Positions 1-64,000 of a stretch of 64,000 nucleotides of DNA are shown in pieces (within the stretch, counting starts at the first letter, position 1; the number at the start of each line of letters is the position of its first letter). The stretch is from the NCBI GenBank assembly GCA_041645215.1, contig JBAZQK010000007.1:8976-72975 (forward strand), written 5' to 3'. The notes under the pieces are model-generated. The model saw only the letters and a program-made list of their open reading frames with translations, was not told where the DNA came from and did not search any database. The position numbers and the translations under genes are program-made. Source of the stretch: Patescibacteria group bacterium (GTDB taxonomy: Bacteria > Patescibacteriota > Patescibacteriia > Veblenbacterales > UBA10138).

Positions 1-595
1 CATAGTATTCATTAATTAAATGAGTAATCACTGATTTATACAAAAGACGGATTAGTATTTGTAATAAATAATTAGCCATTTCTTGATAGTCAGGTTCAGT
101 AATAATAGTTCCATCCTGTGCCATTTTAACAATTTGTAACAATTGATTAAAATGTTCAGGCTTAGAACCAACTACCAGCTGATTTTTAACTCCTGCCATT
201 AACATAGCCGGTCCGCCAATGTCTATCAATTCAAATTTCTCATTTTCGGTTTTATCTTTGTCGGCAAATGCCTCTGCCGTTGGATAGGGGTTAACATAGA
301 GCAGGTCCATTGGTACCATGCCCATTTCTGCTAACTCTTCCATATGTTTTGGTTTTGCCTTATCAGCCAAAATACTGCCAAAAACCGGCTGTGATATGGT
401 GACAATCCTGTGATCAAACTTAGGTTTACCGACAATGGTAGTAAGATCAACTAACTTAACACCATACCCGGTTAAAAAGGTAGCTGTACCACCCGAAGCG
501 TAAATTTGGATTTCTGATTCTGCCAATTTTATGACAAAATCAACCAAAGCTTGGTCCTTTGTAAAAGACGATATTAATGCGTTTTTAATTTGCAT
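1..595 (-). CDS. Partial CDS whose C-terminus runs off the window. It resembles an MGS-like / PurH N-terminal (IMP cyclohydrolase) domain protein.
   Basis: The reverse strand reads open from ATG (593-595, minus) to the window edge. Hand translation gives 'IYASGGTATFL', 'GVKLVDL...TGFP-like' and 'LYVNPYPT' motifs resembling the PurH/MGS fold. It is absent from the ORF track because there is no stop in the window. Confidence 0.45.
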   Translation of the reverse strand, partial: MQIKNALISSFTKDQALVDFVIKLAESEIQIYASGGTATFLTGYGVKLVDLTTIVGKPKFDHRIVTISQPVFGSILADKAKPKHMEELAEMGMVPMDLLYVNPYPTAEAFADKDKTENEKFELIDIGGPAMLMAGVKNQLVVGSKPEHFNQLLQIVKMAQDGTIITEPDYQEMANYLLQILIRLLYKSVITHLINEYY

Positions 596-721
596 TTTTC
601 CTCACTTGATTGGGTTGATAAATATTTTATTTTGCCATCACTTTATCTTAACTTAACCAAAAAGTCAAACGACTTATACCCATATAAGAATAAGTCGTCA
701 AAAATAAATCTAACTTAGATA

Positions 722-1597
722 CTACAATTTACCTTTAAAAAACGAATAACCAATAATCTTATAGCCAAGCTTAGCCGCCAAAAAGTCGCCCGCCGGCTGC
801 CCGGGAATCGGCGCCAGTTCCACAATATCAGCACCCACAATTTTTTTAGTCTTGGCTACGGCGCGCAACAAATTAAGCACCTGATACCAAGTAAGTCCGC
901 CCGGTTCCGGCGTACCTGTACCCGGCACTAAAGAAGGGTCAAAAGCATCTATATCAACTGTTAGATACACTTGATCACTTAAGCACTTTAACACTTTAGC
1001 AATCGGTATATCTGGGGCGGGAAAGATTCTAGATTCTAACTTAGTTTTTTTAATGAACTCAATCTCTTCCTCACAAGTAGAACGAATTCCTACCGCCACC
1101 ACTGGCACACCTAAATCATAAACTCGCCTCATAGCGCAGGCGTGACTATATTTAGAACCTTGGTACTCCTCGCGCAAATCAGTATGCGCGTCTATTTGCA
1201 AAACTGACAAATTCTTATACTTATTCTTTAAGGCCGCCACCACGCCCGGGGTTATAGAATGCTCTCCGCCCAAAACCAACGGCCATTTTTTAGACTGAAT
1301 TATTTTAACAACTTCGTTATTAATTCGTTTGATCGTGGCCTCGGGGCCGGTCATATCCGGCTCTAATTCGCCCAGCGTAAAAAAACCCAGACGGGAAATA
1401 TCTTTATCTATTTCCGTATCCCATAATTCCAGATGGCGCGAGGCTTCAATAATGGCCGCCGGGCCCCGGCCCGTGCCAGCGCCATAAGTGGTAGTGCCTT
1501 CATAGGGCACTAGTAAAATCGCCACCTTGGCCTTAGCCCAAGAAATTGGTTCCAACCCACCGTAATTATATGGCTCTTTGGAAAATTTCATTTTCAT
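722..1597 (-). CDS. speB: Agmatinase / arginase-family ureohydrolase
   Basis: Mn-binding motifs are present: 'QIDAHTDLR', 'DIDAFDPSLVPGTGTPEPGG', 'GGEHS'. The adjacent gene is an arginine decarboxylase. Confidence 0.88.
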   Translation of the reverse strand: MKMKFSKEPYNYGGLEPISWAKAKVAILLVPYEGTTTYGAGTGRGPAAIIEASRHLELWDTEIDKDISRLGFFTLGELEPDMTGPEATIKRINNEVVKIIQSKKWPLVLGGEHSITPGVVAALKNKYKNLSVLQIDAHTDLREEYQGSKYSHACAMRRVYDLGVPVVAVGIRSTCEEEIEFIKKTKLESRIFPAPDIPIAKVLKCLSDQVYLTVDIDAFDPSLVPGTGTPEPGGLTWYQVLNLLRAVAKTKKIVGADIVELAPIPGQPAGDFLAAKLGYKIIGYSFFKGKL

Positions 1598-1682
1598 AAA
1601 TTAAAATTTCAATTACTAATTTTAATCAAACCCTAAATCCCAATAACTAAATTAAGAAAAATGCTCAAATTTTAAATTTTGA

Positions 1683-1800
1683 CCCGCCTGCCCCGCTAAG
1701 CGGGGCCTGCCAAAGCCGCTGTGTCAAACACGCTCTAGCTATAAATTAAAGTGATGAAATTTGGCGTCAATCCATCCATTAGGTAAGGCCACGGCGGGCA
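1683..1800 (-). repeat. Z-family repeat copy (reverse orientation) between speB and speA
   Basis: cccgcctgcc...caaagccgctgtgtcaaacacgctctagctataaa is the reverse complement of the 9815-9853 segment. The other end, ggcgggcagg, is the reverse complement of the Z left end. Confidence 0.55.
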
Positions 1801-1824
1801 GGTTTTTAAATTTTAAATTTCCCA

Positions 1825-3213
1825 TTACCACCCGAACTGACGGCCGATTTCCTCGGCCGTCTCGCGCTTGCGAGCCACCGTAATAACCCCGTTTTGAATA
1901 ATAATTTTCATAGGTGACGATAATAAACAGTGGTGTGAAGCCAGCGCATCCTGATAAGCGCCGGTATCAAGCACCGCCACATAAAGTTGATCGCCATTCT
2001 CTAAATCATCAAGCCGCGGCAAGGCTATGTAATTGCCGCCGTTAGTGTACTTGTCATCGGAATCGCAAGATAGTCCGGCTAACCAGACCCGCGCTAACCG
2101 ACGGGAGTTTAAATAATTAACTGGCAAAATATGCCATTTTTGATGAATCGCCCAGGTGTCTTTCAGATCATTCATAAAACTGCCATCAATAACATACCAC
2201 TTCTTAGCGCTGGTGTTTTTGGTGATGTCTTTTTCACTGATAACGCGATAAATCGTAATTTGCGCCGGCGCCACTAAATAGCTTCCCCATTCAGCCAGCA
2301 CATCCGGATGCGGCACATTGTTTTTGTCACAAATACTTTGGATTATCCGCAAAATTCTTTTGACAATCGCCTCGGTTGAAAACAGGGGATGTTTTAAAAA
2401 GGGCACGGGCATACCGCCGCCAATATCTATCATATCCAAACTGGGATTTTTCTTATGCAACTCCAAATATACCTGCATAGCTTTTTTAAGCGGCGTAGTG
2501 ATATCTTCCACATACTCCAGTTGTTTGGAGGTATGATAATGCAGTAATTTAAGGTTGCGAATTCGACCTAACGGCAAAATATCCTCGGCTGTTAAACCAA
2601 AGCGGTTAAACTTTTTGTCCCAATGGCCATGTACCCTAACTTGCGGATCAAGCCGAATGCCAACATCGCCTTTATAGGTTGAGAGCGCGGCCAGCTCAAA
2701 CTTATCTTCAATAATTGGTGTTATTGATAAACCTTTATCTCGTAATTCACTAATCAAAGATAAATAGTGATTGGTTTTAGGCCCGTTGCATATCACCCGA
2801 ATTTTACTGGAGAATTGCCCTTGTTCCCATAAGCGCTTAACCAGCCACAACTCATTGGCGCTGGTGACTTCAAGATTGGCGCCTTCCGATAAAATTGGCA
2901 GAACGAATTCTTTATTTTGGCTGACTTTCATTGGATAATGATAAAAAAACTTGCCGCGGTAACGGTAGGCCTTTATCCAATGATTAAAAATATTAGTCAA
3001 ATCGCTTAAACGCCGCTCAACCACAAACGGAAAGGCTATTTCCAAAGGGCTGCCAAATTTTTTGACAAGTTCCCACAGATTGTATTGATAATTTCCTTCC
3101 TTAACTATCAATTGGCCATCTTTATTCAGGTCGTAAAAATCAGTATTAACTTCCGGCCGATTAAGCCTCCACAAATTACGGTAGTATTTTAGTTTAGTCA
3201 TCTTAACGGACAA
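1825..3213 (-). CDS. speA: Biosynthetic arginine decarboxylase-like, PLP fold-type III (Orn/DAP/Arg decarboxylase family)
   Basis: The N-terminus is SpeA-like ('YNLWELVKKFGSPLEIAFPFVVERRLSDL', 'YHYPMKVSQNKEFV'). A 'DIGGGMPVPF' motif is present. It is short for SpeA. Confidence 0.72.
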   Translation of the reverse strand: MSVKMTKLKYYRNLWRLNRPEVNTDFYDLNKDGQLIVKEGNYQYNLWELVKKFGSPLEIAFPFVVERRLSDLTNIFNHWIKAYRYRGKFFYHYPMKVSQNKEFVLPILSEGANLEVTSANELWLVKRLWEQGQFSSKIRVICNGPKTNHYLSLISELRDKGLSITPIIEDKFELAALSTYKGDVGIRLDPQVRVHGHWDKKFNRFGLTAEDILPLGRIRNLKLLHYHTSKQLEYVEDITTPLKKAMQVYLELHKKNPSLDMIDIGGGMPVPFLKHPLFSTEAIVKRILRIIQSICDKNNVPHPDVLAEWGSYLVAPAQITIYRVISEKDITKNTSAKKWYVIDGSFMNDLKDTWAIHQKWHILPVNYLNSRRLARVWLAGLSCDSDDKYTNGGNYIALPRLDDLENGDQLYVAVLDTGAYQDALASHHCLLSSPMKIIIQNGVITVARKRETAEEIGRQFGW

Positions 3214-3258
3214 TTAACTATAAAACCCTTTAACGGATAATGAGATGGTTTCAATTAA

Positions 3259-3588
3259 TTATAAGACCTTCCCGCGCAACTGGCGACGTCGTTCCAACTT
3301 ACCCTTAACCTTAGCAATCTGGCGCTCAAGTTTAGGAATAATCATATCTATAGCCTCGTGCATATCAGCCGCTAGATATTCAGCGTTGATATCCGGACCC
3401 GGCACCTCCACTTTGACATCCACCCGATTAGTAAAAGCCGCCTGCCGCGACCGCTCCACGCTCAATTCTACCCGCACCCGGACTATTTGCCGCCAAAACC
3501 GCGCCAGCTTGGTAAACTTAGCGGTGGCGAAAGTTTTCAGGCTGGGGGTGAGTTTAAAGTTTTTCGCGCTGATAATCAAATTCATCAA
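3259..3588 (-). CDS. hpf: Ribosome hibernation promoting factor / RaiA (S30AE family)
   Basis: The 109-aa protein begins 'MMNLIISAKNFKLTPSLKTFATAKFTKLARF...', a typical HPF fold. Confidence 0.85.
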   Translation of the reverse strand: MMNLIISAKNFKLTPSLKTFATAKFTKLARFWRQIVRVRVELSVERSRQAAFTNRVDVKVEVPGPDINAEYLAADMHEAIDMIIPKLERQIAKVKGKLERRRQLRGKVL

Positions 3589-3784
3589 ATATCATTAACA
3601 ACTGATGCTTATAAATATAAAAGAAACCGCTGGTAAATGCAAATAGTGGATAACTTAGCCGAATTTTAAAGGTATTGCCGCCATAAATTTGACAGTAGTA
3701 ACGGTATGGGGTTAAGGTAAATTACCAACAAAAGCCAATTAAAATGAAATTTAACAATCTAAAAATGTCAATAACAACAAATAT

Positions 3785-4762
3785 ATGAGGAAACTAACTA
3801 TGAAACATGGAAAAATCAAAATATTTTCAGGCAATGCCAGTCGTATTTTGGCAAAAGAAATTTGTATCCACCTGGGAATACAACTCAGCCAAGCCGAAGT
3901 AGGGCGTTTCAGCGACGGCGAAGTTAAAATAAAACCACAGGAAGAATTCAGAGATTGCGACGTATTTATCATTAATTCAACTCAACCACCGGCTGAAAAT
4001 ATATTCGAGTTGGCTTTGTTGGCGGATGCCGCCATCGGCTCATCAGCCAGTCGCGTAACTTTAGTGATTCCCTATTTAGGTTATAACCGCCAAGATAGAA
4101 AAGATAAACCTCGAGTACCAATGAGCGCACGATACATCTGCCAGATGTTATCATTGACCGGGGCCCAGCGCGTACTCCTCCTTGATCTACACTCAGAACC
4201 AACTGCTGGATTTTTTGATCGTCATATAGTTGTTGATCATTTGTACAGCTCAAAAATCAGCGTTGATTATCTTAAATCGCTTTTAAAAAACAATTTTGTG
4301 GTAGCGTCTCCAGACAAAGGTGGTACAGCGCGGGCTGAAGCCTATTCTAATAGACTCGGATTATCCGACTGCGTTGTCTTTAATAAAAGGCGTCCCAAAG
4401 AAAATGAAGTTGATGAAAGCTCAATTAAAATAATCGGGGATGTAAAAAATAAAGATATCCTCTTTGTCGATGATATAATTGATACGGCAAAGACAATCAT
4501 TGGTGACGCCAAAGCAGCTAAAAAAGCAGGCGCTAAAAATCTCTACGTTTTTGGCACTCATGGACTTTTTTCCGATAACGCAATTGCCAAACTGGATAAA
4601 AGTCCGATTAAAGAAATAGTTATAACTGACACTATTTACCACAAACCGGAAGAATTAAAAACCAGTAAGATTAAAATTACCGTACTATCGGTAGCACAAC
4701 TACTAGCCCAGGCAATTCACCGTATTCACGAAGGAGAATCAGTCTCTTCTTTGATAATTTGA
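3785..4762 (+). CDS. prs: Ribose-phosphate pyrophosphokinase (PRPP synthetase). The true start is probably the ATG at about 3800.
   Basis: 'RFSDGEVKIKPQEEFRDCDVFIINS', 'PYLGYNRQDRK' and 'DLHS' motifs are present, with PRPP-binding 'VDDIIDTAKT'. Confidence 0.9.
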   Translation: MRKLTMKHGKIKIFSGNASRILAKEICIHLGIQLSQAEVGRFSDGEVKIKPQEEFRDCDVFIINSTQPPAENIFELALLADAAIGSSASRVTLVIPYLGYNRQDRKDKPRVPMSARYICQMLSLTGAQRVLLLDLHSEPTAGFFDRHIVVDHLYSSKISVDYLKSLLKNNFVVASPDKGGTARAEAYSNRLGLSDCVVFNKRRPKENEVDESSIKIIGDVKNKDILFVDDIIDTAKTIIGDAKAAKKAGAKNLYVFGTHGLFSDNAIAKLDKSPIKEIVITDTIYHKPEELKTSKIKITVLSVAQLLAQAIHRIHEGESVSSLII

Positions 4763-4773
4763 TAATATGAGTC

Positions 4774-4812
4774 AAAAAAAGAGAGTCGAAACTAAGACTC
4801 TCTTTTAATTTT
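4774..4812 (+). terminator. Rho-independent terminator after prs
   Basis: Stem aaagagagtc / gactctcttt with loop gaaactaa, followed by 'taatttttacc'. Confidence 0.7.
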
Positions 4813-4867
4813 TACCCTCGAGTAACAAAAGAAACCTAGCCTTTAGGTCGGGGGGGCTTCACTTGCC

Positions 4868-5836
4868 TTAGAATCCTAAATACCTCACTTCCTCCCGCAA
4901 CTGAATGCCGTATTTATCGCGTACTTGCTGCTTGATGTAGGATATCATCGTTATCACATCCTCGGCCCGGCCCGTGCCGGTGTTAACCAGATAATTGGCA
5001 TGGTTGTCGGAAATTTTTATGCCGCCGATCGTTTTGCCTTTTAACCCGGCGCGATCAATCAGCCAGCTGGCCGGCAACAAACCGCGGCTGATAAATTGCT
5101 CCAGCTTTTCCTCGCCCGCAAATTTTTGCCTAATCTCGTCGGCATTAGTTATCGGCACATTGGTAAATATGCAGCCGGACGACGGCAGATGATACGGTTG
5201 ATTTTGCCGCGCGGCCATATATATTTTTACCAGTTCCTGACTGGCAGCTTTATCGCCCGGTTCAAGCTCAAAGGCCGCGCTCAAAATAACATCGTTGTTA
5301 TGCTTAAACAAAGAATCGCGATAGCTGAACTGGCAATCATCGCGGGAAATATGAATAAGCTTGTCATCGCGGAATATCACCACCTCTTTTACCCAATCGC
5401 CGATAAAACCCTTGTTAGCCTGCGGCTGACCGGCGTTACCGTAAATCGCTCCGCCGACTGACCCCGGCACGCCGACCAGCGGCTCAAACCCGCTTAACGA
5501 CGCGGCCACGGTTTTTTGCACCAAAAACGCTAAGTTGACGCCCGCGTCAGCCACAACCTTGGTACCATCAATTTTGTAATCTTCATTTTTAACTTTAATA
5601 ACCAAGCCGTTAAAACCCTGGTCATTGACAATTACATTAGTTCCGCCACCCAAAATTATCACCGGAATCTTTAATTCCATCGCCACTTGGTGAACCTTGA
5701 TTACTTCGTCGGCGGTACGGGCCATAAAAAAATATTTGGCCGGCCCGCCAATTTTAAAATTAGTGTGATTGGCTAACGGCTCGTTAATCAACAAACCGTC
5801 ACCTAAATTATTTTTTAACTCCAAGGATACATCCAT
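4868..5836 (-). CDS. murB: UDP-N-acetylenolpyruvoylglucosamine reductase MurB. The track ORF extends to 5962; the likely start is Met43.
   Basis: FAD-binding 'FKIGGPAKYF' and 'IPVIILGGGTNVIV' are present, with a MurB C-terminal domain. Confidence 0.88.
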   Translation of the reverse strand: MDVSLELKNNLGDGLLINEPLANHTNFKIGGPAKYFFMARTADEVIKVHQVAMELKIPVIILGGGTNVIVNDQGFNGLVIKVKNEDYKIDGTKVVADAGVNLAFLVQKTVAASLSGFEPLVGVPGSVGGAIYGNAGQPQANKGFIGDWVKEVVIFRDDKLIHISRDDCQFSYRDSLFKHNNDVILSAAFELEPGDKAASQELVKIYMAARQNQPYHLPSSGCIFTNVPITNADEIRQKFAGEEKLEQFISRGLLPASWLIDRAGLKGKTIGGIKISDNHANYLVNTGTGRAEDVITMISYIKQQVRDKYGIQLREEVRYLGF

Positions 5837-6040
5837 AGTTAGCAAATAGCAATTGGCTGATAGCTTAAGGGCAACTGGCAAAATTATATATTTGAAACGC
5901 ATTATAAGCAATGGTTTAAAAACTAAAATAAATTCAATAATCAACAAAAAATGCGCCACCATGATTATGGAACAATAAATTCAATGATTAATTTTGTCTT
6001 AACCTAGCCAAAATAAATTATTATGGTTCCACGACTGTTG

Positions 6041-6069
6041 ACAAGTTGGGGTTTGGGGTGTATGATAGT
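6041..6069 (+). promoter_or_regulatory. Near-consensus sigma70 promoter (TTGACA-N17-TATGAT) with no ORF downstream
   Basis: ttgaca agttggggtttggggtg tatgat. The nearest plus-strand ORF (>=60 aa) is at 6668. Confidence 0.6.
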
Positions 6070-6072
6070 AGG

Positions 6073-6275
6073 TTAAAAATTTAATTGTCAATTTGGCGCG
6101 GGCCGTGCTTGTCCTGTGAGCCACAGCCAGCAAAAGGTGTTTACCTTGATACCGGTTTACAAGCACACACGAAATGCGGTTCCCCACAACAGTCGCGCAG
6201 CGATACAACGGGAAGCAACGCAGTTTATGAATGTTTATGATACTGGTATCTGGGCAAACACCTTTTTAAATAAAA
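6073..6275 (+). ncRNA. Candidate structured non-coding transcript of unknown class
   Basis: It lies immediately downstream of the consensus promoter. Helices: gtgcttgt/acaagcac, and aaaaggtgttt pairing with the 3' aaacacctttt followed by 'ttaaat'. The longest contained ORF is about 32 codons (6284-6382), less than 60 aa. Confidence 0.35.
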
Positions 6276-6490
6276 GAATTTAAAATGATTTTGCCAGAGA
6301 CATCAATACCTTGGAATGCTACTATTCTGGCGCTAGCAACGATGACTGCAATAATAAGTTTTAAAAAGACCACAAAATAACCCCTTTGCGCATACCGAGT
6401 TGGGGAATAAGTCAAATTTAATTTGCCATTCCCTCCCACCCAAACCTACAAACCTTCGCCGGTTTAGGCGGGAACCTTAACAAATATTGG

Positions 6491-6632
6491 CCCTTACTAA
6501 CTTGGAGGGGGAACAAAGTTATAAGCGACGGATTGCGGCTGGTGTGAACTAGCTTAATCCGTATTACTTATAACCGAGCTTAGTGAACTTCGGTTCAAAA
6601 CTAGCTCACTGTTGCCCTCCGGATTAGTAAGG
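6491..6632. repeat. 142-bp palindromic element with terminal inverted repeats cccttactaacttggaggg / ccctccggattagtaagg
   Basis: The 19-nt ends are inverted and there is an internal ctagctta.../...aactagctcac dyad. Only one copy is in the window. Confidence 0.4.
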
Positions 6633-6667
6633 ACAAATCATAAATAACAAAAATAGGAATTTAAAAA

Positions 6668-7045
6668 ATGAAAAAGCTAAACAAAATATTTTTTTGGCTA
6701 TTAATAATAGTCTCGGCAATTTCCTTTCCGGGATACAAAACAGCCTGCAGTTGCGCAGACTTCTTGTTGCCAGAAGCAACTTTCAACTTCCAGGTTAATA
6801 ATCGCTCCAAAGATGTGATTACCTGCTGGATATTCAGTGATCAACTTGGACTATTCAAACCGGGTCAACTTGCTACTTTTAATAAAACCTACGACGCCGA
6901 GCATTATCCCTCGGTAGCTGATTATAAACTGGATGCTTATTTCACCGCCCGCAATGAACGGACTGGCAAGTTGAGTAAGGCAAAAAAAATTCTGCTGACA
7001 ACGCGGAAAATTGAGTTAATTGAATTCAGTGACAATGATTTCTAA
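6668..7045 (+). CDS. Hypothetical secreted protein with an N-terminal signal/TM segment
   Basis: The ORF has a hydrophobic N-terminus 'KIFFWLLIIVSAISFPG'. No recognisable domain. Confidence 0.45.
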   Translation: MKKLNKIFFWLLIIVSAISFPGYKTACSCADFLLPEATFNFQVNNRSKDVITCWIFSDQLGLFKPGQLATFNKTYDAEHYPSVADYKLDAYFTARNERTGKLSKAKKILLTTRKIELIEFSDNDF

Positions 7046-7062
7046 ATATACCGGAGTTAAAA

Positions 7063-7319
7063 TGAAATCTTTTATTGGCCTATTTTATGATGAAGTCAAA
7101 CATAAGGGCGTTAAGGTGGTCATCCAAGAAATTGATGACGACGACGTTATTAGCGCTCTAATAGAAAAACATCGTCGCGGCTACAGCGGTTTGTTAGAAA
7201 TTGAACCGTCGGAAATGGAATTCATCAAAAAACTGTCAGCCGCTGAACTTGAAAAATTTCGTAACATCATTGGCCAGTTGGCATACAAGGCCCTAAATGA
7301 TGGCAGACTTATGGCTTAA
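7063..7319 (+). CDS. Hypothetical small acidic protein. The ORF-track start is 7020; the likely start is the Met at 7063.
   Basis: An ORF followed by a terminator hairpin. No recognisable domain. Confidence 0.4.
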
Positions 7320-7414
7320 CTTTAAAAACAAACCAACGCCTCCTCCAAGTGCTGGCAACTAACCAGCACTCCCTTCTTAAGCTCACGATTAACTCGCGGT
7401 TTTAAGAAGTCACC

Positions 7415-7450
7415 AAACTTCTGCCCCTACGCGGAAGTTTTTTGTTTACT
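7415..7450 (+). terminator. Rho-independent terminator after the 7063-7319 gene
   Basis: Stem aaacttc / gaagttt with loop tgcccctacgcg, followed by 'tttttgtttactatttttt'. Confidence 0.55.
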
Positions 7451-8228
7451 ATTTTTTCTCCTTTGTATTTTTGTATTATCGTGTTAACCACGCATCACAA
7501 TGGGTGCCTGGCACTGCACATTGATACAAAGAAAAATAGTCCAGTTATACCACAGACTACGCTTCCTCCCCCAGCCTAAAAACTGGGGTTCCTATAGACG
7601 ACTGACTAGGATATTTTGTCAAACCCGTAAGTCCTGAATAAATTAACGACGCAAACAGCCGATTCATTTTGAATCAGCTATTTTATTTGTAAAAACTCAT
7701 TAGTAAAATTGCTCCGCTGCGGTGACCGGATTTATTTTACTAATGATAATTCAGTTTAAAGAAAAGACAATCACGCCAGCTAACGAGCCTGACGAGCGCT
7801 GCCGAAACAAGCGGCGCTGTCAGCGCCGCTTGTTTCGTAATTCGTATTTCACCCTGCGGGTGACCACCCGCCATTCGGCCTCGACGAGTTCGACAGAGGT
7901 TCACTCCAAGTCCTCATGGCCAAGAGGTAGAGCGACTTGATTCGTAATTCGGATTGCTATTAACGCGCAAAACTAACTTCAGGGAATTATGTCCGGCCGG
8001 ACATATTTCCCTGAAGCATCTTGCGGCGAGGTGAGTGAATTTACTCTCCCTTGTTCACCTTTTTGAGGACTACGGCAACCCGCCATCGGCCTCTTATAAT
8101 TGATGATTACTGCTTAGTGCTGTAGTTTTCTATTTAATAGCATCGTTTACTTTGTACAGGCTTAGGCAGGCGGGGGGGGGAAATTCCGCCGAGATACCAT
8201 CCCCCGGTACTTCGGGATGGAACTTTAT

Positions 8229-9641
8229 TTATTTAAACTCGCTGCCGCTGGCCAAGCCGAACTTTTTTATCAGTTCCTCCCCGACTTTCCATACATCCCC
8301 GGCCCCCATCGTTATCACCAAATTAGTGCGGTCAACGGTGGCGATTAAATACTCGGTCGCGGCCGCAATGGTTGGCTTATGAACAACGTCGGGATTATGG
8401 CTTTTAATGGCCTCAACTAAATTTACCGAAGTGACCGCTCCGTTTTTTTCCCGAGCCGATGAATACACGTCCAGCACAATAACCTCGTCGGCCTCGCTAA
8501 AAGCTGTGGCAAAATCAGCCAGCAAGGCGGCGGTGCGGCTAAAAGTATGCGGATGAAACACCACCCGAATTTTCTTATACGGATAATAAGCCCGCGCGGC
8601 TTTTAAAGTCGCAATAATTTCAGCCGGGTGATGGGCATAGTCGTCAACTAAAGTAACGGCATTATTCAACCGACCCTTAATCTCAAACCGCCGCTTCGTG
8701 CCCTCAAACGACGCGATGGCTTGGCGAATAATTTCCATTTCCACTCCCAGTCGCCGGGCGCCAGCCATCGCCGCCAAAGCGTTAGCCACGTTATGCCCGC
8801 CAATTAAACGCCATTGAAAAATACCGTGATACTCGTCACCCTCGTTTACGGAAAAATGCCACTTCCCCTCCTCCAGCCACATTCGCCGCAATGTCCAGCG
8901 GCCGGCGGTTAAACCGTAAGTAACCAACTGTTCCGGTTTTAAACCAGCCTGCGCCACCGCCTGCCGAATATTTTCATTATCATAGCAAGCCACCACAAAA
9001 CCCTCGGCCGGAACTTTTTTTAAAAATTCAACAAACGCTTGCGTGTAATCCGCCGCGGTTTTAAAAAAATCCGGATGATCCCAATCAAGACTGGTTAAAA
9101 TTACCGCCTGCGGTGAAAAAAATTTTAATTTATTATGATACTCGTCCGCCTCAAATACCAGCCACTCGCCGCTGCCAATCAAGGCATTGCCGTTAAACTG
9201 AAAAACTTCCGAGCCGATTAAAGCCGTTGGCGACAGCCCGGCAGTTTGTAAAATATGCGCCAACAGCGCCGAGGTGGTGGTTTTACCGTGACTGCCCGCT
9301 ACGGCCAGACTTTTATACTGACGGGTGAGTTCTCCGACGATCTCGGGGTAAGTTAAAACCTTAAGACCTTTGACGCTGGCGGCTTTAATCTCAACATTGG
9401 TATCATCATAGGCGGTGGAATGAATAACCAAATCAATTGTTCGGTCCAGATGTTGCGCCGCAAAACCCTCATTAACCTCTATACCGGCGCGCGCCAAAAC
9501 CTTATCCGTAAAAAATTTTTCCGCCGTATCGCTCCCCCACACGGTTTTACCATGAGCTTTCAGAATCTGCGCCAGCGCGGTCATACCGACACCCTTAATG
9601 CCGATCATATATATATGTTTTGCTGAATCTAATGTGGACAT
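8229..9641 (-). CDS. murC: UDP-N-acetylmuramate--L-alanine ligase
   Basis: Mur ligase motifs are present: 'GIKGVGMTALAQIL' and 'VAGSHGKTTTSALLAHIL'. Confidence 0.92.
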   Translation of the reverse strand: MSTLDSAKHIYMIGIKGVGMTALAQILKAHGKTVWGSDTAEKFFTDKVLARAGIEVNEGFAAQHLDRTIDLVIHSTAYDDTNVEIKAASVKGLKVLTYPEIVGELTRQYKSLAVAGSHGKTTTSALLAHILQTAGLSPTALIGSEVFQFNGNALIGSGEWLVFEADEYHNKLKFFSPQAVILTSLDWDHPDFFKTAADYTQAFVEFLKKVPAEGFVVACYDNENIRQAVAQAGLKPEQLVTYGLTAGRWTLRRMWLEEGKWHFSVNEGDEYHGIFQWRLIGGHNVANALAAMAGARRLGVEMEIIRQAIASFEGTKRRFEIKGRLNNAVTLVDDYAHHPAEIIATLKAARAYYPYKKIRVVFHPHTFSRTAALLADFATAFSEADEVIVLDVYSSAREKNGAVTSVNLVEAIKSHNPDVVHKPTIAAATEYLIATVDRTNLVITMGAGDVWKVGEELIKKFGLASGSEFK

Positions 9642-9670
9642 AGTTCAAATTTTAAATTCTAAATTTTTAA

Positions 9671-9853
9671 TTCCTGCCCGCTCCGTCATGGCTTCGCCAG
9701 ATCTCGTCGTCGCTACGCAAGATCTCGCGAAGCGAGACAGAGCGATGACTAAGCGGGGCCCGCCGCTAGCCTTACCCGATAGCTGAACCGATACCAGACT
9801 ACAATACTTTTATTTATAGTTAGAGCGTGTTTGACACAGCAGCTTTGGCAGGC
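9671..9853 (+). repeat. Z-family repeat copy (cctgcccgc...gctagccttaccc...tttatagttagag...ctttggcaggcggg)
   Basis: It shares the 45-nt segment tttatagttagagcgtgtttgacacagcagctttggcaggcggg with 1695-1745 (reverse orientation), and its termini with 9988-10098 and 47622-47736. Confidence 0.6.
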
Positions 9854-9987
9854 GGGTTTAATCAATTTTACTAATTCGTGATTCGCTAATCGTTCTTCGC
9901 TACTCGTATTTAATATACGAACCCGCGAGTTGCGAAGCCACGATAAACGATTATTAATTATTAAATTAAAATTCAATAAAAATTTAA

Positions 9988-10098
9988 AATTGCCTGCCCG
10001 CCGCTCGCCTCATTCAATTAACTGATTGCTATAAAATTATAGTACTAATATTTATAGTTAGAGTTTATCCAAAACATAAGCTTTGGCAGGCGGGTAAA
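9988..10098 (+). repeat. Z-family repeat copy
   Basis: It runs from cctgcccgccgctcgcc to tttatagttagagtttatcc...ctttggcaggcggg, tandem to the 9671-9853 copy in the murG-murC spacer. Confidence 0.55.
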
Positions 10099-10105
10099 TT
10101 AAAAA

Positions 10106-11176
10106 TTACCTTGCTTTATTCCGTTGTAATAAACCAATTATCTGCGCAACTATTTTTTCAGCGGCGTCATTATTCAGCAATTTGTGTAAATTGCTTCCAA
10201 GTGTAACCGCCGCCTCTGACAACAAAAGCTGTCTTAGAGTATCAACAAACATCTCAGCCGTCAAGCTATTTTGCGGCAAAACCGCCGCCGCCTGGTTCTG
10301 TTTGAGCCAAGCCGCGTTGTCCTCCTGATGCGTATCGGGAATTGGTATTACGATAGTTGGTTTACTGGCGGCCGCCAACTCACTAATGGCTCCCATACCG
10401 CCCCGGGTGACTGCCAAATCAGACGCCGCGATTAAGGTTATCATATCATTTGACAACGGAACTGATAAATAATTTTCCCGCTCTCTCTCCTCGCCTTTAT
10501 GCAAACCGGTCAGATGAATAACTTGGCTGAATTCGGTTAACTGTTTGATGGTGCGCGAAATCAAGCCGTTGATATAAACGGCGCCGGTGCCGCCGCCCAT
10601 TATCAATAAAGTCGGCCAATCAGGCTTAAGACCAAGTTTAATTCGCGCCGCGGCCTGATTGGGTAGGTCGGCAAAACCTGGCCGCACCGGATTGCCGGTT
10701 AATACCGTTTTGCGCGCGGGAAAATTAGCAACCGCTATCGGCCAGGCGACAGTTATTAAATTGGCTGCCGGCGTCAGCAACTTATTGGCTAAACCGGACC
10801 GAACATCAGCTTGATGGATAAGTTGCGGAACACGATAACACCAGGCGGCCCAACCAACCGGCACGGCCACAAAGCCGCCGGCTGACATTACAAAATCCGG
10901 GCGCTTAAGGCCAAACCGCCAGAGCGCCGCAAAAAATCCCCGCCCAATTGAAAACAAATCAGTCAGATTGCGCCAACTCCAATAACGGCGGAACTTTCCG
11001 GCCGGAATGGCGACAAACTTCCAACCCTTGAACTTGATAAGATTTTTTTCCGGACCAGCTTTAGTCCCCCACCATTCAATCCGCAAAGACGGCTCTGATT
11101 TTTGCCATACTTCAGCCACGGCAATCAGGGGTGTAACCGAACCGAGCGTACCGCCGCCCACACAAACCAGCTTCAT
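10106..11176 (-). CDS. murG: UDP-GlcNAc:undecaprenyl-PP-MurNAc-pentapeptide GlcNAc transferase
   Basis: GT28 motifs 'GGGTLGSVTP' and 'GGMGAISE' are present, in dcw-cluster context. Confidence 0.9.
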   Translation of the reverse strand: MKLVCVGGGTLGSVTPLIAVAEVWQKSEPSLRIEWWGTKAGPEKNLIKFKGWKFVAIPAGKFRRYWSWRNLTDLFSIGRGFFAALWRFGLKRPDFVMSAGGFVAVPVGWAAWCYRVPQLIHQADVRSGLANKLLTPAANLITVAWPIAVANFPARKTVLTGNPVRPGFADLPNQAAARIKLGLKPDWPTLLIMGGGTGAVYINGLISRTIKQLTEFSQVIHLTGLHKGEERERENYLSVPLSNDMITLIAASDLAVTRGGMGAISELAAASKPTIVIPIPDTHQEDNAAWLKQNQAAAVLPQNSLTAEMFVDTLRQLLLSEAAVTLGSNLHKLLNNDAAEKIVAQIIGLLQRNKAR

Positions 11177-12315
11177 AATTTTTTATGGTTTAATTTACCA
11201 GACCGCGAAATATTGGTTAAAATTCCAATCGCCGCCAAAGCGGTCATTAGGGCGGTGCCGCCGGCTGACACCAGCGGCAAAGGCACGCCGGTCAAAGGCA
11301 GAATATTCAGCATTGACGCCATATTAATACCAGTTTGCCAGGCTAACCACGACAATATTCCCACTGCCAAGTAGCGCCCAAAATCATCCGACGCGAAACG
11401 AGCAATTTTAAAACCGCGCCAAAAAAACATAATCAAGATGGTAATAAAAATAGTGGTAAACACAAATCCCAACTCCTCGGAAATTACCGCAAAAATCGAA
11501 TCGCCCGTCACCTCTGGTAAATATTGATACTTTTGCCGCGAATAACCCAGGCCCACCCCAAAAATTCCGCCGGAACCAACCGCCAGTAAGGCTTGATTAA
11601 TGTGATAACCAATTCCCTGCGGATCCAGACTTGGCTGCAAAAATACCGCCAGCCGCCGCGCCCGGTAGCCAACCTTTGTTATAACCAGCCATAAAGCCGA
11701 CATCCCCAGCGCCCCTAACAAACCCAAATGAATCCAGTTGGCGCCGGCCACAAAAAAAGTCATTACCGCGCTCACGCCGATTACCGACGCCGTACCCAAA
11801 TCATTTTGCGCCAGCATTAAAGCCAGTACCGCCCCCAGCACCAAAACAAACGGCAGTAACCCTTTTTTAAAATCTTTTATATTATCAGCCCCCTTGCCAT
11901 CAAGCCACGAGGCCAAATAAATCAAAAATGTCAGCTTAACCAATTCGCTCGGCTGAAACGAAAAGGCTCCCAAATGAATCCAGCGCGTGGCGCCGCCGTA
12001 CTCAAAGCCGAGTCCGGGAATAAACACCGCCAGCAGTAAACCAACCGAACCAAGCAGCGCCGGCAAGGCTAATTTTTTTAAATTCTGATAATTCCAGCGG
12101 CTAAAAAAAGAAAACGCCGCCAAGCCTGGCAACAAACCGTACAGCAACTGACGTTTTAAATAATAGTAGCTGTCGCCAAATTTTTGATAACCTACAACTG
12201 AACTAGCGGAGGTTAAAAATACCAAGCCTAACACCACCAATACTCCCGCCAGCGACAACCAAACATAATCCGGCGGTGAAGTTTTTTTATTTAAACTGGC
12301 TCCTGTTAAATTCAT
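11173..12315 (-). CDS. ftsW: SEDS-family peptidoglycan polymerase FtsW/RodA
   Basis: Polytopic membrane protein with a C-terminal 'PLPLVSAGGTAL' motif, located between murG and murD. Confidence 0.88.
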   Translation of the reverse strand: MNLTGASLNKKTSPPDYVWLSLAGVLVVLGLVFLTSASSVVGYQKFGDSYYYLKRQLLYGLLPGLAAFSFFSRWNYQNLKKLALPALLGSVGLLLAVFIPGLGFEYGGATRWIHLGAFSFQPSELVKLTFLIYLASWLDGKGADNIKDFKKGLLPFVLVLGAVLALMLAQNDLGTASVIGVSAVMTFFVAGANWIHLGLLGALGMSALWLVITKVGYRARRLAVFLQPSLDPQGIGYHINQALLAVGSGGIFGVGLGYSRQKYQYLPEVTGDSIFAVISEELGFVFTTIFITILIMFFWRGFKIARFASDDFGRYLAVGILSWLAWQTGINMASMLNILPLTGVPLPLVSAGGTALMTALAAIGILTNISRSGKLNHKKL

Positions 12316-12320
12316 AGCGA

Positions 12321-13703
12321 TTATTTAAGGGCTTTAATTAATTTAACAAATTGCTCTCCCCGATCAAATTCATGCTTAAACAAACCAAAACTGGCCGCCC
12401 CGGGCGACAATAACACGGTGCCGCCCGGCGGACTGATAAGCCGGGCAAACTTTACCGCCGCCGCCATCGTGCGCGCCAAAAAAATTGATTTATAGCCGCG
12501 TAAGGCGGCCTGCAATTTAACAGTCGCGGTTCCCGGCAGCAATATTAAACCGACTTCGGATTTTTTTATAGCCGCGGCCATCTTGCCGTAATCAAGTTTT
12601 TTATCAGCCCCGCCGGCAATCAAGGTTATGTTTTGTCCCGCCAGCGCCGCCAGCGCCGCTTGGGTCGCCGCCGGCGCCGTCGCCGTGGTGTCGTTATAAA
12701 ATTTAACGCCCCGCCACTCGCGCACCAGTTCCAGGCGGTCGCGCAAACCGGCAAAATTCTTAACGCCTTGTCTAATTCGGCTAACCGGCACACCCGCGAC
12801 ATAAGCCGTTAAAGCGGCCGCCAACGCATTGGCTAAATTATGCTGTCCTAACATTTTAAGGTCCGACAATCTGAACAACACTTGGGGCGACTCGGCGCCC
12901 TTAACTAAAATGTCAGGGCCGTCAACATAGACGCCGCGTTCCACCGGATTGAAAACGGAAAACCAGTGCACCAAACCGCGGGCGGCCATGGCCATTTGCC
13001 GCGTTATTAAATTGTCGTAGTTCAAAATCAGCTGGTCACCCGGGTCTTGCCAGCGAAAAATCTGCGCTTTGGCTTGCGTATAATTAAGAAACGAACGATA
13101 GCGATTAAGATGGTCTGGCAAAACATTGGTAATCACCGCTAGGGGAATCCGCAGTTTATGCCGGCCGACTAATTCCAACTGCCAGCTGGACAACTCCAAA
13201 ACCACTGGCGTAGTTGGCTTAATTTTATCCAAAACACTGAACATGGCAACGTCGCGAATGTTTCCGGCCACTACTGCATTAGGCTGCCATAATTTGATAA
13301 TTGCGCCCAACAAACTGGTAGTGGTGGATTTACCCTTGCTGCCGGTAATCGCGATTAATTTAGTGCTGGGACATAGTTTTAAAAACAAGCTCGCCTCGTT
13401 TTCAATATTAATTTTTTTTTGCCGCGCCGCCTGCAAAATCGATAAATTGGCCGGCACGCCCGGATTTTGCACAATCATTTGACAGCCGTCTAACAGCGCC
13501 AGTGGGTGTGAACCCAAAACCAAGCGGTATTTTTTAGCGCCGAGTTGACGCAGGCTGTTGACTAATTCGGCCCGGCTTTTGAGATCGCTAATGGTTAGCT
13601 GGGCGCCTTGTTGGAGTAACCACCGCGCCACCGCCACGCCACCGCCGTGCACCCCTAAGCCCAATAGCAAAACTGGTAAATTTTTAAAATTTATCTCTAC
13701 CAT
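12321..13703 (-). CDS. murD: UDP-N-acetylmuramoylalanine--D-glutamate ligase. The track start is 13742; the likely start is Met14.
   Basis: 'GLGVHGGG' and 'ITGSKGKSTTTSLL' are present, with a Mur ligase C-terminal domain. Confidence 0.88.
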   Translation of the reverse strand: MVEINFKNLPVLLLGLGVHGGGVAVARWLLQQGAQLTISDLKSRAELVNSLRQLGAKKYRLVLGSHPLALLDGCQMIVQNPGVPANLSILQAARQKKINIENEASLFLKLCPSTKLIAITGSKGKSTTTSLLGAIIKLWQPNAVVAGNIRDVAMFSVLDKIKPTTPVVLELSSWQLELVGRHKLRIPLAVITNVLPDHLNRYRSFLNYTQAKAQIFRWQDPGDQLILNYDNLITRQMAMAARGLVHWFSVFNPVERGVYVDGPDILVKGAESPQVLFRLSDLKMLGQHNLANALAAALTAYVAGVPVSRIRQGVKNFAGLRDRLELVREWRGVKFYNDTTATAPAATQAALAALAGQNITLIAGGADKKLDYGKMAAAIKKSEVGLILLPGTATVKLQAALRGYKSIFLARTMAAAVKFARLISPPGGTVLLSPGAASFGLFKHEFDRGEQFVKLIKALK

Positions 13704-13710
13704 GGAAGCC

Positions 13711-14757
13711 TTAGTTAAAACCCTTATCCAATAAAGCCACAATTACACCGATCACTGCCGTAACCCCTGAAATCACCCAAAACCGCATCACAATTTTCGG
13801 TTCTGACCAGCCAATCGCCTCCAAATGATGATGGAGCGGAGCTGATAAAAAAACTTTACGCCCGCGCAATTTTTTTGACAAAACCTGTATTATAACTGAT
13901 AGCGATTCAACCACCAACAACCAACCGATAATCGGCAACAATAAAGCGCTATTGGTCAGCATCGCCACGATTCCCAACGTTACCCCCAGCGACATCGCGC
14001 CGGTGTCACCCATAAAGAATCGGGCCGGATTAATATTGAACCACAAAAACGCCAGCAAACTTCCGACAATAACCCCGCAAAAAGTAGCCAGATCATATTT
14101 GCCCTGCAAAAACGCAATCGCGCCAAAGGCGCCAAAGGCCGCCAGCAGCGTACCGCCGGCCAAACCGTCCAAACCGTCAGTCTCGTTGACCGAGAAAGCG
14201 GTCGCCACGATAATAAAAATAAAAACCGGGATATACCACCAACCAATGTCAAAATTTCCCACGAACGGAATATGAATAATGCTCCAGTTAAGTATTGACG
14301 GCGAATAAAACCACCAGGCGCCGACCACAGCAATAGCGGTGTAAATCAACAAGCGATGGTAAATATTCAAACCGCCGCCGCCGAAGATGCCTTTGCCTTT
14401 GACATCCAACCAGTCGTCAAACAAGCCAACAATGGCTGAGGCTACCAGCGCGCCCAACGGCAACACGGTTTCAGCGCGCGATAAAAAATTAAAATGAATA
14501 ACCCCAATCAAATCCAGATAAAAAAATAGCAACGACAAAACCAGCGTCGTCACCCACACCAACAGCCCGCCCATAGTCGGCGTGCCGGCCTTGGCTTGGT
14601 GCAACGCCGACATTATCGGCGCGCTGTCGGCGGCGCGAATTTTTTTGCCAAGTTGATATTTATATAAAAAATTAGTCAACAACGGCGTCCACAGCAAAGC
14701 CACCACAAATGAAACCGCCGTCAACAATAATATTTCTAAAGCCGCCAGGTTATTCAT
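13711..14757 (-). CDS. mraY: Phospho-N-acetylmuramoyl-pentapeptide transferase
   Basis: 'NETDGLDGLAGG', 'DDWLDVKG' and 'HHHLE' motifs are present. Confidence 0.93.
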   Translation of the reverse strand: MNNLAALEILLLTAVSFVVALLWTPLLTNFLYKYQLGKKIRAADSAPIMSALHQAKAGTPTMGGLLVWVTTLVLSLLFFYLDLIGVIHFNFLSRAETVLPLGALVASAIVGLFDDWLDVKGKGIFGGGGLNIYHRLLIYTAIAVVGAWWFYSPSILNWSIIHIPFVGNFDIGWWYIPVFIFIIVATAFSVNETDGLDGLAGGTLLAAFGAFGAIAFLQGKYDLATFCGVIVGSLLAFLWFNINPARFFMGDTGAMSLGVTLGIVAMLTNSALLLPIIGWLLVVESLSVIIQVLSKKLRGRKVFLSAPLHHHLEAIGWSEPKIVMRFWVISGVTAVIGVIVALLDKGFN

Positions 14758-14760
14758 AAT

Positions 14761-15144
14761 TTAACTATTAAGCCAAAATAATAAAACCGTCTGCCCTAAA
14801 AACCCCAAACTAATAAGACAACTTAACCACAGCCAGACTTGTTTTAGTATAAGTGTTCGGCGTCCGACTGAATAAGCCAGCGCCACATTAATCAAGGCAA
14901 AACCGGTGGCGGTCAGCGGTAATAATATTAACGACAAATTATTTTCCACCCAGTTCGGCCCCAAGGCCACCGAATAACGTATAACACTGAAGTTATCGCG
15001 GCTTGGCCAATTATAAAGTACTAGCCACCAATTAGCCGCCAAAATAATGATATTTAAACCAATAGCGCCAGTAATGCCGGGTTGCCGCCAAAAGGCTCGC
15101 CAGGTTTCACGACGCCATTGCCAAAAATAATTAAATGACCACAT
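14761..15144 (-). CDS. Small membrane protein, hypothetical
   Basis: The 127-aa product has 3-4 predicted TM segments and is tightly linked downstream of mraY's start. Confidence 0.45.
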   Translation of the reverse strand: MWSFNYFWQWRRETWRAFWRQPGITGAIGLNIIILAANWWLVLYNWPSRDNFSVIRYSVALGPNWVENNLSLILLPLTATGFALINVALAYSVGRRTLILKQVWLWLSCLISLGFLGQTVLLFWLNS

Positions 15145-15280
15145 AAACTATATTAATTGTAGTTGAAAGGGGGGGGTTTAGGCAAACTAAATAGTCTAAT
15201 TAAATTGTTAAACCGGACAATCTTTGATATACTCAAGTCAAGCTGGGCGCCAAATTAAAATGGCTCGGCCAAGTGAAACT

Positions 15281-15460
15281 CCATCCTCCTTGGCGGATAG
15301 CATCTTCATGTTCTGCGGCGCCCGTCCTCCGTCCTCCCAAGGAGGACTACGGAGGATGGAGAACCCGTTAAAGCCTATCCTCCTTGCCTACTGAAACCAT
15401 AGTCCCGATGTACAAAAAGGACGAGGGCCGGGCGTTCACCTTCTTGAGGACGGTAGCAGG
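15281..15460. repeat. P-family palindromic repeat element (core GTCCTCC-N-GGAGGAC)
   Basis: Core gtcctcccaaggaggac at 15331-15347. It shares 25 nt (cggcgcccgtcctccgtcctcc) with 53210-53235. The 21-mer gtcccgatgtacaaaaaggac is the reverse complement of 20484-20504. Confidence 0.65.
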
Positions 15461-15490
15461 TAAAACAACTGATATTATAATGGACCGGTT

Positions 15491-17224
15491 ATGCTAAACC
15501 AGGATTATGTAACCAAAATAGCTTTAGACAACAAAATAATCAGTCCGGTTGATCTAAAAAAAATAAAGGCTGAACTCAAAAGCGGTGATTTGAATCTGGA
15601 AGATTATTTGATAAAAGAGCGCTTAACGACGGATGAGGCGCTGTACATGTTGCTGGCCAAACGGTTTGATTTGCCGTTTGTTGATCTTAAAAATGTCACA
15701 ATCCGCAAAGACATCCTGCTGGCAATACCGGAGCCGATTGCCCAAACCCACCAAATTGTGGCTTTTGATAAAGATGACAAGTCAATCAAAATTGCCACCA
15801 CTGATCCGGATGATTTGCAGACTTTTGAATTTATTGAAAAAAAATTTGGCCTGAAGGCGGAAATTCACCTTACCAGCCCAACTGCCATCCGCGAGGTTCT
15901 TAAACAATACCATAAAAGTTTAAGAGCTGAATTCGCCGAAATAACCAAAGATGATAAAACCGCCGATCCGGCCCGCGCCGGCAATGATTTGCAAAAATTA
16001 GCAGAGGATTTGCCGATTGTCCGAATTGTCGACACCCTGCTGGAATACGCCATATTTGAACGCGCTTCCGATATCCACATTGAACCAACCGAAGCCGAGG
16101 TTATTGTCCGCTATCGGGTTGACGGCGTGCTGCGCGACGTGATGACTCTCCCCAAAGCCGTACAACCCGGTTTAACCGCCCGCATTAAAATTTTGTCTAA
16201 TTTAAAACTGGACGAACATCGCCTCCCCCAGGACGGTCGTTTTAAAATTAAAACTAAGGAGTACGAATTTTCTTTCCGGGTATCAATTATCCCGGTGTTT
16301 GATGGTGAAAAAATCGTTATGCGCCTGTTGCAGGAATCAGGCCAAGTTCTAACCCTGGAACAACTAGGTTTTCAAAAAAGTGTTTTGCTTAAAGTCAAAC
16401 GCAACATTAGTAAACCGCACGGCATGATTTTGGTTACCGGTCCCACCGGCAGCGGTAAAACCACTACACTCTACTCCGTTCTGAATGTGCTCAACACGCC
16501 CGAGGTTAATATTTCAACGGTGGAAGATCCAATAGAATACCGCATGCCGCGTATTAACCAAAGCCAGGTTTCACCGCGCACCGGCTTTACTTTTGCCGCC
16601 GGCTTGCGCGCCTTGTTGCGGCAAGACCCCAATATTATTATGGTCGGTGAAATTCGCGACATGGAAACAGCCGAAATTGCCATCCACGCCGCCATGACCG
16701 GTCATTTGGTGTTATCTACCCTGCACACTAACGACGCGGTTGGGACCTTGCCGCGCCTGTTGGATATGGGGGTAGCGCCATTCTTGGTGTCATCAACCGT
16801 CAACGTTATTGTCGGCCAGCGTTTAGTGCGCAAAATCTGCCAAAATTGCATTGTTTCCTACAAACTGACTGGTAAAAATATTGAGGACATTGACAGCCAA
16901 CTCAACCTAAAAGAATTAATGGCTGATTTAGCGAAAGAAGGCGCGGTCGCCTCGATTAACCAAAAAATTGAGAGTATGTTATTTTACCGCGGCAAAGGCT
17001 GTAAGCAATGTAATCAGGAAGGGTATCGCGGACGAATCGGCATTTATGAAATTTTTGAAGTTGACCCGGAAGTGGCTAATTTAATTTTAAACCGCGCGCC
17101 CTCGCAAGAGCTGTTCAAGGCGGCTCGCAAACAAGGTATGATAACCATGTTTGAAGACGGCTTTATCAAGGCTAAAGCCGGCATTACCACCATTGAGGAA
17201 GTGCTGCGGGTAACGCGTGAATAA
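15491..17224 (+). CDS. pilB: Type IV pilus assembly ATPase PilB / GspE family
   Basis: An N-terminal GSPII-like domain is present. Walker A 'VTGPTGSGKTTTL', 'DPIEY', and a tetracysteine 'CQNC...CKQC' are present. Confidence 0.93.
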   Translation: MLNQDYVTKIALDNKIISPVDLKKIKAELKSGDLNLEDYLIKERLTTDEALYMLLAKRFDLPFVDLKNVTIRKDILLAIPEPIAQTHQIVAFDKDDKSIKIATTDPDDLQTFEFIEKKFGLKAEIHLTSPTAIREVLKQYHKSLRAEFAEITKDDKTADPARAGNDLQKLAEDLPIVRIVDTLLEYAIFERASDIHIEPTEAEVIVRYRVDGVLRDVMTLPKAVQPGLTARIKILSNLKLDEHRLPQDGRFKIKTKEYEFSFRVSIIPVFDGEKIVMRLLQESGQVLTLEQLGFQKSVLLKVKRNISKPHGMILVTGPTGSGKTTTLYSVLNVLNTPEVNISTVEDPIEYRMPRINQSQVSPRTGFTFAAGLRALLRQDPNIIMVGEIRDMETAEIAIHAAMTGHLVLSTLHTNDAVGTLPRLLDMGVAPFLVSSTVNVIVGQRLVRKICQNCIVSYKLTGKNIEDIDSQLNLKELMADLAKEGAVASINQKIESMLFYRGKGCKQCNQEGYRGRIGIYEIFEVDPEVANLILNRAPSQELFKAARKQGMITMFEDGFIKAKAGITTIEEVLRVTRE

Positions 17225-18437
17225 TATGAAGTTCAAATACACGGCCCGCTCAACGGCGGGCGAAACCGCGCACGGCCAAATGGAGGCCGAATCGGAGATT
17301 GAGCTTAAAAATATGCTGGCGGAGCAAAATTTGAGTTTAGAGGATGTTGCCACCGTAACGGAACCGGTAATCAGGCAACAAGTTAAGTACGGTCTGTTCC
17401 AAAAAATATCAGTTGTTGATAAAATATTTTTTGCCCAAAACTTGCAAGTTATGATTCGGGCCGGTTTACCGATGGCCGCCGCCCTTAAAACCTTAATTGA
17501 CCAAACCGAAAATAAATTGCTTAAAAAAATTCTGAACGACATTAACGACCACGTGGTACGCGGCATAACATTATCAGACGCCTTAGCTCGCCATCCTAAA
17601 GTTTTTTCCGAACTTTTTGTCAATATGATCAGAGCCGGTGAAAAAAGCGGCAAACTGGAAGAAGTGCTCGGCCAAGTAACTGTCCAACTGCGCAAAAACC
17701 ACGCTTTAATCGCCAAAGTACGCGGGGCGCTAACCTACCCCATTATCGTTATTATCGCCATGATTGGCATTGGTATTGGTATGATCGTATTTGTAATCCC
17801 TAAAATAACCGACATTTTTTCCGAGGTAAACGCGACCTTGCCCTTGCCCACCAGAATTTTAATCGGACTAAGCAATTTTATCATCAATAATGGTCTGCTG
17901 GTAACGCTGGGAGTGATTATTTTAATCTGGCTATTTATGCGCTTTATTAAATCAAAGCGCGGACGTCATTTGTGGCATCGTCTCCTGCTTAAACTGCCGG
18001 TTTTAAATTCAATTTTAAAAAAAATTAATTTAGCCAGCTTTTGCCGAACCTTTTCGTCGCTTATTAAAACTGACATTCCAATTGTCCAAGCTTTCAAAAT
18101 TACGGCTTCCACTATTAACAATGTCATTTATCGTGAAGCTATTGACAATATGGGCGACCAGGTCCGCCAGGGCGTGCAAATTGCCTCCATCCTGCCCCAA
18201 TACCCGATGTTGTTTCCGCCGCTGGTTGTGCAAATGATAACAGTCGGCGAGAACACCGGCTCACTGGATAAGTTGTTGGAGGAATTAGCCGGTTTTTATG
18301 AGGAGGAAGTTGACCAAACCATGTCCACTTTATCAACTATCATTGAACCTTTATTAATGATTATCCTGGGTATTGGTGTCGGCAGTATGGCGGTTGCCAT
18401 TATTCTGCCGCTCTACTCGTTAACGCAAAGCATCTAA
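17217..18437 (+). CDS. pilC: Type IV pilus inner-membrane platform protein PilC / GspF family
   Basis: Duplicated GspF domains ('MIRAGEKSG', 'MITVGENTG'), with a start overlapping pilB. Confidence 0.9.
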   Translation: MNNMKFKYTARSTAGETAHGQMEAESEIELKNMLAEQNLSLEDVATVTEPVIRQQVKYGLFQKISVVDKIFFAQNLQVMIRAGLPMAAALKTLIDQTENKLLKKILNDINDHVVRGITLSDALARHPKVFSELFVNMIRAGEKSGKLEEVLGQVTVQLRKNHALIAKVRGALTYPIIVIIAMIGIGIGMIVFVIPKITDIFSEVNATLPLPTRILIGLSNFIINNGLLVTLGVIILIWLFMRFIKSKRGRHLWHRLLLKLPVLNSILKKINLASFCRTFSSLIKTDIPIVQAFKITASTINNVIYREAIDNMGDQVRQGVQIASILPQYPMLFPPLVVQMITVGENTGSLDKLLEELAGFYEEEVDQTMSTLSTIIEPLLMIILGIGVGSMAVAIILPLYSLTQSI

Positions 18438-18440
18438 ATA

Positions 18441-18605
18441 AGGACTTACGCGTTTGAGCCAAGTTCGAGGCAAAACCGAGCATTTGAGCGAGCCGTAGTA
18501 AAACTACGGTGAACGAAAAGCGGAGGTTTTAACGAAGAAATTGGCCAAAGCCGCTTGAGGGGTCGTCCCTGCGCCAGCCCGGCAAGCGGCAAGCGCGTAA
18601 GTCCT
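18441..18605 (+). mobile_element. X-family MITE-like element copy X1 (TIR aggacttacgcg / cgcgtaagtcct)
   Basis: A 165-bp element. Its reverse complement recurs at 26209-26371 at about 90% identity. Central hairpin ccgtagtaaaactacgg. Confidence 0.75.
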
Positions 18606-18623
18606 ATAACAAGGAGATTGATT

Positions 18624-20432
18624 ATGCGCCAAAGAGAGGCTAGACATTACCCCCCTGGGTTTACCCTGATTGAAACCTTGGTTGGGATAGCGTTATTCGC
18701 CATAATTGGCAGTGGTATTTTTGGTATTTTTACTAACCTGTCCCGTCTTAATAAAGTCGGCCAAATAAAAGCGGCCCAGGCCGCGGTGGGTAAAGAGTAT
18801 TTAGAAATCGCGCGCAACCTTAGTTATGGCGACATTGGCGTTAGTGGTGGAATTCCCAGCGGCATCTTGCCTTCACAGCAAACCGTAACGCGGGGCGTAA
18901 ACCAATTTAACCTGCGCTACACTATTCGTAACATTGATGACCCGTTTGACGGCACGATTGGCGGCTCGCCCAACGACACCTCGCCCGCTGATTATAAGCA
19001 AGTCGCGGTGGAGGTAACGTGCGTTAATTGCGGCGCCATTACCCCGCCCGCGGCGAAATTTTCCACCTATATGGCGCCCAAAAATCTGGAATCAAACACT
19101 AACAATGGCGCCCTACTTATCCAAGTTCTAAATGCCAATGGCCAACCAGTCGCCGGCGCCAACGTTCATATTGCCAACAGTCAAACTATACCTCCGGTTA
19201 ATTTGGACGACACCACTAATAATAACGGTATTTTAATTATAGTTGACGCCCCGCCCGGCAACGAATCTTATCATTTGGTCGCCAGCAAAGCCGGTTATTC
19301 CACTGACCAAACTTATTCGCCGACTGATCCGGTAGTTATAAATCCGGTCAAACTTGACGCCACGGTAATCGCCCAGCAAGTCACGCCGCTAAGCTTGGTG
19401 ATTGACAAACTAAGTAACTTAAATGTGGCCAGTATCAACAGTTCCTGCGCCGCTGTGGCAAACGTTAATTTTAATTTGGCCGGCAGTAAATTAATCGGAA
19501 CTAATCCTGATGTTTATAAATATCGGCAAGACCTGTCAACCGGCGCCACTGGTATAAAAAATTTAACCGCGATTGAGTGGGACAGTTACAATCTTACTCT
19601 TAATGATTCAACTTACGAAAGTACCGGTTTTATTCCGCTGCCGCCGATTAATTTAGCGCCTGATTCCACCCAAGACGTTAAAATCGTGGTTCGTGCCGCC
19701 ACGCCGCACAGCCTGCTGGTAATTGTCAAAGATGGCAGCACCCAACTGCCCTTGTCCGGCGCCGCGGTCCGTTTAACCAAGTCGGGTTATGACCAAACCC
19801 TGCTCACCAACCGCGGCTACTTGCGCCAAAGCAGTTGGAAAAAAGGCCCGGGCCAGGCAAACTTTACTGACCCTCAAATGTACTGGAGCGACGACGGCAA
19901 TGTGGAGGTAAGCAATCAAAATTACGGTATTATTCTAAAAAAAGTCGGCAGTAATTACGTTAGCAGTGGTTTGTTAATATCATCAACTTTTGACACCGTT
20001 AGCGCCACAAATTTTTCCACTATTGCCTGGCAACCCGGCGACCAACCTGGCGGTGTCGGCGCCGATCCTGTCAAATTCCAAATTGCGACCAATAACGATA
20101 ATGTCACTTGGAATTTTATCGGCCCGGACGGCACTGGCAACACCTACTACACCACGCCCGGAGAAACTATCAACAACCTTCATAACAATCAGCGCTACCT
20201 GCGCTATAAAATCATGTTAGCCACCGCCGATACCAGCAAAACTCCCAATGTGGCTGATATCGCCGTTACTTACATCGCAACTTGCACCCCGCCGGGCCAA
20301 ACTTTTTTTACCAGTCTATCAAGCGCTGATTATACTTTAGAGGTATCGCTGACCGGCTATCAAACATCAACCACCACGGTTGATATGACGCCAAACTGGA
20401 GTCAGACCATTGTTAATTTAATGCCATTATGA
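18624..20432 (+). CDS. Large prepilin-type (class III signal) pilin/pseudopilin, 603 aa. The ORF-track start is 18555; the real start is the ATG at 18624, preceded by SD 'aaggag'.
   Basis: The N-terminus 'MRQREARHYPPG|FTLIETLVGIALFAII' is a prepilin peptidase cleavage motif. A perfect SD lies 8 nt upstream. Confidence 0.8.
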   Translation: MRQREARHYPPGFTLIETLVGIALFAIIGSGIFGIFTNLSRLNKVGQIKAAQAAVGKEYLEIARNLSYGDIGVSGGIPSGILPSQQTVTRGVNQFNLRYTIRNIDDPFDGTIGGSPNDTSPADYKQVAVEVTCVNCGAITPPAAKFSTYMAPKNLESNTNNGALLIQVLNANGQPVAGANVHIANSQTIPPVNLDDTTNNNGILIIVDAPPGNESYHLVASKAGYSTDQTYSPTDPVVINPVKLDATVIAQQVTPLSLVIDKLSNLNVASINSSCAAVANVNFNLAGSKLIGTNPDVYKYRQDLSTGATGIKNLTAIEWDSYNLTLNDSTYESTGFIPLPPINLAPDSTQDVKIVVRAATPHSLLVIVKDGSTQLPLSGAAVRLTKSGYDQTLLTNRGYLRQSSWKKGPGQANFTDPQMYWSDDGNVEVSNQNYGIILKKVGSNYVSSGLLISSTFDTVSATNFSTIAWQPGDQPGGVGADPVKFQIATNNDNVTWNFIGPDGTGNTYYTTPGETINNLHNNQRYLRYKIMLATADTSKTPNVADIAVTYIATCTPPGQTFFTSLSSADYTLEVSLTGYQTSTTTVDMTPNWSQTIVNLMPL

Positions 20433-20597
20433 AACTCGGGAGCTGTAGTCCCACCATTGGCGGGGCGGGATATTATGGCGAAGTCCTTTTTGTACATCGG
20501 GACGAAAAAGGATAAAATCCGCCGTCGTCCAGATGTACAAAAGGGAGGGTATTGACAGCGGAGCCGGAGCTAAGCGGGACCCCAGAAGAATAAAACT
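20433..20597. repeat. P-family-related mosaic repeat in the pilin-pilin spacer
   Basis: Contains gtcctttttgtacatcgggac, the reverse complement of 15403-15423, and atccgccgtcgtcc, similar to 28300-28340. Confidence 0.5.
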
Positions 20598-21212
20598 ATG
20601 AAACATTTAAATTCAAACTATCGCGGTGGATTTACCATGATGGAAATAGCGGTGGTGACCGGTATATCGGCTTTGTTGCTCCTTGGTGTAGGCACCATAA
20701 TGACAGCCACCCTGCGAACATATCGCACTCTTAATAACGCCATCAACAGTAATGACCAAGCGACCCGAACTTTAACCGGTTTGGTGAATGAATTGCGCAC
20801 CGCCAGTGTATCAGCCAATGGCTCATATCCGATTGATACCGCCGCGGCCAATACTGTAATTTTTTACGCTGACACCGACGGCGACGCGACGATTGAACGG
20901 GTACGCTATTTTATGAGCGGCACCACGCTCAGCCGAGGTATTATTAAACCGACCGCCAATCCGGTGTCTTACCCCATTGGCAACGAAGTCATAACACCGG
21001 TTGTCCAGAATATAACCAACGGCAGTTCCATTTTTTCCTACTACGATTCCAACTACAACGGCGTTTCCGCCCCGCTGTCGTTTCCGGTTAATCTGGCGAC
21101 GGTCCGGCTGGTAAAAATAAATTTAACTATTGACAGCAACCCGACTGAGTCGCCCAATGTTTTTTATTTATCAGCCCAAGCCGCTTTGCGCAACCTTAAA
21201 GATAATCTATGA
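20598..21212 (+). CDS. Prepilin-type N-terminal cleavage/methylation domain pilin
   Basis: 'YRGG|FTMMEIAVVTGISALLLLGV' is a class III signal peptide. Confidence 0.8.
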   Translation: MKHLNSNYRGGFTMMEIAVVTGISALLLLGVGTIMTATLRTYRTLNNAINSNDQATRTLTGLVNELRTASVSANGSYPIDTAAANTVIFYADTDGDATIERVRYFMSGTTLSRGIIKPTANPVSYPIGNEVITPVVQNITNGSSIFSYYDSNYNGVSAPLSFPVNLATVRLVKINLTIDSNPTESPNVFYLSAQAALRNLKDNL

Positions 21213-22651
21213 AAACGCCTTTAAAACCAAAAAACCGGCCGGCGGGAAACATAGTATTATTCGCCTTAGTCTTTGGCGCTATCGGCTTAGTTATGCTGGG
21301 TGGATTGGTAACTTGGGGAACCGGTGTCATAAAAGTTAACTATGCCCGTTCCAACGGTGAAACAGCTTTTCAAATTGCCGAAGCCGGAGTTAATTACTAT
21401 CGCTGGCATCTGGCTCATGCCGCCACTGATTATCAGGACGGCACCGGGCAGAGTGGCCCCTACTTGCATGAGTATCGCGATAAAGACAACAATTTAATTG
21501 GTTACTACAGTCTGGCTATCACGCCGCCGCCAGCGGGCTCAACCAAGGTTATTATCGTAGCAACCGGCTATACTGCCGCTAACCCCAATCAAAAGCGTAA
21601 AATTAAAGCTCAATTCGCTATTCCCAGCTTAGCCAAATACGCGGTGGTGGCCGACGCGGCGATGCGTTTTGGCGCTGGTACTAATATTTACGGCACTGTC
21701 CACAGTAACAATGGTATCCGTTTTGACGGCGTCGCTTATAATATCGTTACCAGCGCCAAAACCAGTTATTACGACCCCGACCACAGCGGCGGCCAAGAAT
21801 TCGGCGTTCACACCCACGCGACGCCAATTGATCCATTGCCGCCGGCCGCCGTACCAAGCCGACCGGATATTTTTAAAGCTGGCCGTCAATTTCCCTTGCC
21901 GGCGGTTGATTTTGCCGGCATTAGCCTTAACCTGTCTGATATTAAATCACAGGCCCAGGCCAACGGAGTATACTACGCCTCCTCCGGCACCCAAGGTTAT
22001 CACCTGGTCTTAAAATCAAATGATACTTTTGACATTTATAAAGTCATAAGTTTGATTAGTCCGCCGTCGGGCTGTTCAGCTTCGTGGCAGGCGCAATGGG
22101 GTACTTGGAGCATTGGCACCTCTCCTTCCGCCCAAAGTTTTTTGGGTAATTTTGCCAATCCGGCCAATGGTTTAATTTTTATTGAAGATAACTTATGGAT
22201 TGACGGCCAAATTGGCGCCGCCCGTTTAACTATTGTCTCCGCCCGTTTTCCTGACAATCCCAATACCAATACCAGTATAACGATTAATAAAAATTTACTT
22301 TATTCAGCCTATGATGGTTCCAGCACCCTGGGCTTAATCGCCCAAAACAATATTAACGTCGGCTTATATAGTGACAACATTCTCCAAATTGATGCCGCGA
22401 TGATAGCGCAGAACGGTCGGGTCGGCCGATTTTATTATAACTCTTACTGCGGCAGTAATTACGTGCGCTCCACCATAACCATAAACGGCATGATTGCCAC
22501 GCGGTATCGCTACGGCTTTGCCTATACCGATAACACCGGTTACACCAATCGTAATATAAACTACGATGCTAATCTGCTTTATAACCCGCCTCCCAGTTTT
22601 CCTTTAGCCTCCAGTCAATACAGCCTAATCAGTTGGCAAGAGATCAAATGA
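21209..22651 (+). CDS. Pilus-associated protein, 480 aa, with an N-terminal TM anchor (PilX/minor-pilin-like)
   Basis: Translationally coupled to the upstream pilin (ATGA overlap). N-terminus 'NIVLFALVFGAIGLVMLGGL'. Ser/Thr/Gly/Asn-rich beta-type composition. Confidence 0.55.
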   Translation: MKTPLKPKNRPAGNIVLFALVFGAIGLVMLGGLVTWGTGVIKVNYARSNGETAFQIAEAGVNYYRWHLAHAATDYQDGTGQSGPYLHEYRDKDNNLIGYYSLAITPPPAGSTKVIIVATGYTAANPNQKRKIKAQFAIPSLAKYAVVADAAMRFGAGTNIYGTVHSNNGIRFDGVAYNIVTSAKTSYYDPDHSGGQEFGVHTHATPIDPLPPAAVPSRPDIFKAGRQFPLPAVDFAGISLNLSDIKSQAQANGVYYASSGTQGYHLVLKSNDTFDIYKVISLISPPSGCSASWQAQWGTWSIGTSPSAQSFLGNFANPANGLIFIEDNLWIDGQIGAARLTIVSARFPDNPNTNTSITINKNLLYSAYDGSSTLGLIAQNNINVGLYSDNILQIDAAMIAQNGRVGRFYYNSYCGSNYVRSTITINGMIATRYRYGFAYTDNTGYTNRNINYDANLLYNPPPSFPLASSQYSLISWQEIK

Positions 22652-23151
22652 AAATCCTAAAACTTAAATCCTAAAAATAATGCAAAATGTAAAAATCTCC
22701 GCCCAAGGCGGATCTGCCTCCCTCGGCCCGCCATTCGGCGGAGCCTCGCCTGCGGCGGGGCGTGCGGGTACGAAAAATGTAAAATGACAAATTAAAATTC
22801 AAAAATTAATAGATTTTCCTATTTTTACATTTTAACTTTATGATTTTGATTTTTAATATTTACATTTTTAATTTTTTTACGATTTGAGTATTATTTACCT
22901 ACACGCCGTTCTCCTTACCATATCACTATAACACTGGATTACTTTATCATTAGCTTATTGTTGAGCCTTGTTTATTTGTTTAAGTGTTAAAGTGTTCCAG
23001 TGTTCTCGTGTTTCAATGTGATAGTGCTCCAATGAGGCGAGCGGCGGGCCTGCCCCGCTTAGCTTAAGCAGGCCAGGGAAATGACACTAAAGGCGTGAGT
23101 CTGACAACTATAATTTAGTCAACAATCGGTCTTTTGTGATATAATTAAAAT

Positions 23152-24210
23152 ATGCTTTTTCAACCCCGCACCGATCATATTGGTTTGGACATCAGTGACC
23201 ATTCTTTAAAGGCCGTTCAATTTATTAAAACCCTAAACGGCCGGCTTAAACTGGTTGGGTTAAGCGCGCAGTATCTTGCCGATGGCATAATTAAAGACGG
23301 CACAATCAAAAACACCGTTGCTTTCACCAAAGCGGTCAGTCAATTACTGCTTAAACCGACTTGGGGTAAATTTACCACCAATTTAATCGTCGCCTCACTG
23401 CCGGAAAGTCGGACTTTCATAAAAATGATTACGGTGCCCTCTTCCAATCAAGATATCGCTCAAGCGGTTAAATGGGAAGCTCAACATCATATTCCCCTGC
23501 CGTTGGAGGATACTTACTGGGATTGGCAAACCATTAAATCAACCCCCAATTTTGACAATAGCCGCCAGCCGATTTTACTGGCAGCCGCCCCCAAAGACAT
23601 CGTTGAATCATATAACCAGGCTCTTAATCAAACTCATTTAACTGCCATTGCGATGGAAATTGAAGCTCAAGCTATTGTTAGAAGCTTAATTCCCATTAAC
23701 CAAGTTAATCAGACTGAAGCCACTATGATAATAGATATTGGCGGCGACCACACCAGTCTCATAATGTTCAGTTTTGACACCATTCAATTTACCGTATCTC
23801 TGCCCATATCGGGACGCGCTATCACTCAAACAGTGGCCGACACTATAAAACTTGACGCGACCCAAGCTGAATTAGCCAAAATTAAATATGGTCTTGACCC
23901 GTCGGCACAGCACGGCGCAATTTATAAAATTCTCCAAAATATGACCAACGAACTGGTTCATCGACTTCAAGAATCACTGGTTTTTTACCAAGAACACTTT
24001 CCCAACAACCCGCCGGCGACCTCAATAATACTTTGCGGGGGCGCGGCTAATTTAAAAAAAATCGACCAATTACTGGCGGCCGAAATGAAAATTCCCGTCC
24101 GCTTAGGAAATCCGTGGTGTAATGTTTCGGCTAATGTCAACCCTCGGCCCGAGGCCGATGCCTTATCCTACACCACGGCCATTGGGTTGGCGCTGCGCGA
24201 TTTAATTTAA
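23152..24210 (+). CDS. pilM: Type IV pilus assembly protein PilM (actin-like ATPase fold)
   Basis: 'IGLDISDHSLKAVQ' N-terminus; 'IDIGGDHTSL'; a C-terminal 'CGGAANL' motif. Confidence 0.85.
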   Translation: MLFQPRTDHIGLDISDHSLKAVQFIKTLNGRLKLVGLSAQYLADGIIKDGTIKNTVAFTKAVSQLLLKPTWGKFTTNLIVASLPESRTFIKMITVPSSNQDIAQAVKWEAQHHIPLPLEDTYWDWQTIKSTPNFDNSRQPILLAAAPKDIVESYNQALNQTHLTAIAMEIEAQAIVRSLIPINQVNQTEATMIIDIGGDHTSLIMFSFDTIQFTVSLPISGRAITQTVADTIKLDATQAELAKIKYGLDPSAQHGAIYKILQNMTNELVHRLQESLVFYQEHFPNNPPATSIILCGGAANLKKIDQLLAAEMKIPVRLGNPWCNVSANVNPRPEADALSYTTAIGLALRDLI

Positions 24211-24240
24211 ATATATGCCCAGTAATACAACTTGGCTAGC

Positions 24241-24626
24241 GCTCGCCCAGTACCAGAGCAAGCACGGTACCGGGCATCACCACTGGAATGTATTGCTAAC
24301 CATCAATGAACGGCAGTATGTCAGAACTTTCATATCTAGCTTATGATTTTAGCGCTCGCCCAGCACCAGAGCCCCGAAGGAGAACAAGTTCCCTACGGGG
24401 CAGGCAAGCACGGTACTCTCGCATCGCTCCAACGGTATATTCCTCATCGGCAGCGAGCGGCCAACAATCCCAATCTTTTGACTATTCTTGGTGCCCAGGG
24501 CTCGCCCAGTACCAGAGCAAGCACGGTACCGGGCATCGCCACTGGAGTACATTGTTTACCGGCAGTGGACGGCAGTAATGTCAATACTCCCATATATAGC
24601 TCTTGGTTCTTGGGCTCGCTTCAACC
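24241..24626. repeat. Tandem array of about 3.3 degenerate 113-146-bp units (T-family) between pilM and pilN
   Basis: Units begin at 24241, 24354 and 24500, each starting gctcgcccag[t/c]accagag, with a truncated start at 24614. The middle unit is nearly identical to 27696-27844. Confidence 0.8.
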
Positions 24627-24730
24627 ACCTTTTATTATAAAATTATGTTTTGTTTAGAATTATTTAATCAATTACCTTTGTTTAACCGCGCTCGCGCTTA
24701 AGGTAGTTTAGCAAAGTTGATATACCGGGT

Positions 24731-25279
24731 ATGCCCAGAATATTACTCAATCTGCTGCCAGCTGAACAAAAAAAATACATTGAAGTAATGTTCAATTACA
24801 AGTATTTGCGCATTATAACTTTTTTGATTCTAACTTTTGCGGTGATAGCGGCCGGGGTAGTGCTAAGCTCCAGGCTTTTACTGCAGGACAACTTAAACGA
24901 CCTGTTAACCAGCAGCTTGGCCATTACGCAAAAAAATACCAATCTTGACCAGCAAATAACCCAACTTAACGCGGAATTAAAAAACATCAGCACTATCCAA
25001 AATGATTTTGTAAAGTGGTCAACGGTAACGGCTAGTATCCTGGCGACTATCCCTTTGAATATTGAACTAAACTACTTCAACATTGAAAAACAAAGCGGCC
25101 GCCTTGATCTTAACGGTCGGGCCCGGGAACGGACCGACTACCTTAAATTAAGCGAAAATTTAAGCCAACTGACGTACTTGGAAAAATTAAACTCACCCTT
25201 GACCAATCTATTGTTGCGCCAGAATGTTGACTTCCAGTTAAACGGACGTATTAATCTGAACAAATTCAGTCAGCCTTAA
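24731..25279 (+). CDS. pilN: Type IV pilus assembly protein PilN
   Basis: N-terminal 'ILLNLLP' (INLLP motif) followed by a TM segment and a coiled coil. Confidence 0.75.
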   Translation: MPRILLNLLPAEQKKYIEVMFNYKYLRIITFLILTFAVIAAGVVLSSRLLLQDNLNDLLTSSLAITQKNTNLDQQITQLNAELKNISTIQNDFVKWSTVTASILATIPLNIELNYFNIEKQSGRLDLNGRARERTDYLKLSENLSQLTYLEKLNSPLTNLLLRQNVDFQLNGRINLNKFSQP

Positions 25280-25282
25280 TTT

Positions 25283-25843
25283 ATGAAACCACTCCTGCCT
25301 AATCACCGTAAAGTGATGATCGCGACGACCGCGCTAACTATCACCGCCACTCTGGGGTTATTGGCTTTTATTATTGGGCCGAGCCTGCGCGAGATACTTA
25401 ACTTAAGTGATCAAATTTATCAACAGCGCATAGATTTAGAAAAACTTTATCGCAAAGGCAAAATATTAAAGCAAACTCTGAAAGATTACCAAACTATTAA
25501 ACCAACGGTTGGCCAGTTTAACTCTATTTATGTGGAACGAGGCAATGAACTTAACTTAATCACCGCCATGGAAAAAGTGGCGTCTGACCACACAGTCGAC
25601 CAGGAAATAATCATCGGCACCCCCGACATAAAAGGAGACAAAAATAGCTTGCCGATTCAGCTGCAAGTTAACGCCCCCCTGGCAAACTTATTAAAATATT
25701 TAGGCGGCTTGGAACAAATGGATTACTACCTGAACATTCAAACCCTGCGTGTCAGCAAATATAGCGCCCGTAGCAACGCGCCCGCGCCTAAAAACATTAC
25801 GGTATCCGCTATTTTATTGGGATCAGTTTATTATCGGCCATGA
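25283..25843 (+). CDS. pilO: Type IV pilus assembly protein PilO-like
   Basis: Single N-terminal TM followed by a coiled coil. Position after pilN. Confidence 0.6.
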   Translation: MKPLLPNHRKVMIATTALTITATLGLLAFIIGPSLREILNLSDQIYQQRIDLEKLYRKGKILKQTLKDYQTIKPTVGQFNSIYVERGNELNLITAMEKVASDHTVDQEIIIGTPDIKGDKNSLPIQLQVNAPLANLLKYLGGLEQMDYYLNIQTLRVSKYSARSNAPAPKNITVSAILLGSVYYRP

Positions 25844-26208
25844 CTATAAAACTGCCGCGATTTAAACAAATCAACACCCGGCGCTGGCTACCCTGGATCC
25901 CACTGTCAACTTTTGTCGGGCTTTTGCTGTTATTAGCTTTGTTAATTTATTTTTTGTACCGAAATTTTTATCAAACAATCGCCCAAATTAAAGTCGTTTA
26001 TGTCTTACGAACCCAAATCGCCTTAACCCAAGTGAATGTTGACCTTTATCAATCAATCTCTAAATCATGGGAGAATAAGAAAAAAATTGATCCCATAATA
26101 AACCAAATTTCAACTGATCCTTTTGTCCAGTTGAGCCAACCTAAAACAGCTGGCGACGATAAAAATAACCTAACCGGCCTAGATAAGGCCAACCAAATTA
26201 TCCCGTAG
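25840..26208 (+). CDS. Small single-TM protein, possibly a PilP-like pilus component
   Basis: Overlapping start with pilO. TM segment 'LPWIPLSTFVGLLLLLALLIYFLY'. Confidence 0.4.
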   Translation: MTIKLPRFKQINTRRWLPWIPLSTFVGLLLLLALLIYFLYRNFYQTIAQIKVVYVLRTQIALTQVNVDLYQSISKSWENKKKIDPIINQISTDPFVQLSQPKTAGDDKNNLTGLDKANQIIP

Positions 26209-26371
26209 TAGGCTTACGCGCTTGCCGCTTGCAGGGCGGGCAAAGCCCGACCCTCAAGCGGCTTTGGCCAATTTCTTTGTTAAAACCTCCGCTTTTCGCT
26301 CACCGTAGTTTTACTACGGCTCGCTCAAATGCTCGGTTTTGCCTCGAACTTGGTTCAAACCCGTAAGCCTA
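26209..26371 (-). mobile_element. X-family MITE-like element copy X2, inverted relative to X1
   Basis: taggcttacgcg...cgtaagccta. It is the reverse complement of 18441-18605 and abuts the stop codon of the 25840-26208 ORF. Confidence 0.75.
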
Positions 26372-26378
26372 CCATAGT

Positions 26379-26618
26379 TTAAACGGCGGTAACTTTTTTA
26401 ACCTGGGGTAATTCCAGATTTAATTTTGTTCTTAACACATAATTCAAAGTTATCGCCGACAATGCGCAATCAGTACAGTTTCCGCTTAATTTTATTGTTA
26501 CCGTCCCGGTCACTGGCTCCCAGGCGACAAATTCAATTTTGCCCCCGTGCCCGACTAAATAGGGCTGAATTTTTTTTAAACCAATTTTAAGCCGTTTGAT
26601 AGTTTCGGTTTTAGTCAT
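26379..26618 (-). CDS. NifU-like C-terminal domain protein (Fe-S cluster scaffold/carrier)
   Basis: 'GHGGKIEFV...CTDCALS' matches the Nfu/NifU C-terminal CxxC motif. Confidence 0.75.
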   Translation of the reverse strand: MTKTETIKRLKIGLKKIQPYLVGHGGKIEFVAWEPVTGTVTIKLSGNCTDCALSAITLNYVLRTKLNLELPQVKKVTAV

Positions 26619-26626
26619 AGGATTAA

Positions 26627-27403
26627 TTAATTCCGGGGCGATGATACAATTATCATAACTGGTTCACCCTCCTCTACCTTCCCGCCATTCCAGTCATGAA
26701 CGGCCGACGCCATAACTGTTTCTGGATATCGATAACTTTCACCCCGTTTAGTGCCGGGATCATTGGTTATAAATTCATCACCGTCAAAACCCTTAATCAC
26801 CAACATATGATACAGCGGACCGGGCCGACGGAAGTAAGGATTGCCTAATTTACGGCCCGCGGCCGGTACCAGTACTAATTTACCCGCCGTAATTGCCTGC
26901 CGAATCGCCGTGGCGTTATAAACAGCGACTGTCGCTGTTAAATTAAAATAATCTGTCATAATCGCCGCTACTTCAGCCGCGGTGGTATCTTCGTAAAATC
27001 CGCGCTGCTGTTTTTGCCATTCCACCAGCTGTAAAATCGCCTTATCAGCCTCGGCCGCAGACAAGCGCAGATTTTTATTGCCTTTAAAATACTCCGCCGC
27101 CATAATCATAGCCGCCTCTTCACAAGCTTCCTGGTAAGGTAACCCCCAATTACCATAAGGCGCCTGCACCATAAACGGCACTGGCAAAATCTTAATAGTA
27201 TGTTCAACCGCCTTAACCAAGGGTAAGGCCTTGGCCGCCGTTGCGGGCCGGCTATTATTAACCTTCACACCGGTATCAGGTTGATTTATAGATGACCGCG
27301 CCGTCAAATTGTCGAGCGAGCTGTAATTTTGACAAGCCGCGCCAGCCAATACCACAGCCAACGCCGGCGCCAATAACCACCACGGGTTAAACTTAAAACT
27401 CAT
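26627..27403 (-). CDS. Secreted protein with a C39-like peptidase domain (putative). The track ORF extends to 27634 through a MITE; the real start is probably Met78.
   Basis: After trimming there is a signal peptide 'MSFKFNPWWLLAPALAVVLAGAAC'. 'YGNWGLPYQEACEEAAMIMAAEY' resembles Peptidase_C39_2. The N-terminal 77 codons are encoded by the Y1 repeat. Confidence 0.5.
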   Translation of the reverse strand: MSFKFNPWWLLAPALAVVLAGAACQNYSSLDNLTARSSINQPDTGVKVNNSRPATAAKALPLVKAVEHTIKILPVPFMVQAPYGNWGLPYQEACEEAAMIMAAEYFKGNKNLRLSAAEADKAILQLVEWQKQQRGFYEDTTAAEVAAIMTDYFNLTATVAVYNATAIRQAITAGKLVLVPAAGRKLGNPYFRRPGPLYHMLVIKGFDGDEFITNDPGTKRGESYRYPETVMASAVHDWNGGKVEEGEPVMIIVSSPRN

Positions 27404-27462
27404 AAATACATAATAATGGCAAAACCCGCCCTTGACTAGGTTATTATTATTAATTATACTTA

Positions 27463-27637
27463 GAGATGGTTCCAAAACTCTTTCGTGGCGAAATTTCAGT
27501 TTTTCTTGCGAGACGAGGAAGGCGAGCAAAAAGAATTGAAACGTAGTAGAACTACGGTGAAATCCTTTTTGCGAAGCCTGACGAAGTCGCAGCCGAAAAG
27601 ATGAAATTACAGCAGAAATGAGTTTTGAAACCATCTC
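27463..27637 (+). mobile_element. Y-family MITE-like element copy Y1 (TIR gagatggttccaaaactc / gagttttgaaaccatctc)
   Basis: 175 bp. Its reverse complement recurs at 60048-60222. The central hairpin cgtagtagaactacggtgaa is shared with the X family. Confidence 0.75.
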
Positions 27638-27695
27638 TTAGTCTCGCTTTCATAATTCTCAATTCTTGCCCAGTATAACTACTTATGTTATAGTT

Positions 27696-27844
27696 CGCCC
27701 AGTACCAGAGTCCCGAAGGAGAACAAGTTCCCTACGGGGCAGGCAAGCACGGTACTCTCGCATCGCTCCAACGGTATATTCCTCATCGGCAGCGAGCGGC
27801 CAACAATCCCAATCTTTTGACTATTCTTGGTGCCCAGGGCTCGC
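27696..27844. repeat. Solo copy of the T-family middle unit
   Basis: About 147 nt, identical to 24354-24499 except for 2 C/T transitions. Confidence 0.8.
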
Positions 27845-27976
27845 TTTTAAAATAAAATTTATAAATGAGCTAAGCAACTTATTCAATCGTTATCTCTTAC
27901 TAACTACTTAATCTAAGCTCGCTAAATTTTATTTAACAAAGTTGTTATACTGGACTTGATTCATAATTATTAATTT

Positions 27977-28261
27977 ATGGCCCATACCAAAGCTGCCGGC
28001 TCTACCTCACTGGGCCGCGATTCCATAGCCAAACGTTTAGGCGTAAAACTTTTTGCCGGACAAAATGTTCGCGCCGGCATGGTAATTGTTCGCCAACGCG
28101 GCACTAAATTCTTTCCCGGCTCAGGCGTTAAAAAAGGCAGCGATGATACATTATTTGCCACTCAAGCCGGCACTCTTAAATTTTTTCGCAAGTGGCGTAA
28201 GAGCTTTAATGGCAAGCTTAAACTGGCTAAGATGGTTGCGGTTTTGCCACCAGAGGAATAG
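27977..28261 (+). CDS. rpmA: 50S ribosomal protein L27
   Basis: '[29 protein letters not shown]' is the canonical L27 sequence. Confidence 0.95.
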
Positions 28262-28262
28262 T

Positions 28263-28360
28263 TTATGAAGCCTCCACGGGCTTACGCCCGAGGTATCCTT
28301 CATTTTTTCGGCGAAATCCGCCGAAGTCCTCCCAAGGAGGACGAAGGCGGATAAAATTCA
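28263..28360. repeat. P-family palindromic repeat element
   Basis: Core gtcctcccaaggaggac at 28326-28342, flanked by atccgccgaag / cgaaggcggat. Confidence 0.6.
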
Positions 28361-28392
28361 AAAATCCGCTCCTATCCCAGAGCGGATTTTTT
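28361..28392. terminator. Bidirectional rho-independent terminator between convergent rpmA and pyrG
   Basis: aaaatccgctc ctatccca gagcggatttt with T/A runs on both sides. Confidence 0.7.
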
Positions 28393-28422
28393 GTAATTCC
28401 GGCAGTACAAGTGGAAATAGAA

Positions 28423-30078
28423 CTAACTGCCCTTCCCAATATCAACGCCGCTATTAAGCTGGGCTACGGCCGCGGCCATAAAATCGCGGAATAAAGGATG
28501 CGGACGCAAGGGTCGGGATTGAAATTCCGGATGAAACTGCACCCCCACAAACCACGGATGGTCGCGGAGCTCCACAATCTCTACCAGGTGACCGTCGGGC
28601 GAAGTGCCGGAAATAACCAAGCCGACTTTTTCCAAGCGGACGCGATAAGCGTTATTGAATTCATAACGGTGGCGGTGGCGTTCGGAAATCTCGCTTTTAC
28701 CATAAGCCTCATAAGCTTTGGTACCCTTAAGCAAACGGCAGTCCCAGGCCCCCAACCGCATCGTCGCGCCATAATCCTTAGCTAACATTTTCTTTTCTTG
28801 GTCCGGCATTATATGGATAACCGGGTGTTTGGTTTTAGGATCAATTTCCGTGGAATTAGCATCGGCCATATCAGCTAAATGACGGGCGATTTCCACGGTA
28901 GCCAGTTGCATACCATAACACAACCCCAAAAAAGGCATACTATTCTCGCGGGCATACTTAATAGCCGCCACGATTCCTTCCGTCCCCCGCCCGCCAAAGC
29001 CGCCGGGTACCACCAACCCCGCCATATTTTTTAAATATTTTTCCGCGCCGTCAGCTTCTATTTTTTCCGAATCAACCCAATGTAATTTTGGTTTAACTCC
29101 ATTGGCCCAGCCGGCGTATTTAAGCGACTCTATCACTGATACGTAAACATCTGACAAAACATAATCGCCAGTTGCAAAGTATTTGCCCACAATGGCAATC
29201 GACACTTCCGGTTTATCGGTTTTGACAACTTCAGCCAACTTTTGCCAATCATTTAAATCTTTACCCTTGGGCTTAAGGCGAAACTTTTTTAAGACTCTAT
29301 CGGCAAAGGCTTGCTCGTCAAATTTTAAAGCCACGTCATAAACCGATTCCAAATCAGGATTGGAAATAATATCATCGCTGTCCATATTACAAAACAAAGC
29401 TAACCGCTCCTTGCGTTTGCGGTCAAGCGGTTTCTCGGCGCGGGCCACCAAAAAATCCGGCTGAATACCCATACTATTCAACAATCGGACTGACATCTGC
29501 ACTGGTTTGGATTTCATTTCACCGACGGTCGGCGGCGTTGGCAAATAAGCCACATGTACCTGTAACACACTGTCTTTATCGCGTAATTTCATAATACGCG
29601 ATGATTCATAATAAAAAATATTTTGGTATTCCCCGGCGGTTCCACCCAGCTCGATTATAACAATATCAGCCCGCGATTTGCGACCGGCATTTTTAACGCG
29701 CCGAATAATTTCATCGCATAAATGCGGGATAGCTTCCACATCCTCACCTTCATAACCAAAAGCTCGCTCCTTGTCTATCACCGTCTTATAAACCTGCCCC
29801 ATCGTTATAAAATTGTCGCCGGACAGCGGCAAATCCAAAAATCTTTCATAAGTCCCGATATCTTGGTCGGTCTCAAGGCCGTCATCACAGACAAATACTT
29901 CTCCGTGCTCCGTCGGCCGGATCGTGCCAGCGTCCACATTCAAATAATTCTCACACTTAACCGGACACACCCGATAACCTTTGCTCTGCAATAATTTAGC
30001 TAACGACGCCGCCGCTATCCCCTTGCCAACGGACGACATTACGCCGCCGGAAATAAAAATGTACTTGATTTTCGCCAT
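28423..30078 (-). CDS. pyrG: CTP synthase. The track ORF uses GTG at 30114, inside a repeat; the likely start is 'MAKIKYIF' at 30078.
   Basis: 'KYIFISGGVMSSVGKG', a glutamine amidotransferase 'GLCYGMQ' and 'FHPEF' are present. Confidence 0.93.
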   Translation of the reverse strand: MAKIKYIFISGGVMSSVGKGIAAASLAKLLQSKGYRVCPVKCENYLNVDAGTIRPTEHGEVFVCDDGLETDQDIGTYERFLDLPLSGDNFITMGQVYKTVIDKERAFGYEGEDVEAIPHLCDEIIRRVKNAGRKSRADIVIIELGGTAGEYQNIFYYESSRIMKLRDKDSVLQVHVAYLPTPPTVGEMKSKPVQMSVRLLNSMGIQPDFLVARAEKPLDRKRKERLALFCNMDSDDIISNPDLESVYDVALKFDEQAFADRVLKKFRLKPKGKDLNDWQKLAEVVKTDKPEVSIAIVGKYFATGDYVLSDVYVSVIESLKYAGWANGVKPKLHWVDSEKIEADGAEKYLKNMAGLVVPGGFGGRGTEGIVAAIKYARENSMPFLGLCYGMQLATVEIARHLADMADANSTEIDPKTKHPVIHIMPDQEKKMLAKDYGATMRLGAWDCRLLKGTKAYEAYGKSEISERHRHRYEFNNAYRVRLEKVGLVISGTSPDGHLVEIVELRDHPWFVGVQFHPEFQSRPLRPHPLFRDFMAAAVAQLNSGVDIGKGS

Positions 30079-30220
30079 ACCCAGTATATCAACTTGGCTT
30101 AACCACCTCAGCACGAGCGTGGTTAGACAAGAATAAATGATTAAATGATTTTAGAAAAGACATAAAGTTATAATAGCTGGTGGTTAGGGCGAGTGCTAGC
30201 CAAGTTGTATTACTGGGCAT
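30079..30220 (+). mobile_element. W-family MITE-like element copy W1 (TIR acccagtatatcaacttggc / gccaagttgtattactgggcat)
   Basis: A 142-bp element that starts directly at the pyrG start codon. Its termini recur at 30221/30472, 47465/47610 and 24217-24242. Confidence 0.75.
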
Positions 30221-30472
30221 ACCCAGTATATCAACCCCGTAGAATCACGGCGGATACATCGATCAACCGTAATGTCCGGATTAATTGTAAGTAATTTGCG
30301 ATTTTCATAAATATTGATTGTCCGCCGTAACTCTACGGGGTCAACTTGGCTTAACCACCTCAGCACGAGCGTGGTTAGACAAGAATAAATGATTAAATGA
30401 TTTTAGAAAAGACATAAAGTTATAATAGCTGGTGGTTAGGGCGAGTGCTAGCCAAGTTGTATTACTGGGCAT
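30221..30472 (+). mobile_element. W-family copy W2, interrupted by nested element V
   Basis: Same termini and internal sequence as W1 (aaccacctcagcacgagcgtggttagacaag...). A 105-bp insertion lies after position 15. Confidence 0.75.
30236..30340. mobile_element. Nested 105-bp V element with TIR cccgtagaatcacggcgg / ccgccgtaactctacggg, flanked by the 5-bp direct repeat 'tcaac'
   Basis: W2 reads ...tatatcaac[V]tcaacttggc..., while the uninterrupted W1 reads tatatcaacttggc. That leaves a clean 5-bp target-site duplication. Confidence 0.7.
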
Positions 30473-30482
30473 AATAAAAAAA

Positions 30483-30929
30483 TCAACTGGCTTTAATATT
30501 TATCAATAAATTAACGGCTAGATCGCGATGCAACTGGATAGCAATAGTATGACGGCCGACGGTTTTTAAAGGCGCTGTTAATAAAATAGATTTTGGTTGC
30601 GCTTTAAATTGTTTTTTAGCCAGCGCGGCCGCGATATCGGCGCGAGTCACACTGGCATACAGCTTGCCCGAATCAGCCGCGCGGGCGTTTATTTCAATTT
30701 CCCCCATGCCTAACAGTACCGCCGCCGCCGACTGGGCTTGTTTTAAGCTATCAACCGCCAATTTAGCCGGCGTGGCGGCCTGGATTTTAATATTGGCAAG
30801 CGCTTTAGCTGTCGCCGGAATTGCCTCCCGACGCGGCAACAGATAGTTAATGGCATAACCATCACTAACTTCCTTAACCTCATTAGTATAGCCGTTACCC
30901 GGTATAGCCTTTAATAATATAACTTTCAT
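30483..30929 (-). CDS. rplI: 50S ribosomal protein L9
   Basis: 'MKVILLKAIPGNGYTNEVKEVSDGYAINYLLP' is typical of L9. Confidence 0.9.
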   Translation of the reverse strand: MKVILLKAIPGNGYTNEVKEVSDGYAINYLLPRREAIPATAKALANIKIQAATPAKLAVDSLKQAQSAAAVLLGMGEIEINARAADSGKLYASVTRADIAAALAKKQFKAQPKSILLTAPLKTVGRHTIAIQLHRDLAVNLLINIKAS

Positions 30930-31234
30930 AAAAACCAGCTGTTAGAATATCTTATTTTAAAATTTTTATCATACCTTAACGATTGCGCGGCGGCAGTAAC
31001 ACTTTTAACTATTGATAAACCAGGACTAGTTTTGAGCCAATCTATAAAATTATCCACTTGCCTCTGTTCACCCTCAATTTCCACGCTTAAACAATCGCGC
31101 GCCATTTCATTCTTTACCCACCCTACTAGTTGCAAAAGCTCAGCTTGCTTTTTTATTTGCCATCTTAAATCTACTCCCTGCACTTGTCCGTAGACTGTTA
31201 AACGCCGTCGTTGCTCGGGCATAACATTCGCCAT
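30926..31234 (-). CDS. acyP: Acylphosphatase
   Basis: 'VYGQVQGVDLRW' and 'GWVKN' signatures are present. Confidence 0.8.
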   Translation of the reverse strand: MANVMPEQRRRLTVYGQVQGVDLRWQIKKQAELLQLVGWVKNEMARDCLSVEIEGEQRQVDNFIDWLKTSPGLSIVKSVTAAAQSLRYDKNFKIRYSNSWFL

Positions 31235-31254
31235 TCATCAGCTAAATTATGATT

Positions 31255-32517
31255 TTATAAATTACTCAACAGCTCCAACGCCCGCTCCAACTGTTCGTCT
31301 TTAGGAGCGGTGCTATCGTCATTATTCTTGATTTCGATATCAGGTTTTAACCCATTTTTATCAATTGACCGACCCAGCGGCGTTAACCATTTAGCAATGG
31401 TCAGCTTGACCGCCGAACCATCAGGAAAATCCTGCAAATTCTGCACCGACCCCTTGCCAAAAGTTTGTTCGCCGACAATGGTGGCCAGTTTATAATCCTG
31501 CAAAGCGCCGGTAACAATTTCCGCGGCCGAGGCTGAACCGCGATTAACTAATACGACAGTGGGAATTTTACTTAGTTCACCCTGGCCGGCGCTATTGTAA
31601 TTGCGAATCTCATTTCCAGCCATTTGCTCCTTAACCACGACACCGTCTTTTACCCAGTGTCCGGCAATATCAATTGCCTGATCAAGAAATCCGCCCGGAT
31701 CGTTACGCAGGTCAAAAATTATCCCCCGCGGAGCTTTAGCGGCTAATTCCTGCCACGCCGCCGCAAACAATTTGTTGGCATTATTGGAAAAATGCGCCAG
31801 CTTGATATAAGCCGCCTGGCCTTGATTATTGGGTAAATTTTTAAGCTCACTCTGCACAATCTGTATTACAATTCTATCACGTACTATTTCCACAGTCTGG
31901 GGTTCAACTTTCCCTTCCGACAAAACCATTAATTTAACTTTGGTGCCGCGCTGACCGCGAATTAAACTGACCGCGTAATCTACCGCCATACCGGTCGTAT
32001 CAATATCGTCAATCCCTAATAACTTATCGCCAGCCTTTAACCCGGCGCGCTCAGCCGGAGTTTTAGGTAAGGGGGCAATTATAACCAATCGATTGTCTTT
32101 AATGCCGATTTCGGCGCCAATGCCGTCAAAACTGCCTTCCAACTCATCGGCAAATTTTTTAGCCGTGTCCGGATCCATAAAAATTGAGTACGGGTCATTT
32201 AGTCCGGACACCATTCCCCCCAACGAACCGTAGAATAACTTGGTATCACTAATCTGCCTTTCATAATAGTTATCATGCACATACTTCCATATCTTCCAAA
32301 ACAAGGAAAAATCAACATCCTTGCTTAAATATTCGGGCGCGGCTTGATTAAGGCCGGTGACTTTGCCGGCAATATTGACCAAACGACCGGTTTTAATCTG
32401 TCCGCCCAAGCCTAACCCCAAAATAAACGCCACCATAACAAAAACAACGACTAGTTTGATTGGTACTAGTCTTTTTACGGCTGACGCCAAATAACGCGAC
32501 CACGAATTCAAATTCAT
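31255..32517 (-). CDS. ctpA: Carboxyl-terminal processing protease (S41) with a PDZ domain
   Basis: N-terminal TM anchor, PDZ 'GLKAGDKLLGIDD', and S41 'VLVNRGSASAAEIVTGALQD' are present. Confidence 0.85.
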   Translation of the reverse strand: MNLNSWSRYLASAVKRLVPIKLVVVFVMVAFILGLGLGGQIKTGRLVNIAGKVTGLNQAAPEYLSKDVDFSLFWKIWKYVHDNYYERQISDTKLFYGSLGGMVSGLNDPYSIFMDPDTAKKFADELEGSFDGIGAEIGIKDNRLVIIAPLPKTPAERAGLKAGDKLLGIDDIDTTGMAVDYAVSLIRGQRGTKVKLMVLSEGKVEPQTVEIVRDRIVIQIVQSELKNLPNNQGQAAYIKLAHFSNNANKLFAAAWQELAAKAPRGIIFDLRNDPGGFLDQAIDIAGHWVKDGVVVKEQMAGNEIRNYNSAGQGELSKIPTVVLVNRGSASAAEIVTGALQDYKLATIVGEQTFGKGSVQNLQDFPDGSAVKLTIAKWLTPLGRSIDKNGLKPDIEIKNNDDSTAPKDEQLERALELLSNL

Positions 32518-32565
32518 ATTAAATTACTCTAGAAGTTTAACATGAGGCTGGGGGTAAGGTCAAAA

Positions 32566-33816
32566 CTAGATTCGTTTAATCCGTGCCCCGAGCGCGGCTA
32601 GGCGGCCATCCAAATTGGCATAGCCGCGATCAATAATTTCAACGTCATTAATAATTGTCTCGCCGGCCGCGATTAAACCGGCGATAATTAAAGTTGCCCC
32701 GGCTCGCAAATCAAACGACCTAATCTCGCGCCCATAGAGCGGAGTTGGTCCGTTTATCATTACGCGGTGCGGGTCGGCAATTAAGGTATTAGCTCCCATT
32801 TTGGCCAGTTCGGCAATATGATTCATACGACCCTCATACAACGGATCATGAATTAGCGAAGCGCCCATCGCTTGAGTGGCTAAGACCGCAAAGGGAGCTT
32901 GCAAATCAGTGGGAAATCCCGGATACGGCAGGGTTTGCAAACGAAATGATTTTAATTGCCGACTGGCGCGCACAATCATGGTTTGGCCTTTAATTTCCCA
33001 ATCAACCCCGATCTCTTTTAGTTTATATAAGACTAAGTCCATAGCCTCGGGTATAACCGGCCAAATTTCAATCTTCCCCCGCCCGACTGCCCCTAACACA
33101 GCCCAGGTTCCGGCCTCAATTAAATCAGGTATAATCTCATGAGTCGTCCCATGCAACTCACTAACGCCATCAATGCGCAAACGATGAGTGCCAATACCTT
33201 CAATTCGGGCGCCCATTTTATTCAAAAAATTGCATAGATCTTGAACATGCGGCTCGGCCGCGGCCAACTCAATAATCGTAGTGCCATGAGCCAACACCGC
33301 CGCCATAATCAAATTCTCGGTGGCGGTTACGGAAAATTCCGGCAATATAACATGCGCCCCGGTTAAGTGATTCGCCTTTAAATAGTAAGAGTCGCGCCTG
33401 GCCTCAACCATTGCCCCCAACTGGCTTAACCCCTGCAAATGAGCGGTCAGCGGCCGATTGCCAATTATGCATCCGCCCGGCTCCGGTAACTCAACCTCGC
33501 CCCAGCGAGCCAATAAAGGCCCGAACATCAAAACCGACGACCTCATGCTTTTAACCAAAGGTTTGTCCAAACCCTGTGGCTCAATCGTTTTAGCTTCAAT
33601 CCTAACCACATCCCCTTGTCGCTCAACTTTGGCGCCTAAACCCTTTATTAAATCCAACATTTTAGCGACATCAGAAATCGCCGGCACGCGTTTTAATTCA
33701 ACGGTATCGCGCGTCAGCAGGCAAGCTGCCAAAATGGGCGTCGTGGCGTTTTTGGCGCCCGGCACGGTAATTTGTCCTTGCAAAACCGCTCCGCCTTCTA
33801 TTAAAAATTTACCCAT
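32566..33816 (-). CDS. murA: UDP-N-acetylglucosamine 1-carboxyvinyltransferase. The track start is 33954; the likely start is 'MGKFLIEGG'.
   Basis: EPT family: 'LQGQITVPGAKN' and a 'C' in the active loop 'EPGGCIIGNRP'. Confidence 0.9.
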   Translation of the reverse strand: MGKFLIEGGAVLQGQITVPGAKNATTPILAACLLTRDTVELKRVPAISDVAKMLDLIKGLGAKVERQGDVVRIEAKTIEPQGLDKPLVKSMRSSVLMFGPLLARWGEVELPEPGGCIIGNRPLTAHLQGLSQLGAMVEARRDSYYLKANHLTGAHVILPEFSVTATENLIMAAVLAHGTTIIELAAAEPHVQDLCNFLNKMGARIEGIGTHRLRIDGVSELHGTTHEIIPDLIEAGTWAVLGAVGRGKIEIWPVIPEAMDLVLYKLKEIGVDWEIKGQTMIVRASRQLKSFRLQTLPYPGFPTDLQAPFAVLATQAMGASLIHDPLYEGRMNHIAELAKMGANTLIADPHRVMINGPTPLYGREIRSFDLRAGATLIIAGLIAAGETIINDVEIIDRGYANLDGRLAALGARIKRI

Positions 33817-34064
33817 GTTAATATATAATGAATGGAACCAACGGGTAACCCCGTGGTACATAGAGCTAATGATACGAGTGGGGCGACCTGTGAACCAGAA
33901 CAAGTTCAATTCACGGCCTGCATCCCGCAGTGGGCGGGATGCACCCTCATTCACCCGAAGAGTAAACCCTCCAGTACTCAGCGGCTTTATAGATTTTAAT
34001 CCAACCTTAACTTGTTAATTATAATTAAGGTCTTCATTATTGACAAGTGTAATAAATTTTTGTA

Positions 34065-35417
34065 ATGAATTTGTTTATCCGACGGCTAATTTATCTGTCT
34101 TTTTTCGCGGTTTTTTTTATTGCCACCACGACGCTGATACTTTATTTACAGGGCTGGCGCTATAACGCTGACCTGCGCAAAATCGTTAGAACCGGCGCTA
34201 TTATGATTGATACAGAACCGACTGATGTCAGGGTGTACCTAAATAACAAATTAAACAGCGCCACCGCGCCAAACACCGTCGGTTCGTTGGCGCCGCAAAA
34301 TTATGACGTGCGCTTGGAAGCCGATGGTTACCAAACTTGGCGCAAACAACTAAGCGTAAAACCATCAACTGTTACTTTTACCGGACCGCTTCATTTATGG
34401 CCTAATCAAGCAGAAGGCAATATTATAGTCTTGGGTAAAATTAAATTAAGCGAATTATCGCCCAACCGCGAAAATTTGCTTTATAACATTGAATCAGGTT
34501 TGAATGCCGGCTTGTGGGTTATTAACTTGACATCCGGCAAATCAGTTTTATTGGATCGTTCCGCCAGCCGTAAATTCGAAAAAATAGAGTGGTCGCCTTC
34601 CAGTCATTTATTCCTGGCCAAGACCACAGTCGCTTCCTCGCGCAGTTGGGAAATATTTGATCTCGCCTTAAAAACCTGGCAAAAACTGAATCTGCCAACT
34701 GCTGTAAAAATCACCTCAGTCCATTGGGGAGAAAGTAATGATAATATTTATTTTTCCACCACTGACGAATTATATTTGTTTAACCGTACCACTAACGCTG
34801 CCAAATTAGTCTGGCGCGAGCGACTGCTCGACTTCCGCGTTAATGACGGTTTAGTTTTTGGCCTTAGTGGCAACGCCACCAGCTCTATAATAATCAAGCT
34901 GCTTAACCTGGCGAGCCTGCAAACTATCCTGCTGGAACAGCCAGCCGCCCTCTCCAACAATTTGGAGTTTGGACCGGCCGGCCAGAATTGGCTGCCGCTG
35001 TTCGACCGCGACCGCCATAGTTTATATCTACTCCACTCGCCGTTTTCGGAAATCAATCCAATTCGCCGTTTACCCGAAGTCACCTCCCTTGATTGGTCGC
35101 TTGATTACAAACACCTGTTAATAAACAACAATATTGAAGTCTGGGATTATGATATCGCCCAGGATAAAACAAATTTTATTGTCCGCCTTAGCACGCCCAT
35201 CAGCCAAACCCGCTATTATATCGACCAGCCCTATATTATTATGGCGATTGATAAAGAAATTTGGGCAATGGAGCTTGATTCCCGAGATATTCAACAGCGC
35301 TGGCTGCTCGCCCAATACAATCAACCGGTTCAAGATATTTATTTGGAACAGCTTGGTAAAACTTTAATTGTTACGACGGCCGAAAAAATCTATTCCCTTA
35401 ATTTGATGACGCCGTAG
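34065..35417 (+). CDS. PEGA-domain protein with an N-terminal TM anchor and beta-propeller-like C-terminal region
   Basis: 'DVRLEADGYQTWRKQLSVKPS' matches the PEGA motif. Confidence 0.55.
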   Translation: MNLFIRRLIYLSFFAVFFIATTTLILYLQGWRYNADLRKIVRTGAIMIDTEPTDVRVYLNNKLNSATAPNTVGSLAPQNYDVRLEADGYQTWRKQLSVKPSTVTFTGPLHLWPNQAEGNIIVLGKIKLSELSPNRENLLYNIESGLNAGLWVINLTSGKSVLLDRSASRKFEKIEWSPSSHLFLAKTTVASSRSWEIFDLALKTWQKLNLPTAVKITSVHWGESNDNIYFSTTDELYLFNRTTNAAKLVWRERLLDFRVNDGLVFGLSGNATSSIIIKLLNLASLQTILLEQPAALSNNLEFGPAGQNWLPLFDRDRHSLYLLHSPFSEINPIRRLPEVTSLDWSLDYKHLLINNNIEVWDYDIAQDKTNFIVRLSTPISQTRYYIDQPYIIMAIDKEIWAMELDSRDIQQRWLLAQYNQPVQDIYLEQLGKTLIVTTAEKIYSLNLMTP

Positions 35418-36120
35418 CTTTCTTGGCCGCCAACAAATTGGCTCTGAGCAAAGAATCAAAGGTGCCGGCATCAATCCATTCGCCCTTAACTAAGTCAACG
35501 GCCAGCTCGCCGCGCTGTAAATACCAATTATGCAATTCCGTAATTTCAAGCTCGCCCCGAACTGATGGTTTGACTCCTTTGGCAATCTCCACTACCCGGT
35601 TGTCGTAAAGATACAAACCGGTGATTGCAAAATTGGATAAAAATTCCTTAGGCTTCTCCGCAATTTTAATCGCTTTCATATTAGCGTCAAATTTGACAAC
35701 TCCAAAACGCTCCGGATCGGGCACCTCTTTAGCAAAGATATGCGCCCCTGACTTAAAATCTTTAATCGTGTCAGAAAAATCATCTTCAAAAATATTATCA
35801 CCCAAAATCATACAAACATTGTCCTGGCCGATAAAGTGCTCGCCAATTATAAAAGCTTGCGCCAAACCTTCAGGTTTATCTTGAATCTCATAAGTAAACT
35901 TAGCAGCAAACTCTTTACCAGAACCTAAGAGATGCAAAAAATCGCCAGCGTGGTCTGGCGCCACAATAATTAGAATATCCCGAATATCAGCCTTTAATAA
36001 TGTTTCCAAGGGATACATTATCATCGGCTTATTATAAATGGGAAGGAGCTGCTTGCTGGTTACTCTGGTCAGCGGCCGCAAACGCGTAGCCTCGCCGCCG
36101 GCTAAAATTATGCCTTTCAT
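35398..36120 (-). CDS. rmlA: Glucose-1-phosphate thymidylyltransferase
   Basis: 'MKGIILAGGEATRLRPLTRVTSKQLLPIYNKPMIMYPL' is present. Confidence 0.82.
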   Translation of the reverse strand: MKGIILAGGEATRLRPLTRVTSKQLLPIYNKPMIMYPLETLLKADIRDILIIVAPDHAGDFLHLLGSGKEFAAKFTYEIQDKPEGLAQAFIIGEHFIGQDNVCMILGDNIFEDDFSDTIKDFKSGAHIFAKEVPDPERFGVVKFDANMKAIKIAEKPKEFLSNFAITGLYLYDNRVVEIAKGVKPSVRGELEITELHNWYLQRGELAVDLVKGEWIDAGTFDSLLRANLLAAKKATASSN

Positions 36121-37004
36121 GGCGTGAGAATATTTAAATAATCTGCTAAGGCCTCAGACCAAGGTCTAAGGCGCGGAAATTTAGTATTAATTAACACCGC
36201 TCGGACTGGTCGTTTCACACCATTATTATACTTGTCTGATTTAATTGGCACAAGTGGAGTAGAAATATTTTTTAAGCGAAATACTTCACGGGCGACATCA
36301 AACCAAGTCGCCGGTTGTTCATTCACCAAATGATAAATACCCGGCGCATAATCGCCGACAATCAACTGCCGTACGGCCTTGGCCAAATCCCGGGTATAAG
36401 TCGGCTTGCCAAATTGATCATTAACCACTTTTACCTCTGATTGTTCAGCAACAAGTTTCAATACTGTGTCAACAAAATTAAGCCCGCGCGGCTTACCGCG
36501 CTGCGGCGCGTGACCATACAGCCATGAGGTACGCACCAAATAGCCTTGATTATAGTCAATGACAAACTTTTCACCGGCCGCCTTGGATTCGCCATAAACA
36601 TTTAAGGGATTAGACCGGGCCAACTCGTCGTAACCTTGCTCGCTAGCGCCGTCAAACACATATTCTGTGGAAAAATGAACTAATTTAGCCTCCACCGCGC
36701 CGGCCGCTTCGGCCAGATGTTTAACCGCCTCGCTGTTAAGTTTAAACGCCGGTTCGCGATTTAGTTCCGCGCCGGCCACATCAGTATAACCAGTCGCATT
36801 TATGATGATTGTTGGCAACAACTTTTTTATTTGTAGCTTTAAAGACTGCTCGTTTGTGACATCTAACTCTTCTTTATCCAACAAAAATAACTCTGCTTGA
36901 CCTTGAAACTCAGGCGCTAAATCAGTCCCCAACATTCCCCGCGCGCCCAAAATAAGAATTTTTGAATTGGCAGTCTGCTCGTCCATAATTATTTTTTCTC
37001 CCAC
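36117..37004 (-). CDS. rmlD: dTDP-4-dehydrorhamnose reductase
   Basis: 'KILILGARGMLG' Rossmann motif, in RmlD-like context. Confidence 0.8.
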   Translation of the reverse strand: MGEKIIMDEQTANSKILILGARGMLGTDLAPEFQGQAELFLLDKEELDVTNEQSLKLQIKKLLPTIIINATGYTDVAGAELNREPAFKLNSEAVKHLAEAAGAVEAKLVHFSTEYVFDGASEQGYDELARSNPLNVYGESKAAGEKFVIDYNQGYLVRTSWLYGHAPQRGKPRGLNFVDTVLKLVAEQSEVKVVNDQFGKPTYTRDLAKAVRQLIVGDYAPGIYHLVNEQPATWFDVAREVFRLKNISTPLVPIKSDKYNNGVKRPVRAVLINTKFPRLRPWSEALADYLNILTP

Positions 37005-37106
37005 CTATTCTGGTCTCGTCCATAATACTTAGCCATAACGCGGCCAAAGGCTTTATCTAAATCAACCTTCATAGAATTGGCCATGGCCACAACTGTAAAA
37101 ATAATA

Positions 37107-37328
37107 TCAGCCAGTTAAAGCGGCTAATTCAGTTTCAGTCTCATTAACCTTTTTCTTCTTGGGACCATAGCGGTGATTAATTTCCCGCGCCAATTCACCT
37201 ATTTCTTCAATGAGCCGCGCCAGTTGCACATGCGGCGGCCAATAGCCTTCCCGGTACTGCTTAACCCAATCATCTACTGTTTGTTGCGCTAATTTAATTG
37301 TCAGTTGTAACTTTTTTGAATTCTTCAT
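37107..37328 (-). CDS. Small MazG-like nucleotide pyrophosphohydrolase domain protein
   Basis: An 'EEIGELAREI' motif is present. Only 73 aa, so this is tentative. Confidence 0.45.
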   Translation of the reverse strand: MKNSKKLQLTIKLAQQTVDDWVKQYREGYWPPHVQLARLIEEIGELAREINHRYGPKKKKVNETETELAALTG

Positions 37329-37695
37329 AATCTACTATATAATCAAGGCGTTCGGGATTGTAATTGGTGGATGATAAAGCCACGAGTACGCAATCCGGAG
37401 AAAAATCTTTAAAATGATGCCAGATATAAACGCCAACATAAATGGCGTCGCCTGGCTGCAAATTAATGTCCCGTCGGCCGGAACCATCATCTATTTCCGC
37501 CGTTACCTCGCCCTGAAAACAAATAAAACATTCCTGCTCAAGTTTATGAGCGTGCTGGCCAGTTGGTTTAACCGCATTGGTAACGGCGTAAACGCGTTTA
37601 ATGGGAAAATCAATCTGCTCCTCAACTTCCAGTGGAATCAATGAAAAGCGGTCATCAGTATGAACTGGTAAGGTAAAAATCTTAAATAACCCCAT
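37294..37695 (-). CDS. fdtA: dTDP-4-keto-6-deoxyglucose 3,4-ketoisomerase (FdtA/WxcM-like cupin)
   Basis: 'IKRVYAV...HAHKLEQECFICFQGEV...DDGS...YVGVYIWHHFKDFSPDCVLVALSS' matches FdtA family conservation. Confidence 0.7.
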   Translation of the reverse strand: MGLFKIFTLPVHTDDRFSLIPLEVEEQIDFPIKRVYAVTNAVKPTGQHAHKLEQECFICFQGEVTAEIDDGSGRRDINLQPGDAIYVGVYIWHHFKDFSPDCVLVALSSTNYNPERLDYIVDYEEFKKVTTDN

Positions 37696-37698
37696 ATT

Positions 37699-38703
37699 TT
37701 ACAAGATATGTGTATTAATAGCCGCCTGACGTTCCTCTATGCGTTTTACCCAATCAGTATGCTCTTGGTACCACTTAATAGTTTCACGTATGGCTGTAGC
37801 AAATATATATTTAGGCTGCCAACCAAGCTCACGTTCAATTTTGCTGGCATTTATGGCGTAACGCCGGTCGTGGCCAGGCCTATCAGCCACAAAAGTAATC
37901 AAACTTTCCGGTTTACCAAGTTCGGCTAAAGTTATTTTAGCAATTTCTAAATTAGACATTTCATTATTGCCGCCGATATTATAAACTTCGCCGGCCACGC
38001 CCTTATGCAGAATTAAATCAATGGCCTCGCAATGATCAAGCACATACAACCAATCGCGTACGTTCAAACCGTCGCCATACAAAGGTACCGGCTGATCTTT
38101 AAGCGCCCGAAAAATAAAATAAGGAATTAGTTTTTCGGGAAATTGATACGGACCGTAATTGTTGGAACAATGGCTTACTACTACCGGCGTGCCAAAGGTT
38201 TTATAAGCCGCCCGGCACAACAGGTCACCGCCAGCCTTAGCGGCCGCGTAAGGCGCATTAGGCTGGAATGGAGTTTCTTCAGTAAATTGTCTGTCGTCAT
38301 CCAGCTCTAATGAACCATAAACTTCATCAGTTGAAATTTGTACTATTTTTTTTACGTCATAACGTCTGGCCGCGTCCAGCAAGATTTGCACGCCCAAAGT
38401 ATTAGTAACTACAAAATCCCGCGCGCCCATATGAATACTGCGGTCCACATGAGTCTCGGCGGCAAAATTAACAATCGCGTCACAACCTTCAGCCAAAACC
38501 TCTTCAACCTTGGCCGCGTCAGCTATATCACCCTGAACAAATTTATAGTTCGGCTTATCGGCCCAATCAACCAAATTATCCAGGTTGCCGGCATAAGTAA
38601 GCTTATCAAAGTTGGTCACCTGATAAGACGGATATTTGTTTAAAATATGGCGCACGAAATTTGAGCCGATAAATCCCGCGCCGCCGGTAACTAATAATTT
38701 CAT
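37699..38703 (-). CDS. rmlB: dTDP-glucose 4,6-dehydratase
   Basis: '[15 protein letters not shown]', 'YAAAKAGGD' and NAD-dependent SDR features are present. Confidence 0.92.
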   Translation of the reverse strand: MKLLVTGGAGFIGSNFVRHILNKYPSYQVTNFDKLTYAGNLDNLVDWADKPNYKFVQGDIADAAKVEEVLAEGCDAIVNFAAETHVDRSIHMGARDFVVTNTLGVQILLDAARRYDVKKIVQISTDEVYGSLELDDDRQFTEETPFQPNAPYAAAKAGGDLLCRAAYKTFGTPVVVSHCSNNYGPYQFPEKLIPYFIFRALKDQPVPLYGDGLNVRDWLYVLDHCEAIDLILHKGVAGEVYNIGGNNEMSNLEIAKITLAELGKPESLITFVADRPGHDRRYAINASKIERELGWQPKYIFATAIRETIKWYQEHTDWVKRIEERQAAINTHIL

Positions 38704-38753
38704 AAAATTATAACTATTCTCCCATTTCCGCCAAAGGCGGACAGGCGTACGAA

Positions 38754-39032
38754 TTAGACTAATGGTAAAATGTTCTTTACCACCAAGGGCAATGGTTCGG
38801 CTAAACGATAATACATTTGCAAACTGCGCTGTTCCTTTTCCACAATATCAGCCGCCGCTAAAACTCCCAAATGTTTAGAAGTGGAGCGAAATGACAGTTT
38901 AATAGCCGAGGCTATCTCACCGACCGGCGCTTCCGGATTAGTTTTAAGATATTTAATAATGGCCAAACGGCGACGGTTGGCTGTGGCCTTAAGCACTCTC
39001 TCTAAATCTTTCATATAAACATTATAACACAA
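38754..39032 (-). CDS. ArsR/SmtB-family HTH transcriptional regulator
   Basis: 'RRLAIIKYLKTNPEAPVGEIASAIKLSFRSTSKHLGVL' is a wHTH motif. Confidence 0.75.
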   Translation of the reverse strand: MCYNVYMKDLERVLKATANRRRLAIIKYLKTNPEAPVGEIASAIKLSFRSTSKHLGVLAAADIVEKEQRSLQMYYRLAEPLPLVVKNILPLV

Positions 39033-39070
39033 TTATTCTTATTCCACCATTCGTACGAATTAGCCGTTGA

Positions 39071-39781
39071 TCATCTAATGGATAAATAATGACTACGTTG
39101 TTGGGGTGATAATTTTTCAATGGCATAACGCAGCATCGTGCGCGGCATTCGGGACGCGAATTTATCCAAAAAAACAATTTCGGTTTTTAGTGAACGCTTA
39201 CCTACCTCCCTCAGCATCCAACCCACAGCTTTATGCATTAAATCATGTTTATCTTTTAATAATAATTGAGCTAATTTTAAAGTATCAGCGTACTGACCTT
39301 GGCGAATAAAATAAAAGGTGGCCAACACGGCGATACGGCGCTCCCAAATATTTTTTGATTTAACTAGTTTATACAAAATCGCCTGCGATTTATCAACCAA
39401 ATAAGTTCCCACGATTTTTGGCGCGGTCAAATCCACTAAATCCCAATTATTAATATATTTAGTATTGGCTAAATAAAACCTAAAGATTCTCCCCTGCTCC
39501 GTCTTATGGGCTTTACCAAACCTATCAACTAAAATCAATAAAGCAGTTAGTCGCTCTTCGTGAATTTTAGAATGAAGCAACTTGTCAATCTCGCCCCAAG
39601 ATAAATTAACATATTGGCGAGCCAAACGGCGCGAATTTGGAACTATTATACCCAAAAACATATCTCCCTCGCCATATTCCCCCGGTCCGGTTTTAAAAAA
39701 CCGCTGCAAAATTTTGGCTTTTTGCGGACTAGCTAATTTTCTTAAATCAGAACGTAATTCTTGAAGCATAGGCTTAACCAT
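39071..39781 (-). CDS. DNA alkylation repair protein (AlkD-like HEAT-repeat glycosylase family)
   Basis: The N-terminus '...LASPQKAKILQRFFKTGPGEYGEGDMFLGI' is typical of the DNA_alkylation family. Confidence 0.65.
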   Translation of the reverse strand: MVKPMLQELRSDLRKLASPQKAKILQRFFKTGPGEYGEGDMFLGIIVPNSRRLARQYVNLSWGEIDKLLHSKIHEERLTALLILVDRFGKAHKTEQGRIFRFYLANTKYINNWDLVDLTAPKIVGTYLVDKSQAILYKLVKSKNIWERRIAVLATFYFIRQGQYADTLKLAQLLLKDKHDLMHKAVGWMLREVGKRSLKTEIVFLDKFASRMPRTMLRYAIEKLSPQQRSHYLSIR

Positions 39782-39834
39782 TTGTTATTAAACATCTAAC
39801 TCAAACAATAAAGGCACGCCACCATGTTTCCTAA

Positions 39835-40272
39835 TTATGACTTTGGGCGATGGGCTATCAGACTGATAACTACCACCATAAACGCCGCCAATGACAATTG
39901 CGGAATATCTATAAAGCCAAACCAGGCAAACTGTCGAGCCGCGCAAGGCGCGTTCAAACTGCAAGGCAGTAAATAGTCAGAAGTAACCCGATAATAAACC
40001 CAGTTATGATAAACAGCCACAATTAAACCAGCTAAACTTAAAACCAACGAGGCTTTTAGTAAACCTTCTGCCTGTTTAAAAACCGCCAAGCCAAGTAATA
40101 AAACGAGCGGCCACATGGCTAGGCGTTGATACCAACAAAGCGGGCAGGGCGTGAGTCCCAAAACTTCCCCCAAATAAAAACTGCCCAAGGTTGCCACTAT
40201 CGCCACCGCCCAAGCAAAATATAAATAATATTTTTTATTCATGGCTCTATTATAATCCAAATAATTAACCAA
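39835..40272 (-). CDS. Disulfide bond formation protein B (DsbB/BdbC family)
   Basis: 'CPLCWYQR' and a second Cys pair 'CSLNAPC' are present, with 4 TM segments. Confidence 0.75.
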   Translation of the reverse strand: MVNYLDYNRAMNKKYYLYFAWAVAIVATLGSFYLGEVLGLTPCPLCWYQRLAMWPLVLLLGLAVFKQAEGLLKASLVLSLAGLIVAVYHNWVYYRVTSDYLLPCSLNAPCAARQFAWFGFIDIPQLSLAAFMVVVISLIAHRPKS

Positions 40273-40385
40273 ACTAACTGTTTAAAATGACTAAATAATT
40301 TAATTTCATAATTTTGAACTATTCCACCATTTCCGCTAAAGACCACATGCAAATATGTAGACAGACAGGCGTACGTCTACATATT

Positions 40386-40853
40386 TTAATCTTCAGTAAT
40401 ATAACCAAGTTTCTGAAAAAATTCTCTTCCACCTGGTATCTGTTTTACAGATGGAAGTTCACTCACGCTAAACCATTGTGATTCAACGAGGTCATCACCA
40501 AGTTGTAATCTAATTTCATCGGCCATTTTGTTGTGGATAACAATCCTAAACCTATGGAACTCCATGCGGCAAAGGACTTTTTCCTCTGTGTCCTTGAAAA
40601 TTTTTTCAGCGACATCAGTGTCAACATAAGGTAGCGGCTCTAGAGTATAGGGGGTGATATCTATACCTACCTCTTCACGAACCTCTCGTTTTAAAGCCTC
40701 CTCAAACGACTGGCCACTCTCAACGCCCCCACCCGGAATATGCCAACAGTCAGAATAAACACCACCTTTAATTGGATCTTTTCTACCCATCAACACTTTG
40801 TTGTCTTTGCTAAAAATTAGAGCAGAGACTATGGTTCGGTGTATTTCACGCAT
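40386..40853 (-). CDS. NUDIX hydrolase
   Basis: Nudix box 'GGGVESGQSFEEALKREVREEVGI'. Confidence 0.88.
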   Translation of the reverse strand: MREIHRTIVSALIFSKDNKVLMGRKDPIKGGVYSDCWHIPGGGVESGQSFEEALKREVREEVGIDITPYTLEPLPYVDTDVAEKIFKDTEEKVLCRMEFHRFRIVIHNKMADEIRLQLGDDLVESQWFSVSELPSVKQIPGGREFFQKLGYITED

Positions 40854-40865
40854 AAATATATGTTT

Positions 40866-41579
40866 TTAGGCTACCGACAAATCAATTTCGGGTTGTTTTT
40901 CATCAAGAATTTTATAAGAAATATTTCCGCCACAAAATTTTTGGACTAAATCTTTTAGCTCCTTTGTAGCATTTTCTATTTCTTGTTTTGTCACCGGCAG
41001 AAGCCCCTCTATAACCAGAAAACAATTTTTTGTTTCTTCTGTAAACTTTGTCCTATCAGCTTCACGCCAATTCCACCGGCGACAAATTGCGGAAATATCG
41101 TCTTTGTAAATAACTTCCCCGGCGTGAGGCGGCCGGGGCTCTTTATCCCCCAGCAGTAAAACCGCCGGTTCATTTGGTTCTGCCAAAGTTAAAATGACAT
41201 CGCCTTGAATTTTATCCATGTTCTCACCACCAACAGGAACCATATGTTTAAGGGAAATGAGATTATAAATATCCACCAACTTATTAATATGTCTCAAATT
41301 TATTCCTTGCAAAATCAACCTATAAAGATTTTCAACCGAGGATTTATTTTCTTTCGATTTGGCTCCGAAAGCAGCATAAGTTTTTCTCCAGACGTCAATT
41401 CTGGGAGTTTGGGACAAAGTTTCAGTGTTATATTTTTCTCTGATATTACTTTCTTGTATTCTGATATCTTTTTGGACTTCTTCCTGTGTTCCAGAATTAT
41501 CAAGATTCTTACAGACGACAACTCCTACTGTTAAACCGGGAAACTTCTCAAATATTTTGTGGTCAATTTTGAATTTCAT
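40866..41579 (-). CDS. B3/4 domain protein (tRNA-binding domain of the PheT editing type)
   Basis: Size about 237 aa. 'WRKTYAAFGAKSK...ENLYRLILQG...NLISLKHMVPVGGENMD' fits the B3_4 family. Confidence 0.55.
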   Translation of the reverse strand: MKFKIDHKIFEKFPGLTVGVVVCKNLDNSGTQEEVQKDIRIQESNIREKYNTETLSQTPRIDVWRKTYAAFGAKSKENKSSVENLYRLILQGINLRHINKLVDIYNLISLKHMVPVGGENMDKIQGDVILTLAEPNEPAVLLLGDKEPRPPHAGEVIYKDDISAICRRWNWREADRTKFTEETKNCFLVIEGLLPVTKQEIENATKELKDLVQKFCGGNISYKILDEKQPEIDLSVA

Positions 41580-41624
41580 AGGTATTTAATTAAAAATTTT
41601 GTGGCGGATTTAATAATAAATAGC

Positions 41625-42128
41625 CTATGCTGTACTCTGTAAAAAATAATTATCCTTAAATTCATCCCAACTTGTTTCTCTGCCCGGGTAAGCCACGCTA
41701 TCAAACGGCCATTTCTCCTTAATCCAATTTTTAACAGTGATAAATAAATATTTATCTAGCCCATTTGCCAATTCATCCTTTCTTACCCAAGCAATAACTA
41801 CTACGTCATATTTTACATTTGTGCTGGGCATAATGTACACGCAGCCCAAACATCTTGTTTCATCGAGGTTCATGACGGTGTAAGTAAAGGACGTTCGTTT
41901 TTGAAACTCCTCCTGATGAAAACGGAGGTCGTTTAAATCCTGCTCAAGAGTTAAATCTTTCTGCGGCCAGCGGTCAAAAGGCCCAAATACGCACTGAAGA
42001 TGTTCCAAACTTGTGATGACGGCTTCATAATCTTTCGTAAGGTCATCAATGGTAAGCATTCTCAACCGTATTCTGTCTGTTTCTAATTTTTTAGGAACTT
42101 GAAAACTATCTGGGATGAACTTTTTCAT
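41625..42128 (-). CDS. GNAT-family N-acetyltransferase
   Basis: 167 aa. 'RIRLRMLTIDDL' N-terminus and RimL-like architecture. Confidence 0.55.
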   Translation of the reverse strand: MKKFIPDSFQVPKKLETDRIRLRMLTIDDLTKDYEAVITSLEHLQCVFGPFDRWPQKDLTLEQDLNDLRFHQEEFQKRTSFTYTVMNLDETRCLGCVYIMPSTNVKYDVVVIAWVRKDELANGLDKYLFITVKNWIKEKWPFDSVAYPGRETSWDEFKDNYFLQSTA

Positions 42129-42172
42129 AATTATTTTCTATGCCGTGTTAGGCGATGTAAAATTTTTACGTT

Positions 42173-42844
42173 TTATATATTGCAATTAAATATTTTACCA
42201 GTTTTATGGTCGAATCTTGGAACGATATCATATGTATTTAATTTTAAGGCAAATTCCAAATCATCTTTCTGATTTAGTGTTCTGAGGCGGTTTGCCCCGT
42301 CAGATTGAAGGATTTGATTTTTTATTTGGTCAAAATTAATTTTTAAATTTTTTAATCCTGCTTCTATATATTTTGCACATTCTTCATCTTCTACTGCTGG
42401 CTCGGTGGTGTTACAACCTACAGCTAGCAAGCTTACTTGTGCTGGTTTTTTATTCTTAATATAGTCAATAATTGCTTGCGAATTAGCAAAACTGCCAATT
42501 AATATTTCGTCAGCAAGGGTTGCGTTAACAATGCATTGAGAGCCAGCAGACGTTGTAATAATAATTTTTTTATCTCTCAAATTTAATTTTGTTGCTTTGG
42601 CAGGCGAATTATCATAATCAAATCCTTCTAGGGGCAAACCGCCTCTTTCGCCAAAAAGCAAATGATTTGGATTTTCTTTTTTAAGTTGATAGGCTTTTTC
42701 TAGTGCACCGACTGGTAAAATATATTCAGCTCCACTGGCCAGACAGCTAATTATCGTATTGCTAGCTCTAAATACGTCAATAACCACAGTTATGCCGTTA
42801 GCAATTTTGGCGCCCTTTAAACATTCGTAAATATTTATATTCAT
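42173..42844 (-). CDS. 2-phosphosulfolactate phosphatase (ComB) family protein
   Basis: 'VVIDVFRASNTI' N-terminal signature and 'SAGSQC'. Confidence 0.6.
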   Translation of the reverse strand: MNINIYECLKGAKIANGITVVIDVFRASNTIISCLASGAEYILPVGALEKAYQLKKENPNHLLFGERGGLPLEGFDYDNSPAKATKLNLRDKKIIITTSAGSQCIVNATLADEILIGSFANSQAIIDYIKNKKPAQVSLLAVGCNTTEPAVEDEECAKYIEAGLKNLKINFDQIKNQILQSDGANRLRTLNQKDDLEFALKLNTYDIVPRFDHKTGKIFNCNI

Positions 42845-43040
42845 AATGCATAGTAAAAATTTTATTTCGCCTAACGTTAGGGATATACGAAGTTTTTCTG
42901 TAGCGTAGCGGAAGAAAAATTTGGGTGAGGGGCGAGCCGAGCCCCGAATCGCATACGCTGTGTTAGCTGACCCGAGCTGTAGCGTAGTGGAGGCGAGAGC
43001 GCAGCGTGGCTTGAGTTCATTTCAAAAATTACTTTTCTCT

Positions 43041-43541
43041 TCAACCAAAAGCCTTTTGTTCCTCTTTTAATACAATATCATGCGCTTCATGTAAAGAAAA
43101 ACTTTGGTCTCGTAGATTAGCCTCCAATATTTCATGGAACAGAATTCTTCTTCTGTCCGATTCAGGTATTGTGTCATGTAGATAAATATCATAACCTCTG
43201 ACGTATGTAGATGCGAAATATTCTGCTGATTTACCAAATTTAGCCAGTTTTCCTTCAGCTTCAGCTTTTGCCAATCTACCTGCTTTAGTAATGTTTATAT
43301 AGAATTCTGTTCCATTGAACGTAAATCTGTACCCTTGTTCCCATTTGATGCTGTCTAGTAGAGCCAAAAGTTCTTCCGTTTTTAGTTCTGGTTGTCGAAT
43401 TATTTCTCGGTTTTCCATAAATTTAGAAAAGTAATTTTTTAAATGAATTTCGTCTAACTCGTTTTTATGCGACGTGTTTGGTGAATAATATACGCATTGT
43501 TGTATATTATGCGAAATTGTAATATTATCGACCCATATCAC
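43041..43541 (-). CDS. Hypothetical protein
   Basis: ORF in the low-GC island with no recognised domain. A 'HEILE...HEAHD' motif is noted. Confidence 0.35.
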   Translation of the reverse strand: MIWVDNITISHNIQQCVYYSPNTSHKNELDEIHLKNYFSKFMENREIIRQPELKTEELLALLDSIKWEQGYRFTFNGTEFYINITKAGRLAKAEAEGKLAKFGKSAEYFASTYVRGYDIYLHDTIPESDRRRILFHEILEANLRDQSFSLHEAHDIVLKEEQKAFG

Positions 43542-43818
43542 AGTTTATTAAATTATAGCAAAGTTTTATGAATTTAAAAGAGCTTTTGGGAAAAATATTT
43601 AAGGTCAAGTATAAAACCGTACTTACTTAAATCAACCATTGGTTCATGGTTTTCTTGAATTTCAATTGAAGTGTATTTTACTAAGGTCATACGACAAAAC
43701 TGGCTTGATTTTTGTTTAATTTAACTTAACGTTTGTGAATACTTAAAATCTGCCATGCACAAATTATTGTAAAGTATAGACAAACAGATATTCGCTATTA
43801 CTGAGTGTAACAAAAATT

Positions 43819-44169
43819 TTACTCAATTATTCTACCTCCAGTTTGTTCTATCATTTCTCTTAACGCCTGCATCATTTTTTCTTTATCATCAGAACCTTTA
43901 TTTAGAATTTTGCTAGGTCCATGAATAACATAGCGATCAAAATTACGTAGATCATCTGAAATTTGAGCTATCTTATAGATTGTACCATCTTCTATAATAG
44001 TAACTACATCTCCATTTATATTTTTAAATCCGTTGGCAGTCTTGCGAAAAGAGATTTTAGCTAATTCAGAAACTTCCTTGGAAAGTTTTTCTAACTCCGC
44101 AAAACTTAGTTTAGCAACTTCAATTTTTTTTGGATTCTCTGGTTGATCGGCTGATGATAATTCATGCAT
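43819..44169 (-). CDS. Hypothetical protein
   Basis: ORF in the low-GC island with no recognised domain. Confidence 0.35.
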   Translation of the reverse strand: MHELSSADQPENPKKIEVAKLSFAELEKLSKEVSELAKISFRKTANGFKNINGDVVTIIEDGTIYKIAQISDDLRNFDRYVIHGPSKILNKGSDDKEKMMQALREMIEQTGGRIIE

Positions 44170-44193
44170 ATTATTGTTAATTAGATTAAAAAT

Positions 44194-45417
44194 TTACGTC
44201 CCCTGCTTCCAACTATTCAAATATTTCCTTTGCTTGGGCGTTAAAGTATCGTGCATTACCTGAAGCGAACGGAGTTTGAGTTCGGCAATGGCGAGGTCAA
44301 TTTCCGCCGGCACCGGGTAAACCCCGGGTTTTAGTTCAGTGTGGCGCTTAACCAAATATTCCAAGGCCAAGGCCTGATTGGCAAACGACATATCCATCAC
44401 GCTGGCGGGGTGGCCTTCTGCCGCCGCCAGATTTACCAATCTCCCCTGCCCTAGCAAATAAATAGATTTGTTGTTCTTAAACTTGTACTCTTCCGTATTG
44501 TCGCGCACCTCGGTTACAGTAACGGCCAGACTGCTTAAATCTTTAATATTTATCTCGTCGTTAAAATGCCCGGCATTGGCCAGAATGGCGCCGTTTTTCA
44601 TTAACTTAAAATGAGGCTTGGTTAAAATATCAATATCGCCGGTGGTGGTAATAAAAATATCACCCGCCACCGCCGCGGCCAGCATGGGCATAACCTGATA
44701 ACCGTCCATTAAAGCTTCCAGCGTTCGTACCGGGTTAACCTCGGTTACAATCACGCGACTACCCATGCCACTGGCGCGCTGGGCCACCCCGCGGCCGCAC
44801 CAGCCATAGCCAGCCACTACCACCACTTTGCCAGCCAGTAAAATATTGGTAGCCCGCAAAATACCGTCAATCGTGGATTGACCCGTGCCATAGCGGTTAT
44901 CAAACAAATGCTTGGTTAGGGCTGAATTCACCGCGATGATGGGATATTTAAGCTGGTGTTTTTTAGCCATAATATTCAGCCGCGCCACGCCGGTCGTGGT
45001 TTCCTCAGTTCCGCCCCAGACTTTTTTTAACAAACTTTTATTCTTAGTATGAATATAAGTTACCAAATCGGCCCCGTCATCCACGGTTAAATTGGGCCGC
45101 AGCTTTAAACTGTCGCGAATCTGCTGGTAATAAGTTTTGTGGTCCACCCCGCGCTTGGCCTGAACATCCATTTTGTAATCTTTTTTTAAACTCTGTACCA
45201 CATCGTCCTGGGTGGACAACGGATTAGAGGCGGACAAACTTACCTGCGCGCCGCCTTGTTTTAAGGCCAGCACTAAATTGGCGGTTTCGGCGGTTACGTG
45301 CAAGCACGCCGAAATTTTAACATTCTTAAACGGCTGGGATTGGGCGAACTCGGCGGCGATCTGCTGTAACACTGGCATTTGCCGGCCGGCCCACAGAATT
45401 CGTTGTTTACCTTTCAT
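44194..45417 (-). CDS. ahcY: Adenosylhomocysteinase. The track start is 45492; the likely start is 'MKGKQRILWAG'.
   Basis: NAD-binding 'VVVAGYGWCGRGVA', 'GHFNDEI' and 'HPASVMD' are present. Confidence 0.9.
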   Translation of the reverse strand: MKGKQRILWAGRQMPVLQQIAAEFAQSQPFKNVKISACLHVTAETANLVLALKQGGAQVSLSASNPLSTQDDVVQSLKKDYKMDVQAKRGVDHKTYYQQIRDSLKLRPNLTVDDGADLVTYIHTKNKSLLKKVWGGTEETTTGVARLNIMAKKHQLKYPIIAVNSALTKHLFDNRYGTGQSTIDGILRATNILLAGKVVVVAGYGWCGRGVAQRASGMGSRVIVTEVNPVRTLEALMDGYQVMPMLAAAVAGDIFITTTGDIDILTKPHFKLMKNGAILANAGHFNDEINIKDLSSLAVTVTEVRDNTEEYKFKNNKSIYLLGQGRLVNLAAAEGHPASVMDMSFANQALALEYLVKRHTELKPGVYPVPAEIDLAIAELKLRSLQVMHDTLTPKQRKYLNSWKQGT

Positions 45418-45501
45418 AGAAAATGTAAAATTAAAAGCTTCGCTTTTATCCCGATGGCCATCGGGATGGTTGCACGAGGCAACCAAAATCAAAATTAAAA
45501 A

Positions 45502-45930
45502 TCAACTTCTTAAATCTAAAACTTTTAAAGCTGATTTAATATTCTCTGCCACTTCTTGCATAGCCTTACCTTGATACTCTAATCGCGGCCAAGTGCCTAA
45601 ACCATCGTCGACTTTGCGGGGAATTATGTGTATATGCGTATGAAAAATAATCTGTCCGGCGGCGCGGCCATTGTTCATAGTTATATTGCAGCCATCAGCG
45701 CCAGTGCCCTGCACTATGGCACTCGCTATTTTTTGCGCCAACTGGAAAAAATGTCCGACTATCACCGCCGGAGTGGCAGTTAAATTTTCATAATGACTGC
45801 GTGGAATAATCAAAACATGCCCGGGTTGCACCGGATGAATATCCAAAAAAGCCACAAATTGGGTGTCCTCATAGACTTTGGTGGAGGCAATTTCACCAGC
45901 CGCAATTTTGCAAAAAATACAGTCGGACAT
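45502..45930 (-). CDS. HIT-family hydrolase
   Basis: 'HTHIHIIPR' histidine triad, with an N-terminal 'CIFCKI'. Confidence 0.88.
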   Translation of the reverse strand: MSDCIFCKIAAGEIASTKVYEDTQFVAFLDIHPVQPGHVLIIPRSHYENLTATPAVIVGHFFQLAQKIASAIVQGTGADGCNITMNNGRAAGQIIFHTHIHIIPRKVDDGLGTWPRLEYQGKAMQEVAENIKSALKVLDLRS

Positions 45931-46008
45931 AAGAATAAAATAGAATTATGAATTATGAATAATTAAAATACTCTTGATTCTTTGTTCTTGATCCGTAATT
46001 CTAACGAT

Positions 46009-46491
46009 CTAATACAACATCAATTCCTGCCTCAAGCTGGCAATGTACTTTTGCCCAGCCTCATAATCATCTTCACTCGGCGCCCAGTCGGGAAATTTTT
46101 TGTGCGTGGCCGGATCCCACGGCCCCTCAACTATTTCATACACCGCCGTATCAGGCTCCAGCGCTAAGGTAATGTGCCAAGTGGCCGGCGGAATCTCTGC
46201 CCCCCACGGACTCGTACCAGCCGCGAGCACGACTGATTCCATAACCCGTCCGTCGTCCGCTAATGTCGCTATCAACAACTTGCCCTGCAAAATAACAAAC
46301 ACTTCAACCTTGTTGGGATCTTCGTGCTTGTGCGGCTGAACGTACGACTCCGGCTGTAGCACGTTTACCATGCGGTGAACTTTATCGCTGTTGTCTTCGT
46401 GAAAAGTATAAATACTGCGTCGACGCGCGGAATTTTGCGCCGCCAGCACGACTGAATTAACAATCTCCTGGTTGATAAATTTTAACGGCAT
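46009..46491 (-). CDS. Cupin-domain protein (WbuC-like)
   Basis: 'HKHEDPNKVEVFVILQG' cupin motif 1. Confidence 0.5.
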   Translation of the reverse strand: MPLKFINQEIVNSVVLAAQNSARRRSIYTFHEDNSDKVHRMVNVLQPESYVQPHKHEDPNKVEVFVILQGKLLIATLADDGRVMESVVLAAGTSPWGAEIPPATWHITLALEPDTAVYEIVEGPWDPATHKKFPDWAPSEDDYEAGQKYIASLRQELMLY

Positions 46492-46632
46492 AATAGAAAA
46501 TTTAAATATAAAAATTGGAATTTACCCCCGCCTTGGGCGGGGGCGGAAATGACACCAAACCCGTAAGTCCTAATTTACATTTTTATTCATACAAATTTAA
46601 TCCGGCCGCTATTCCCTTACCCTGCCTAAAGA

Positions 46633-46914
46633 CTATCCCCGTACGGCTATCAACACCCCTATTGCCAGTATAGCAGATATTGCCATTTGCAGACGAGTGT
46701 AAATAACGGGTTGGTGCAATTCAGTGCGACCAAACAAAAATCCAACCAAACCCAATACTAAAATAAAATTAAGGTCAATATACAAACTTACAAAACCCGG
46801 CCGCATTAATTCCAGCAATAGCAAAAACCACCACCCCGCCAGCAAGCCAATACCGGCCTCGGCCACAACTAATCGAGCTTTTACCGCGTATTTATGACTG
46901 ATTAAATTTGCCAT
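46633..46914 (-). CDS. Small membrane protein, hypothetical
   Basis: Three hydrophobic segments. Overlaps the downstream ORF's start. Confidence 0.35.
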   Translation of the reverse strand: MANLISHKYAVKARLVVAEAGIGLLAGWWFLLLLELMRPGFVSLYIDLNFILVLGLVGFLFGRTELHQPVIYTRLQMAISAILAIGVLIAVRG

Positions 46915-47453
46915 AATTCCGATAATTTAGCGGTGAGCGATTCAATCGCTTTATCCAGATCAAACGGCGAGCGGTAAATAGTCGCGCGCGCGCCCGTTAC
47001 CGTCACTCCCCCGGGCGACAAACCAGGCGCTGAAATCAAAAAACGCTGGCTATGGTTTGGTTCAATATATTTAAATTCATCGGCCGTTAGTAAATAAATT
47101 TGCTCGCCTGGTTTAATGGTGTGCGTAAGCGGCGGAAAATAATAATCCCAATCTCCCCCGCTGCGCCTGCCCAATTTTAGAGCTGACGACTGGCGCGTCG
47201 TGGTTAGCTCTAATTTAACGCCGCTGGCTCGCACCGGCAGTTTAACGTCAAAATAAATCGGCTCGGCCTCGAGTTTAAGGCCTACTTCAGTCCTAGTGAC
47301 GCGGCCGGCCGGCAACAGTATACCAAAGTTAGGCGTGCGTTTAACAAAATCCGTGCTGGCAATTAACGGCGCCGCGCTAAAAACCGCCTGATAAGCCATC
47401 GCGGCCGCCAAGACGAACGGTATTAGCCAACGTACATGCCAAAAATGGGACAT
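46902..47453 (-). CDS. Hypothetical secreted/anchored protein
   Basis: N-terminal signal/TM 'LIPFVLAAAMAYQAVFSA'. Confidence 0.4.
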   Translation of the reverse strand: MSHFWHVRWLIPFVLAAAMAYQAVFSAAPLIASTDFVKRTPNFGILLPAGRVTRTEVGLKLEAEPIYFDVKLPVRASGVKLELTTTRQSSALKLGRRSGGDWDYYFPPLTHTIKPGEQIYLLTADEFKYIEPNHSQRFLISAPGLSPGGVTVTGARATIYRSPFDLDKAIESLTAKLSELWQI

Positions 47454-47464
47454 AAGAAATGTAA

Positions 47465-47610
47465 ACCCAGTATATCAACTTCGCTGACAAAATTAGCGAG
47501 CGTGAGTTGAAAGACTGTTTAGTAAATAAATGATAATTTAAATCTGGTTAAGATATTAATTGCACTAATTTGGTTAAAAGCGAGCTATAGCGAAGTTATT
47601 ATACTGGGCA
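47465..47610 (+). mobile_element. W-family copy W3 (conserved termini, divergent interior)
   Basis: acccagtatatcaacttcgc ... gcgaagttattatactgggc. Confidence 0.6.
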
Positions 47611-47621
47611 AAATGTAAAAA

Positions 47622-47736
47622 CCTGCCCGACGCTAGCCTTACCCAATTAACCAATAGTTGTCCAATGACCTTATATATATTCATCGCTAGATTATGTTTA
47701 AGACTTTGGCTTTGGCAGGCGGGTCAAAATGGAAAA
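47622..47736 (+). repeat. Z-family repeat copy
   Basis: cctgcccgacgctagccttaccc...ctttggctttggcaggcggg. Confidence 0.55.
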
Positions 47737-47757
47737 TTATTTATCTAATCCTAAATA

Positions 47758-49332
47758 CTAATTCATCCTTAATTTATACTGATAAAGACTAAAATCCTGC
47801 CAGCCGTATTGCACGGGCAAGAGTTGCAAATTATGGCGCGCCAACCAAACATTCTCCGCCGCCAAATCAAGCGGCCGCCAAGTCGCGTGAAAGTTGTAAA
47901 CTGGCCGATGGTCTTTTATTAAATCAGCCACGGTGGCAAAATTATTATCAGTTTTAAGCTCGTAAATTACCGCTCGCTCGGGCCAAAAAAATTTATCCGT
48001 GCGTCCGGCCACAATAACCGCCGGCGCTGGAGTTAAGGCCCGCACCTCGCGGCTAGTGGTTTCAAACCGCTTAATATTCTGGCGAATTACGCCTAACCCT
48101 TCAATCGGGTCTAACCATACCAAATTAACCGACAGCGCCGCATACAGCGCTACTATGGTCAAAACCCCTAGTTGCCCCCATTGGCGGGCGAGCCCGCGCG
48201 CCAGCATAACTGCCGCTGGCAGCAAGGCTAATATATAAAACGGTAAAAAATATCGGTTATATGACGTACCCAGCGTAACCGCGGTTGGGTCAGGATTATC
48301 GTTAAACCACCAACTGCCGTAAACTACTATCAGCCAGACAGCCATCAGCAGGCTTAAAATAAGTAATCTTTTACCCAAGCGCGGCACCGTGCGCCAGTAA
48401 TAAATCAAATAAACCGCGCCGGCCGCGGCCGGCGCAAACCACCACCAATTAAGCAAAATTACATAATTGATTATGGTGTTTAAAATAACGCGCGGATGAA
48501 AACCAAAAGGCAAAATTAATTGCCCCAACAGCGAGGCCGTTTGGTAGAGGTCGCGGCCGAGGGCGATTTCGGGCGCATAGCCGAACGATACCGGATAGCC
48601 ATAGATAAAATAATTGCCGATAAATATCGGCAGTAAACCGATCAGCCCGCCGGCCAACGCATACCACACGTACTTTAAATTAATCTCACGCCTAAACCAG
48701 CCAAACCAAATTAAACCGGCCGCCAGCAGCCAAAATATTTCGGCCGTGCGAAAACTCAAGGCTAATCCCGCCGCTAATCCGGTCAACCAGAACCAACGGG
48801 GCTGGTTAGTTTTAACAGCCCGAACACTCGCATAAACCGCCAGTAAAAATAAATCCACAAATAAACCATTGTGAAAAAAACTGCGGCTGTGATAATACCA
48901 AAAACTGGGTAAAAAAATTAACAAGACCAAACCGATTAGAGCCGTACGGTCGTCAACTAACTCTTTAAGCAAAAAGTAAAACGCCAATAACCCGATTAAT
49001 GCCGCCAGCGGCGTAACATATGGCAAAAAATTTATCGTAAATATCCAACCCAAGGTTCCGGCTATCAGCGGCAAACCCAAAAAACTGGCTGGAACTAAAT
49101 TATTATTTACCACTACGGTGCTGCGGGGATGAAGCAACGCCGGCGTAATCGGCACTGTCAAACTCTGCCCCCGGCTCAAACGCCGGGCAAAAAAAGCGTT
49201 GGCCGCCTCGTCCGGCGAATTATACCGCTGGGGCAAACCAAAATTAAAAGCGGCGTACAAAACAACTGCTAAAACTGCCAATATTACCGGGCCTGTCAGG
49301 CTTCCTGACCAGTGATTAAGCTTTAAATCCAT
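47758..49332 (-). CDS. GT-C fold glycosyltransferase, family 39 (ArnT/PMT-like)
   Basis: Polytopic protein with a 'SPDEAANAFFA' DE-motif in the first loop. Confidence 0.65.
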   Translation of the reverse strand: MDLKLNHWSGSLTGPVILAVLAVVLYAAFNFGLPQRYNSPDEAANAFFARRLSRGQSLTVPITPALLHPRSTVVVNNNLVPASFLGLPLIAGTLGWIFTINFLPYVTPLAALIGLLAFYFLLKELVDDRTALIGLVLLIFLPSFWYYHSRSFFHNGLFVDLFLLAVYASVRAVKTNQPRWFWLTGLAAGLALSFRTAEIFWLLAAGLIWFGWFRREINLKYVWYALAGGLIGLLPIFIGNYFIYGYPVSFGYAPEIALGRDLYQTASLLGQLILPFGFHPRVILNTIINYVILLNWWWFAPAAAGAVYLIYYWRTVPRLGKRLLILSLLMAVWLIVVYGSWWFNDNPDPTAVTLGTSYNRYFLPFYILALLPAAVMLARGLARQWGQLGVLTIVALYAALSVNLVWLDPIEGLGVIRQNIKRFETTSREVRALTPAPAVIVAGRTDKFFWPERAVIYELKTDNNFATVADLIKDHRPVYNFHATWRPLDLAAENVWLARHNLQLLPVQYGWQDFSLYQYKLRMN

Positions 49333-49355
49333 ACTAAATTATTATAACAGCATAA

Positions 49356-51665
49356 TTGACTGCTGTCTTAATGGTCGCGGCCAAATCAGCAAAAAGTGCT
49401 ACAATAAATTATATGCCAACTACTTTATTAGCCAGCCTGCTCGGTTTAATACTAAGCCTAAACCTGTGGCTGGTGCATTCCCTTATTCTTGGCTTACTGG
49501 TCGGGTTCGCGTATTTATGGCTAACCGGCACACTCTGGAGCGAACGATTAAAACTAAATAGCTGGTTGGAAAAGTTTGTTATCGGTAGTATCAGTTTAAT
49601 GGCCGCTGTCATAATTATCAGCACCATTGGTTTTTATATTGGCCTATTTAATAAATACCTCATCGGCCTACTATTGGTAGCCTTACCTTTGGCTGGCCAA
49701 TTTAAACAAGTCAAATTTACCCTCCTCCGCAAGCGACAGCGAGCGGAGAATGATCAGCCTGTAAAAGCGGGAATGAATGAGGATATCCTCCGTAGCCTTG
49801 GCGAAGAAGGATATGCTGCGGAGGGTTCTGCCCGACGAAACATGGTGAGAGGTGCCACGAGCAGCCTACTCCGTCCTCCTAAGGAGGACGGAGTAGGCTG
49901 GGTAAGCCTGTGGAACTCAACTTTGGCCGCCGCCTTAGCCATTACCTGGCAAAAAATACTCACACTGACGCTCTTTATCATTTTAGCCGGCTTAACCAGT
50001 TACAGCCTTTACTATGTGTTAAGCAATGAAGCCCTGCGCACACCCTGGCAGGTTGTGTTGCCAATAACTTTCGCACTTTATGCCGGCGCCGTCGCCGCTT
50101 GGCTAATAGTCAGCCGCTATTTCAAAGCCGGCGGCCTAATATTACTTTATTTGATAAGTTCAAGTGTATTGCCGCTAGTCTACGCTTTGGGTTATGGCTT
50201 TGACCCGTTTATTCACCAAGCCACGGCTAAAATTTTAGCTAACACCGGCACCATTGACCCTAAACCCTTATATTACATTGGCCAGTACGTAATCGTGGTA
50301 ATAATCAACTGGGTCACGGCTCTGCCTATTAACCTCATAGATAAATGGCTGTTGCCGATTTTAACCAGTTTGATTCTGCCTGTGCTCACGGTACGAAAAC
50401 TAAAACAGACCGCCACGGATAATTATCTACTGGTACTGGCTGGAGCCTTGCCATTAATTTTTTTGCTCAGTCAATTCACTTACACCACCCCGCAGGGTTT
50501 AGCTAATTTATTAGCCTTAGTTCTAATTTTTACTTGGTTTAAAAATAATGACGGCGTTCACCTGCCTATTTGGTTTAGCTGGCTAGTGGCGCTAGCTGGC
50601 GTGGCCGTTCATCCCCTGACAGGACTGCCTCTGCTGGGATTAAATACCATTTGGCAAATATACCAAAGCAATCTTAAACTAAATATCAAAAAATGGCTGC
50701 TGGGTTTGGCGGCCACGGCCACGGCCTTAGTGGTACCGCTCGGATTCGCGGTGATGTCCTGGCTCAAACCGTCAGCCGCCAGTATTAAATTATCATTTGA
50801 CTGGTGGAATAGTTTGGCGCGCCTTGGTAGCAATCTGGCTGGAGCTTTGCCGATTTTACCGCCCTATACTGAAGTGGCTGACGTGGTTTATTTATGGGGC
50901 CGGCCGTTGGTTTTAATAATTGTGGCGTTAGCGGCTTGGGGCTGGTACCGCACTAGCAAATACCGCTTGGGCGCCGGATTTTTAATCACCAGCTTTGGCT
51001 TGCTGACTTTGAGTTATTTGCTTTTAAATTTATTTGCCAAATTTCCTAATCTGCCGACCAATGAGCAGAATTTTTATGCGGCGCGTTTATGGGAGTTGGC
51101 TTTGTTCACACTCTGGCCGTTGGCGCTCTATGGCGGATATCAAATTATCCATTATGTTTGGTACGAACGGCGCGCGCCTTATTTAGTGAGTGTAAGTTTA
51201 GTGTTAATATTAACAGCCTCATTTTACCTGACTTACCCCAGGCTGGATGTTTATCATCGCGATACCGGCTACAACACCACGCCCGATGATGTGCAAGCCG
51301 TAAAACTGATAAATAATGTTGGCGCCAATGGCAATTATGCCGTGCTCGCCAATCAGGCGGTCGCCGCCGCCGCCATCAAGACGTACAGTTTCAACAAATA
51401 CTTTGGACAAAATTTTTACTACCCCCTGCCGACCGGAACTAATCCATTGTACCAGGTCTATTTGAACGCGGCCGAGCGCGGATTGCCGACGCGTGCGACC
51501 ATTAAAACCGCGGCTGATATCACCGGCGCGCCGCAAATTTTTTTGGTTTTGAATAAATACTGGGCAAACTTTGACAAACTTACCGTCGTCGCCGACAGCG
51601 CCGCCAACCAAAAATGGCTGGTAGGCGACGGCCGTATTGCCATTTACCGCTACGATTTTAAATAA
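49356..51665 (+). CDS. Large polytopic membrane protein (possible GT-C-like or polymerase). The likely start is Met20 at 49413.
   Basis: About 14 TM segments. It contains an in-frame P-family repeat encoding a hydrophilic loop (49740-49905). Confidence 0.5.
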   Translation: MTAVLMVAAKSAKSATINYMPTTLLASLLGLILSLNLWLVHSLILGLLVGFAYLWLTGTLWSERLKLNSWLEKFVIGSISLMAAVIIISTIGFYIGLFNKYLIGLLLVALPLAGQFKQVKFTLLRKRQRAENDQPVKAGMNEDILRSLGEEGYAAEGSARRNMVRGATSSLLRPPKEDGVGWVSLWNSTLAAALAITWQKILTLTLFIILAGLTSYSLYYVLSNEALRTPWQVVLPITFALYAGAVAAWLIVSRYFKAGGLILLYLISSSVLPLVYALGYGFDPFIHQATAKILANTGTIDPKPLYYIGQYVIVVIINWVTALPINLIDKWLLPILTSLILPVLTVRKLKQTATDNYLLVLAGALPLIFLLSQFTYTTPQGLANLLALVLIFTWFKNNDGVHLPIWFSWLVALAGVAVHPLTGLPLLGLNTIWQIYQSNLKLNIKKWLLGLAATATALVVPLGFAVMSWLKPSAASIKLSFDWWNSLARLGSNLAGALPILPPYTEVADVVYLWGRPLVLIIVALAAWGWYRTSKYRLGAGFLITSFGLLTLSYLLLNLFAKFPNLPTNEQNFYAARLWELALFTLWPLALYGGYQIIHYVWYERRAPYLVSVSLVLILTASFYLTYPRLDVYHRDTGYNTTPDDVQAVKLINNVGANGNYAVLANQAVAAAAIKTYSFNKYFGQNFYYPLPTGTNPLYQVYLNAAERGLPTRATIKTAADITGAPQIFLVLNKYWANFDKLTVVADSAANQKWLVGDGRIAIYRYDFK
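49740..49905. repeat. P-family palindromic element inserted in-frame in a CDS
   Basis: The perfect 33-nt palindrome cctactccgtcctcctaaggaggacggagtagg lies at 49865-49897. It encodes '...RGATSSLLRPPKEDGVGW...'. Confidence 0.6.
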
Positions 51666-51667
51666 TT

Positions 51668-51700
51668 TAGGGTCTGTTTGGTTAAACAGACCCTGGTTTA
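51668..51700. terminator. Hairpin terminator between convergent genes
   Basis: agggtctgtttg gtt aaacagaccct, followed by U-rich sequence. Confidence 0.45.
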
Positions 51701-52173
51701 ATAAAAATATTTTTAATCCAGAAAAAAATTTTCCGAAATAAATTTTTTTGTATGATAATCTCGCTGTTCAAATTCCAAGTGCCATTCAGGTACAAACCTT
51801 TTATCTCACCCAGCTGAGACAGTTTGATATCTGCGCACGGTAATGTATCAATCCCAATATACAAACTGTAATCCTCATCCGACAGCTCCGGCAAGAGACA
51901 CTGAATTCCCAGGTGATTATCAGCGCGGTTTCTGTTGGCAATTTTGATTTTGGCCAGATCAACCTTCCGCTCCAGCTTAGCCAGGCAAATCGTTGCGCTA
52001 TAACCAAAAATGGCATTAATGCGCAATAATCCGTCCTGATTGCGAAACTGAATTTGCGGTAATTTTTTAACAGCCACGCTTTGACTAACCAGACTGATTG
52101 TCATAGCATTGTTGTTTATTTTTATTACTATGGAAATGTTTGAATTAAAATTTTGTAAATATACTTTTTTCAA
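51682..52173 (-). CDS. Hypothetical protein (low GC)
   Basis: ORF only. No domain recognised. Confidence 0.3.
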   Translation of the reverse strand: MKKVYLQNFNSNISIVIKINNNAMTISLVSQSVAVKKLPQIQFRNQDGLLRINAIFGYSATICLAKLERKVDLAKIKIANRNRADNHLGIQCLLPELSDEDYSLYIGIDTLPCADIKLSQLGEIKGLYLNGTWNLNSEIIIQKNLFRKIFFWIKNIFIKPGSV

Positions 52174-52220
52174 TTTTTACTCCTTGGCATTAAGTTTGAT
52201 TTTGGTTTTCTTATTATTTT

Positions 52221-52351
52221 TAGGACTTACGCACTTGACCGTTTTTGGGTGTCATTCCCGTGCCAACGGGAATCCAGGCTGTGTAGAATGGCCATATTCT
52301 GGATCCCCGCATACGCGAGGATGACAGAAAGAGACCAAGTGCGTAAGTCCT
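52221..52351. mobile_element. X-family short copy X3 (TIR aggacttacgcacttg / caagtgcgtaagtcct)
   Basis: 131 bp. Perfect 16-nt TIRs with internal nested dyads. Confidence 0.65.
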
Positions 52352-52420
52352 AACTTTATTAAATACTTCAATACCATTTTCAAAAAACCACTTTCACCAG
52401 GCGGACGGATGAAGCTTAAG

Positions 52421-53713
52421 TCAAGAGCTCAATCGAGCTAACAAACTTGTAAGTTCGCGCGCGTAATCAGCCAAATTACTGGCTGAACTATTTTGTTTGG
52501 TATGACTGGCGGCGGCCGCCAATAAACTTGGGTTATCCAAACACCTATTAAGTTTTTGCGTAAACTCGGCCTCACTGCCGGGCGTGAACATCCAACCATT
52601 AACCCCCTCCTCCATAAGTTCCGGAATTCCGCCGCTTTGTGAGGCCAGCACCGGCGTACCCTGAACTTTAGCCATGGTAATAATGGTGGGCGCGTTTTCT
52701 AAACACAATGACGGTACGATTGCCAGGTGACTGTCGGCAATATAATTGTCAATTTCGGCTTGCGTGACAGTACGGTTAAGGGCAAAACGTTTATCGTCAC
52801 CAATCAAATTAACCAGCCGGGCCCAATTGTCCAGCGCGCCGACCGCTACAATTCGCAATGACCAATCACTCCGTGAACTTTTTTTAAGTGTTTGCACCAA
52901 CCAAAATATACCCTTATGCTCTTGAATCTGCCCGACGTATATCAAATTAACCAGACCCAGCGGCTTAAAGACCGATAGCGGGGCGGCCAGTGGCGGAACC
53001 GGATTGGGTATTACCTTAATTTCACTATTTTTAAAAAATCCCCGACTAATGTGTTCAGCCATCAGCCAACGCGATGGCGCCACCACAATATTTACCGGCT
53101 GGAATAACCAACGGGTAATAAACTGATAAACCTTAACGATTAAATTTTCATAACTCTCCTCAACCTGAAGCTTCCACGGGCTCATCCCGCCGTCTATGGT
53201 ATATTTCATTTCGGCGGCGCCCGTCCTCCGTCCTCCTTGGGAGGACGAGGGTGGATAAAATAAACCCGAGGGGTGTAGCAGTTGGACATCGTGCAAGGTG
53301 TGAAGATGTTTAAGCGACAGCGACTTAATGGCGCGCGGCAACCAAAACGACAAGCCCATCAAGTTAAAACTAATCACCGCCGCCGGCTTAACTTTTGCCA
53401 AAATTCGCCTGACCTGCCCCGCCGCCAGCCAATTAAACAAATTTATTTTATGCCAAACTAATCGCCACCCTAAACCATGGCGGGCGGCGTTAAGGTAATA
53501 ATAAACATTCAGCGGATAAAACCGATAAACCGCTATTTTATGCTCAATTCGGCAATCAGTTTTAAAACTACGCAAAGCCTGCCAGGGCGCGCTGGTAATA
53601 ACCGACACCTCATGTCCTTGATTAATCAATTCGACCGCTAACTGACTGGCGATGTATTCGGCGCCGCCGCGCCCGAACGGCGGATAAAGATTGGAAATTA
53701 TCGTGATTTTCAT
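52421..53713 (-). CDS. Glycosyltransferase family 4, with an in-frame repeat insertion
   Basis: GT4 C-terminal 'ASQSGGIPELMEEGVNG'. P-family core at 53230-53246 encodes 'PPSSSQGGRRTGAAE'. Confidence 0.82.
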   Translation of the reverse strand: MKITIISNLYPPFGRGGAEYIASQLAVELINQGHEVSVITSAPWQALRSFKTDCRIEHKIAVYRFYPLNVYYYLNAARHGLGWRLVWHKINLFNWLAAGQVRRILAKVKPAAVISFNLMGLSFWLPRAIKSLSLKHLHTLHDVQLLHPSGLFYPPSSSQGGRRTGAAEMKYTIDGGMSPWKLQVEESYENLIVKVYQFITRWLFQPVNIVVAPSRWLMAEHISRGFFKNSEIKVIPNPVPPLAAPLSVFKPLGLVNLIYVGQIQEHKGIFWLVQTLKKSSRSDWSLRIVAVGALDNWARLVNLIGDDKRFALNRTVTQAEIDNYIADSHLAIVPSLCLENAPTIITMAKVQGTPVLASQSGGIPELMEEGVNGWMFTPGSEAEFTQKLNRCLDNPSLLAAAASHTKQNSSASNLADYARELTSLLARLSS

Positions 53714-54834
53714 AGCAAACCTCGGTATAAATCATCAAGCTCTTGTCCCAACTTATCCCATTGGTAATTTTGCCGCGCGCGCTGGGCGCCGTTTTGTCCT
53801 AAGTGGCGCGCTTTATCAGGATTATTCAGTAAAATATCAATTGCCGCGGCCAAACTGTCAGCGCTGCCCGCCACTGCCAATAATCCATTTTGCCCGTCCT
53901 TGATTAATTCCCGCACGCCGGGCAAACGCGAGGCAATTACCGGCAGGCCCGTTGCCATGGCTTGTAAAGCCGCCAAACCAAAGGCTTCGGCTTGGCTGGT
54001 GGAGGGAAACAAAAATATATCAGCCGCCTGGTAATAAAGCGGTAATTCCCGATCCTTAACAAACCCGACAAAATTCACTCTGGGGGCCAAACCTAATTTC
54101 TGCGCCATGGCGGCGTAATGAGTTTTTAACTTACCGGCGCCCACTACCATTAAACGCCACGGATATTTTTTTAATTTAACTAAACTGGCTAACAACACGC
54201 CTAAACCCTTAAAAGCATGGGCCTGGTCAAGCGTACCGACAAACAACAAAACCGTTTCCTCACGCTTAATGTTGTACTGCTGACGAACCACTGATGGCTC
54301 AAACGCCGGTGTAAACCTGGCCTCAACCCCAAACGGCATCACCCGCCACTTGCCAGTCTCACCTAACAACGGCCAACCGACCTCCCTCATATAATCTTGG
54401 GTAGCGCATAAAATAGCATCGGCCCGGCGCGCCAACGCCCGCGCCGTCAGCTTGGTATCAAGCAGAAAAACTTTATCTTTCAACCCGCCGCCGCGCGCCG
54501 TCATATGAAATGTCATAACTAATTTTTGCTTAGGCGACAGCTTAGCTAACCATTCGTGAACGCCAAAAAAAGGATAATGCAAATGCACAATATCAAAATC
54601 TTTTAAACGCCCCAAAATAGTGGGGTTAAAAGCGGCCTTGCCAATGCTAACCCACGGCTTAAATGGCGCAACTTTAACGCCCGGCAGTTGCGCAAAGGTT
54701 AAACCTTTATTATAAAGCGGAGTTAAAACCGTTACTTCGTGTGGCGACGCCAACAAACGGGCGTAATGATAAGCCACATAACCAATGCCGCCGCCGTAGG
54801 GCGGATATACGCATGTCAGCTGACAAATTTTCAT
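53710..54834 (-). CDS. Glycosyltransferase family 4
   Basis: 'FPSTSQAEAFGLAALQAMATGLPVIASR' matches the EX7E region. Confidence 0.85.
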   Translation of the reverse strand: MKICQLTCVYPPYGGGIGYVAYHYARLLASPHEVTVLTPLYNKGLTFAQLPGVKVAPFKPWVSIGKAAFNPTILGRLKDFDIVHLHYPFFGVHEWLAKLSPKQKLVMTFHMTARGGGLKDKVFLLDTKLTARALARRADAILCATQDYMREVGWPLLGETGKWRVMPFGVEARFTPAFEPSVVRQQYNIKREETVLLFVGTLDQAHAFKGLGVLLASLVKLKKYPWRLMVVGAGKLKTHYAAMAQKLGLAPRVNFVGFVKDRELPLYYQAADIFLFPSTSQAEAFGLAALQAMATGLPVIASRLPGVRELIKDGQNGLLAVAGSADSLAAAIDILLNNPDKARHLGQNGAQRARQNYQWDKLGQELDDLYRGLL

Positions 54835-54838
54835 AATC

Positions 54839-55888
54839 TTACCATCTTATAATGGGAAAAATTATTCGCCAACCGCTGGCGCTTAGATAATTAAAAACTT
54901 TCATAAACAAACTTTCTTCTTGCCATTGTAGTTCACCGGCCGCCCAGCGCAGCAAATCGCGATCTTTAAGAGCCGTCAGCTTTTTTAAGGCTGAGCGTTT
55001 GTTAATTATATAGTTTCTGGCGGCGGGACGAAATAAATATTCCAGCGCTCTAATTTTGGCCCCCAGCCAACCGCCGCGCCCGGCCCCCAATATTATTGCC
55101 AACTCCGCCGCCGCGGCGGGCAAAAACAACAGCGCCAAAGTCGCGGGTTTAAAATAACTAAGCCACACCAAATAACGGTTGCGCTCCATAAAATACATTT
55201 GTGTCTTACTGCGCCGCGGCTCATAATAATGGGTAACCGCGGTTTGTCTGGTAATACCCAGTTTCCAACCGGCCGCGCGCAACCGCAAACTCAACTCCAA
55301 ATCTTCGTGATACATAAATAAATCTTCGTCAAATAAGCCCGTCTGGCGCAACGCCGCCGCGCGCAGTAAAACCGCGGCGCCGGAAAAATACGGCGGTTCC
55401 GGATTAGTGTTGTGGCCGTAAAATTTTTGCCAAGCCGCGTCTAAATCCTGCCCATTGCCCACAGCCTCGCCCAAACCCAAATAATGAAAGGAATTGCCAA
55501 TGCTGTTTACCAAACCGTTCGGCAGCAGTATAACCGGCTGGACCGCCGCCGCTTTGGAATTTTGTTGTAAATACTCAACTAATCCAGCTAAGGCGCCGGC
55601 GGTAAGTTCGGCGTCTTGATTTAACAAAAAAATATACTCGGCGCCGTCAGCCAGCGCGCGCTTAATGCCAATATTATTGCCGCGGGCAAAACCAAAATTT
55701 TCACCCTGACGGATTAACTTAACAGTCGGATATTCCAACTTTATAAGTTCCGCCGTATTATCACGGGAATTATTATCCACCGCGTAAACCGGCACGCCAG
55801 CGGCGTACTTAGCGCACGACCCTAAACTAACCGCCAACCAACGTTTGGCGTTATAGGTAACAACAACAATGGCGGTTTGGTTCAACAT
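54839..55888 (-). CDS. Glycosyltransferase family 2
   Basis: 'VVVTYN...DNNSRDNT' (DxD) and 'FLLNQDAEL' are present. Confidence 0.8.
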   Translation of the reverse strand: MLNQTAIVVVTYNAKRWLAVSLGSCAKYAAGVPVYAVDNNSRDNTAELIKLEYPTVKLIRQGENFGFARGNNIGIKRALADGAEYIFLLNQDAELTAGALAGLVEYLQQNSKAAAVQPVILLPNGLVNSIGNSFHYLGLGEAVGNGQDLDAAWQKFYGHNTNPEPPYFSGAAVLLRAAALRQTGLFDEDLFMYHEDLELSLRLRAAGWKLGITRQTAVTHYYEPRRSKTQMYFMERNRYLVWLSYFKPATLALLFLPAAAAELAIILGAGRGGWLGAKIRALEYLFRPAARNYIINKRSALKKLTALKDRDLLRWAAGELQWQEESLFMKVFNYLSASGWRIIFPIIRW

Positions 55889-56253
55889 TAATCCGGTGAA
55901 CTATTATTTTGTTCAGGCTTAGGCGGCTCCACCTTATTATCACCGGCTAAACCTCTAACCACAGCGGTTAAATCGCGCTCGAATTTTTCCAGCCGCACAT
56001 AAACTCGAAATATTAACCAGAAGGCCAAGACTAATCCAATATACAAAACTAAATCACTGCCCCGCCCCACGCCGGCCACGGCCGCCAAATAAGACGACAA
56101 ATCCGGGGCCGCCACAATCACGGCCGCCAACAGCCAAAAAGCCAACCAACTTACAAACTCCACCACCCCCAGTTCGCGCGCCTTGTATTTGTTCCACAGA
56201 CGCCAGCCAAATATTAAAATCATCAGTAATAAAATGTATTGTATTAGTGTCAT
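55888..56253 (-). CDS. Small membrane protein (DUF2304-like), partner of the GT2
   Basis: 3 TM segments, with a stop/start overlap to the neighbouring genes. Confidence 0.45.
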   Translation of the reverse strand: MTLIQYILLLMILIFGWRLWNKYKARELGVVEFVSWLAFWLLAAVIVAAPDLSSYLAAVAGVGRGSDLVLYIGLVLAFWLIFRVYVRLEKFERDLTAVVRGLAGDNKVEPPKPEQNNSSPD

Positions 56254-56258
56254 AGGCG

Positions 56259-56933
56259 TTATGATAAAAATTTACTCCAAAAAATATCTTTAACGATTTT
56301 TAGAGCCGGCCATTTGCCCTGCTGGCTGCGGCGACGACTGTATTCGGTATATTTAACTGTCACTGGCACTTCGCGGTAGCGTAAGTTATGCCGCGCCGTT
56401 TCGTCCATAATTTCGGAACTAAACGCCATCCGCGATTGGCGCAAGTTCATATCCTGCCAAGCCGCCCGACTAACGGCGCGAAAACCGTTATGGGCGTCAG
56501 TCAATTTCAAACCGGACATAAACCAAGTAAAATAAATCGCCAACTTAAGCGTAACATAGCGCAGAGCGCTGATGCCCTCCACCCGGCCTAAAAAGCGCGA
56601 ACCAAATACAATATCGGCTTCACCGGCGGCCACCGGCGCGATAACCGTGTTAAGCTCGTTCGCCGCAAATTGACCATCAGCGTCAAAGTGCACCGCTATA
56701 TCGGCTCCGCGCTTAAAGGCGCTATTCGTGCCGGTTATAAGGGCGGCGCCATAACCGCGGTTAATTAGGTGTTTGAGCACATAAGCGCCGGCGGCGGCGG
56801 CCGCAACGGACGTATCATCAGTTGAGCCATCATCAACCACTATCACCTCGCCCACGCGCGGCTTTACTTGCGCCACGACCCGGGCGATTGAGGCGGCCTC
56901 GTTGTAGGCCGGAATAACTGCGGTTATATTCAT
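56259..56933 (-). CDS. Glycosyltransferase family 2 (polyprenol-phosphate sugar synthase-like). The likely start is 'MNITAVIPAYNE'.
   Basis: 'VIPAYNEAASI' and 'VVDDGSTDDT' motifs are present. Confidence 0.85.
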   Translation of the reverse strand: MNITAVIPAYNEAASIARVVAQVKPRVGEVIVVDDGSTDDTSVAAAAAGAYVLKHLINRGYGAALITGTNSAFKRGADIAVHFDADGQFAANELNTVIAPVAAGEADIVFGSRFLGRVEGISALRYVTLKLAIYFTWFMSGLKLTDAHNGFRAVSRAAWQDMNLRQSRMAFSSEIMDETARHNLRYREVPVTVKYTEYSRRRSQQGKWPALKIVKDIFWSKFLS

Positions 56934-56937
56934 AACT

Positions 56938-57855
56938 TTACGAATGTGATTTATACCAGCGCAAAGTCTGGCGCAAGCCGTCAATAATCGGCACCGTGGC
57001 CTGCCATTTCAAATCACGCTGGGCTTTTTGGGGGGATAAACAACTGCGATTTATATCCTGCTCGCGGGCGGGAGCATACTCAATCAGCGGCACCTCACCA
57101 ATTACTTCGCCAATCCTAACTGCCAACTCACGAATTGAAATTTCGGTTCCGGTCGCGAGATTATACACGCCCCGTCCCTGTTGCAGGGCCAGCGCCATTC
57201 CTTGAGCCACATCGGTCACGTAAATAAAATCACGCGTTTGCTGGCCGGTGCCGTCAATCAAAATTGCTTTGCCTTGCAATAACTTATTACAAAAAATCGC
57301 CACCACCCCGCCCTCGCCCCCAGTTTTCTGCCGCGGTCCGTAAACATTGGCCGGGCGCGCCACGACATAGGGCACACCAAAATCACTGGCATAATAAGCT
57401 AAATATTTCTCAATCGTTAATTTAGACAGCGCGTAGGGCGACCCCGGTTTAAGCGTCGCCTCTTCGGCGGCGGGGGTTATATCAGGCGCGCCATAGACCG
57501 CGGCCGAGGAAACAAACAAAAATTTTTTTAAACCTATATTCTTAACCGCCTCCAGTACATTAAGCGTACCGACAATGTTTATGTCGGCATCGTGCGCCGC
57601 ATCGTCGCGCGAGGCCGGCGCGCTTGATTGCGCCGCCAAATGACAGACGTAAGAGGGCTTAAGCCGGCGCGCCAGTGAGCGCAAATTGCCGGAACGGATA
57701 TCAAGTTTATGAAACTTGGCCGCGGGGGCGACATATTTTTTTTTGCCGCTGGATAAATCGTCCACCACCGTAACTTGCAAACCAGCCCGCAACAAAGCTT
57801 CCACCAAATGCGAACCGATAAACCCGGCCCCGCCGGTTACTAAAACGTGTTCCAT
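56938..57855 (-). CDS. NAD-dependent epimerase/dehydratase (GalE-like)
   Basis: '[14 protein letters not shown]' and 'YALSK' are present. Confidence 0.85.
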   Translation of the reverse strand: MEHVLVTGGAGFIGSHLVEALLRAGLQVTVVDDLSSGKKKYVAPAAKFHKLDIRSGNLRSLARRLKPSYVCHLAAQSSAPASRDDAAHDADINIVGTLNVLEAVKNIGLKKFLFVSSAAVYGAPDITPAAEEATLKPGSPYALSKLTIEKYLAYYASDFGVPYVVARPANVYGPRQKTGGEGGVVAIFCNKLLQGKAILIDGTGQQTRDFIYVTDVAQGMALALQQGRGVYNLATGTEISIRELAVRIGEVIGEVPLIEYAPAREQDINRSCLSPQKAQRDLKWQATVPIIDGLRQTLRWYKSHS

Positions 57856-57865
57856 AAAATAATTA

Positions 57866-59017
57866 TTAAACCGGACGAGACAAATATTTTTTTAACACCG
57901 TCACTTTATCCAATTTTTCCCAAGCCGGACCCGGCCAGCCAAAATGGCCATAAGTGGCGGTCGCGCGATAAATCGGCCGACGTAATTTAAGCTGCTTAAT
58001 AATAGCCGACGGCGTCAGCGGAAAATGACGACGAATAATTTTAACCAGATTATCCGCGCTCAAAGAGCTGGTATTAAAAGTGTTGACCGCGATGGAAACC
58101 GGCGCAGGGCGCCCAATTACGTAAGCCAGCTGAATATCACACTCGCCCGCTAAACCGGCGGCCACAATATTCTTGGCTATATAACGGGCGGCATAAGCGC
58201 CGGAACGGTCCACCTTGGACGGATCTTTGCCGCTAAAACAACCACCGCCATGGCGCGCCCGGCCGCCATAAGTATCAACCATAATCTTGCGGCCCGTTAA
58301 ACCGGTATCAGCTTGCGGACCACCAATTATAAATCGGCCCGTACCATTAATAAACACCTTAGTGCGGGCATCAAACATTTTACCGCAGACCGGCTTAATC
58401 ACCTGCGCCAAAATATCGGCGCGCAACTTGGTTAAGCTGACAAGGCGGTCGTGCTGCGCCGCTATCACCACATTATTCAACCTGACCGGCTGACCATTGT
58501 GATATTCCACTGACACCTGCGTTTTGCCGTCGGGCCGCAGATACTTGAGCCGCTTAGTTTTTCTGACCTCGGCCAAGCGTTTGGCCAAACGGTGCGCCAA
58601 CATAATCGGCAACGGCATAAATTCCGCGGTTTCGCGGCAAGCATAGCCAAACATAATGCCCTGGTCGCCGGCGCCCAAAATTTGGCCGCGCCCGACGCCG
58701 CGCTTAATATCGGCGCTTTGCTCATGCAACGACACCAGCACGCCGGCAGCGGCCCAATCAATGCCGTACTCCGCCTTGGTATAACCAATCTCCCGCAAGA
58801 CTTGGCGCGCCACTTTTTGCACGTCCACAAAACCGGTGGTTGATACTTCCCCGCCCACCACCACAATGCCGGTTGTGATAAAAGTTTCAATCGCCACCCG
58901 CGCGTCCGGGTCCTGGCGCAATAATTCATCTAACAGCGCGTCCGATATTTGATCGCAAATTTTATCAGGATGACCCTCGGTAACTGATTCCGAAGTAAAT
59001 AAACTTATATCCTTCAT
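57866..59017 (-). CDS. metK: S-adenosylmethionine synthetase
   Basis: '[20 protein letters not shown]' and '[12 protein letters not shown]' are present. Confidence 0.95.
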
Positions 59018-59019
59018 AA

Positions 59020-60033
59020 TTAATTGTTGCCTACGCCCAACATATTCTTATGCGCCAAAAAATAATCAACTGTTTTCTTTAATCCAACCTCCAGCGGCAC
59101 CAGCGGGAACCAGCCCAAAACTTCCTTAGCTTTAGTAATATCCGGCAACCCCTGACGTGATAAATAAGGCAACGATCCAACTGATTCAATGCCTACCTGA
59201 GCCGCGGTTAATTTAATAATCATCTCCGCCACCGCCTGAATAGTTTTTTGGTCAAGCGCGCCCAAATTAAATATGCCGCCCTCGTCATACTCCATTAGCT
59301 TTATTAAACCGTCCACCATATCAGAGACATAACAATAAGTTGACACTTCCGCCGTTGAACCATAAACAACCAAGGGCTTGCCCGTCACAGCGTGCATAAC
59401 AAAATCGGGAATCATCCGGCCGTCATTTAGTTTCATGCGCGGACCGTAGGTATTGAAAATTCGGGCCAGGCGCACGCTCACCTCACGATGCTGGCCATAA
59501 TTAACCACCAGACTCTCGGCAAACCGCTTACCCTCATTGTAACAACTGCGCGGACCAACCGGGTCAATAAAACCCCAATAACTTTCGGGAATTGGTTGGT
59601 CGTCCGTCGGGTCGCCATAGATCGCCGACGACGAAGCGTGCAAAAATTTAGCCCGGTATTTAACGGCCATTTCCAGCAAATTATAGGTCGCCGCGGCGTT
59701 AGCCTGCAAAGTTTCAATCGGCAGATTGTTATATTCTTTGGGGCTGGTGGGACAAGCTAAATTATAAATTTCCTGAATTCCCTGAAACTTCACTTTAAAA
59801 ATTTCCAGCTCGGCAAACTTATCCAAATCCAATGGCGCCGTCAGGTCGTGCCGTAAAAATTTAAAATTCGGATGCTGTAGTAAAAGATCAATATTTTCCT
59901 CGCTGCCGGTTAAAAAATTGTCCACGCAAATTACATTAGCGGTTGGAATAAGCTGGTCGCACAAATGCGAACCAATAAATCCGGCTCCGCCCGCCACTAA
60001 CACGTTTTTTCGCTCCAATAATTGTTTGTACAT
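59020..60033 (-). CDS. UDP-glucuronate decarboxylase-like NAD-dependent epimerase/dehydratase. The track ORF uses TTG at 60060, inside repeat Y2.
   Basis: '[18 protein letters not shown]', 'YNEGKRFAE' and the UXS-like '[10 protein letters not shown]' are present. Confidence 0.8.
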
Positions 60034-60047
60034 AGTTATGTTACTCT

Positions 60048-60222
60048 GAGATGGTTTCAAAACTCATTTCTGCTGTAATTTCATCTTTTCGGCTGCGACT
60101 TCGTCAGGCTTCGCAAAAAGGATTTCACCGTAATTATACTACGTTTCAATTCTTTTTGCTCGCCTTCCTCGTCTCGCGAGAAAAACTGAAATTTCGCCAC
60201 GAAAGAGTTTTGGAACCATCTC
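60048..60222 (-). mobile_element. Y-family copy Y2 (inverted relative to Y1)
   Basis: Reverse complement of 27463-27637. Confidence 0.75.
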
Positions 60223-60260
60223 TCTAAGTTTAATGTAGCAATAATCTAATTTTAACTGAT

Positions 60261-60740
60261 TTAAAGCTTTTTTTCAAACTGGGATTGATCCAAAGTCTGA
60301 TTATCATTAAGTTGCCCGGAAACGGCTAAATTCGACTTAAAAACCCATAAATTTAAAATCGTAAAATAAATCACGGCCGCCGTCCCGTTTACCAAAAACT
60401 TGGCTGGCAAATCCGGCCAAGCCCCGCCGCCAACTAATCCCCATAACGACAATTCCATTACCCCCAAATATATAAGCGACACGGCTAAGAACCGACCATA
60501 CTGCTTAAGTGTACGATTGCTCCCTTGACCAAACGTCCACTGCCCGTTAATCAAGTAACTGCTTAAGTTGGCTACAAAAAATGACGCCGCGTTAGCCAAC
60601 AAATAAAATTCTCTCCCCCCGGGCACCCCCCGCGTCAGGGCAAAATAAATTGTAAAATCCAAAACAAAATTACCCGCCCCCACTACTAAAAACCGTCCCA
60701 AGCGCTTGGCTGGCGGCCAAATTAAGTCCAGTTTAATCAT
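60261..60740 (-). CDS. GtrA-family membrane protein
   Basis: 4 TM segments with an 'LxxFxxVGxxxxxxD' N-terminal pattern. Confidence 0.65.
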   Translation of the reverse strand: MIKLDLIWPPAKRLGRFLVVGAGNFVLDFTIYFALTRGVPGGREFYLLANAASFFVANLSSYLINGQWTFGQGSNRTLKQYGRFLAVSLIYLGVMELSLWGLVGGGAWPDLPAKFLVNGTAAVIYFTILNLWVFKSNLAVSGQLNDNQTLDQSQFEKKL

Positions 60741-60762
60741 AATCTTTTAGACCTAACCCGGT

Positions 60763-63027
60763 TTAACGGGCTGTACCAACGGTTAAACCGCCCCGCCAAT
60801 TTTTGGGTTCAATAAAAAAACTTGACATAACTTGATTCTGACCATTAAACACTCGCACTTGCGGTCCGCCGCCCACGCCGGGGGTGGCCACTATTTCGCG
60901 GCTGCCATTACCATCGGTATCACCCACCGCCACGTTCACGCCGCCCCGGAAATTTTTAGCAAAGGCAAAAAACTGACGCAGAACGCGACCCTGATAATTA
61001 AACACTCGCACTTGCGGTCCGCCGCCGGCTCCGGGAGCAACTACTATTTCCGCCTTGCCGTCGCCATCGGTATCACCCACCGCCACGTTCACGCCGCCCG
61101 GGAAAGCCCAGGAAAAAGCGTAAAACTCGCTCCTTTTATTACCAAACTTGTCAAATACGCGAATCGGCAAACGCAAATTACCCGCGGGCGCGGTTACTAT
61201 TTCCGGCTGGCCGTCGCCGTCAGTATCGCCCACCGCCACGTTCACACCGCCAATATAAGACGGGTCGTACGGTATGAACTGGTACAGAATATTTCCCGCT
61301 TCATCATAAATTCTAACTAAATTAGAGCCGCCTTTGCCAACCCCAATTACAATCTCGTCTTTTTTATCAGCTGTAAAATCCGCCACCGCCACGCTCAAAC
61401 CACCCCGAAACTGTTCGGGCAAGGCCATAAATTGCGATTCCAACCCGCCTTTTAAATTAAAAATTTTGACATGCGGACCGCCGCCGGCCCGCGGCACAGT
61501 GACAACGTCAATTTGCCCGTCGCCATCCACATCACCGGCCGCCACATTAATGCCTTTGGTATAGCGCGCGTCATAGGCCAAAAACTTTTGCATTAATTCA
61601 CTGGATAAATCGTACAGCGCTATTTCCGCCGTGGCGTTAGTCTGCGGCGCTAAAAAAATCGGCGTCTTGCGGCTAAAGACTTTACTGCCGGCCAGCGCAA
61701 AGGCTTTTTGCAAATTCAGCCGGCGTCCCAACTGCCCCACCTGTCCCGGATTGGCATTGTCAACTAAATCGCCCGCGGCAATTAACACATCGCGCAGTTG
61801 TGACGGCGATAAATTGGGATAGGCTGATTTTAACAAGGCCAGCGAACCTGACACTAACGGCGCCGCCACTGATGTGCCCGACCAATAACCGCCATAATAA
61901 TCCTGAAACAAATTGTTGGCTTTATCAACAAACTGGGTACTATAAATTTTTACGCCCGGCGCCGCCAAATCAATGCACTTGGAACCAAAATTGGAAAACT
62001 CGGCTCGCACGTCGTTATCATCCACCGCCGCCACGCCAATCACCTGATTTTCACCATTAAACCCGTCACTACAAACCGGATAGTGCGGCTGCTTGTTCAT
62101 ATCTACGCCCATTTGCTGTTCATTACCCGCCGCCGCCACCACCAAAATGCCGGCCTGATAAGCGCGCTGAATCGCATCTTCCAAAATTGGGTCGGAAAAC
62201 TGACCGACAAAACTCAAATTGATAATATCGGCATGGTTAGCAATTGCGTACTGAATGCCGCGCGCTACCGTTACCGTGTCGCCCAAGCCACGGCCGTCCA
62301 ACACCCGAATGGGCATAAGGCGGGCATGCCAAGCCAGGCCCGCCACGCCTTGAACATTATTGCCGATGGCCGCGGCCACGCCGGCCACAATCGTGCCGTG
62401 GTTCATCGCCACCTCATTCCAACCGGCGTCAAACTTTGGTTCAGGGTCGGCCACATTGGCCACAAAATCCCAACCGTTCAGGTCGTCAATATAGCCGTTT
62501 TTATCATTGTCTTGTTTGTCGTTCGGCACCTCCCACGGATTAAACCAAATATTGCTGGCCAAATCCGGATTGCTGACATCGACGCCAGTATCAAGCACGG
62601 CGATTACGGAACGAATGGTTTGACTTTGCGGAACATCCCACGCCGCCGGGGCTTTAATCTTATCATAATAATTTTTTTGGAAATTGTAATCCAAATCATT
62701 TGGAATCAGGGCTAAACTGTACTGACGCACGGGCGCGACTAACTTAATGCCCGTCTGCTTGTTTAAATAAGCCTGCGCGGTTTGGGAGTTTAGCCGCTCG
62801 GAACAGCGATAACGCACAATTTGTGATGATGTCGTTACTGCCGCCAAATCGCACGGCGCCGCTACTTTAACCACCGCATCATTAACCACCGCGCCAGTAA
62901 TTTCCGCCGCCGGCAGCTTAGTAAATCCATTGTCAGCCCCATTAACGTTAGCTCCATTAACCAAAAACCCGAGCGCAACTGCCGGGACCACAAGCCAAAT
63001 AATTGTTCTGACTGGTCGTGAATTCAT
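60763..63027 (-). CDS. Secreted subtilisin-like (S8) serine protease fused to a C-terminal FG-GAP/VCBS repeat beta-propeller. The likely start is 'MNSRPVRTIIWLVV'.
   Basis: S8 triad context 'AVLDTGVD', 'HGTIVAGVAAA', 'GTSVAAPLVSG'. Then about 6-7 repeats 'GDTDGDG(Q/K)(P/A)EIV' and 'FRGGVNVAVGD'. Confidence 0.85.
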   Translation of the reverse strand: MNSRPVRTIIWLVVPAVALGFLVNGANVNGADNGFTKLPAAEITGAVVNDAVVKVAAPCDLAAVTTSSQIVRYRCSERLNSQTAQAYLNKQTGIKLVAPVRQYSLALIPNDLDYNFQKNYYDKIKAPAAWDVPQSQTIRSVIAVLDTGVDVSNPDLASNIWFNPWEVPNDKQDNDKNGYIDDLNGWDFVANVADPEPKFDAGWNEVAMNHGTIVAGVAAAIGNNVQGVAGLAWHARLMPIRVLDGRGLGDTVTVARGIQYAIANHADIINLSFVGQFSDPILEDAIQRAYQAGILVVAAAGNEQQMGVDMNKQPHYPVCSDGFNGENQVIGVAAVDDNDVRAEFSNFGSKCIDLAAPGVKIYSTQFVDKANNLFQDYYGGYWSGTSVAAPLVSGSLALLKSAYPNLSPSQLRDVLIAAGDLVDNANPGQVGQLGRRLNLQKAFALAGSKVFSRKTPIFLAPQTNATAEIALYDLSSELMQKFLAYDARYTKGINVAAGDVDGDGQIDVVTVPRAGGGPHVKIFNLKGGLESQFMALPEQFRGGLSVAVADFTADKKDEIVIGVGKGGSNLVRIYDEAGNILYQFIPYDPSYIGGVNVAVGDTDGDGQPEIVTAPAGNLRLPIRVFDKFGNKRSEFYAFSWAFPGGVNVAVGDTDGDGKAEIVVAPGAGGGPQVRVFNYQGRVLRQFFAFAKNFRGGVNVAVGDTDGNGSREIVATPGVGGGPQVRVFNGQNQVMSSFFIEPKNWRGGLTVGTAR

Positions 63028-63168
63028 TAATACTATTATGACAAAAAATCGCTCATAAGGGAAGAGGTTATTCATTTAGCGATGATAATAATTTTATCAA
63101 AATCGCCGCCGCCACATCTTAAAAAAATAAGACCAAACAAAAAACAATTAAATTTTAAAACACCCGAC

Positions 63169-63241
63169 AAATACTTTGATACTGGGAAGCGAAGTCCCGC
63201 ACCGCCCGACTTGGTCGGACTGGTGCGTGGGTATGGAAGTT
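63169..63241. promoter_or_regulatory. Operator-like repeat copy in the protease promoter region, interrupted by a hairpin
   Basis: aaatactttgatactgggaag[39-nt hairpin insert]gtatggaagtt, compared with uninterrupted copies at 63836-63868 and 63934-63966. Confidence 0.45.
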
Positions 63242-63262
63242 TTTGACTAAAAGGTAAGATTA

Positions 63263-63796
63263 TCAATTTTTTAATAATTTAGCCAAGTCTTTATTCAGCT
63301 TACCTTTAATTTGTAATTTACTTAAAGTCTGATAAAGTCGCTTTTTTTGTTGCTGGTTGGCCAAGGCGATAATCTCTTTAATTAAAATCTCCGGCCAAAA
63401 ATACATAGGATACGAGCGGCGTATTTTGACCCACGGTGAATAATAATTTTCGCTATTACTTTTATCTTCATTACTAATATCTTTGTTCTTAGTGCGTTCA
63501 AATACGGCCCGAAAACCATCCCCCGCCTCTTGCAACCAAATATTTATTCGGGCTATAGTTTGGCTACTGACTTTTAAAGTTCGGGTGATATCTTGATAAT
63601 TTTTACCTTGCAACAATAGTTTGGCTATTTTAAGACGCTTAGCCAACATCGTTAGCTCGGAACGCGACAACAAATCCTGAAAAATCATTGCCACATCCTT
63701 AAAACCATGTATGGTCCCCAAAGAACGAAAAAAATCAAGCAACAAATCTTGCTCTTCTTTTTTAGATAAGCGGGCTTGAGGTGAAAATTTGGCCAT
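63263..63796 (-). CDS. TrpR-like (YerC/YecD family) DNA-binding protein with a C-terminal extension. The track start is 63880; the likely start is 'MAKFSPQARL'.
   Basis: 'SRSELTMLAKRLKIAKLLLQGKNYQDITRTLKVSSQTIARINIWL' is an HTH of the Trp-repressor type. Confidence 0.6.
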   Translation of the reverse strand: MAKFSPQARLSKKEEQDLLLDFFRSLGTIHGFKDVAMIFQDLLSRSELTMLAKRLKIAKLLLQGKNYQDITRTLKVSSQTIARINIWLQEAGDGFRAVFERTKNKDISNEDKSNSENYYSPWVKIRRSYPMYFWPEILIKEIIALANQQQKKRLYQTLSKLQIKGKLNKDLAKLLKN

Positions 63797-63835
63797 AGTT
63801 TTTTTATATAATTTATTAGCAATTTTATTATACAC

Positions 63836-63868
63836 CAATACTTTGATACTGGGAAGTATGGAAGTATT
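63836..63868. promoter_or_regulatory. Operator-like repeat copy upstream of the TrpR-like gene
   Basis: caatactttgatactgggaagtatggaagtatt, with an internal dyad atactt...aagtat. A second copy lies at 63934-63966. Confidence 0.45.
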
Positions 63869-64000
63869 TTTTGAAGACAAAAAAAGACCACTGAATATTT
63901 AGCAAATACAAAAAGTGGTATTAAGCCTCAGTAAAATACTTTGATACTGGGAAGTATGGAAGTATTATTCAAATACAAAAAGAGCTCTCAAGAGGACTGT

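Follow-up and report, generated by a model that had tools for sequence, protein, structure and literature searches.

A low-GC island between ahcY and dsbB of a Patescibacteria chromosome is probably a mosaic of cassette-pool genes

The window analysed here, a stretch of 64 kb, appears to come from the chromosome of a Kerfeldbacteria-like member of the Patescibacteria. Between ahcY and dsbB it carries a low-GC island with six minus-strand open reading frames, all of which are present (Table 1). The island (40273-44193) has 35.3% GC as compared to 45.7% in the rest of the window, and it is the GC minimum among 601 sliding windows of 3.9 kb (mean 45.2%, sd 3.1%). A first-pass annotation had described a sharp drop in composition relative to both flanks. 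The boundary is indeed sharp on the ahcY side, at about 44190, but gradual on the left, where 38.5-40.3 kb is already at 37-43% GC. The gene arrangement, described as compact, has four junctions of 12-45 nt but also two gaps of 196 nt and 277 nt. The gene list stood except that the 166-aa frame is over-extended, with homologues and the public gene call supporting a 125-aa product, and that a peptidase-M15 remnant of 37 codons had been missed. GC and codon-usage profiling, which the same annotation had proposed, confirmed the GC minimum and revealed two tiers of GC3 (window median 0.486, sd 0.083). GC3 is strongly low in ComB (0.241), the 166-aa frame (0.251) and the 116-aa frame (0.188, the window minimum), and mildly low in NUDIX (0.346), B3/4 (0.324) and the GNAT-like gene (0.399). 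The observation of a low-GC island is real and confirmed in part, and the interpretation given to it is supported in part, as described below.

Table 1. Features of the island, with positions in the window.
Feature	Position	Strand	Basis or remark
NUDIX hydrolase, 155 aa	40386..40853	-	Pfam NUDIX 2e-18; older resident block
Standalone B3/4 protein, 237 aa, predicted CtdA-type aminoacyl-tRNA deacylase	40866..41579	-	Pfam B3_4 2.5e-26; PDB matches
GNAT-fold protein of an uncharacterised, scattered family, 167 aa	41625..42128	-	AF2 model and Foldseek
Putative R''-L''-like half-site CTAACACGGCATAG	42138..42151	-	between ComB stop and GNAT start; one mismatch to family pattern
1.44-kb block (125-aa gene, attC-like element, ComB)	42151..43591	-	replaces 563 bp of peptidase-M15 gene
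ComB-like protein (2-phosphosulfolactate phosphatase family), 223 aa	42173..42844	-	Pfam PF04029 2e-49; recent insertion
attC-like site core	42869..42968	-	R'' AGCTAAC (42962-42968) to R' GTTAGGC (42869-42875)
5' extension of the element	42969..43012	-	second copy of hairpin-loop motif, i.e. second direct repeat
Uncharacterised 125-aa protein	43041..43418	-	homologues and public gene call; ORF extends to 43541
Peptidase-M15 remnant, first 37 codons	43580..43690	-	tblastn to L004 456-1130: 70% identity, E 2e-12
Uncharacterised 116-aa protein	43819..44169	-	GC3 0.188; absent from L004 ahcY-pepM15 spacer

Pfam searches confirmed the NUDIX, B3_4 and ComB (2-ph_phosp) assignments (Table 1). The NUDIX protein reaches no NCBIfam equivalog cutoff, its best match being NudI (54 bits, cutoff 95), and the ComB-like protein falls below every such cutoff (134 bits vs 235). 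Both are probably small-molecule phosphohydrolases. It had been argued that a ComB-like protein is unexpected outside coenzyme-M producers. This does not hold, as PDB structures of the PF04029 family include that of a protein with the Thermus locus tag TTHA1438; this and the two other PDB matches of the ComB-like protein presumably originate from bacteria without coenzyme-M synthesis.

Judged by its sequence, the B3/4 protein is an aminoacyl-tRNA deacylase of the standalone CtdA type and a predicted trans-editing factor. Its PDB matches are 9mkl (2.6e-26) and 9f7e, which is CtdA, the deacylase of canavanyl-tRNA(Arg) (1.4e-25). It shares with CtdA (PMC10018355, PMC12449066) the size of about 235 aa and the standalone B3/4 architecture, matches it at E ~1e-26, and keeps the pocket residues N105, G116, E118 and C166, whose roles are taken from PMC12449066. 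It also has the Cys diagnostic of the CtdA-1 clade; at the position of Q173 it has Glu, as reported for the active CtdA of C. perfringens. The residues N106, G117, E119, C166 and E173 are invariant across 24 members of its clade. It differs from CtdA in that I189 is Val and in that the members of its tight clade (70-90% identity) all come from CPR bacteria and DPANN archaea, which are not among the phyla listed for CtdA; a source of canavanine in such organisms is not evident. The predicted substrate is a mischarged, canavanyl-tRNA(Arg)-like aminoacyl-tRNA that would be hydrolysed in trans. The earlier view of the B3/4 module as a recogniser of charged tRNA was borne out, as the family acts on charged tRNA.

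The acetyltransferase identity of the neighbouring protein holds at the level of the fold. Neither Pfam nor NCBIfam gives it a match, even at E<=10. Its AF2 model (pLDDT 88.6) is best matched in Foldseek by GNATs of the RimJ/RimL/YdaF/MccE (Acetyltransf_3-like) type (2fck, 3juw, 1nsl, 3igr and 3r95; TM 0.57-0.66), and by our reading the motif at its N-terminus is similar to strand 1 of that subfamily. However, the identity to these proteins is about 13%, and the model ends shortly after a strand at residues ~145-151, so that it may lack the C-terminal portion of a canonical GNAT core. Orthology to RimI, RimJ or RimL was considered and rejected, there being no NCBIfam match. Going by the modelled fold, the protein is probably an acyltransferase. 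Its family comprises 528 homologues (~55-65% identity) from Patescibacteria, DPANN archaea, Cyanobacteria, Bacteroidota and others, with invariant motifs of its own (CLGC, WVR and PGR) and, in some homologues, signal-peptide-like N-termini.

It had been proposed that the island is a tRNA-directed toxin/immunity module, in which a TacT/AtaT-like GNAT toxin acetylates aminoacyl-tRNA and B3/4 serves as immunity, antidote or specificity partner. As in TacT, AtaT and ItaT of type II toxin-antitoxin systems, there is a small protein with a GNAT fold next to a tRNA-related gene, here from the aminoacyl-tRNA deacylase family; the genes lie 45 nt apart and their adjacency is kept in three related MAGs. 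We nevertheless regard this reading as very unlikely. The GNAT-like protein has no match to acetyltransferase HMMs or in PADLOC, its nearest structures are of the RimJ/RimL type, and neither TacT nor AtaT is among the 50 Foldseek matches listed. No small ORF of the RHH or DUF1778 type adjoins the gene, an antitoxin partner and a conserved two-gene unit are lacking, and the signal-peptide-like N-termini of some homologues do not suit a cytoplasmic toxin. Outside the lineage the linkage was not found: a B3/4 gene lies within 10 kb of the GNAT-like gene in 0 of 80 other genomes, and 0 of 5 other B3/4 loci (70-89% identical) have a GNAT-like gene. GNAT-like neighbourhoods show no recurring neighbour family beyond lineage synteny (cyanobacterial).

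Within the lineage, on the other hand, the left part of the island is conserved. Two syntenic relatives were compared, L004 (ahcY-pepM15-GNAT-B3/4-NUDIX'-HTH-dsbB) and L216, whose contig is cut at the GNAT gene (GNAT-45 nt-B3/4-NUDIX-NUDIX-HTH-dsbB). Amino-acid identities of the syntenic genes are 81-88%. GNAT, B3/4 and NUDIX are all syntenic in L216, where the NUDIX orthologue is 87% identical; L004 keeps the GNAT-B3/4 pair and has a different NUDIX at that position. GNAT-like, B3/4 and NUDIX genes are thus an older resident block of the lineage. The first-pass annotation had said that conserved synteny in the clade, together with a GNAT orthologous to RimI/RimJ, would speak against an acquired module; the synteny exists in this lineage, with an identity of housekeeping-like level, and the orthology does not.

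GNAT-B3/4 adjacency, found only in the window, L004 and L216, could also reflect a lineage-specific detoxification pair, with the CtdA-like protein stripping a non-proteinogenic amino acid from tRNA and the GNAT acetylating it and so blocking recharging. The CtdA pocket is conserved, the 45-nt spacer is shared by the window and L216, and the arrangement mirrors the parallel roles proposed for CtdA and the canavanine-specific, canavanine-acetylating LcGNAT, which has been proposed to share CtdA's purpose (PMC10416765). We consider such a pair unlikely, though less so than a toxin. Each gene occurs far more often alone, a 232-nt GC-rich insert separates the two in L004, at the HMM level the GNAT-like family is unrelated to polyamine acetyltransferases of the LcGNAT type, and part of the canonical core may be missing, as noted above.

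The right part of the island has a different history. In blastn the homology between L004 and the window is lost from L004 position 554 to 1118 (window 43592 to 42150). L004 456-1130 is an intact gene with a Pfam Peptidase_M15 match. The alignment shows that a later event swapped most of this resident gene for the foreign 1.44-kb block, leaving the remnant listed in Table 1. Genes inside the block have strongly foreign GC3 (about 0.25), and L004 has no ComB-like gene at this position. Because of the foreign composition, the attC-like site and the gene replacement as compared to the close relative L004, the horizontal acquisition proposed earlier can be retained for the right block. The 125-aa protein has only 14 homologues, all aligning to the C-terminal 75% of the ORF, with invariant motifs DIYLHDT and LFHEILE; its AF2 model (pLDDT 93.3) has no significant fold match in the PDB. 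The 116-aa protein belongs to a family of 63 clusters of about 110-120 aa, and the ahcY-pepM15 spacer in which it lies is 504 nt in the window vs 140 nt in L004. Since tRNA deacylases can mark gene clusters for non-canonical amino acids, as has been proposed for the AlaX type (PMC13149037), and the deacylase gene here has genes for a NUDIX, a phosphatase and a protein of acyltransferase fold near it, the island might be read as a small biosynthetic cluster with the deacylase as self-resistance marker. This is highly improbable, as ComB and the 125-aa gene are recent insertions missing in relatives, B3/4 homologues at 70-89% identity stand in unrelated gene contexts, and the island has no core biosynthetic enzyme.

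The GC-rich element within the block had been described as structured, with direct repeats. Both repeats exist (42898-42914 and 42977-42993, no further copies in the window), and the structure is that of an attC-like family, but the folding stability of the single sequence is unremarkable (z = -1.8 on the plus strand, +0.4 on the minus strand). A covariance model matches 42869-42968 at 88 bits, although the window copy was in the model seed, and nhmmer matches 43012-42862 at 4.6e-38. The copy retains the R boxes and the two inner hairpins, but its L stem no longer forms in the minimum-energy fold. Sequence comparison identifies the element as a decayed member of a large attC-like recombination-site family. 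Its 5' extension has alignable counterparts in L016, L034, L031, L007 and a subset of metagenomic copies, namely those matching HMM positions 2-40. The relic may be chimeric, derived from two neighbouring sites. A second trace could be the half-site CTAACACGGCATAG, which shares thirteen bases exactly with the 5' half of the attC in L015. It sits where the replaced block has its right breakpoint, L004 homology resuming exactly at TAAC, which is only suggestive, its significance having been judged after the fact. The window thus has one site, a doubtful half-site and no array; no attC remnant was found in the 12-45 nt spacers among GNAT, B3/4 and NUDIX, and no recombinase gene in the 64 kb. Because the L-stem complementarity is lost, the copy is the only one in the window and there is no recombinase, the site would be an inactive relic.

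A metagenomic survey recovered at least 120 loci with 221 copies of the family. At least two copies occur at 57 loci, uniformly oriented in all but one. The median distance from site to site is 781 bp, and the longest intervening ORF runs in the direction of the sites in 79 intervals vs 7. Over 147 distinct copies, 83.9% of cells are base-paired (63% when shuffled, ~40% when slid), with compensatory changes in 27 of 30 pairs overall and in all 11 L-stem pairs; the copies were aligned by fitting them to the model structure, and the result is biased in favour of that structure. IntI1-like recombinases are found at 11 of the 120 loci, always upstream of the array and divergent. In NCBIfam they match TIGR02249 (integron integrase) and NF040815 (XerA/integron integrase) best, one or the other ranking first. 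The family therefore forms co-oriented arrays with about one gene between sites, adjoining divergent IntI-like tyrosine recombinases.

It is also conceivable that the element is a cis-regulatory RNA, a riboswitch or leader controlling a downstream ComB-GNAT-B3/4 operon. It lies directly upstream of ComB in sense orientation, the ComB ATG being 24 nt past the R' heptamer, its helices are conserved and covarying, and in other organisms CtdA genes and a canavanine GNAT are associated with guanidine riboswitches (PMC10416765). The chance of this is slight in the extreme. Rfam gives no match even at E<=10, copies recur on both sides of genes, every 0.4-2.5 kb between unrelated genes, the integron layout is seen in 11 of 11 recombinase-bearing loci, the conserved AAC and GTT ends fit recombination core sites, and the minimum-energy fold of the window copy lacks the main stem.

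The recombination-site family was compared with the gene cassettes of integrons and with attC sites that lack an integrase (CALIN or single attC), archaeal integrons included (Ghaly et al. 2022, PMC9668308). It shares with them sites of ~100 nt ending in RYYYAAC (R'') and GTTRRRY (R'), a hairpin conserved by structure and not by sequence, co-oriented arrays in which each unit has about one promoterless gene, an upstream divergent recombinase, and diverse cassette content with near-identical cassettes common to bacteria and archaea. It differs in its two-hairpin branched interior with a conserved CCCAWATTT linker and in the 45-nt 5' extension of a subset of sites; the window, with one decayed site, has no recombinase. 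As the linked recombinases (~270 aa) are without the additional, IntI-specific domain that defines integron integrases and score under the TIGR02249 cutoff, 'integron attC' can be used for these sites by analogy only.

B3/4 and GNAT-like genes each occur elsewhere as single cassettes flanked by this same family. The GNAT-like gene does so in L015, L016, L034, L031, L007 and L116, while ~75 of 81 GNAT-like loci have no detectable attC, and an 88%-identical B3/4 gene is flanked by family copies in the archaeal contig L217. The island is therefore best seen, with good probability, as a gene-flux hotspot between ahcY and dsbB, a mosaic of cassette-pool genes and not one functional system. Its genes would have been drawn from a pool common to CPR bacteria and DPANN archaea and would have arrived as recombinase-mobilised cassettes, which for GNAT, B3/4 and NUDIX is suggested by other loci only. 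The block of these three genes was resident first, and the 1.44-kb block later replaced most of the peptidase-M15 gene. The genes gathered at this hotspot would act independently of one another.

The low-GC island between ahcY and dsbB is a mosaic, in which a GNAT-like/CtdA/NUDIX block shared within the lineage lies beside a recent cassette-type insertion. The first-pass annotation was essentially right in what it observed but not in its functional interpretation. GC content of 40273-44193 is 35.3% as compared to 45.7% elsewhere, and is the lowest among 601 sliding 3.9-kb windows. Sharp edges had been described on both sides; the edge at ahcY, near 44190, is indeed abrupt, but on the dsbB side GC content falls gradually from about 38.5 kb. 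ORF calling recovered the six minus-strand ORFs, and Pfam upheld the calls of NUDIX, B3_4 and the ComB family (PF04029), with DsbB, AdoHcyase, HIT and DNA_alkylation in the flanks. The GNAT call held at the level of fold, from the predicted structure, but found no match in Pfam or NCBIfam even at permissive thresholds. It was found that per-gene GC3 divides the island into two compositional layers (window median 0.486, sd 0.083). ComB-like (0.241), ORF 43041-43541 (0.251) and the 116-aa ORF (0.188) form a foreign tier which deviates by about 3 sd, whereas NUDIX (0.346), B3/4 (0.324) and GNAT-like (0.399) deviate by about 1-2 sd, close to a few non-island genes like the DNA-alkylation repair gene (0.354). 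Promoter-like sites are in modest excess in the promoter scan (25 against 17.0, sd 4.7, in shuffles), and the terminator scan gave no enrichment over shuffles. PADLOC and PHROGs scans of the six proteins returned generic NUDIX matches only. The family of the 116-aa protein is small, with 63 clusters, and has no assigned function.

The nearest syntenic relatives found were GCA_040960375.1 (L004) and the Candidatus Kerfeldbacteria MAG GCA_016234305.1 (L216). Gene order in L004 is ahcY, peptidase M15, GNAT-like, B3/4, a different NUDIX, HTH, dsbB and DNA_alkylation, after which come the sugar-nucleotide genes that are also found in the window; in L216 it is GNAT-like, a 45-nt spacer, B3/4, NUDIX, a second NUDIX, HTH and dsbB. 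Amino-acid identity to the window is 81-83% for GNAT-like, 83-88% for B3/4 and 87% for the L216 NUDIX, and among the flanking genes 84% for AhcY, 72-75% for DNA_alkylation and 62-66% for DsbB. Judged by these values the GNAT-B3/4-NUDIX block is conserved to the same degree as its housekeeping neighbours. Synteny and identities together indicate that the GNAT-B3/4 pair is resident in the lineage and that the NUDIX gene is shared with L216. The 116-aa ORF is missing from L004, where a 140-nt spacer replaces the 504 nt of the window, and the HTH gene and second NUDIX of the relatives are missing from the window. Because gene content varies in this way among the three genomes, the ahcY-dsbB interval is regarded as a hotspot of gene gain and loss. 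It was also observed that L004 carries between GNAT-like and B3/4 a 232-nt GC-rich insert (1653-1884) with several GC hairpins, which is not present in the window and matches neither Rfam nor the attC model described below.

From about 43592 to 42150 the window shows no nucleotide homology to L004; the match is restored 22 nt ahead of the start of the GNAT-like gene. In this 1.44-kb segment lie the 125-aa gene, the GC-rich element and ComB. Of the peptidase-M15 gene only the first 37 codons are left in the window (43690-43580, 70% identity to L004, E 2e-12); a truncated gene cannot be ancestral and therefore the window represents the derived state. The horizontal acquisition proposed earlier for the island is thus supported for the 1.44-kb segment, with its foreign GC3 and replaced peptidase gene; the GNAT-B3/4-NUDIX block is resident in the lineage. 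A cassette-type insertion would have destroyed the peptidase gene and left behind a decayed attC-like site.

The two direct repeats reported in the GC-rich spacer are present, with no other copy in the window. Single-sequence folding of the element was not significant. A known riboswitch or other RNA was rejected, because Rfam gave no match to the whole window at gathering threshold, to 42700-43200 at E<=10 or to the L004 insert. By blastn and nhmmer, sequences homologous to the 196-nt spacer, 75-77% identical across about 150 nt, were found directly adjoining GNAT-like genes, first in three unrelated MAGs, a gammaproteobacterium (L034), a Parcubacteria bacterium (L016) and an unclassified bacterium (L015). 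In these MAGs every copy has the same orientation relative to the GNAT-like gene, and in L016 there are copies on both sides of it; a profile search added copies in L031, L007, L011 and L008. The boxes of the window copy are listed in the following table.

Features of the island and of its attC-like copy
Feature	Position	Strand	Remark
NUDIX	40386-40853	minus	older left block
B3/4	40866-41579	minus	older left block
GNAT-like	41625-42128	minus	older left block
1.44-kb block	42151-43591
ComB-like	42173-42844
Element, core	42869-42968	minus	GC-rich, attC-like
R' box GTTAGGC	42869-42875	minus	fits core GTTRRRY
R'' box AGCTAAC	42962-42968	minus	fits inverse core RYYYAAC
Element, 5' extension	42969-43012	minus
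125-aa gene	43041-43418
Half-site	14-nt stretch following ComB stop		CTAACACGGCATAG; matches family R''-L'' half

A degenerate pattern from the 3' half of the element was used to scan metagenomes and retrieved at least 120 loci (L090-L209), which contain 221 profile matches. Among the matches listed, 57 loci have two to six copies at a spacing of 0.4-2.5 kb, all multi-copy loci but one hold them in a single orientation, the median interval between sites is 781 bp, and in 79 intervals, against 7, the longest ORF runs in the same direction as the sites. The intervening ORFs are varied and include HIT, NUDIX, MazG-like, SMR, HAD, methyltransferase, PNPOx and HD proteins. Each element has a box of RYYYAAC type followed about 100 nt downstream by one of GTTRRRY type, and with DNA parameters the well-preserved copies are predicted to form two inner hairpins enclosed by an L stem and an outer R stem (-15 to -21 kcal/mol). 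Since a five-sequence MAFFT alignment yielded only one hairpin in RNAalifold, the structure was drawn up by hand and then examined with a covariance model and by covariation. A covariance model with this structure found 152 sites in 64 loci. Across 147 distinct copies 83.9% of cells pair, as compared to 63% with shuffled partners and about 40% with slid partners; the alignment was itself fitted to the model structure, and the margin over both controls is still large. Compensatory changes occur in 27 of 30 pairs, including 11 of 11 pairs of the L stem, in which 89% of cells pair, and the AAC and GTT ends are nearly invariant. The family thus displays attributes of attC sites, an L''/L' hairpin maintained by compensatory change and co-oriented arrays. 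It was further noticed that a subset of sites (window 42969-43012, L016, L034, L031 and L007) is extended upstream of R'' by about 45 conserved nt, in which the loop motif of the second inner hairpin (YCCRCTACGYTAC) occurs again as a direct repeat. This extension could have originated by partial duplication or could serve to bind an accessory protein.

The search for recombinases was made with an IntI1 sequence, which served as a probe only. Full-length relatives of IntI1 (E 1e-35 to 1e-42) were found in 11 of the 120 loci among the matches listed, and in all 11 the gene sits upstream of the array with transcription directed away from it. Boxes, fold, covariation, arrays and a divergent recombinase make up the anatomy of an integron cassette array, and for this reason the element is considered to be an attC-like recombination site. 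For the five recombinases scanned the best two NCBIfam models were TIGR02249 (integron integrase) and NF040815 (XerA/integron integrase), both ranking above XerC and XerD; the scores did not reach the TIGR02249 cutoff. The attC-like family is like integrons in architecture, but its array-linked recombinases differ. They are about 270 aa long, retain the C-terminal SPLDxL motif and align to a gap at IntI1 residues ~195-245, and thus lack the additional IntI-specific domain, which is one defining feature of integrons. The archaeal integron integrases described so far have the additional domain (PMC9668308). Recombinases with co-oriented arrays can be seen at L113 94-5923, where the recombinase gene spans 5108-5923, and at L196 4996-7726 and L157 17-2566. 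In the L016 Parcubacteria MAG, a 59-aa fragment of the same IntI-like recombinase (7200-7379, minus strand) sits upstream of a three-site array in divergent orientation, and the array includes the GNAT-like cassette. This array with its recombinase fragment is a decayed integron-like element, which adjoins housekeeping genes read as mnmA and lepA from their translations.

The window's own copy is the single covariance-model match in 64 kb. It keeps both R boxes and both inner hairpins, but the L stem is missing from its minimum-energy fold (-11.8 kcal/mol), and it is therefore treated as a relic; by hand alignment at most 6 of 8 L-stem positions could pair. The copy is predicted to be inactive as a recombination site. 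Its 5' half is like the L034/L015 type and its 3' half like the L016 upstream copy; the copy may be a chimera that arose when two adjacent sites recombined. From the R' box to the start codon of ComB there are 24 nt, and an R' box shortly before a start codon is the usual cassette layout. The half-site after ComB coincides with the right breakpoint; this was noticed post hoc and the L004 counterpart is partly homologous, so an attC half-site at the breakpoint is suggestive only. A complete array is absent from the window, which has one site and this doubtful half-site; neither a recombinase gene in the 64 kb nor a relic attC in the 277-nt gap, the 113-nt gap or the 45-nt spacers was found.

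The two proteins encoded in the inserted segment were also characterized. ComB-like matches PF04029 over residues 9-212 (E 2.1e-49), and its best NCBIfam score, 134 bits against a cutoff of 235, is below all equivalog cutoffs; it is a divergent PF04029 member. Its occurrence outside coenzyme-M producers had been called unexpected. One solved relative has a Thermus locus tag (TTHA1438), and the solved relatives are presumably from bacteria which do not make coenzyme M, so that its presence is not surprising. In our reading of the Pfam matches of ten flanking genes there is no coenzyme-M pathway enzyme, and a search for viral relatives of ComB found none. The product of 43041-43418 is 125 aa long, not 166, and has 14 homologues in 5.8 billion sequences, on contigs of 33-35% GC and in varied contexts, with invariant DIYLHDT and LFHEILE motifs. 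Its fold is predicted with a pLDDT of 93.3 and has no significant match in the PDB, with faint hints of IrrE/PprI and MMP metalloproteases at E >0.1; the protein may be a small metal-dependent hydrolase. No attC near its homologues and no viral relatives were detected.

In the older block, the B3/4 protein (237 aa) has Pfam B3_4 as its sole domain and matches two standalone B3/4 proteins in the PDB, 9mkl (2.6e-26) and 9f7e (1.4e-25), the latter named CtdA canavanyl-tRNA deacylase. The structure of Salmonella enterica CtdA was solved in a 2025 study, with pocket residues N105, G116, E118, C166, Q173 and I189, of which N105, G116, C166 and Q173 were shown to affect activity or specificity; in the CtdA of C. 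perfringens residue 173 is Glu (PMC12449066). The entry 9mkl was taken to be the Salmonella enterica CtdA because the published residues are present in it at an offset of two. In the phmmer alignment N, G, E and C are identical at the first four pocket positions, with E at 173 and V at 189, and N106, G117, E119, C166 and E173 are invariant in 24 clade members. By its standalone form, similarity and pocket residues the protein would be a CtdA, and since the Cys is present it would be of CtdA-1 and not CtdA-2 type. The clade is tight (70-90% identity) and is common to Patescibacteria and to archaea labelled Woesearchaeota, Micrarchaeota and Diapherotrites by NCBI, and close homologues are found in unrelated neighbourhoods. 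In L217 (GCA_053534895.1), whose contig carries an archaeal-type ribosomal protein L35Ae gene, a copy 88% identical to that of the window has attC-family sites upstream and downstream (4141-5700), and this gene is a cassette. Identity of this order on an apparently archaeal contig would imply recent cross-domain transfer. Further downstream in L217 (8790-10292), on the opposite strand, a 500-aa tyrosine recombinase is encoded. Within the B3/4 coding sequence of the window there is a perfect 7-bp GC-only inverted repeat, CCCCGGC...GCCGGGG (41117-41138), which the terminator scan flags on both strands; its presence is probably a chance effect of the codons there.

The GNAT-like protein has no match in Pfam, NCBIfam (none at E<=1) or PADLOC, and a PDB profile search of its family gave nothing significant. 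Its AlphaFold model, built on 28 homologues (pLDDT 88.6), is best matched by GNATs of RimJ/RimL/YdaF/MccE type (TM 0.57-0.66, about 13% identity). It does not emerge as a RimI/RimJ/RimL orthologue, since there is no NCBIfam equivalog and the likeness is at fold level only. The family has at least 528 members of about 55-65% identity in Patescibacteria, DPANN archaea, Cyanobacteria, Bacteroidota, Chloroflexi and others, with invariant CLGC, WVR and PGR motifs. A subset of homologues (P0042, P0051 and P0118; 189-192 aa; columns 1-30 of alignment A1) have an N-terminal signal-peptide-like extension, which would be unexpected in an acetyl-CoA-dependent enzyme and casts doubt on acetyltransferase activity in the family. 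In six loci the gene is a single cassette flanked by the attC family, whereas at most other loci no such site came up. A strict regex-plus-fold detector found an attC downstream of only 2 of 81 GNAT-like genes, and for this reason it is not claimed that most members are cassettes. In an Aenigmatarchaeota MAG (L017 2127-3462) a DNA-alkylation-repair homologue, 58.7% identical to window 39071-39781, lies directly beside a GNAT-like gene, which is a hint either of a shared CPR/DPANN gene pool or of a binning error.

It had been proposed that GNAT and B3/4 form a tRNA-directed toxin/immunity module. B3/4 was found within 10 kb of the GNAT-like gene in 0 of 80 species-representative genomes, and the GNAT-like gene in none of five loci of close B3/4 homologues (L086-L089, L217). 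When ORFs within 1.5 kb of 81 GNAT-like genes were clustered, no family occurred in more than 11 loci and the recurring ones reflect cyanobacterial synteny. In the window the neighbours of GNAT-like are ComB and B3/4, with no antitoxin-like small ORF beside it, and TacT/AtaT structures are absent from its best 50 structure matches. With no GNAT-B3/4 linkage outside the lineage and no antitoxin, PADLOC match or TacT/AtaT structure found, the toxin/immunity reading is not supported. A weaker idea, as a lineage-specific possibility, is that an acetyltransferase might inactivate the analogue freed by CtdA, for which the canavanine-acetylating LcGNAT offers an analogy (PMC10416765).

For the window the outcome is mostly corrective, with cassette-type gene flux in place of a toxin/immunity story. 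The case comprises a resident gene destroyed by insertion, and a CtdA-type tRNA-proofreading enzyme in ultra-small bacteria; island content derived from cassettes and a deacylase of the CtdA family in CPR bacteria both add to known kinds. Of greater interest is a lead from beyond the window, an attC-like family, structurally well supported and linked to short IntI-like recombinases, which is abundant in groundwater-type metagenomes (CPR, DPANN), with near-identical cassettes in bacterial and archaeal contigs, such as B3/4 at 88% amino-acid identity. Cassette genes seen include a CtdA deacylase, a GNAT-fold protein, NUDIX, HIT, MazG-like and HAD. Searches found nothing specific on integrons in CPR bacteria, and no description of short-recombinase integron-like arrays in the searchable literature. 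It is possible, although we lean somewhat against it, that the attC-like family and the ~270-aa recombinase without the additional domain constitute a distinct CPR/DPANN integron lineage, which would shuttle small 'housecleaning' and translation-fidelity genes between both domains and of which the island in the window would be a decayed and domesticated array. Should the recombinase prove active, the definition of the integron would be broadened and the gene sharing between CPR and DPANN seen here would have a mechanism.

Follow-up and report, generated by a model that had tools for sequence, protein, structure and literature searches.

An in-frame insertion from a family of hairpin-rich repeats in a membrane-protein gene of a Patescibacteria genome

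A GC-rich, palindromic segment is located inside the gene for a polytopic membrane protein in a stretch of 64,000 nucleotides, here called the window, from a metagenome-assembled genome of the Patescibacteria. The locus raises the question of whether this segment is a repeat element that was inserted in frame into the gene, or a loop that has always been part of the protein. The features discussed below are listed in Table 1.

Table 1. Positions, in window coordinates, of the host gene, the inserted element with its hairpins, and the other copies of the repeat family
Feature	Position	Strand	Description
Host gene	49413..51665	+	Polytopic membrane protein, 750 aa counted from the annotated ATG
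Copy C	49719..49919	+	Inserted element, 201 nt = 67 codons; clean indel relative to L001-L003 and 13 protein homologs
First hairpin	49725..49748		CTCCGC-N12-GCGGAG; 9 nt longer than in C-type copies elsewhere
Second dyad	49785..49826		ATCCTCCGTAGC (49785-49796) and GCTGCGGAGGGT (49815-49826), 12 pairs including 2 G-T wobbles
Nested "P" hairpin	49862..49900		Perfect 18-bp stem, TAA loop, contains the GTCCTCC-N3-GGAGGAC core
Copy A	about 15273-15432		Intergenic, upstream of a pilB-like gene; composite, rearranged
Copy B	28265..28359	+	Canonical 95-nt "type 1" element, intergenic between convergent rpmA and pyrG
Copy D	53167..53256	+	Inside the GT4 glycosyltransferase gene 52421-53713 (-), which neighbors the host gene of copy C

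The reading frame of the host gene spans positions 49356-51665 in the ORF listing, and the annotated start is at 49413. No match was obtained in a Pfam search of the host protein, and a fold search returned only weak hits to GT-C proteins (PglB, E=0.04; AftA, E=0.2); the protein is probably GT-C-like. The segment corresponds to residues 103-169 and is read through in frame, in the orientation TTT^A(C/T)CC..., as the peptide TLLRKRQRAEND...VGWVSLWNS quoted in an earlier note on this DNA. The local GC content is 0.54 to 0.56, as compared to about 0.40 to 0.45 upstream of the segment, and 5 of the 6 frames contain stops, leaving the host frame stop-free. In a structure model, the pLDDT values were 34 to 46 for the segment and 85 to 91 for the flanking transmembrane helices. 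It is probably a hydrophilic, disordered loop between confidently modeled transmembrane helices, which agrees with the position in a loop suggested previously. By the positive-inside rule, the loop would be on the cytoplasmic side.

An alignment of orthologs had been set in advance as the test of ancestry. Exactly the loop segment was missing in all 13 homologs, with identities ranging from 40% to 82%; they comprised 3 syntenic orthologs (80% to 83%) and 10 more distant proteins. The DNA alignment with the 3 syntenic loci placed an exact 201-nt indel at 49719-49919, where the orthologs have the empty site AAATTT^ACTTTT and the window has the filled site AAATTT[201 nt]ACTTT. The inserted unit is larger than the interval 49740-49905 and the indel of 120 to 165 nt that had been anticipated. 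The junction is ambiguous by 2 nt (AC) only, and a target duplication can therefore be at most 2 nt long. Neither the core motif nor other copies of the family were found in the fetched DNA of the relatives that lack the loop. Since the orthologs lack the segment and their fetched DNA lacks family copies, we conclude that the 67-residue segment is an insertion and not an ancestral loop. It is a member of the repeat family described below. An exact pair of filled and empty junctions is available for site C only, the remaining junctions being comparisons between different species, and as the window is a contig of a metagenome-assembled genome, the population may be heterogeneous at this site.

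We give almost no credence to the idea that the relatives lost an ancestral loop by deletion, or that the insert is an assembly chimera. The exact protein is carried by one contig only, which would fit this idea, but the segment is absent from every homolog, the neighboring GT4 gene shows the same phenomenon (copy D), and it is improbable that a chimera of 201 nt would be in frame and stop-free and would match a repeat family exactly over its whole length.

The insert is rich in hairpins. The palindrome noted previously within the coding sequence is present but extends over 49862-49900 rather than 49865-49897, with the arms CAGCCTACTCCGTCCTCC and GGAGGACGGAGTAGGCTG; no other perfect GC-rich hairpin in the window is as long. 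It is placed in the loop of the terminal hairpin of the element (domain II). At the corresponding position in an alignment of family copies (A2), loci L111 and L038 contain a different hairpin (GTCCCGATGTACATCGGGAC), while L152 and L154 contain none. The second dyad is also real. Its 3' arm GGAGGGT (49820-49826) has an alternative partner, ACCCTCC, at the 5' end of the element (49719-49725), and this alternative pairing corresponds to the conserved long-range stem of the family (helix 1), which is 100% paired with compensatory changes in 2 of 7 pairs. Copy C as a whole folds with a z-score of -6.8 relative to shuffled sequences, both as RNA and as DNA. No terminator-like site, as defined by a GC-rich hairpin with a U-tract after it, was found within 49719-49919, where the hairpin is followed by GGGTAAGCC.

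The core GTCCTCC-N3-GGAGGAC was identified at positions 15331, 28326, 49873, and 53230, giving 4 occurrences as compared to 0.02 expected by chance. The link to intergenic P elements drawn in the earlier note is upheld and goes deeper than the 17-nt core, since the copies A to D belong to a single modular family; the spacer is however N3 and not N4, and the fourth site, in the GT4 glycosyltransferase gene, was missing from the earlier list. All 4 copies fold far better than shuffled sequences. Copy A, which shows 85% identity to copy D over 53 nt (nhmmer E=2e-6 and 1.4e-8 for copy A), joins a part in forward orientation (15273-15357) to a domain-II part in reverse orientation (to about 15432), with the P hairpin common to both. 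Copy B adjoins a bidirectional terminator and is 92% to 96% identical to copies at 2 other loci (L008, L010) of Kerfeldbacteria JACRFM01. Copy D is 73% identical to copy B over 99 nt (nhmmer E=4.6e-22 for copy D) and is read in frame as ...YPPSSSQGGRRTGAAEMKYTIDGGMSPWKLQ... The protein that contains it is 430 aa long in the window and 397 aa in 3 syntenic orthologs, a difference of 33 codons, and about 58 extra residues stretch its match to the Pfam family Glyco_transf_4. By these sequence comparisons, copy D is a second in-frame case besides copy C. The window also contains a true MITE, which has terminal inverted repeats (27456-27642, 60043-60234) and looks quite unlike this family.

Copies of the family were also identified outside of the window. 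Copy C matched C-type copies in unrelated metagenome contigs over 140 nt (49720-49859; nhmmer E=2.5e-28), and the Kerfeldbacteria and JGI types with E-values of 5e-5 and 2e-4, while the C-type copies matched type-1b copies with E=5e-8. The related copies were located in contigs that differ considerably in GC content (46% to 54%), and 3 independent assemblies of unrelated metagenome contigs ended inside a C-type copy. The long match contradicts a local origin of the segment by slippage or palindrome amplification, with no mobile element inserted, which we regard as scarcely probable. The perfection of the 18-bp palindrome suggests local templated copying, and short CCTCCG/CGGAGG motifs recur within the insert, but the ends of the insert are the ends of the family, and local copying accounts only for the perfected arms of the nested hairpin. 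The likeliest origin of these arms is templated, quasipalindrome-type copying, in which one arm was the template for the other.

Related genomes contain copies at different loci, and the orthologous sites are empty. The window and Kerfeldbacteria JACRFM01 are syntenic, with 72% to 84% nucleotide identity, but JACRFM01 contains copies at other loci; the site of copy B is empty in JACRFM01 and the site of the JACRFM01 copy at L111 is empty in the window. Copy B was absent from the rpmA/pyrG spacer in L123/L124 and in L111, and no family copies were found in about 100 kb from 5 other relatives. A scan of genome contigs with the 17-nt core gave at least 116 matches; most of those listed are due to chance, and at least 6 are in one Kerfeldbacteria genome. 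A scan of metagenomes with a 23-base type-1 pattern retrieved 2 contigs only. Three single-hairpin core matches in other Patescibacteria resemble common terminators and were left out of the family. Scans of viral contigs gave nothing real, BLAST searches of plasmids and phages with the C-type consensus gave no match, and a word-index protein search with the copy D peptide found nothing. The copies have diverged, and no near-identical pair was observed.

The copies lie mostly between genes, in both orientations. It could be argued that selection maintains the family as a structured RNA or DNA signal with a function, such as a stabilizer of mRNA 3' ends, a terminator accessory or a protein-binding site, and that the 2 intragenic copies are accidental. 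This is consistent with the location of most JACRFM01 copies 1 to 46 nt past stop codons, with the terminator next to copy B, with a 62-nt left module that is 97% identical between otherwise dissimilar contigs, and with the covariation of the stems. We nevertheless consider it improbable, because the orientation relative to the upstream gene varies, the orthologous sites are empty in close relatives, and assemblies are broken by the copies, as by high-copy repeats; moreover, a host function and selfish spread can coexist.

The family is modular, with a conserved long-range stem, A(T/C)CC(G/T)CC...GG(C/A)GG(A/G)T, that encloses variable hairpins and is followed by a conserved terminal hairpin ending in ...GCC(C/T)GTGGAGGCTTCAT. 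The termini of copy C align with those of the family. The stems covary between the subfamilies: standard pairs are formed in 95% of the alignment cells, as compared to 33% to 55% if the partners are slid, with compensatory changes in 9 pairs, in a sample of 7 sequences from whose alignment the structure was itself derived. Differences between copies are evenly distributed over the codon positions (0.20/0.20/0.21), and an indel between copy B and L010 shifts the frame. A reading of copy B as a small ORF (MKPPRAY...EGG followed by a stop) was rejected because of this indel and the even evolution of the codon positions. Judging from these patterns, the element is a nucleic-acid entity without a coding signature. 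No terminal inverted repeats were found: the ends of copy C (ACCCTCCTCCGC... and ...CTGTGGAACTCA) are not complementary, nor are the family ends A(T/C)CC(G/T)CC and GGCTTCAT. The A(T/C)CC end is preceded by TTT in nearly all copies, and at site C this TTT is pre-existing target sequence, a very short one (3 nt) that is defined by one exact empty site. Searches with the Rfam 15 covariance models gave no gathering-level hit in the whole window.

The strong folding and the stems conserved through compensatory changes would also be expected of a small intron or self-processing RNA, in which case the 201 nt would be removed from the transcript and the protein would lack the extra loop. This is highly unlikely. 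Both intragenic copies have lengths that are exact multiples of 3 (201 and 99 nt) and lack stops in the frame of the host gene, whereas the other frames of the copy C insert contain stops. Such frame preservation would be needless in an excised element. In addition, most copies lie between genes in either orientation, and no Rfam ribozyme or intron matched even at E<=10, where copies A, B and C gave only generic hairpin, leader, and miRNA noise.

Among known systems, the closest analog is the Rickettsia palindromic element, and this comparison, made in the earlier note, is apt. These elements are palindromic dispersed repeats of roughly 100 to 200 nt, in several copies per genome of a small-genome bacterium. 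They are located between genes as well as in frame in unrelated genes, to which they add a peptide segment where folding allows it, and are not known to have an associated transposase (PMC10969869). Likewise, the window contains 4 copies of a hairpin-rich dispersed repeat of ~100 to 200 nt in a small-genome bacterium, both in intergenic regions and in frame, where they preserve the ORF, extend it by 67 (C) and 33 (D) codons relative to syntenic orthologs, and add a peptide segment at positions that appear compatible with folding, with no transposase alongside. The differences are that the host belongs to the Patescibacteria, that no codon-position bias points to a conserved encoded peptide, and that the elements are highly modular, their hairpin cassettes being exchangeable; the likeness drawn here is one of architecture and insertion pattern, and strict membership in RPE-1 to RPE-10 is not claimed. 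By this analogy, copy C adds another case to a phenomenon already known. The earlier comparison with Correia elements is weak, as these have terminal inverted repeats. They are mostly intergenic or gene-disrupting, and MITEs are sometimes intragenic, forming in-frame fusions (PMC10969869). Like MITEs (Correia/NEMIS, ERIC, Nezha), the present family consists of small non-coding elements in multiple copies, which are present in some relatives and absent in others, but it differs from the classical ones in lacking terminal inverted repeats and target-site duplications. In this respect its architecture, and only its architecture, resembles that of the IS200/IS605 miniatures (PATEs) and REP/REPIN-RAYT systems, as do the imperfect hairpins near both ends, the strongly folding single strand and, less certainly, the short TTT next to one end. 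A difference is that no Y1/HUH transposase (TnpA or RAYT) with a gene flanked by the same ends was found in the fetched DNA. No transposase or integrase was identified in the window in Pfam searches of every sizeable ORF, and a crude tblastn search of all fetched loci with a Y1-transposase probe gave no match. The elements are also far longer than single REPs, and the REP hallmark, a GTAG on the 5' side of the hairpin, did not stand out when the copies were read. BIMEs are extragenic clusters of enterobacterial REPs that are similarly mosaic combinations of palindromic units, with no relationship in sequence.

Taken together, the segment at 49719-49919 is very probably one copy of a non-coding dispersed repeat, rich in hairpins, that was inserted in frame where the gene encodes a short loop between 2 transmembrane helices. 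Since the length of the element is a multiple of 3 and one of its frames is open, the gene would have stayed intact and the element would be translated as a 67-residue hydrophilic loop. The preserved frame suggests that this loop is translated and tolerated. The nested hairpin cassette may have been perfected by templated copying between its arms. The element lacks terminal inverted repeats, has a target duplication of 2 nt or less, contains subterminal hairpins, and always has the same end next to a T-rich site (TTT^); on these grounds we propose, tentatively and with the balance against it, that the element is mobilized in trans via single-stranded DNA by a HUH/Y1-type transposase, like IS200/IS605 miniatures or REPINs. 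More doubtful still is the suggestion that the copies belong to a superfamily of structured mobile modules that spans phyla and is new to the literature, and that would also feed new segments into envelope enzymes in streamlined Patescibacteria. Such modules would share 2 conserved stems, swappable hairpin cassettes, a T-rich target, and the lack of terminal inverted repeats and target duplications, and might be spread by a single-strand (HUH-like) or RNA-mediated activity.

The colonization of genes in frame by palindromic repeats has classically been a Rickettsia curiosity. With the same outcome twice within 4 kb of a Patescibacteria genome, it may be a recurrent event in small genomes, and both in-frame hits are in envelope-glycosylation genes. 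The modular family defined here, with alignable termini and covarying stems, is missed by annotation pipelines or mis-called as small ORFs (P0175-P0181), which inflates the counts of hypothetical proteins, and it accounts for contig breaks in some assemblies. Its copies may serve as strain-level markers and as a handle on the enzyme that moves such elements. If the superfamily exists, it would be a recurrent source of surface or loop segments in enzymes of the cell envelope, as exemplified here by 2 adjacent glycosylation genes.

Copy C, the 201-nt segment in the membrane-protein gene, keeps the reading frame of its host, a polytopic membrane protein of 750 aa, open throughout, as the earlier note had proposed; the ORF listing places the host ORF at 49356 to 51665, and in orthologues and the NCBI record the protein begins with the ATG at 49413. 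A protein search recovered the product of the window itself, annotated as a Patescibacteria MAG, and 53 homologues. All 13 homologues that were aligned lacked residues 122 to 188 of the 769-aa ORF, including 3 that were 78% to 82% identical and 680 to 682 aa long, and the contigs encoding 2 of these close homologues showed synteny with the window throughout the glycosylation cluster. Alignment of the DNA with the syntenic relatives revealed a single clean gap of 201 nt, the filled site being ...AAATTT(ACCCTCC...GGAACTCA)ACTTTGG... in the window and the empty site ...AAATTT/ACTTTT... in the relatives. The junction was ambiguous by only 2 nt (AC), no longer target duplication or terminal inverted repeat was found there in the DNA alignment, and the TTT is a pre-existing target sequence. 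The core motif was not found in the relatives with empty sites. By the evidence of these alignments the segment is an insertion, and the comparison shows that a member of a repeat family was inserted with the open reading frame preserved.

The palindrome is present and larger than first described, and no other perfect GC-rich hairpin in the window is as long; the second dyad was also recovered, and a third hairpin was observed in copy C (see table). The GC content of the segment was 0.54 to 0.56 versus ~0.40 to 0.45 upstream of the insert. The claim of a common core with the intergenic elements at 15331 and 28326 stood, with the correction that the spacer is N3 and not N4. The motif GTCCTCC-N3-GGAGGAC occurred 4 times in the window against 0.02 expected, and the fourth occurrence, absent from the earlier note, was located inside a GT4 glycosyltransferase gene on the minus strand. 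The product of this gene was 430 aa long in the window versus 397 aa in the same 3 relatives, and the extra 33 codons, likewise not noted before, coincided with copy D in the N-terminal domain, where the Pfam GT4 N-domain match was stretched by ~58 residues.

Positions of the repeat family and of other repeats and hairpins in the window
Feature	Position (nt)	Location	Description
Copy A	~15273-15432		core at 15331
Copy B	28265-28359	pyrG-rpmA spacer	core at 28326
Copy C	49719-49919	membrane-protein gene	core at 49873
Copy D	53167-53256	within gene 52421-53713 (-)	in-frame insertion of same family, +33 codons; core at 53230
Palindrome	49862-49900	copy C	perfect 18-bp stem, TAA loop
Second dyad	49785-49796, 49815-49826	copy C	ATCCTCCGTAGC vs GCTGCGGAGGGT
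Third hairpin	49725-49748	copy C	CTCCGC pairs with GCGGAG
Possible relic	20470-20550	between pilin-like genes	GTACATCGGGACGAA...GGATAAAATCCGCC...GTCCAGATGTACA
MITE-like element	27456-27642, 60043-60234		~185 nt
Repeat of ~170-250 nt	24200-24740 (tandem), 27675-27844 (94% identical), 30076-30487 (inverted and tandem)	around pilM/pilin-like genes, upstream of pyrG
Short conserved repeat	1705-1752, 9800-9871, 10038-10109, 47678-47739	intergenic	TATTTATAGTTAGAG...GCTTTGGCAGGCGGGT
GC-rich hairpin	7803-7837	1.2-kb stretch (7046-8228) without ORF of at least 100 aa	perfect, 16 bp, CGAAACAAGCGGCGCT-GTC-AGCGCCGCTTGTTTCG

Copies B and D were 73% identical over 99 nt and copies A and D 85% over 53 nt; in the first comparison within the window, copy C had only the core in common with these. 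A genome scan with the core pattern gave at least 6 matches in one MAG, Candidatus Kerfeldbacteria JACRFM01, the copies of which define a canonical 95-nt type 1, ATGAAGCCTCCACGGGCTYACGCCCGAGGTATCCTTCATTTCTTCGGCGAAATCCGCCGAA-GTCCTCC-YNR-GGAGGAC-GAAGGCGGAT, to which copy B was 92% to 96% identical. Longer mosaics were also present. Some (contigs L111 and L038) have a GTCCCGATGTACATCGGGAC hairpin embedded in their left arm, and others (L061b and the JGI contigs L120 and L121) keep both ends and have other hairpins in place of the P hairpin, which contains the core. In profile searches, positions 49915-49832 matched the L111 type (E=5e-5) and positions 49859-49716 the L120 type (E=2e-4), and these matches show that copy C, in the orientation opposite to copy B, spans a whole element. 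The 67-residue insert peptide matched 7 short ORFs of 52 to 103 aa among 1.84 billion representative proteins, which proved to be gene predictions that cover intergenic C-type copies on other contigs. A C-type profile matched window positions 49720-49859 (E=2.5e-28), and all subfamilies were tied together by its matches to type-1b (5e-8) and type 1 (7e-3) copies. The joint family profile identified exactly 4 copies in the window.

Three independent assemblies of one locus (L156 1-149, L157 2-131, and L158 1-107) all stop inside a C-type copy, and several further carriers are contigs of ~0.6 to 1.6 kb, as expected from the assembly breaks that multi-copy repeats typically induce. The segment at 20470, below nhmmer significance, may represent a degenerate remnant of this family. 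In JACRFM01 (L015 3650-3830), the end of rplL (...KKKIEEAGGKVTLK and a stop) precedes a fragment of a P-core hairpin, after which a second, 83% identical copy of the last 13 codons of the gene (KKLEEAGAKVSLK and a stop) is located before the terminator, so that the end of rplL appears to have been either carried in or duplicated by the insertion.

The alignment of the family copies (A2) contained 2 conserved domains, the first of which (domain I) is formed by a long-range stem, A(T/C)CC(G/T)CC...GG(C/A)GG(A/G)T, around a variable interior. In type 1 this interior consists of the P hairpin only, and in the C-type of 2 other hairpins. Domain II, a terminal hairpin, finishes with ...GCC(C/T)GTGGAGGCTTCAT, and its loop may house a further nested hairpin: the P palindrome in copy C, a different hairpin in L111 and L038, and none in the loci L152 and L154. 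The conspicuous palindrome of the earlier note is therefore a cassette within a larger element. The right arm of copy C is a perfect complement of its left arm and has no counterpart in L111, and the comparison shows the left arm (CCTACTCC) as the one ancestral to the family, which points to templated copying from arm to arm as the likely origin of the perfect palindrome.

Standard pairs occupied 95% of the cells in the proposed stems versus 33% to 55% when the partners were slid. Both partners had changed in 9 pairs, for example in ATCCGCC/GGCGGAT versus ACCCTCC/GGAGGGT, and the covariation score was reached by 0 of 500 shuffles, in a comparison of only 7 sequences with a structure derived from the same alignment. 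The differences among C-type copies were even across codon positions (0.201, 0.197, and 0.206) and copy B differed from locus L010 by a frameshifting indel, which indicates that the family is constrained as nucleic acid rather than as protein.

In related genomes, the family is present at other sites. L111 of JACRFM01, a relative of the window genome, was collinear with the window at 26.6 to 34.7 kb, with 72% to 84% nucleotide identity. The pyrG-rpmA spacer of JACRFM01 lacked copy B, and its own copy (L111 2033-2170) was located between genes for an EPSP_synthase-family (murA-like) protein and an S41 peptidase, where the window has an empty spacer of 48 nt. The right junction was exact, CTTCAT/TTTTGACCT in L111 versus TAG/TTTTGACCT in the window. 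In L123 and L124, with 82% identical pyrG, the spacer keeps the shared bidirectional terminator without the 95 nt, and no family copies were found in ~100 kb from 5 other relatives. In nearly all copies, TTT precedes the A(T/C)CC side.

The window yielded no transposase, integrase, or reverse transcriptase, and a crude probe for a Y1-transposase gave no match in any of the loci retrieved. Several features are reminiscent of IS200/IS605 miniatures and REPINs, judged from a flank of only 3 nt and a single exact empty site: inverted terminal repeats and target duplications are absent, each end has a hairpin nearby, one side is flanked by a fixed T-rich sequence, and the single strand folds strongly (as DNA, z=-6.8 and -5.1). 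By this analogy, the element might be mobilized through a single strand in an HUH-type process, which we consider a tentative and rather improbable route.

In an AlphaFold2 model built from a 14-sequence alignment, the pLDDT was 85 to 91 in the 4 helices before the insert and 34 to 46 in the insert, which was placed between helices; helical segments resumed past it with moderate confidence (~42 to 58). The insert contains 11 K/R and 9 D/E residues. Under the positive-inside rule, the basic character of the native loop (GQFKQVKF) suggests that it is cytoplasmic. Since the fold matches were weak (PglB, E=0.04; AftA, E=0.2), the putative GT-C assignment is only a hint. Only one of the 6 reading frames of the insert was free of stops, both intragenic copies had lengths divisible by 3, and no terminator-like site was found within the insert, which argue that the element is probably translated rather than removed. 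Other C-type copies are open in the same frame, and gene callers therefore produce the short ORFs P0175 to P0181. The loop is presumably tolerated because it occupies a short, variable position between helices.

Classical MITE membership was rejected because the family has neither terminal inverted repeats nor target duplications. In contrast, the real MITE-like element in the window has near-perfect terminal inverted repeats of ~23 nt (ACTTAGAGATGGTTCCAAAACTC...). Its 2 copies share 97% identity and are inverted relative to each other; one overlaps the 5' end of a C39-like peptidase ORF, and the other is flanked by epimerase and GtrA genes. The JGI contig L120 contains a further copy (2375-2564) with 76% identity. 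The repeat of ~170 to 250 nt is partly conserved in JACRFM01 (L111 4307-4544), and the short conserved repeat, possibly a promoter/leader or a small element of another kind, was also found there with 85% identity (L008 3431-3531).

The proposed analogy to Correia elements is poor, as these have terminal inverted repeats. They are moreover described as mostly intergenic or gene-disrupting (PMC10969869). Rickettsia palindromic elements, ~150 bp in size and comprising 10 families that are often located in-frame in unrelated genes (PMC10969869), are the closest analogue in outcome, with in-frame insertion into unrelated genes in both cases. The family had no match in Rfam 15, and a full-text literature search gave no description of such elements in Patescibacteria. 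Our verdict is that the copies constitute a new family within a known kind of element, notable for its unusual modularity and apparently wide distribution, and representing in-frame colonization like that of the Rickettsia elements in a second lineage of bacteria with small genomes, unrelated to the first.

Follow-up and report, generated by a model that had tools for sequence, protein, structure and literature searches.

The genomes of CPR (Patescibacteria) bacteria are about 1 Mb in size and are usually described as streamlined. The REP, BIME and REPIN elements of Proteobacteria are mobilised by RAYT, an IS200/IS605-like Y1 transposase, and are extragenic by definition; MITEs are defined by terminal inverted repeats (TIRs) together with target-site duplications. 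Rickettsia palindromic elements (RPEs) measure 100 to 150 bp and are abundant in both intergenic and coding regions (PMC1779305), nearly half of them being in-frame fusions (PMC10969869). Intragenic ERIC, Anabaena MITEs and Coxiella QMITE1 are likewise small, non-autonomous multi-copy elements that occasionally lie in-frame within ORFs (PMC10969869). No paper that connects MITEs or REPs, in this sense, with CPR/Patescibacteria came up in our full-text literature searches. In-frame insertion of palindromic repeats is known from Rickettsia, and we found no report of it for the CPR group.

Here we compare with these systems a hairpin repeat of the window (the whole 64-kb stretch of DNA that was analysed), one copy of which, c53, lies within a gene for a GT4 glycosyltransferase. 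We propose, with a probability of roughly 0.8, that c53 is a palindromic repeat of a selfish, DNA-level kind, resembling a Rickettsia palindromic element, and that a permissive loop on the surface of the enzyme tolerates it. The proposal envisages a ~90-nt non-coding hairpin repeat dispersed in a lineage of Kerfeldbacteria (Patescibacteria/CPR), one copy of which would have landed in the GT4 gene. The features concerned are collected in Table 1.

Table 1 Repeat copies, their parts and the genes around them in the window. Bit scores refer to covariance model R1.
Feature	Positions	Strand	Remarks
c15	15272-15361	+	73.3 bits; intergenic, between ORF 14761-15144 (-) and a pilB-like ATPase gene at 15491 (+)
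rpmA (L27)	27977-28261		c28 starts 3 nt past its stop codon
c28	28265-28356	+	114.3 bits; intergenic, near the family consensus
Bidirectional terminator	28360-28391		just after c28
Membrane-protein gene	49356-51665		host of c49
c49	49719-49919 (about)	+	24 bits, H3 part only; composite in-frame insert, 201 nt, 67 codons, forward to gene 49356-51665
H3-type hairpin of c49	49862-49900		18 bp, perfect
GT4 glycosyltransferase gene (GT-B fold)	52421-53713	-	host of c53; 430 aa, 399 aa without the insert; homologues 394-402 aa
c53	53165-53257	+	79.7 bits; full-length copy, 93 nt, 31 codons, GT4 residues 153-183, YPPSSSQGGRRTGAAEMKYTIDGGMSPWKLQ
23-nt identity	53214-53236	+	same as 15315-15337; marker of the c15/c53 subfamily
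Core hairpin H3 of c53	53230-53246	+	GTCCTCC-TTG-GGAGGAC

The short form of the repeat unit measures ~90 nt, and the family has four copies in the window, c15, c28, c49 and c53. Its core hairpin, GTCCTCC-NNN-GGAGGAC, is found at positions 15331, 28326, 49873 and 53230, against 0.02 occurrences expected. With the copies aligned in one common orientation the consensus reads ATGAAGCCTCCACGGGCTCACGCCCGAGGTAGCCTTCATTTCTTCGGCGAAATCCGCCGAAGTCCTCCTTGGGAGGACGAAGGCGGATAAA and folds into three hairpins: H1 (TGAAG..CTTCA, enclosing CCTC/GAGG and GGGC/GCCC), H2 (TTCGGCG/CGCCGAA) and H3 (GTCCTCC/GGAGGAC). H3 can be extended by ATCCGCC/GGCGGAT, the extended form and H2 being mutually exclusive. Folding as single-stranded DNA gave z-scores of -3 to -6 on both strands, and members of the family range overall from -3 to -8, indicating a palindromic and stable hairpin structure. 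As counted in an alignment that had itself been fitted to the covariance model, pairing holds in 95% of helix cells, with double changes at 10 pairs. The blocks common to c28 and c53 comprise the left end TGAAGCYTCCACGGGCT, TTCATTT, TTCGGCG and the right end GGATAAA.

The covariance model, R1, was built on 11 short copies. Over the window it detected c28, c53, c15 and part of c49, with no significant match beyond these four. On the loci fetched from other assemblies it revealed more copies, including long forms of ~135 to 150 nt in which the apex of H1 contains a further nested hairpin (for example CCCGATGTACATCGGG) or the apex of H3 is exchanged for other modules. Given these nested or swapped apical hairpins, the family is modular.

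Forward copies begin with an ATG and end with a TAA, and a 29-codon ORF is present in c28 and at two of the fetched loci (L004 and L013). A small peptide gene was nevertheless rejected: the ORF is disrupted by a stop codon or a frameshift at three further loci (L014, L005 and L011) and in the long forms, so the repeat is not coding. Six-frame comparison likewise revealed no peptide frame conserved among the copies, the stops and frameshifts differing from one copy to the next.

A structure of this kind might instead act as RNA, for instance as a 3'-UTR stabiliser, processing site or small RNA working on the GT4 transcript, with the peptide as a by-product; its effect would be on transcript stability, on ribosome pausing through the Shine-Dalgarno-like GGAGGA core, or on RNase processing. 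The strength and conservation of the fold, the choice between two mutually exclusive pairings (H2 or extended H3) and the pairing of SD-like GGAGGA with anti-SD-like TCCTCC in the core would all suit such a motif, as would the position of c28 between the rpmA stop codon and a terminator and the hairpins that follow several forward copies in a Kerfeldbacteria metagenome-assembled genome (MAG; see below). Relative to neighbouring genes, however, copies occur in both orientations, the two genic copies (c49 and c53) being opposite to each other, and apical modules are freely swapped or nested. Helix mismatches comprise 13 G:T and 11 A:C, i.e. they are without strand bias; so even a split is expected of a palindrome that is kept up, or decays, as DNA, and not of an RNA read from one strand. 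A gathering-threshold search of the whole window against Rfam gave no matches, and an E-value search of the c28 region returned only generic hairpin and terminator look-alikes, all at or below about half the gathering score. Consensus scans called the element itself neither a terminator nor a promoter. We therefore regard a functional RNA motif as unlikely. From palindromes kept on both strands with no bias of G:T over A:C, we infer that the repeat probably spreads at the DNA level.

Two side observations concern the intergenic copies. c28 and several of the MAG copies lie directly upstream of terminator-like hairpins, a setting that would also suit a role in 3' UTR RNA. An RNase P or SRP RNA fragment was considered for the intergenic copy and dropped, the Rfam search of the window having given no match and the element being multi-copy; ARAGORN detected no tRNA or tmRNA.

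The preliminary description of this DNA had drawn attention to a string of ~25 nt shared almost base for base by the intergenic element at c15 and the GT4 gene, and had judged a chance match improbable. Both points were borne out: the 23-mer GCGGCGCCCGTCCTCCGTCCTCC is exact at the two places listed in Table 1, and 100 dinucleotide-preserving shuffles produced no match to it even with three mismatches allowed. The minus-strand translation given for ORF 52421-53713 (...YPPSSSQGGRRTGAAEMKY... / ...LFYPPSSSQGGRRTGAAEMKYTIDGG...) is also correct. The extent needs revision, however: instead of a similarity of ~25 nt within 53205-53265 and an insert of about 40 nt, the element occupies 53165 to 53257, i.e. 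93 nt, shares its left end with c28 (at 28266) and scores 80 bits with R1. The match covers model positions 1 to 92 and spans 53165-53260 (E=3e-21). c53 is accordingly an intact full-length copy and not an excision trace, as the word 'footprint' had implied; 'P element' is apt in the sense of a palindromic repeat but not in that of the Drosophila transposon.

The same insert is present at the same position, with four nucleotide differences, in ENA ERZ27247322 (L001) and JGI 3300028028 (L002), which represent a strain 98.6% identical over 6.6 kb. With the window this makes three independent assemblies, and the insert is thus not an assembly artefact. For a chance or low-complexity match one could cite the CCTCC-rich composition and nothing else, whereas the homology runs over ~90 nt and the shuffled sequences gave no match; coincidence or a chimera is scarcely conceivable.

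The closest relative of c53 is c15. In the subfamily formed by these two, GTCCTCC is duplicated to form the outer stem of the right hairpin. Compared with the consensus, c53 is a frame hybrid, in that a 2-nt spacer difference common to c15 shifts the frame past the TGA codons of the consensus; a 3-nt bulge reads TAG in c15 versus TCG or ACG in c53 and L001. These frame-opening differences may have preceded the insertion or may have been selected afterwards. The element is in forward orientation on the + strand, so that the GT4 mRNA carries its reverse complement, and the DNA of c53 folds with z = -3.1 (+ strand) and -4.2 (- strand). The extra block of 31 codons begins and ends where the repeat does (CTGAAG...GGATA), the borders being TTT|TAT ... 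CAG|GTT; they were drawn from the codon and protein alignment only, as the orthologues are just 55% identical. With its length of 93 nt and no stop codon in the frame that is read, the insert keeps the GT4 reading frame and is therefore translated as an extra loop of 31 residues.

Might the segment be missing from the mature protein? Programmed translational bypassing is known from T4 gene 60 and the byp elements of yeast mitochondria, and c53, like bypass elements, places a stable hairpin within a coding region. Yet its borders show no matched take-off and landing codons, and a stop-free segment in the proper frame has no need of bypassing. Removal as an intron or intein fares no better: self-splicing introns are far larger than 93 nt and inteins far larger than 31 residues, intein residues are lacking at the Y...Q/V junctions, and Rfam revealed no intron family. 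Loss of the segment by any of these routes is very improbable.

The GT-B fold, the Glycos_transf_1 and Glyco_transf_4 domains and the invariant residues identify the host as a GT4 glycosyltransferase. Precomputed Pfam domains on all homologues comprise PF00534, PF13439, PF13579 and PF13692, and the query keeps 58 of 58 invariant alignment columns. The best match among 482 relatives is P0001, a strain variant with 98% identity and the same length of 430 aa; none of the others exceeds 53% identity by BLASTP, and they typically have 394 to 402 aa. In an alignment of 24 sequences, the query and P0001 alone contain YPPSSSQGGRRTGAAEMKYTIDGGMSPWKLQ(V). The preliminary description had suggested checking for a lineage-specific insertion, and the alignment agrees with one, the ~31 residues being absent from 21 of 23 homologues, which have no residues there. 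The remaining one, P0010, carries 21 residues at the same loop. A common origin for this insert was rejected, since its sequence is unrelated; it is GC-rich, not repeated in its contig and weakly structured (z = -1.9), and shows only that the loop tolerates insertions.

Retention of the segment in distant GT4 homologues had been named as the observation that would speak against an insertion, and none was seen. Three syntenic loci of sister species (L019, L020 and L021) also lack it. Their GT4 is 397 aa long and their gene order is that of the window (membrane protein, small ORF, GT4, GT4, GT2, DUF2304, GT2, epimerase, MetK, epimerase, GtrA); R1 detected no copy in the 41 kb of these loci. Identity to the sister species is 55 to 56% for the GT4 and 62 to 82% for neighbouring genes, the lower figure being taken as the mark of a fast-evolving glycan gene and not of a pseudogene.

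We modelled the protein with AlphaFold2 on the 24-row alignment. The GT-B model was confident, with a pTM of 0.81, and pLDDT fell below 50 only at residues 150-186, which are without secondary structure; the prediction of disorder there comes from an alignment in which just 2 of 24 rows carry the insert. The closest solved folds in Foldseek were the retaining GT4 enzymes MshA, BshA and PimA (E about 1e-16) and sucrose-phosphate synthase. The insert is situated in the N-terminal Rossmann domain between a strand (135-139) and a helix (179-188), a predicted surface loop and hence a position that appears compatible with the fold.

Comparison of the window with L001 confirmed the distinct substitution pattern that the preliminary description had suggested looking for. 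The 31 codons of the insert contain three non-synonymous and one synonymous difference (pN/pS 0.91); the other 399 codons contain six of each (pN/pS 0.30). By nucleotides, 4 of 93 positions differ in the insert versus 12 of 1200 in the rest of the gene (Fisher p=0.023), these statistics resting on small counts, 16 differences in all. The insert thus seems to evolve almost neutrally, the remaining enzyme apparently being under purifying selection, and the substitutions agree with a working enzyme that bears an unconstrained passenger loop. We infer that the loop-bearing GT4 protein is probably made and active.

A second, independent in-frame insertion, c49, is found 3 kb from c53. Its host encodes a 750/769-aa membrane protein without a Pfam family, identical to NCBI WC621_04005 (Patescibacteria group bacterium). 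The orthologues P0122-P0124 (80 to 83% identical, 682 aa) lack the 67 residues. The insert combines the perfect H3-type hairpin with a second module that matches, by blastn, a family copy in L017; its fold z is -6.8, and the consensus TAA at the end of the element is out of frame. Its placement in the DNA alignment was read by eye, the MAFFT alignment being misplaced there.

One might also suppose that the Gly/Ser/Arg-rich loop of 31 residues is an adaptive module, providing the GT4 with a new interaction or regulatory surface. It is open and in-frame in all three assemblies; the equivalent frame has a stop in intergenic c15 but none in c53; and both genic insertions fall in cell-envelope glycan genes of one cluster. 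Set against this are a pN/pS of about 0.9, with 3 of 31 residues differing between strains that are 98.6% identical, the predicted disorder, and a peptide that is a mere translation of the repeat, other copies being non-coding with stops or frameshifts in that frame. We find an adaptive role distinctly improbable. The loop is disordered by prediction, variable in length among homologues and near-neutral, and the enzyme is otherwise constrained; it therefore looks like tolerated selfish DNA and not like a functional module. Selection would spare only those insertions that keep the frame, contain no stops and fall in permissive loops.

To establish how widely the repeat is distributed, we scanned 185,579 species-representative genomes (596 Gb) for the 20-base pattern GTCCTCCNNNGGAGGACNNNGGNGGAT. 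The scan revealed 11 loci, all in one groundwater MAG, Candidatus Kerfeldbacteria JACRFM01, and one other, unrelated match in an Opitutus bin that looks like chance. The JACRFM01 loci hold at least 15 further copies of the repeat. A scan of JGI metagenomes added three loci, one of which (contig L016) is the c15 region of the window, with its copy, from a near-identical strain. All 12 core-hairpin copies of JACRFM01, the set inspected in six frames (three extra covariance-model copies stand outside it), are intergenic, so in-frame insertion is the exception. Genic copies number 2 of the ~20 seen, and the ratio of two in four within the window may be local. No match was obtained by blastn against 50,697 phage records, and the core pattern is absent from IMG/VR. 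A phage origin was discarded: 15 matches to the left-end pattern in IMG/VR are put down to chance because none fits the covariance model.

The means of movement can be approached from the ends of the element and from its surroundings. There are no terminal inverted repeats, the ends ATGAAGCC... and ...GGCGGATAAA not being complementary, and the flanks of 15 copies compared show neither a target-site duplication nor a conserved flanking target. Pfam revealed no transposase or integrase in the 50 window ORFs scanned, which have housekeeping functions, including the dcw/mur cluster, type IV pilus, rhamnose and glycan synthesis genes; the remaining 10 large ORFs, which belong to the GT4 cluster or are housekeeping genes and were assessed from the Pfam domains of homologues or by eye, include none that is transposase-like. 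For this family we found no site at which close strains differ, one being filled and the other empty. Such filled/empty polymorphism is shown only by other repeat families, and the window also holds TIR-bearing, MITE-like repeats of other families. Candidate movers of the hairpin repeat would be a trans-acting enzyme of the HUH/Y1 type that recognises single-stranded hairpins, or recombination between copies.

A bolder reading, which we hold as a tentative and rather doubtful possibility, is that the family is an undescribed, CPR-specific mobile element, a modular 'nesting-hairpin' without TIR or target duplication that adds hairpins at its apices and may be moved by a hairpin-recognising single-strand DNA enzyme encoded elsewhere in the genome, or through an RNA intermediate. 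If true, genomes regarded as streamlined and repeat-poor would have their proteins remodelled time and again by such an element. The ~90-nt element with its three hairpins offers a small and well-defined case for how repeats without inverted termini move.

Returning to the tolerated selfish repeat as the preferred reading, one Kerfeldbacteria lineage holds several families of small repeats, one of which has on two occasions entered proteins of a cell-envelope glycan cluster. The concept of selfish DNA in protein-coding genes, developed for Rickettsia, would thereby extend to a second, unrelated group with reduced genomes, lending support to the view that insertions of this sort persist where populations are small and selection is relaxed. 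For annotation it carries a warning: lineage-specific loops in CPR proteins can be derived from repeats and need not be functional. The finding is likely to be notable to specialists in CPR genomics and bacterial repeats; it is not paradigm-changing.

How, then, does the family compare with the described systems? With the bacterial MITEs that fuse in-frame it has in common small size, lack of autonomy, multiple copies and occasional in-frame occurrence in ORFs; unlike MITEs, it revealed neither TIR nor target-site duplication, both of which were sought. The likeness to REP, BIME and REPIN elements lies in short imperfect palindromes without TIR or target duplication, in mosaic hairpin modules and in a frequent location at gene 3' ends by terminators. 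It differs from them in that c49 and c53 are genic, contrary to a strictly extragenic habit, that the window revealed no gene for a RAYT or Y1 transposase, and that the foot of its hairpins carries no conserved 5' GTAG-type tetranucleotide. Compared with RPEs, the host belongs to the Patescibacteria (Kerfeldbacteria) and not to the Alphaproteobacteria, the genic share is lower (two of ~20), the conserved peptide-coding frame of RPE families is lacking, and the repeat is modular, with extra hairpins nested at the apices. Both, however, are interspersed hairpin repeats of ~100 nt, found between genes and in-frame within unrelated genes, where they are translated as an extra peptide compatible with the fold; both inhabit small, reduced genomes, and for neither has a transposase been identified. 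Dispersed, multi-copy and palindromic, with in-frame, stop-free copies in ORFs that orthologues lack, the Kerfeldbacteria repeat matches the RPE type in its apparent behaviour, as a functional class and not by sequence homology.

The window carries several repeat families besides the main element, the ~90-nt hairpin-forming repeat of Kerfeldbacteria (see table). The two copies of a MITE-like repeat carry terminal inverted repeats of ~48 nt (ACTTAGAGATGGTTCCAAAAC...). In L001, the assembly contig of a strain 98.6% identical to the window, the site matching the copy at 60043-60223 was found to be occupied by a different element of ~255 nt. These families, at least, have thus moved after the two strains split. 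A second family, with ends TTAGGACTTACGC...GCGTAAGTCCTAA, includes a 117-nt pair that is 97% complementary, together with one copy residing in the spacer immediately 3' of the GT4 stop codon. The additional repeats have in common a 35-nt inverted motif, TATGCCCAGTAATACAACTTGGCTAGCGCTCGCCC, and the repeat load they contribute is unusual for a CPR genome.

Repeats of the window and related loci
Feature	Position	Remarks
MITE-like repeat, ~185 nt	27458-27642 and 60043-60223	two copies, inverted relative to each other; 97% identity
Small repeat family, ends TTAGGACTTACGC...GCGTAAGTCCTAA	52211-52362; 18445-18561 / 26251-26367; also 7619, 26355, 46555; L001 788-910	
Additional repeats, 86-169 nt	within 24233-24577, 27676-27844, 30089-30487	85-96% identity
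Repeat pair	24337-24505 with 27676-27844	
Repeat pair	24233-24318 with 24492-24577	
Tandem repeat pair	30089-30235 with 30341-30487	
Hairpin module GTCCCGATGTACA	15397-15421 and 20480-20546; L006, L007, L008, L014 (loci outside the window)	

The GT4 loop that holds the in-frame main-element copy c53 is a hotspot for length change. The orthologue from a GC-rich relative (P0010, encoded on locus L003) possesses a 21-residue insert, SGSGKQAAVSRTGALRAALVRR (L003 5172-5249), in exactly the same loop and unrelated to c53. Comparison of the repeat-bearing gene (52421-53713) with its neighbours (49356-51665 and 53710-55888) revealed only 55-56% identity to the sister-species orthologue, against 67-68% for the adjacent GT4, 62-63% for the GT2 and 80-82% for the membrane protein. 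The genes of this single syntenic glycan cluster have diverged unevenly.

Elsewhere, the segment at 40000-44000 is AT-rich (GC 0.34-0.38 versus about 0.45 outside it) and may be acquired DNA; three ORFs in it (41625-42128, 43041-43541 and 43819-44169) have no Pfam family. At 63167-63984, AATACTTTGATACTGGGAAGTATGGAAGTATT occurs three to four times, in and around a 205-aa Trp-repressor/HTH-like ORF (63263-63880); these copies may represent operator-like repeats. The 153-nt tandem periodicity at 60826-61434, inside the subtilase/FG-GAP gene 60763-63075, reflects ordinary FG-GAP protein repeats. Across the whole 64 kb, no tRNA or tmRNA gene was found and no Rfam family scored at the gathering threshold.

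Forward copies of the main element contain a 29-codon mini-ORF, MKPPRA(H/Y)ARG(I/S)LHFFGEIRRSPP(K/W)EDEGG* (window 28265-28354; also loci L004 and L013), which starts with an ATG at the first base of the element and stops with a TAA at the element's end. Some copies have this ORF intact; in others it is broken. One copy in the Kerfeldbacteria MAG JACRFM01 (L011, about 5195-5280, reverse strand) lies ~60 nt downstream of an apparent tRNA 3' end (GGTTCGATTCTCGCACGGCCCACCA). A short hairpin module, GTCCCGATGTACA(TCGGGAC / AAAAAGGAC), recurrently adjoins main-element copies or is nested within them, and also stands alone at 20480-20546 with a GGATAAAATCCGCC fragment. Thus, the organisation of these repeats is mosaic and BIME-like.
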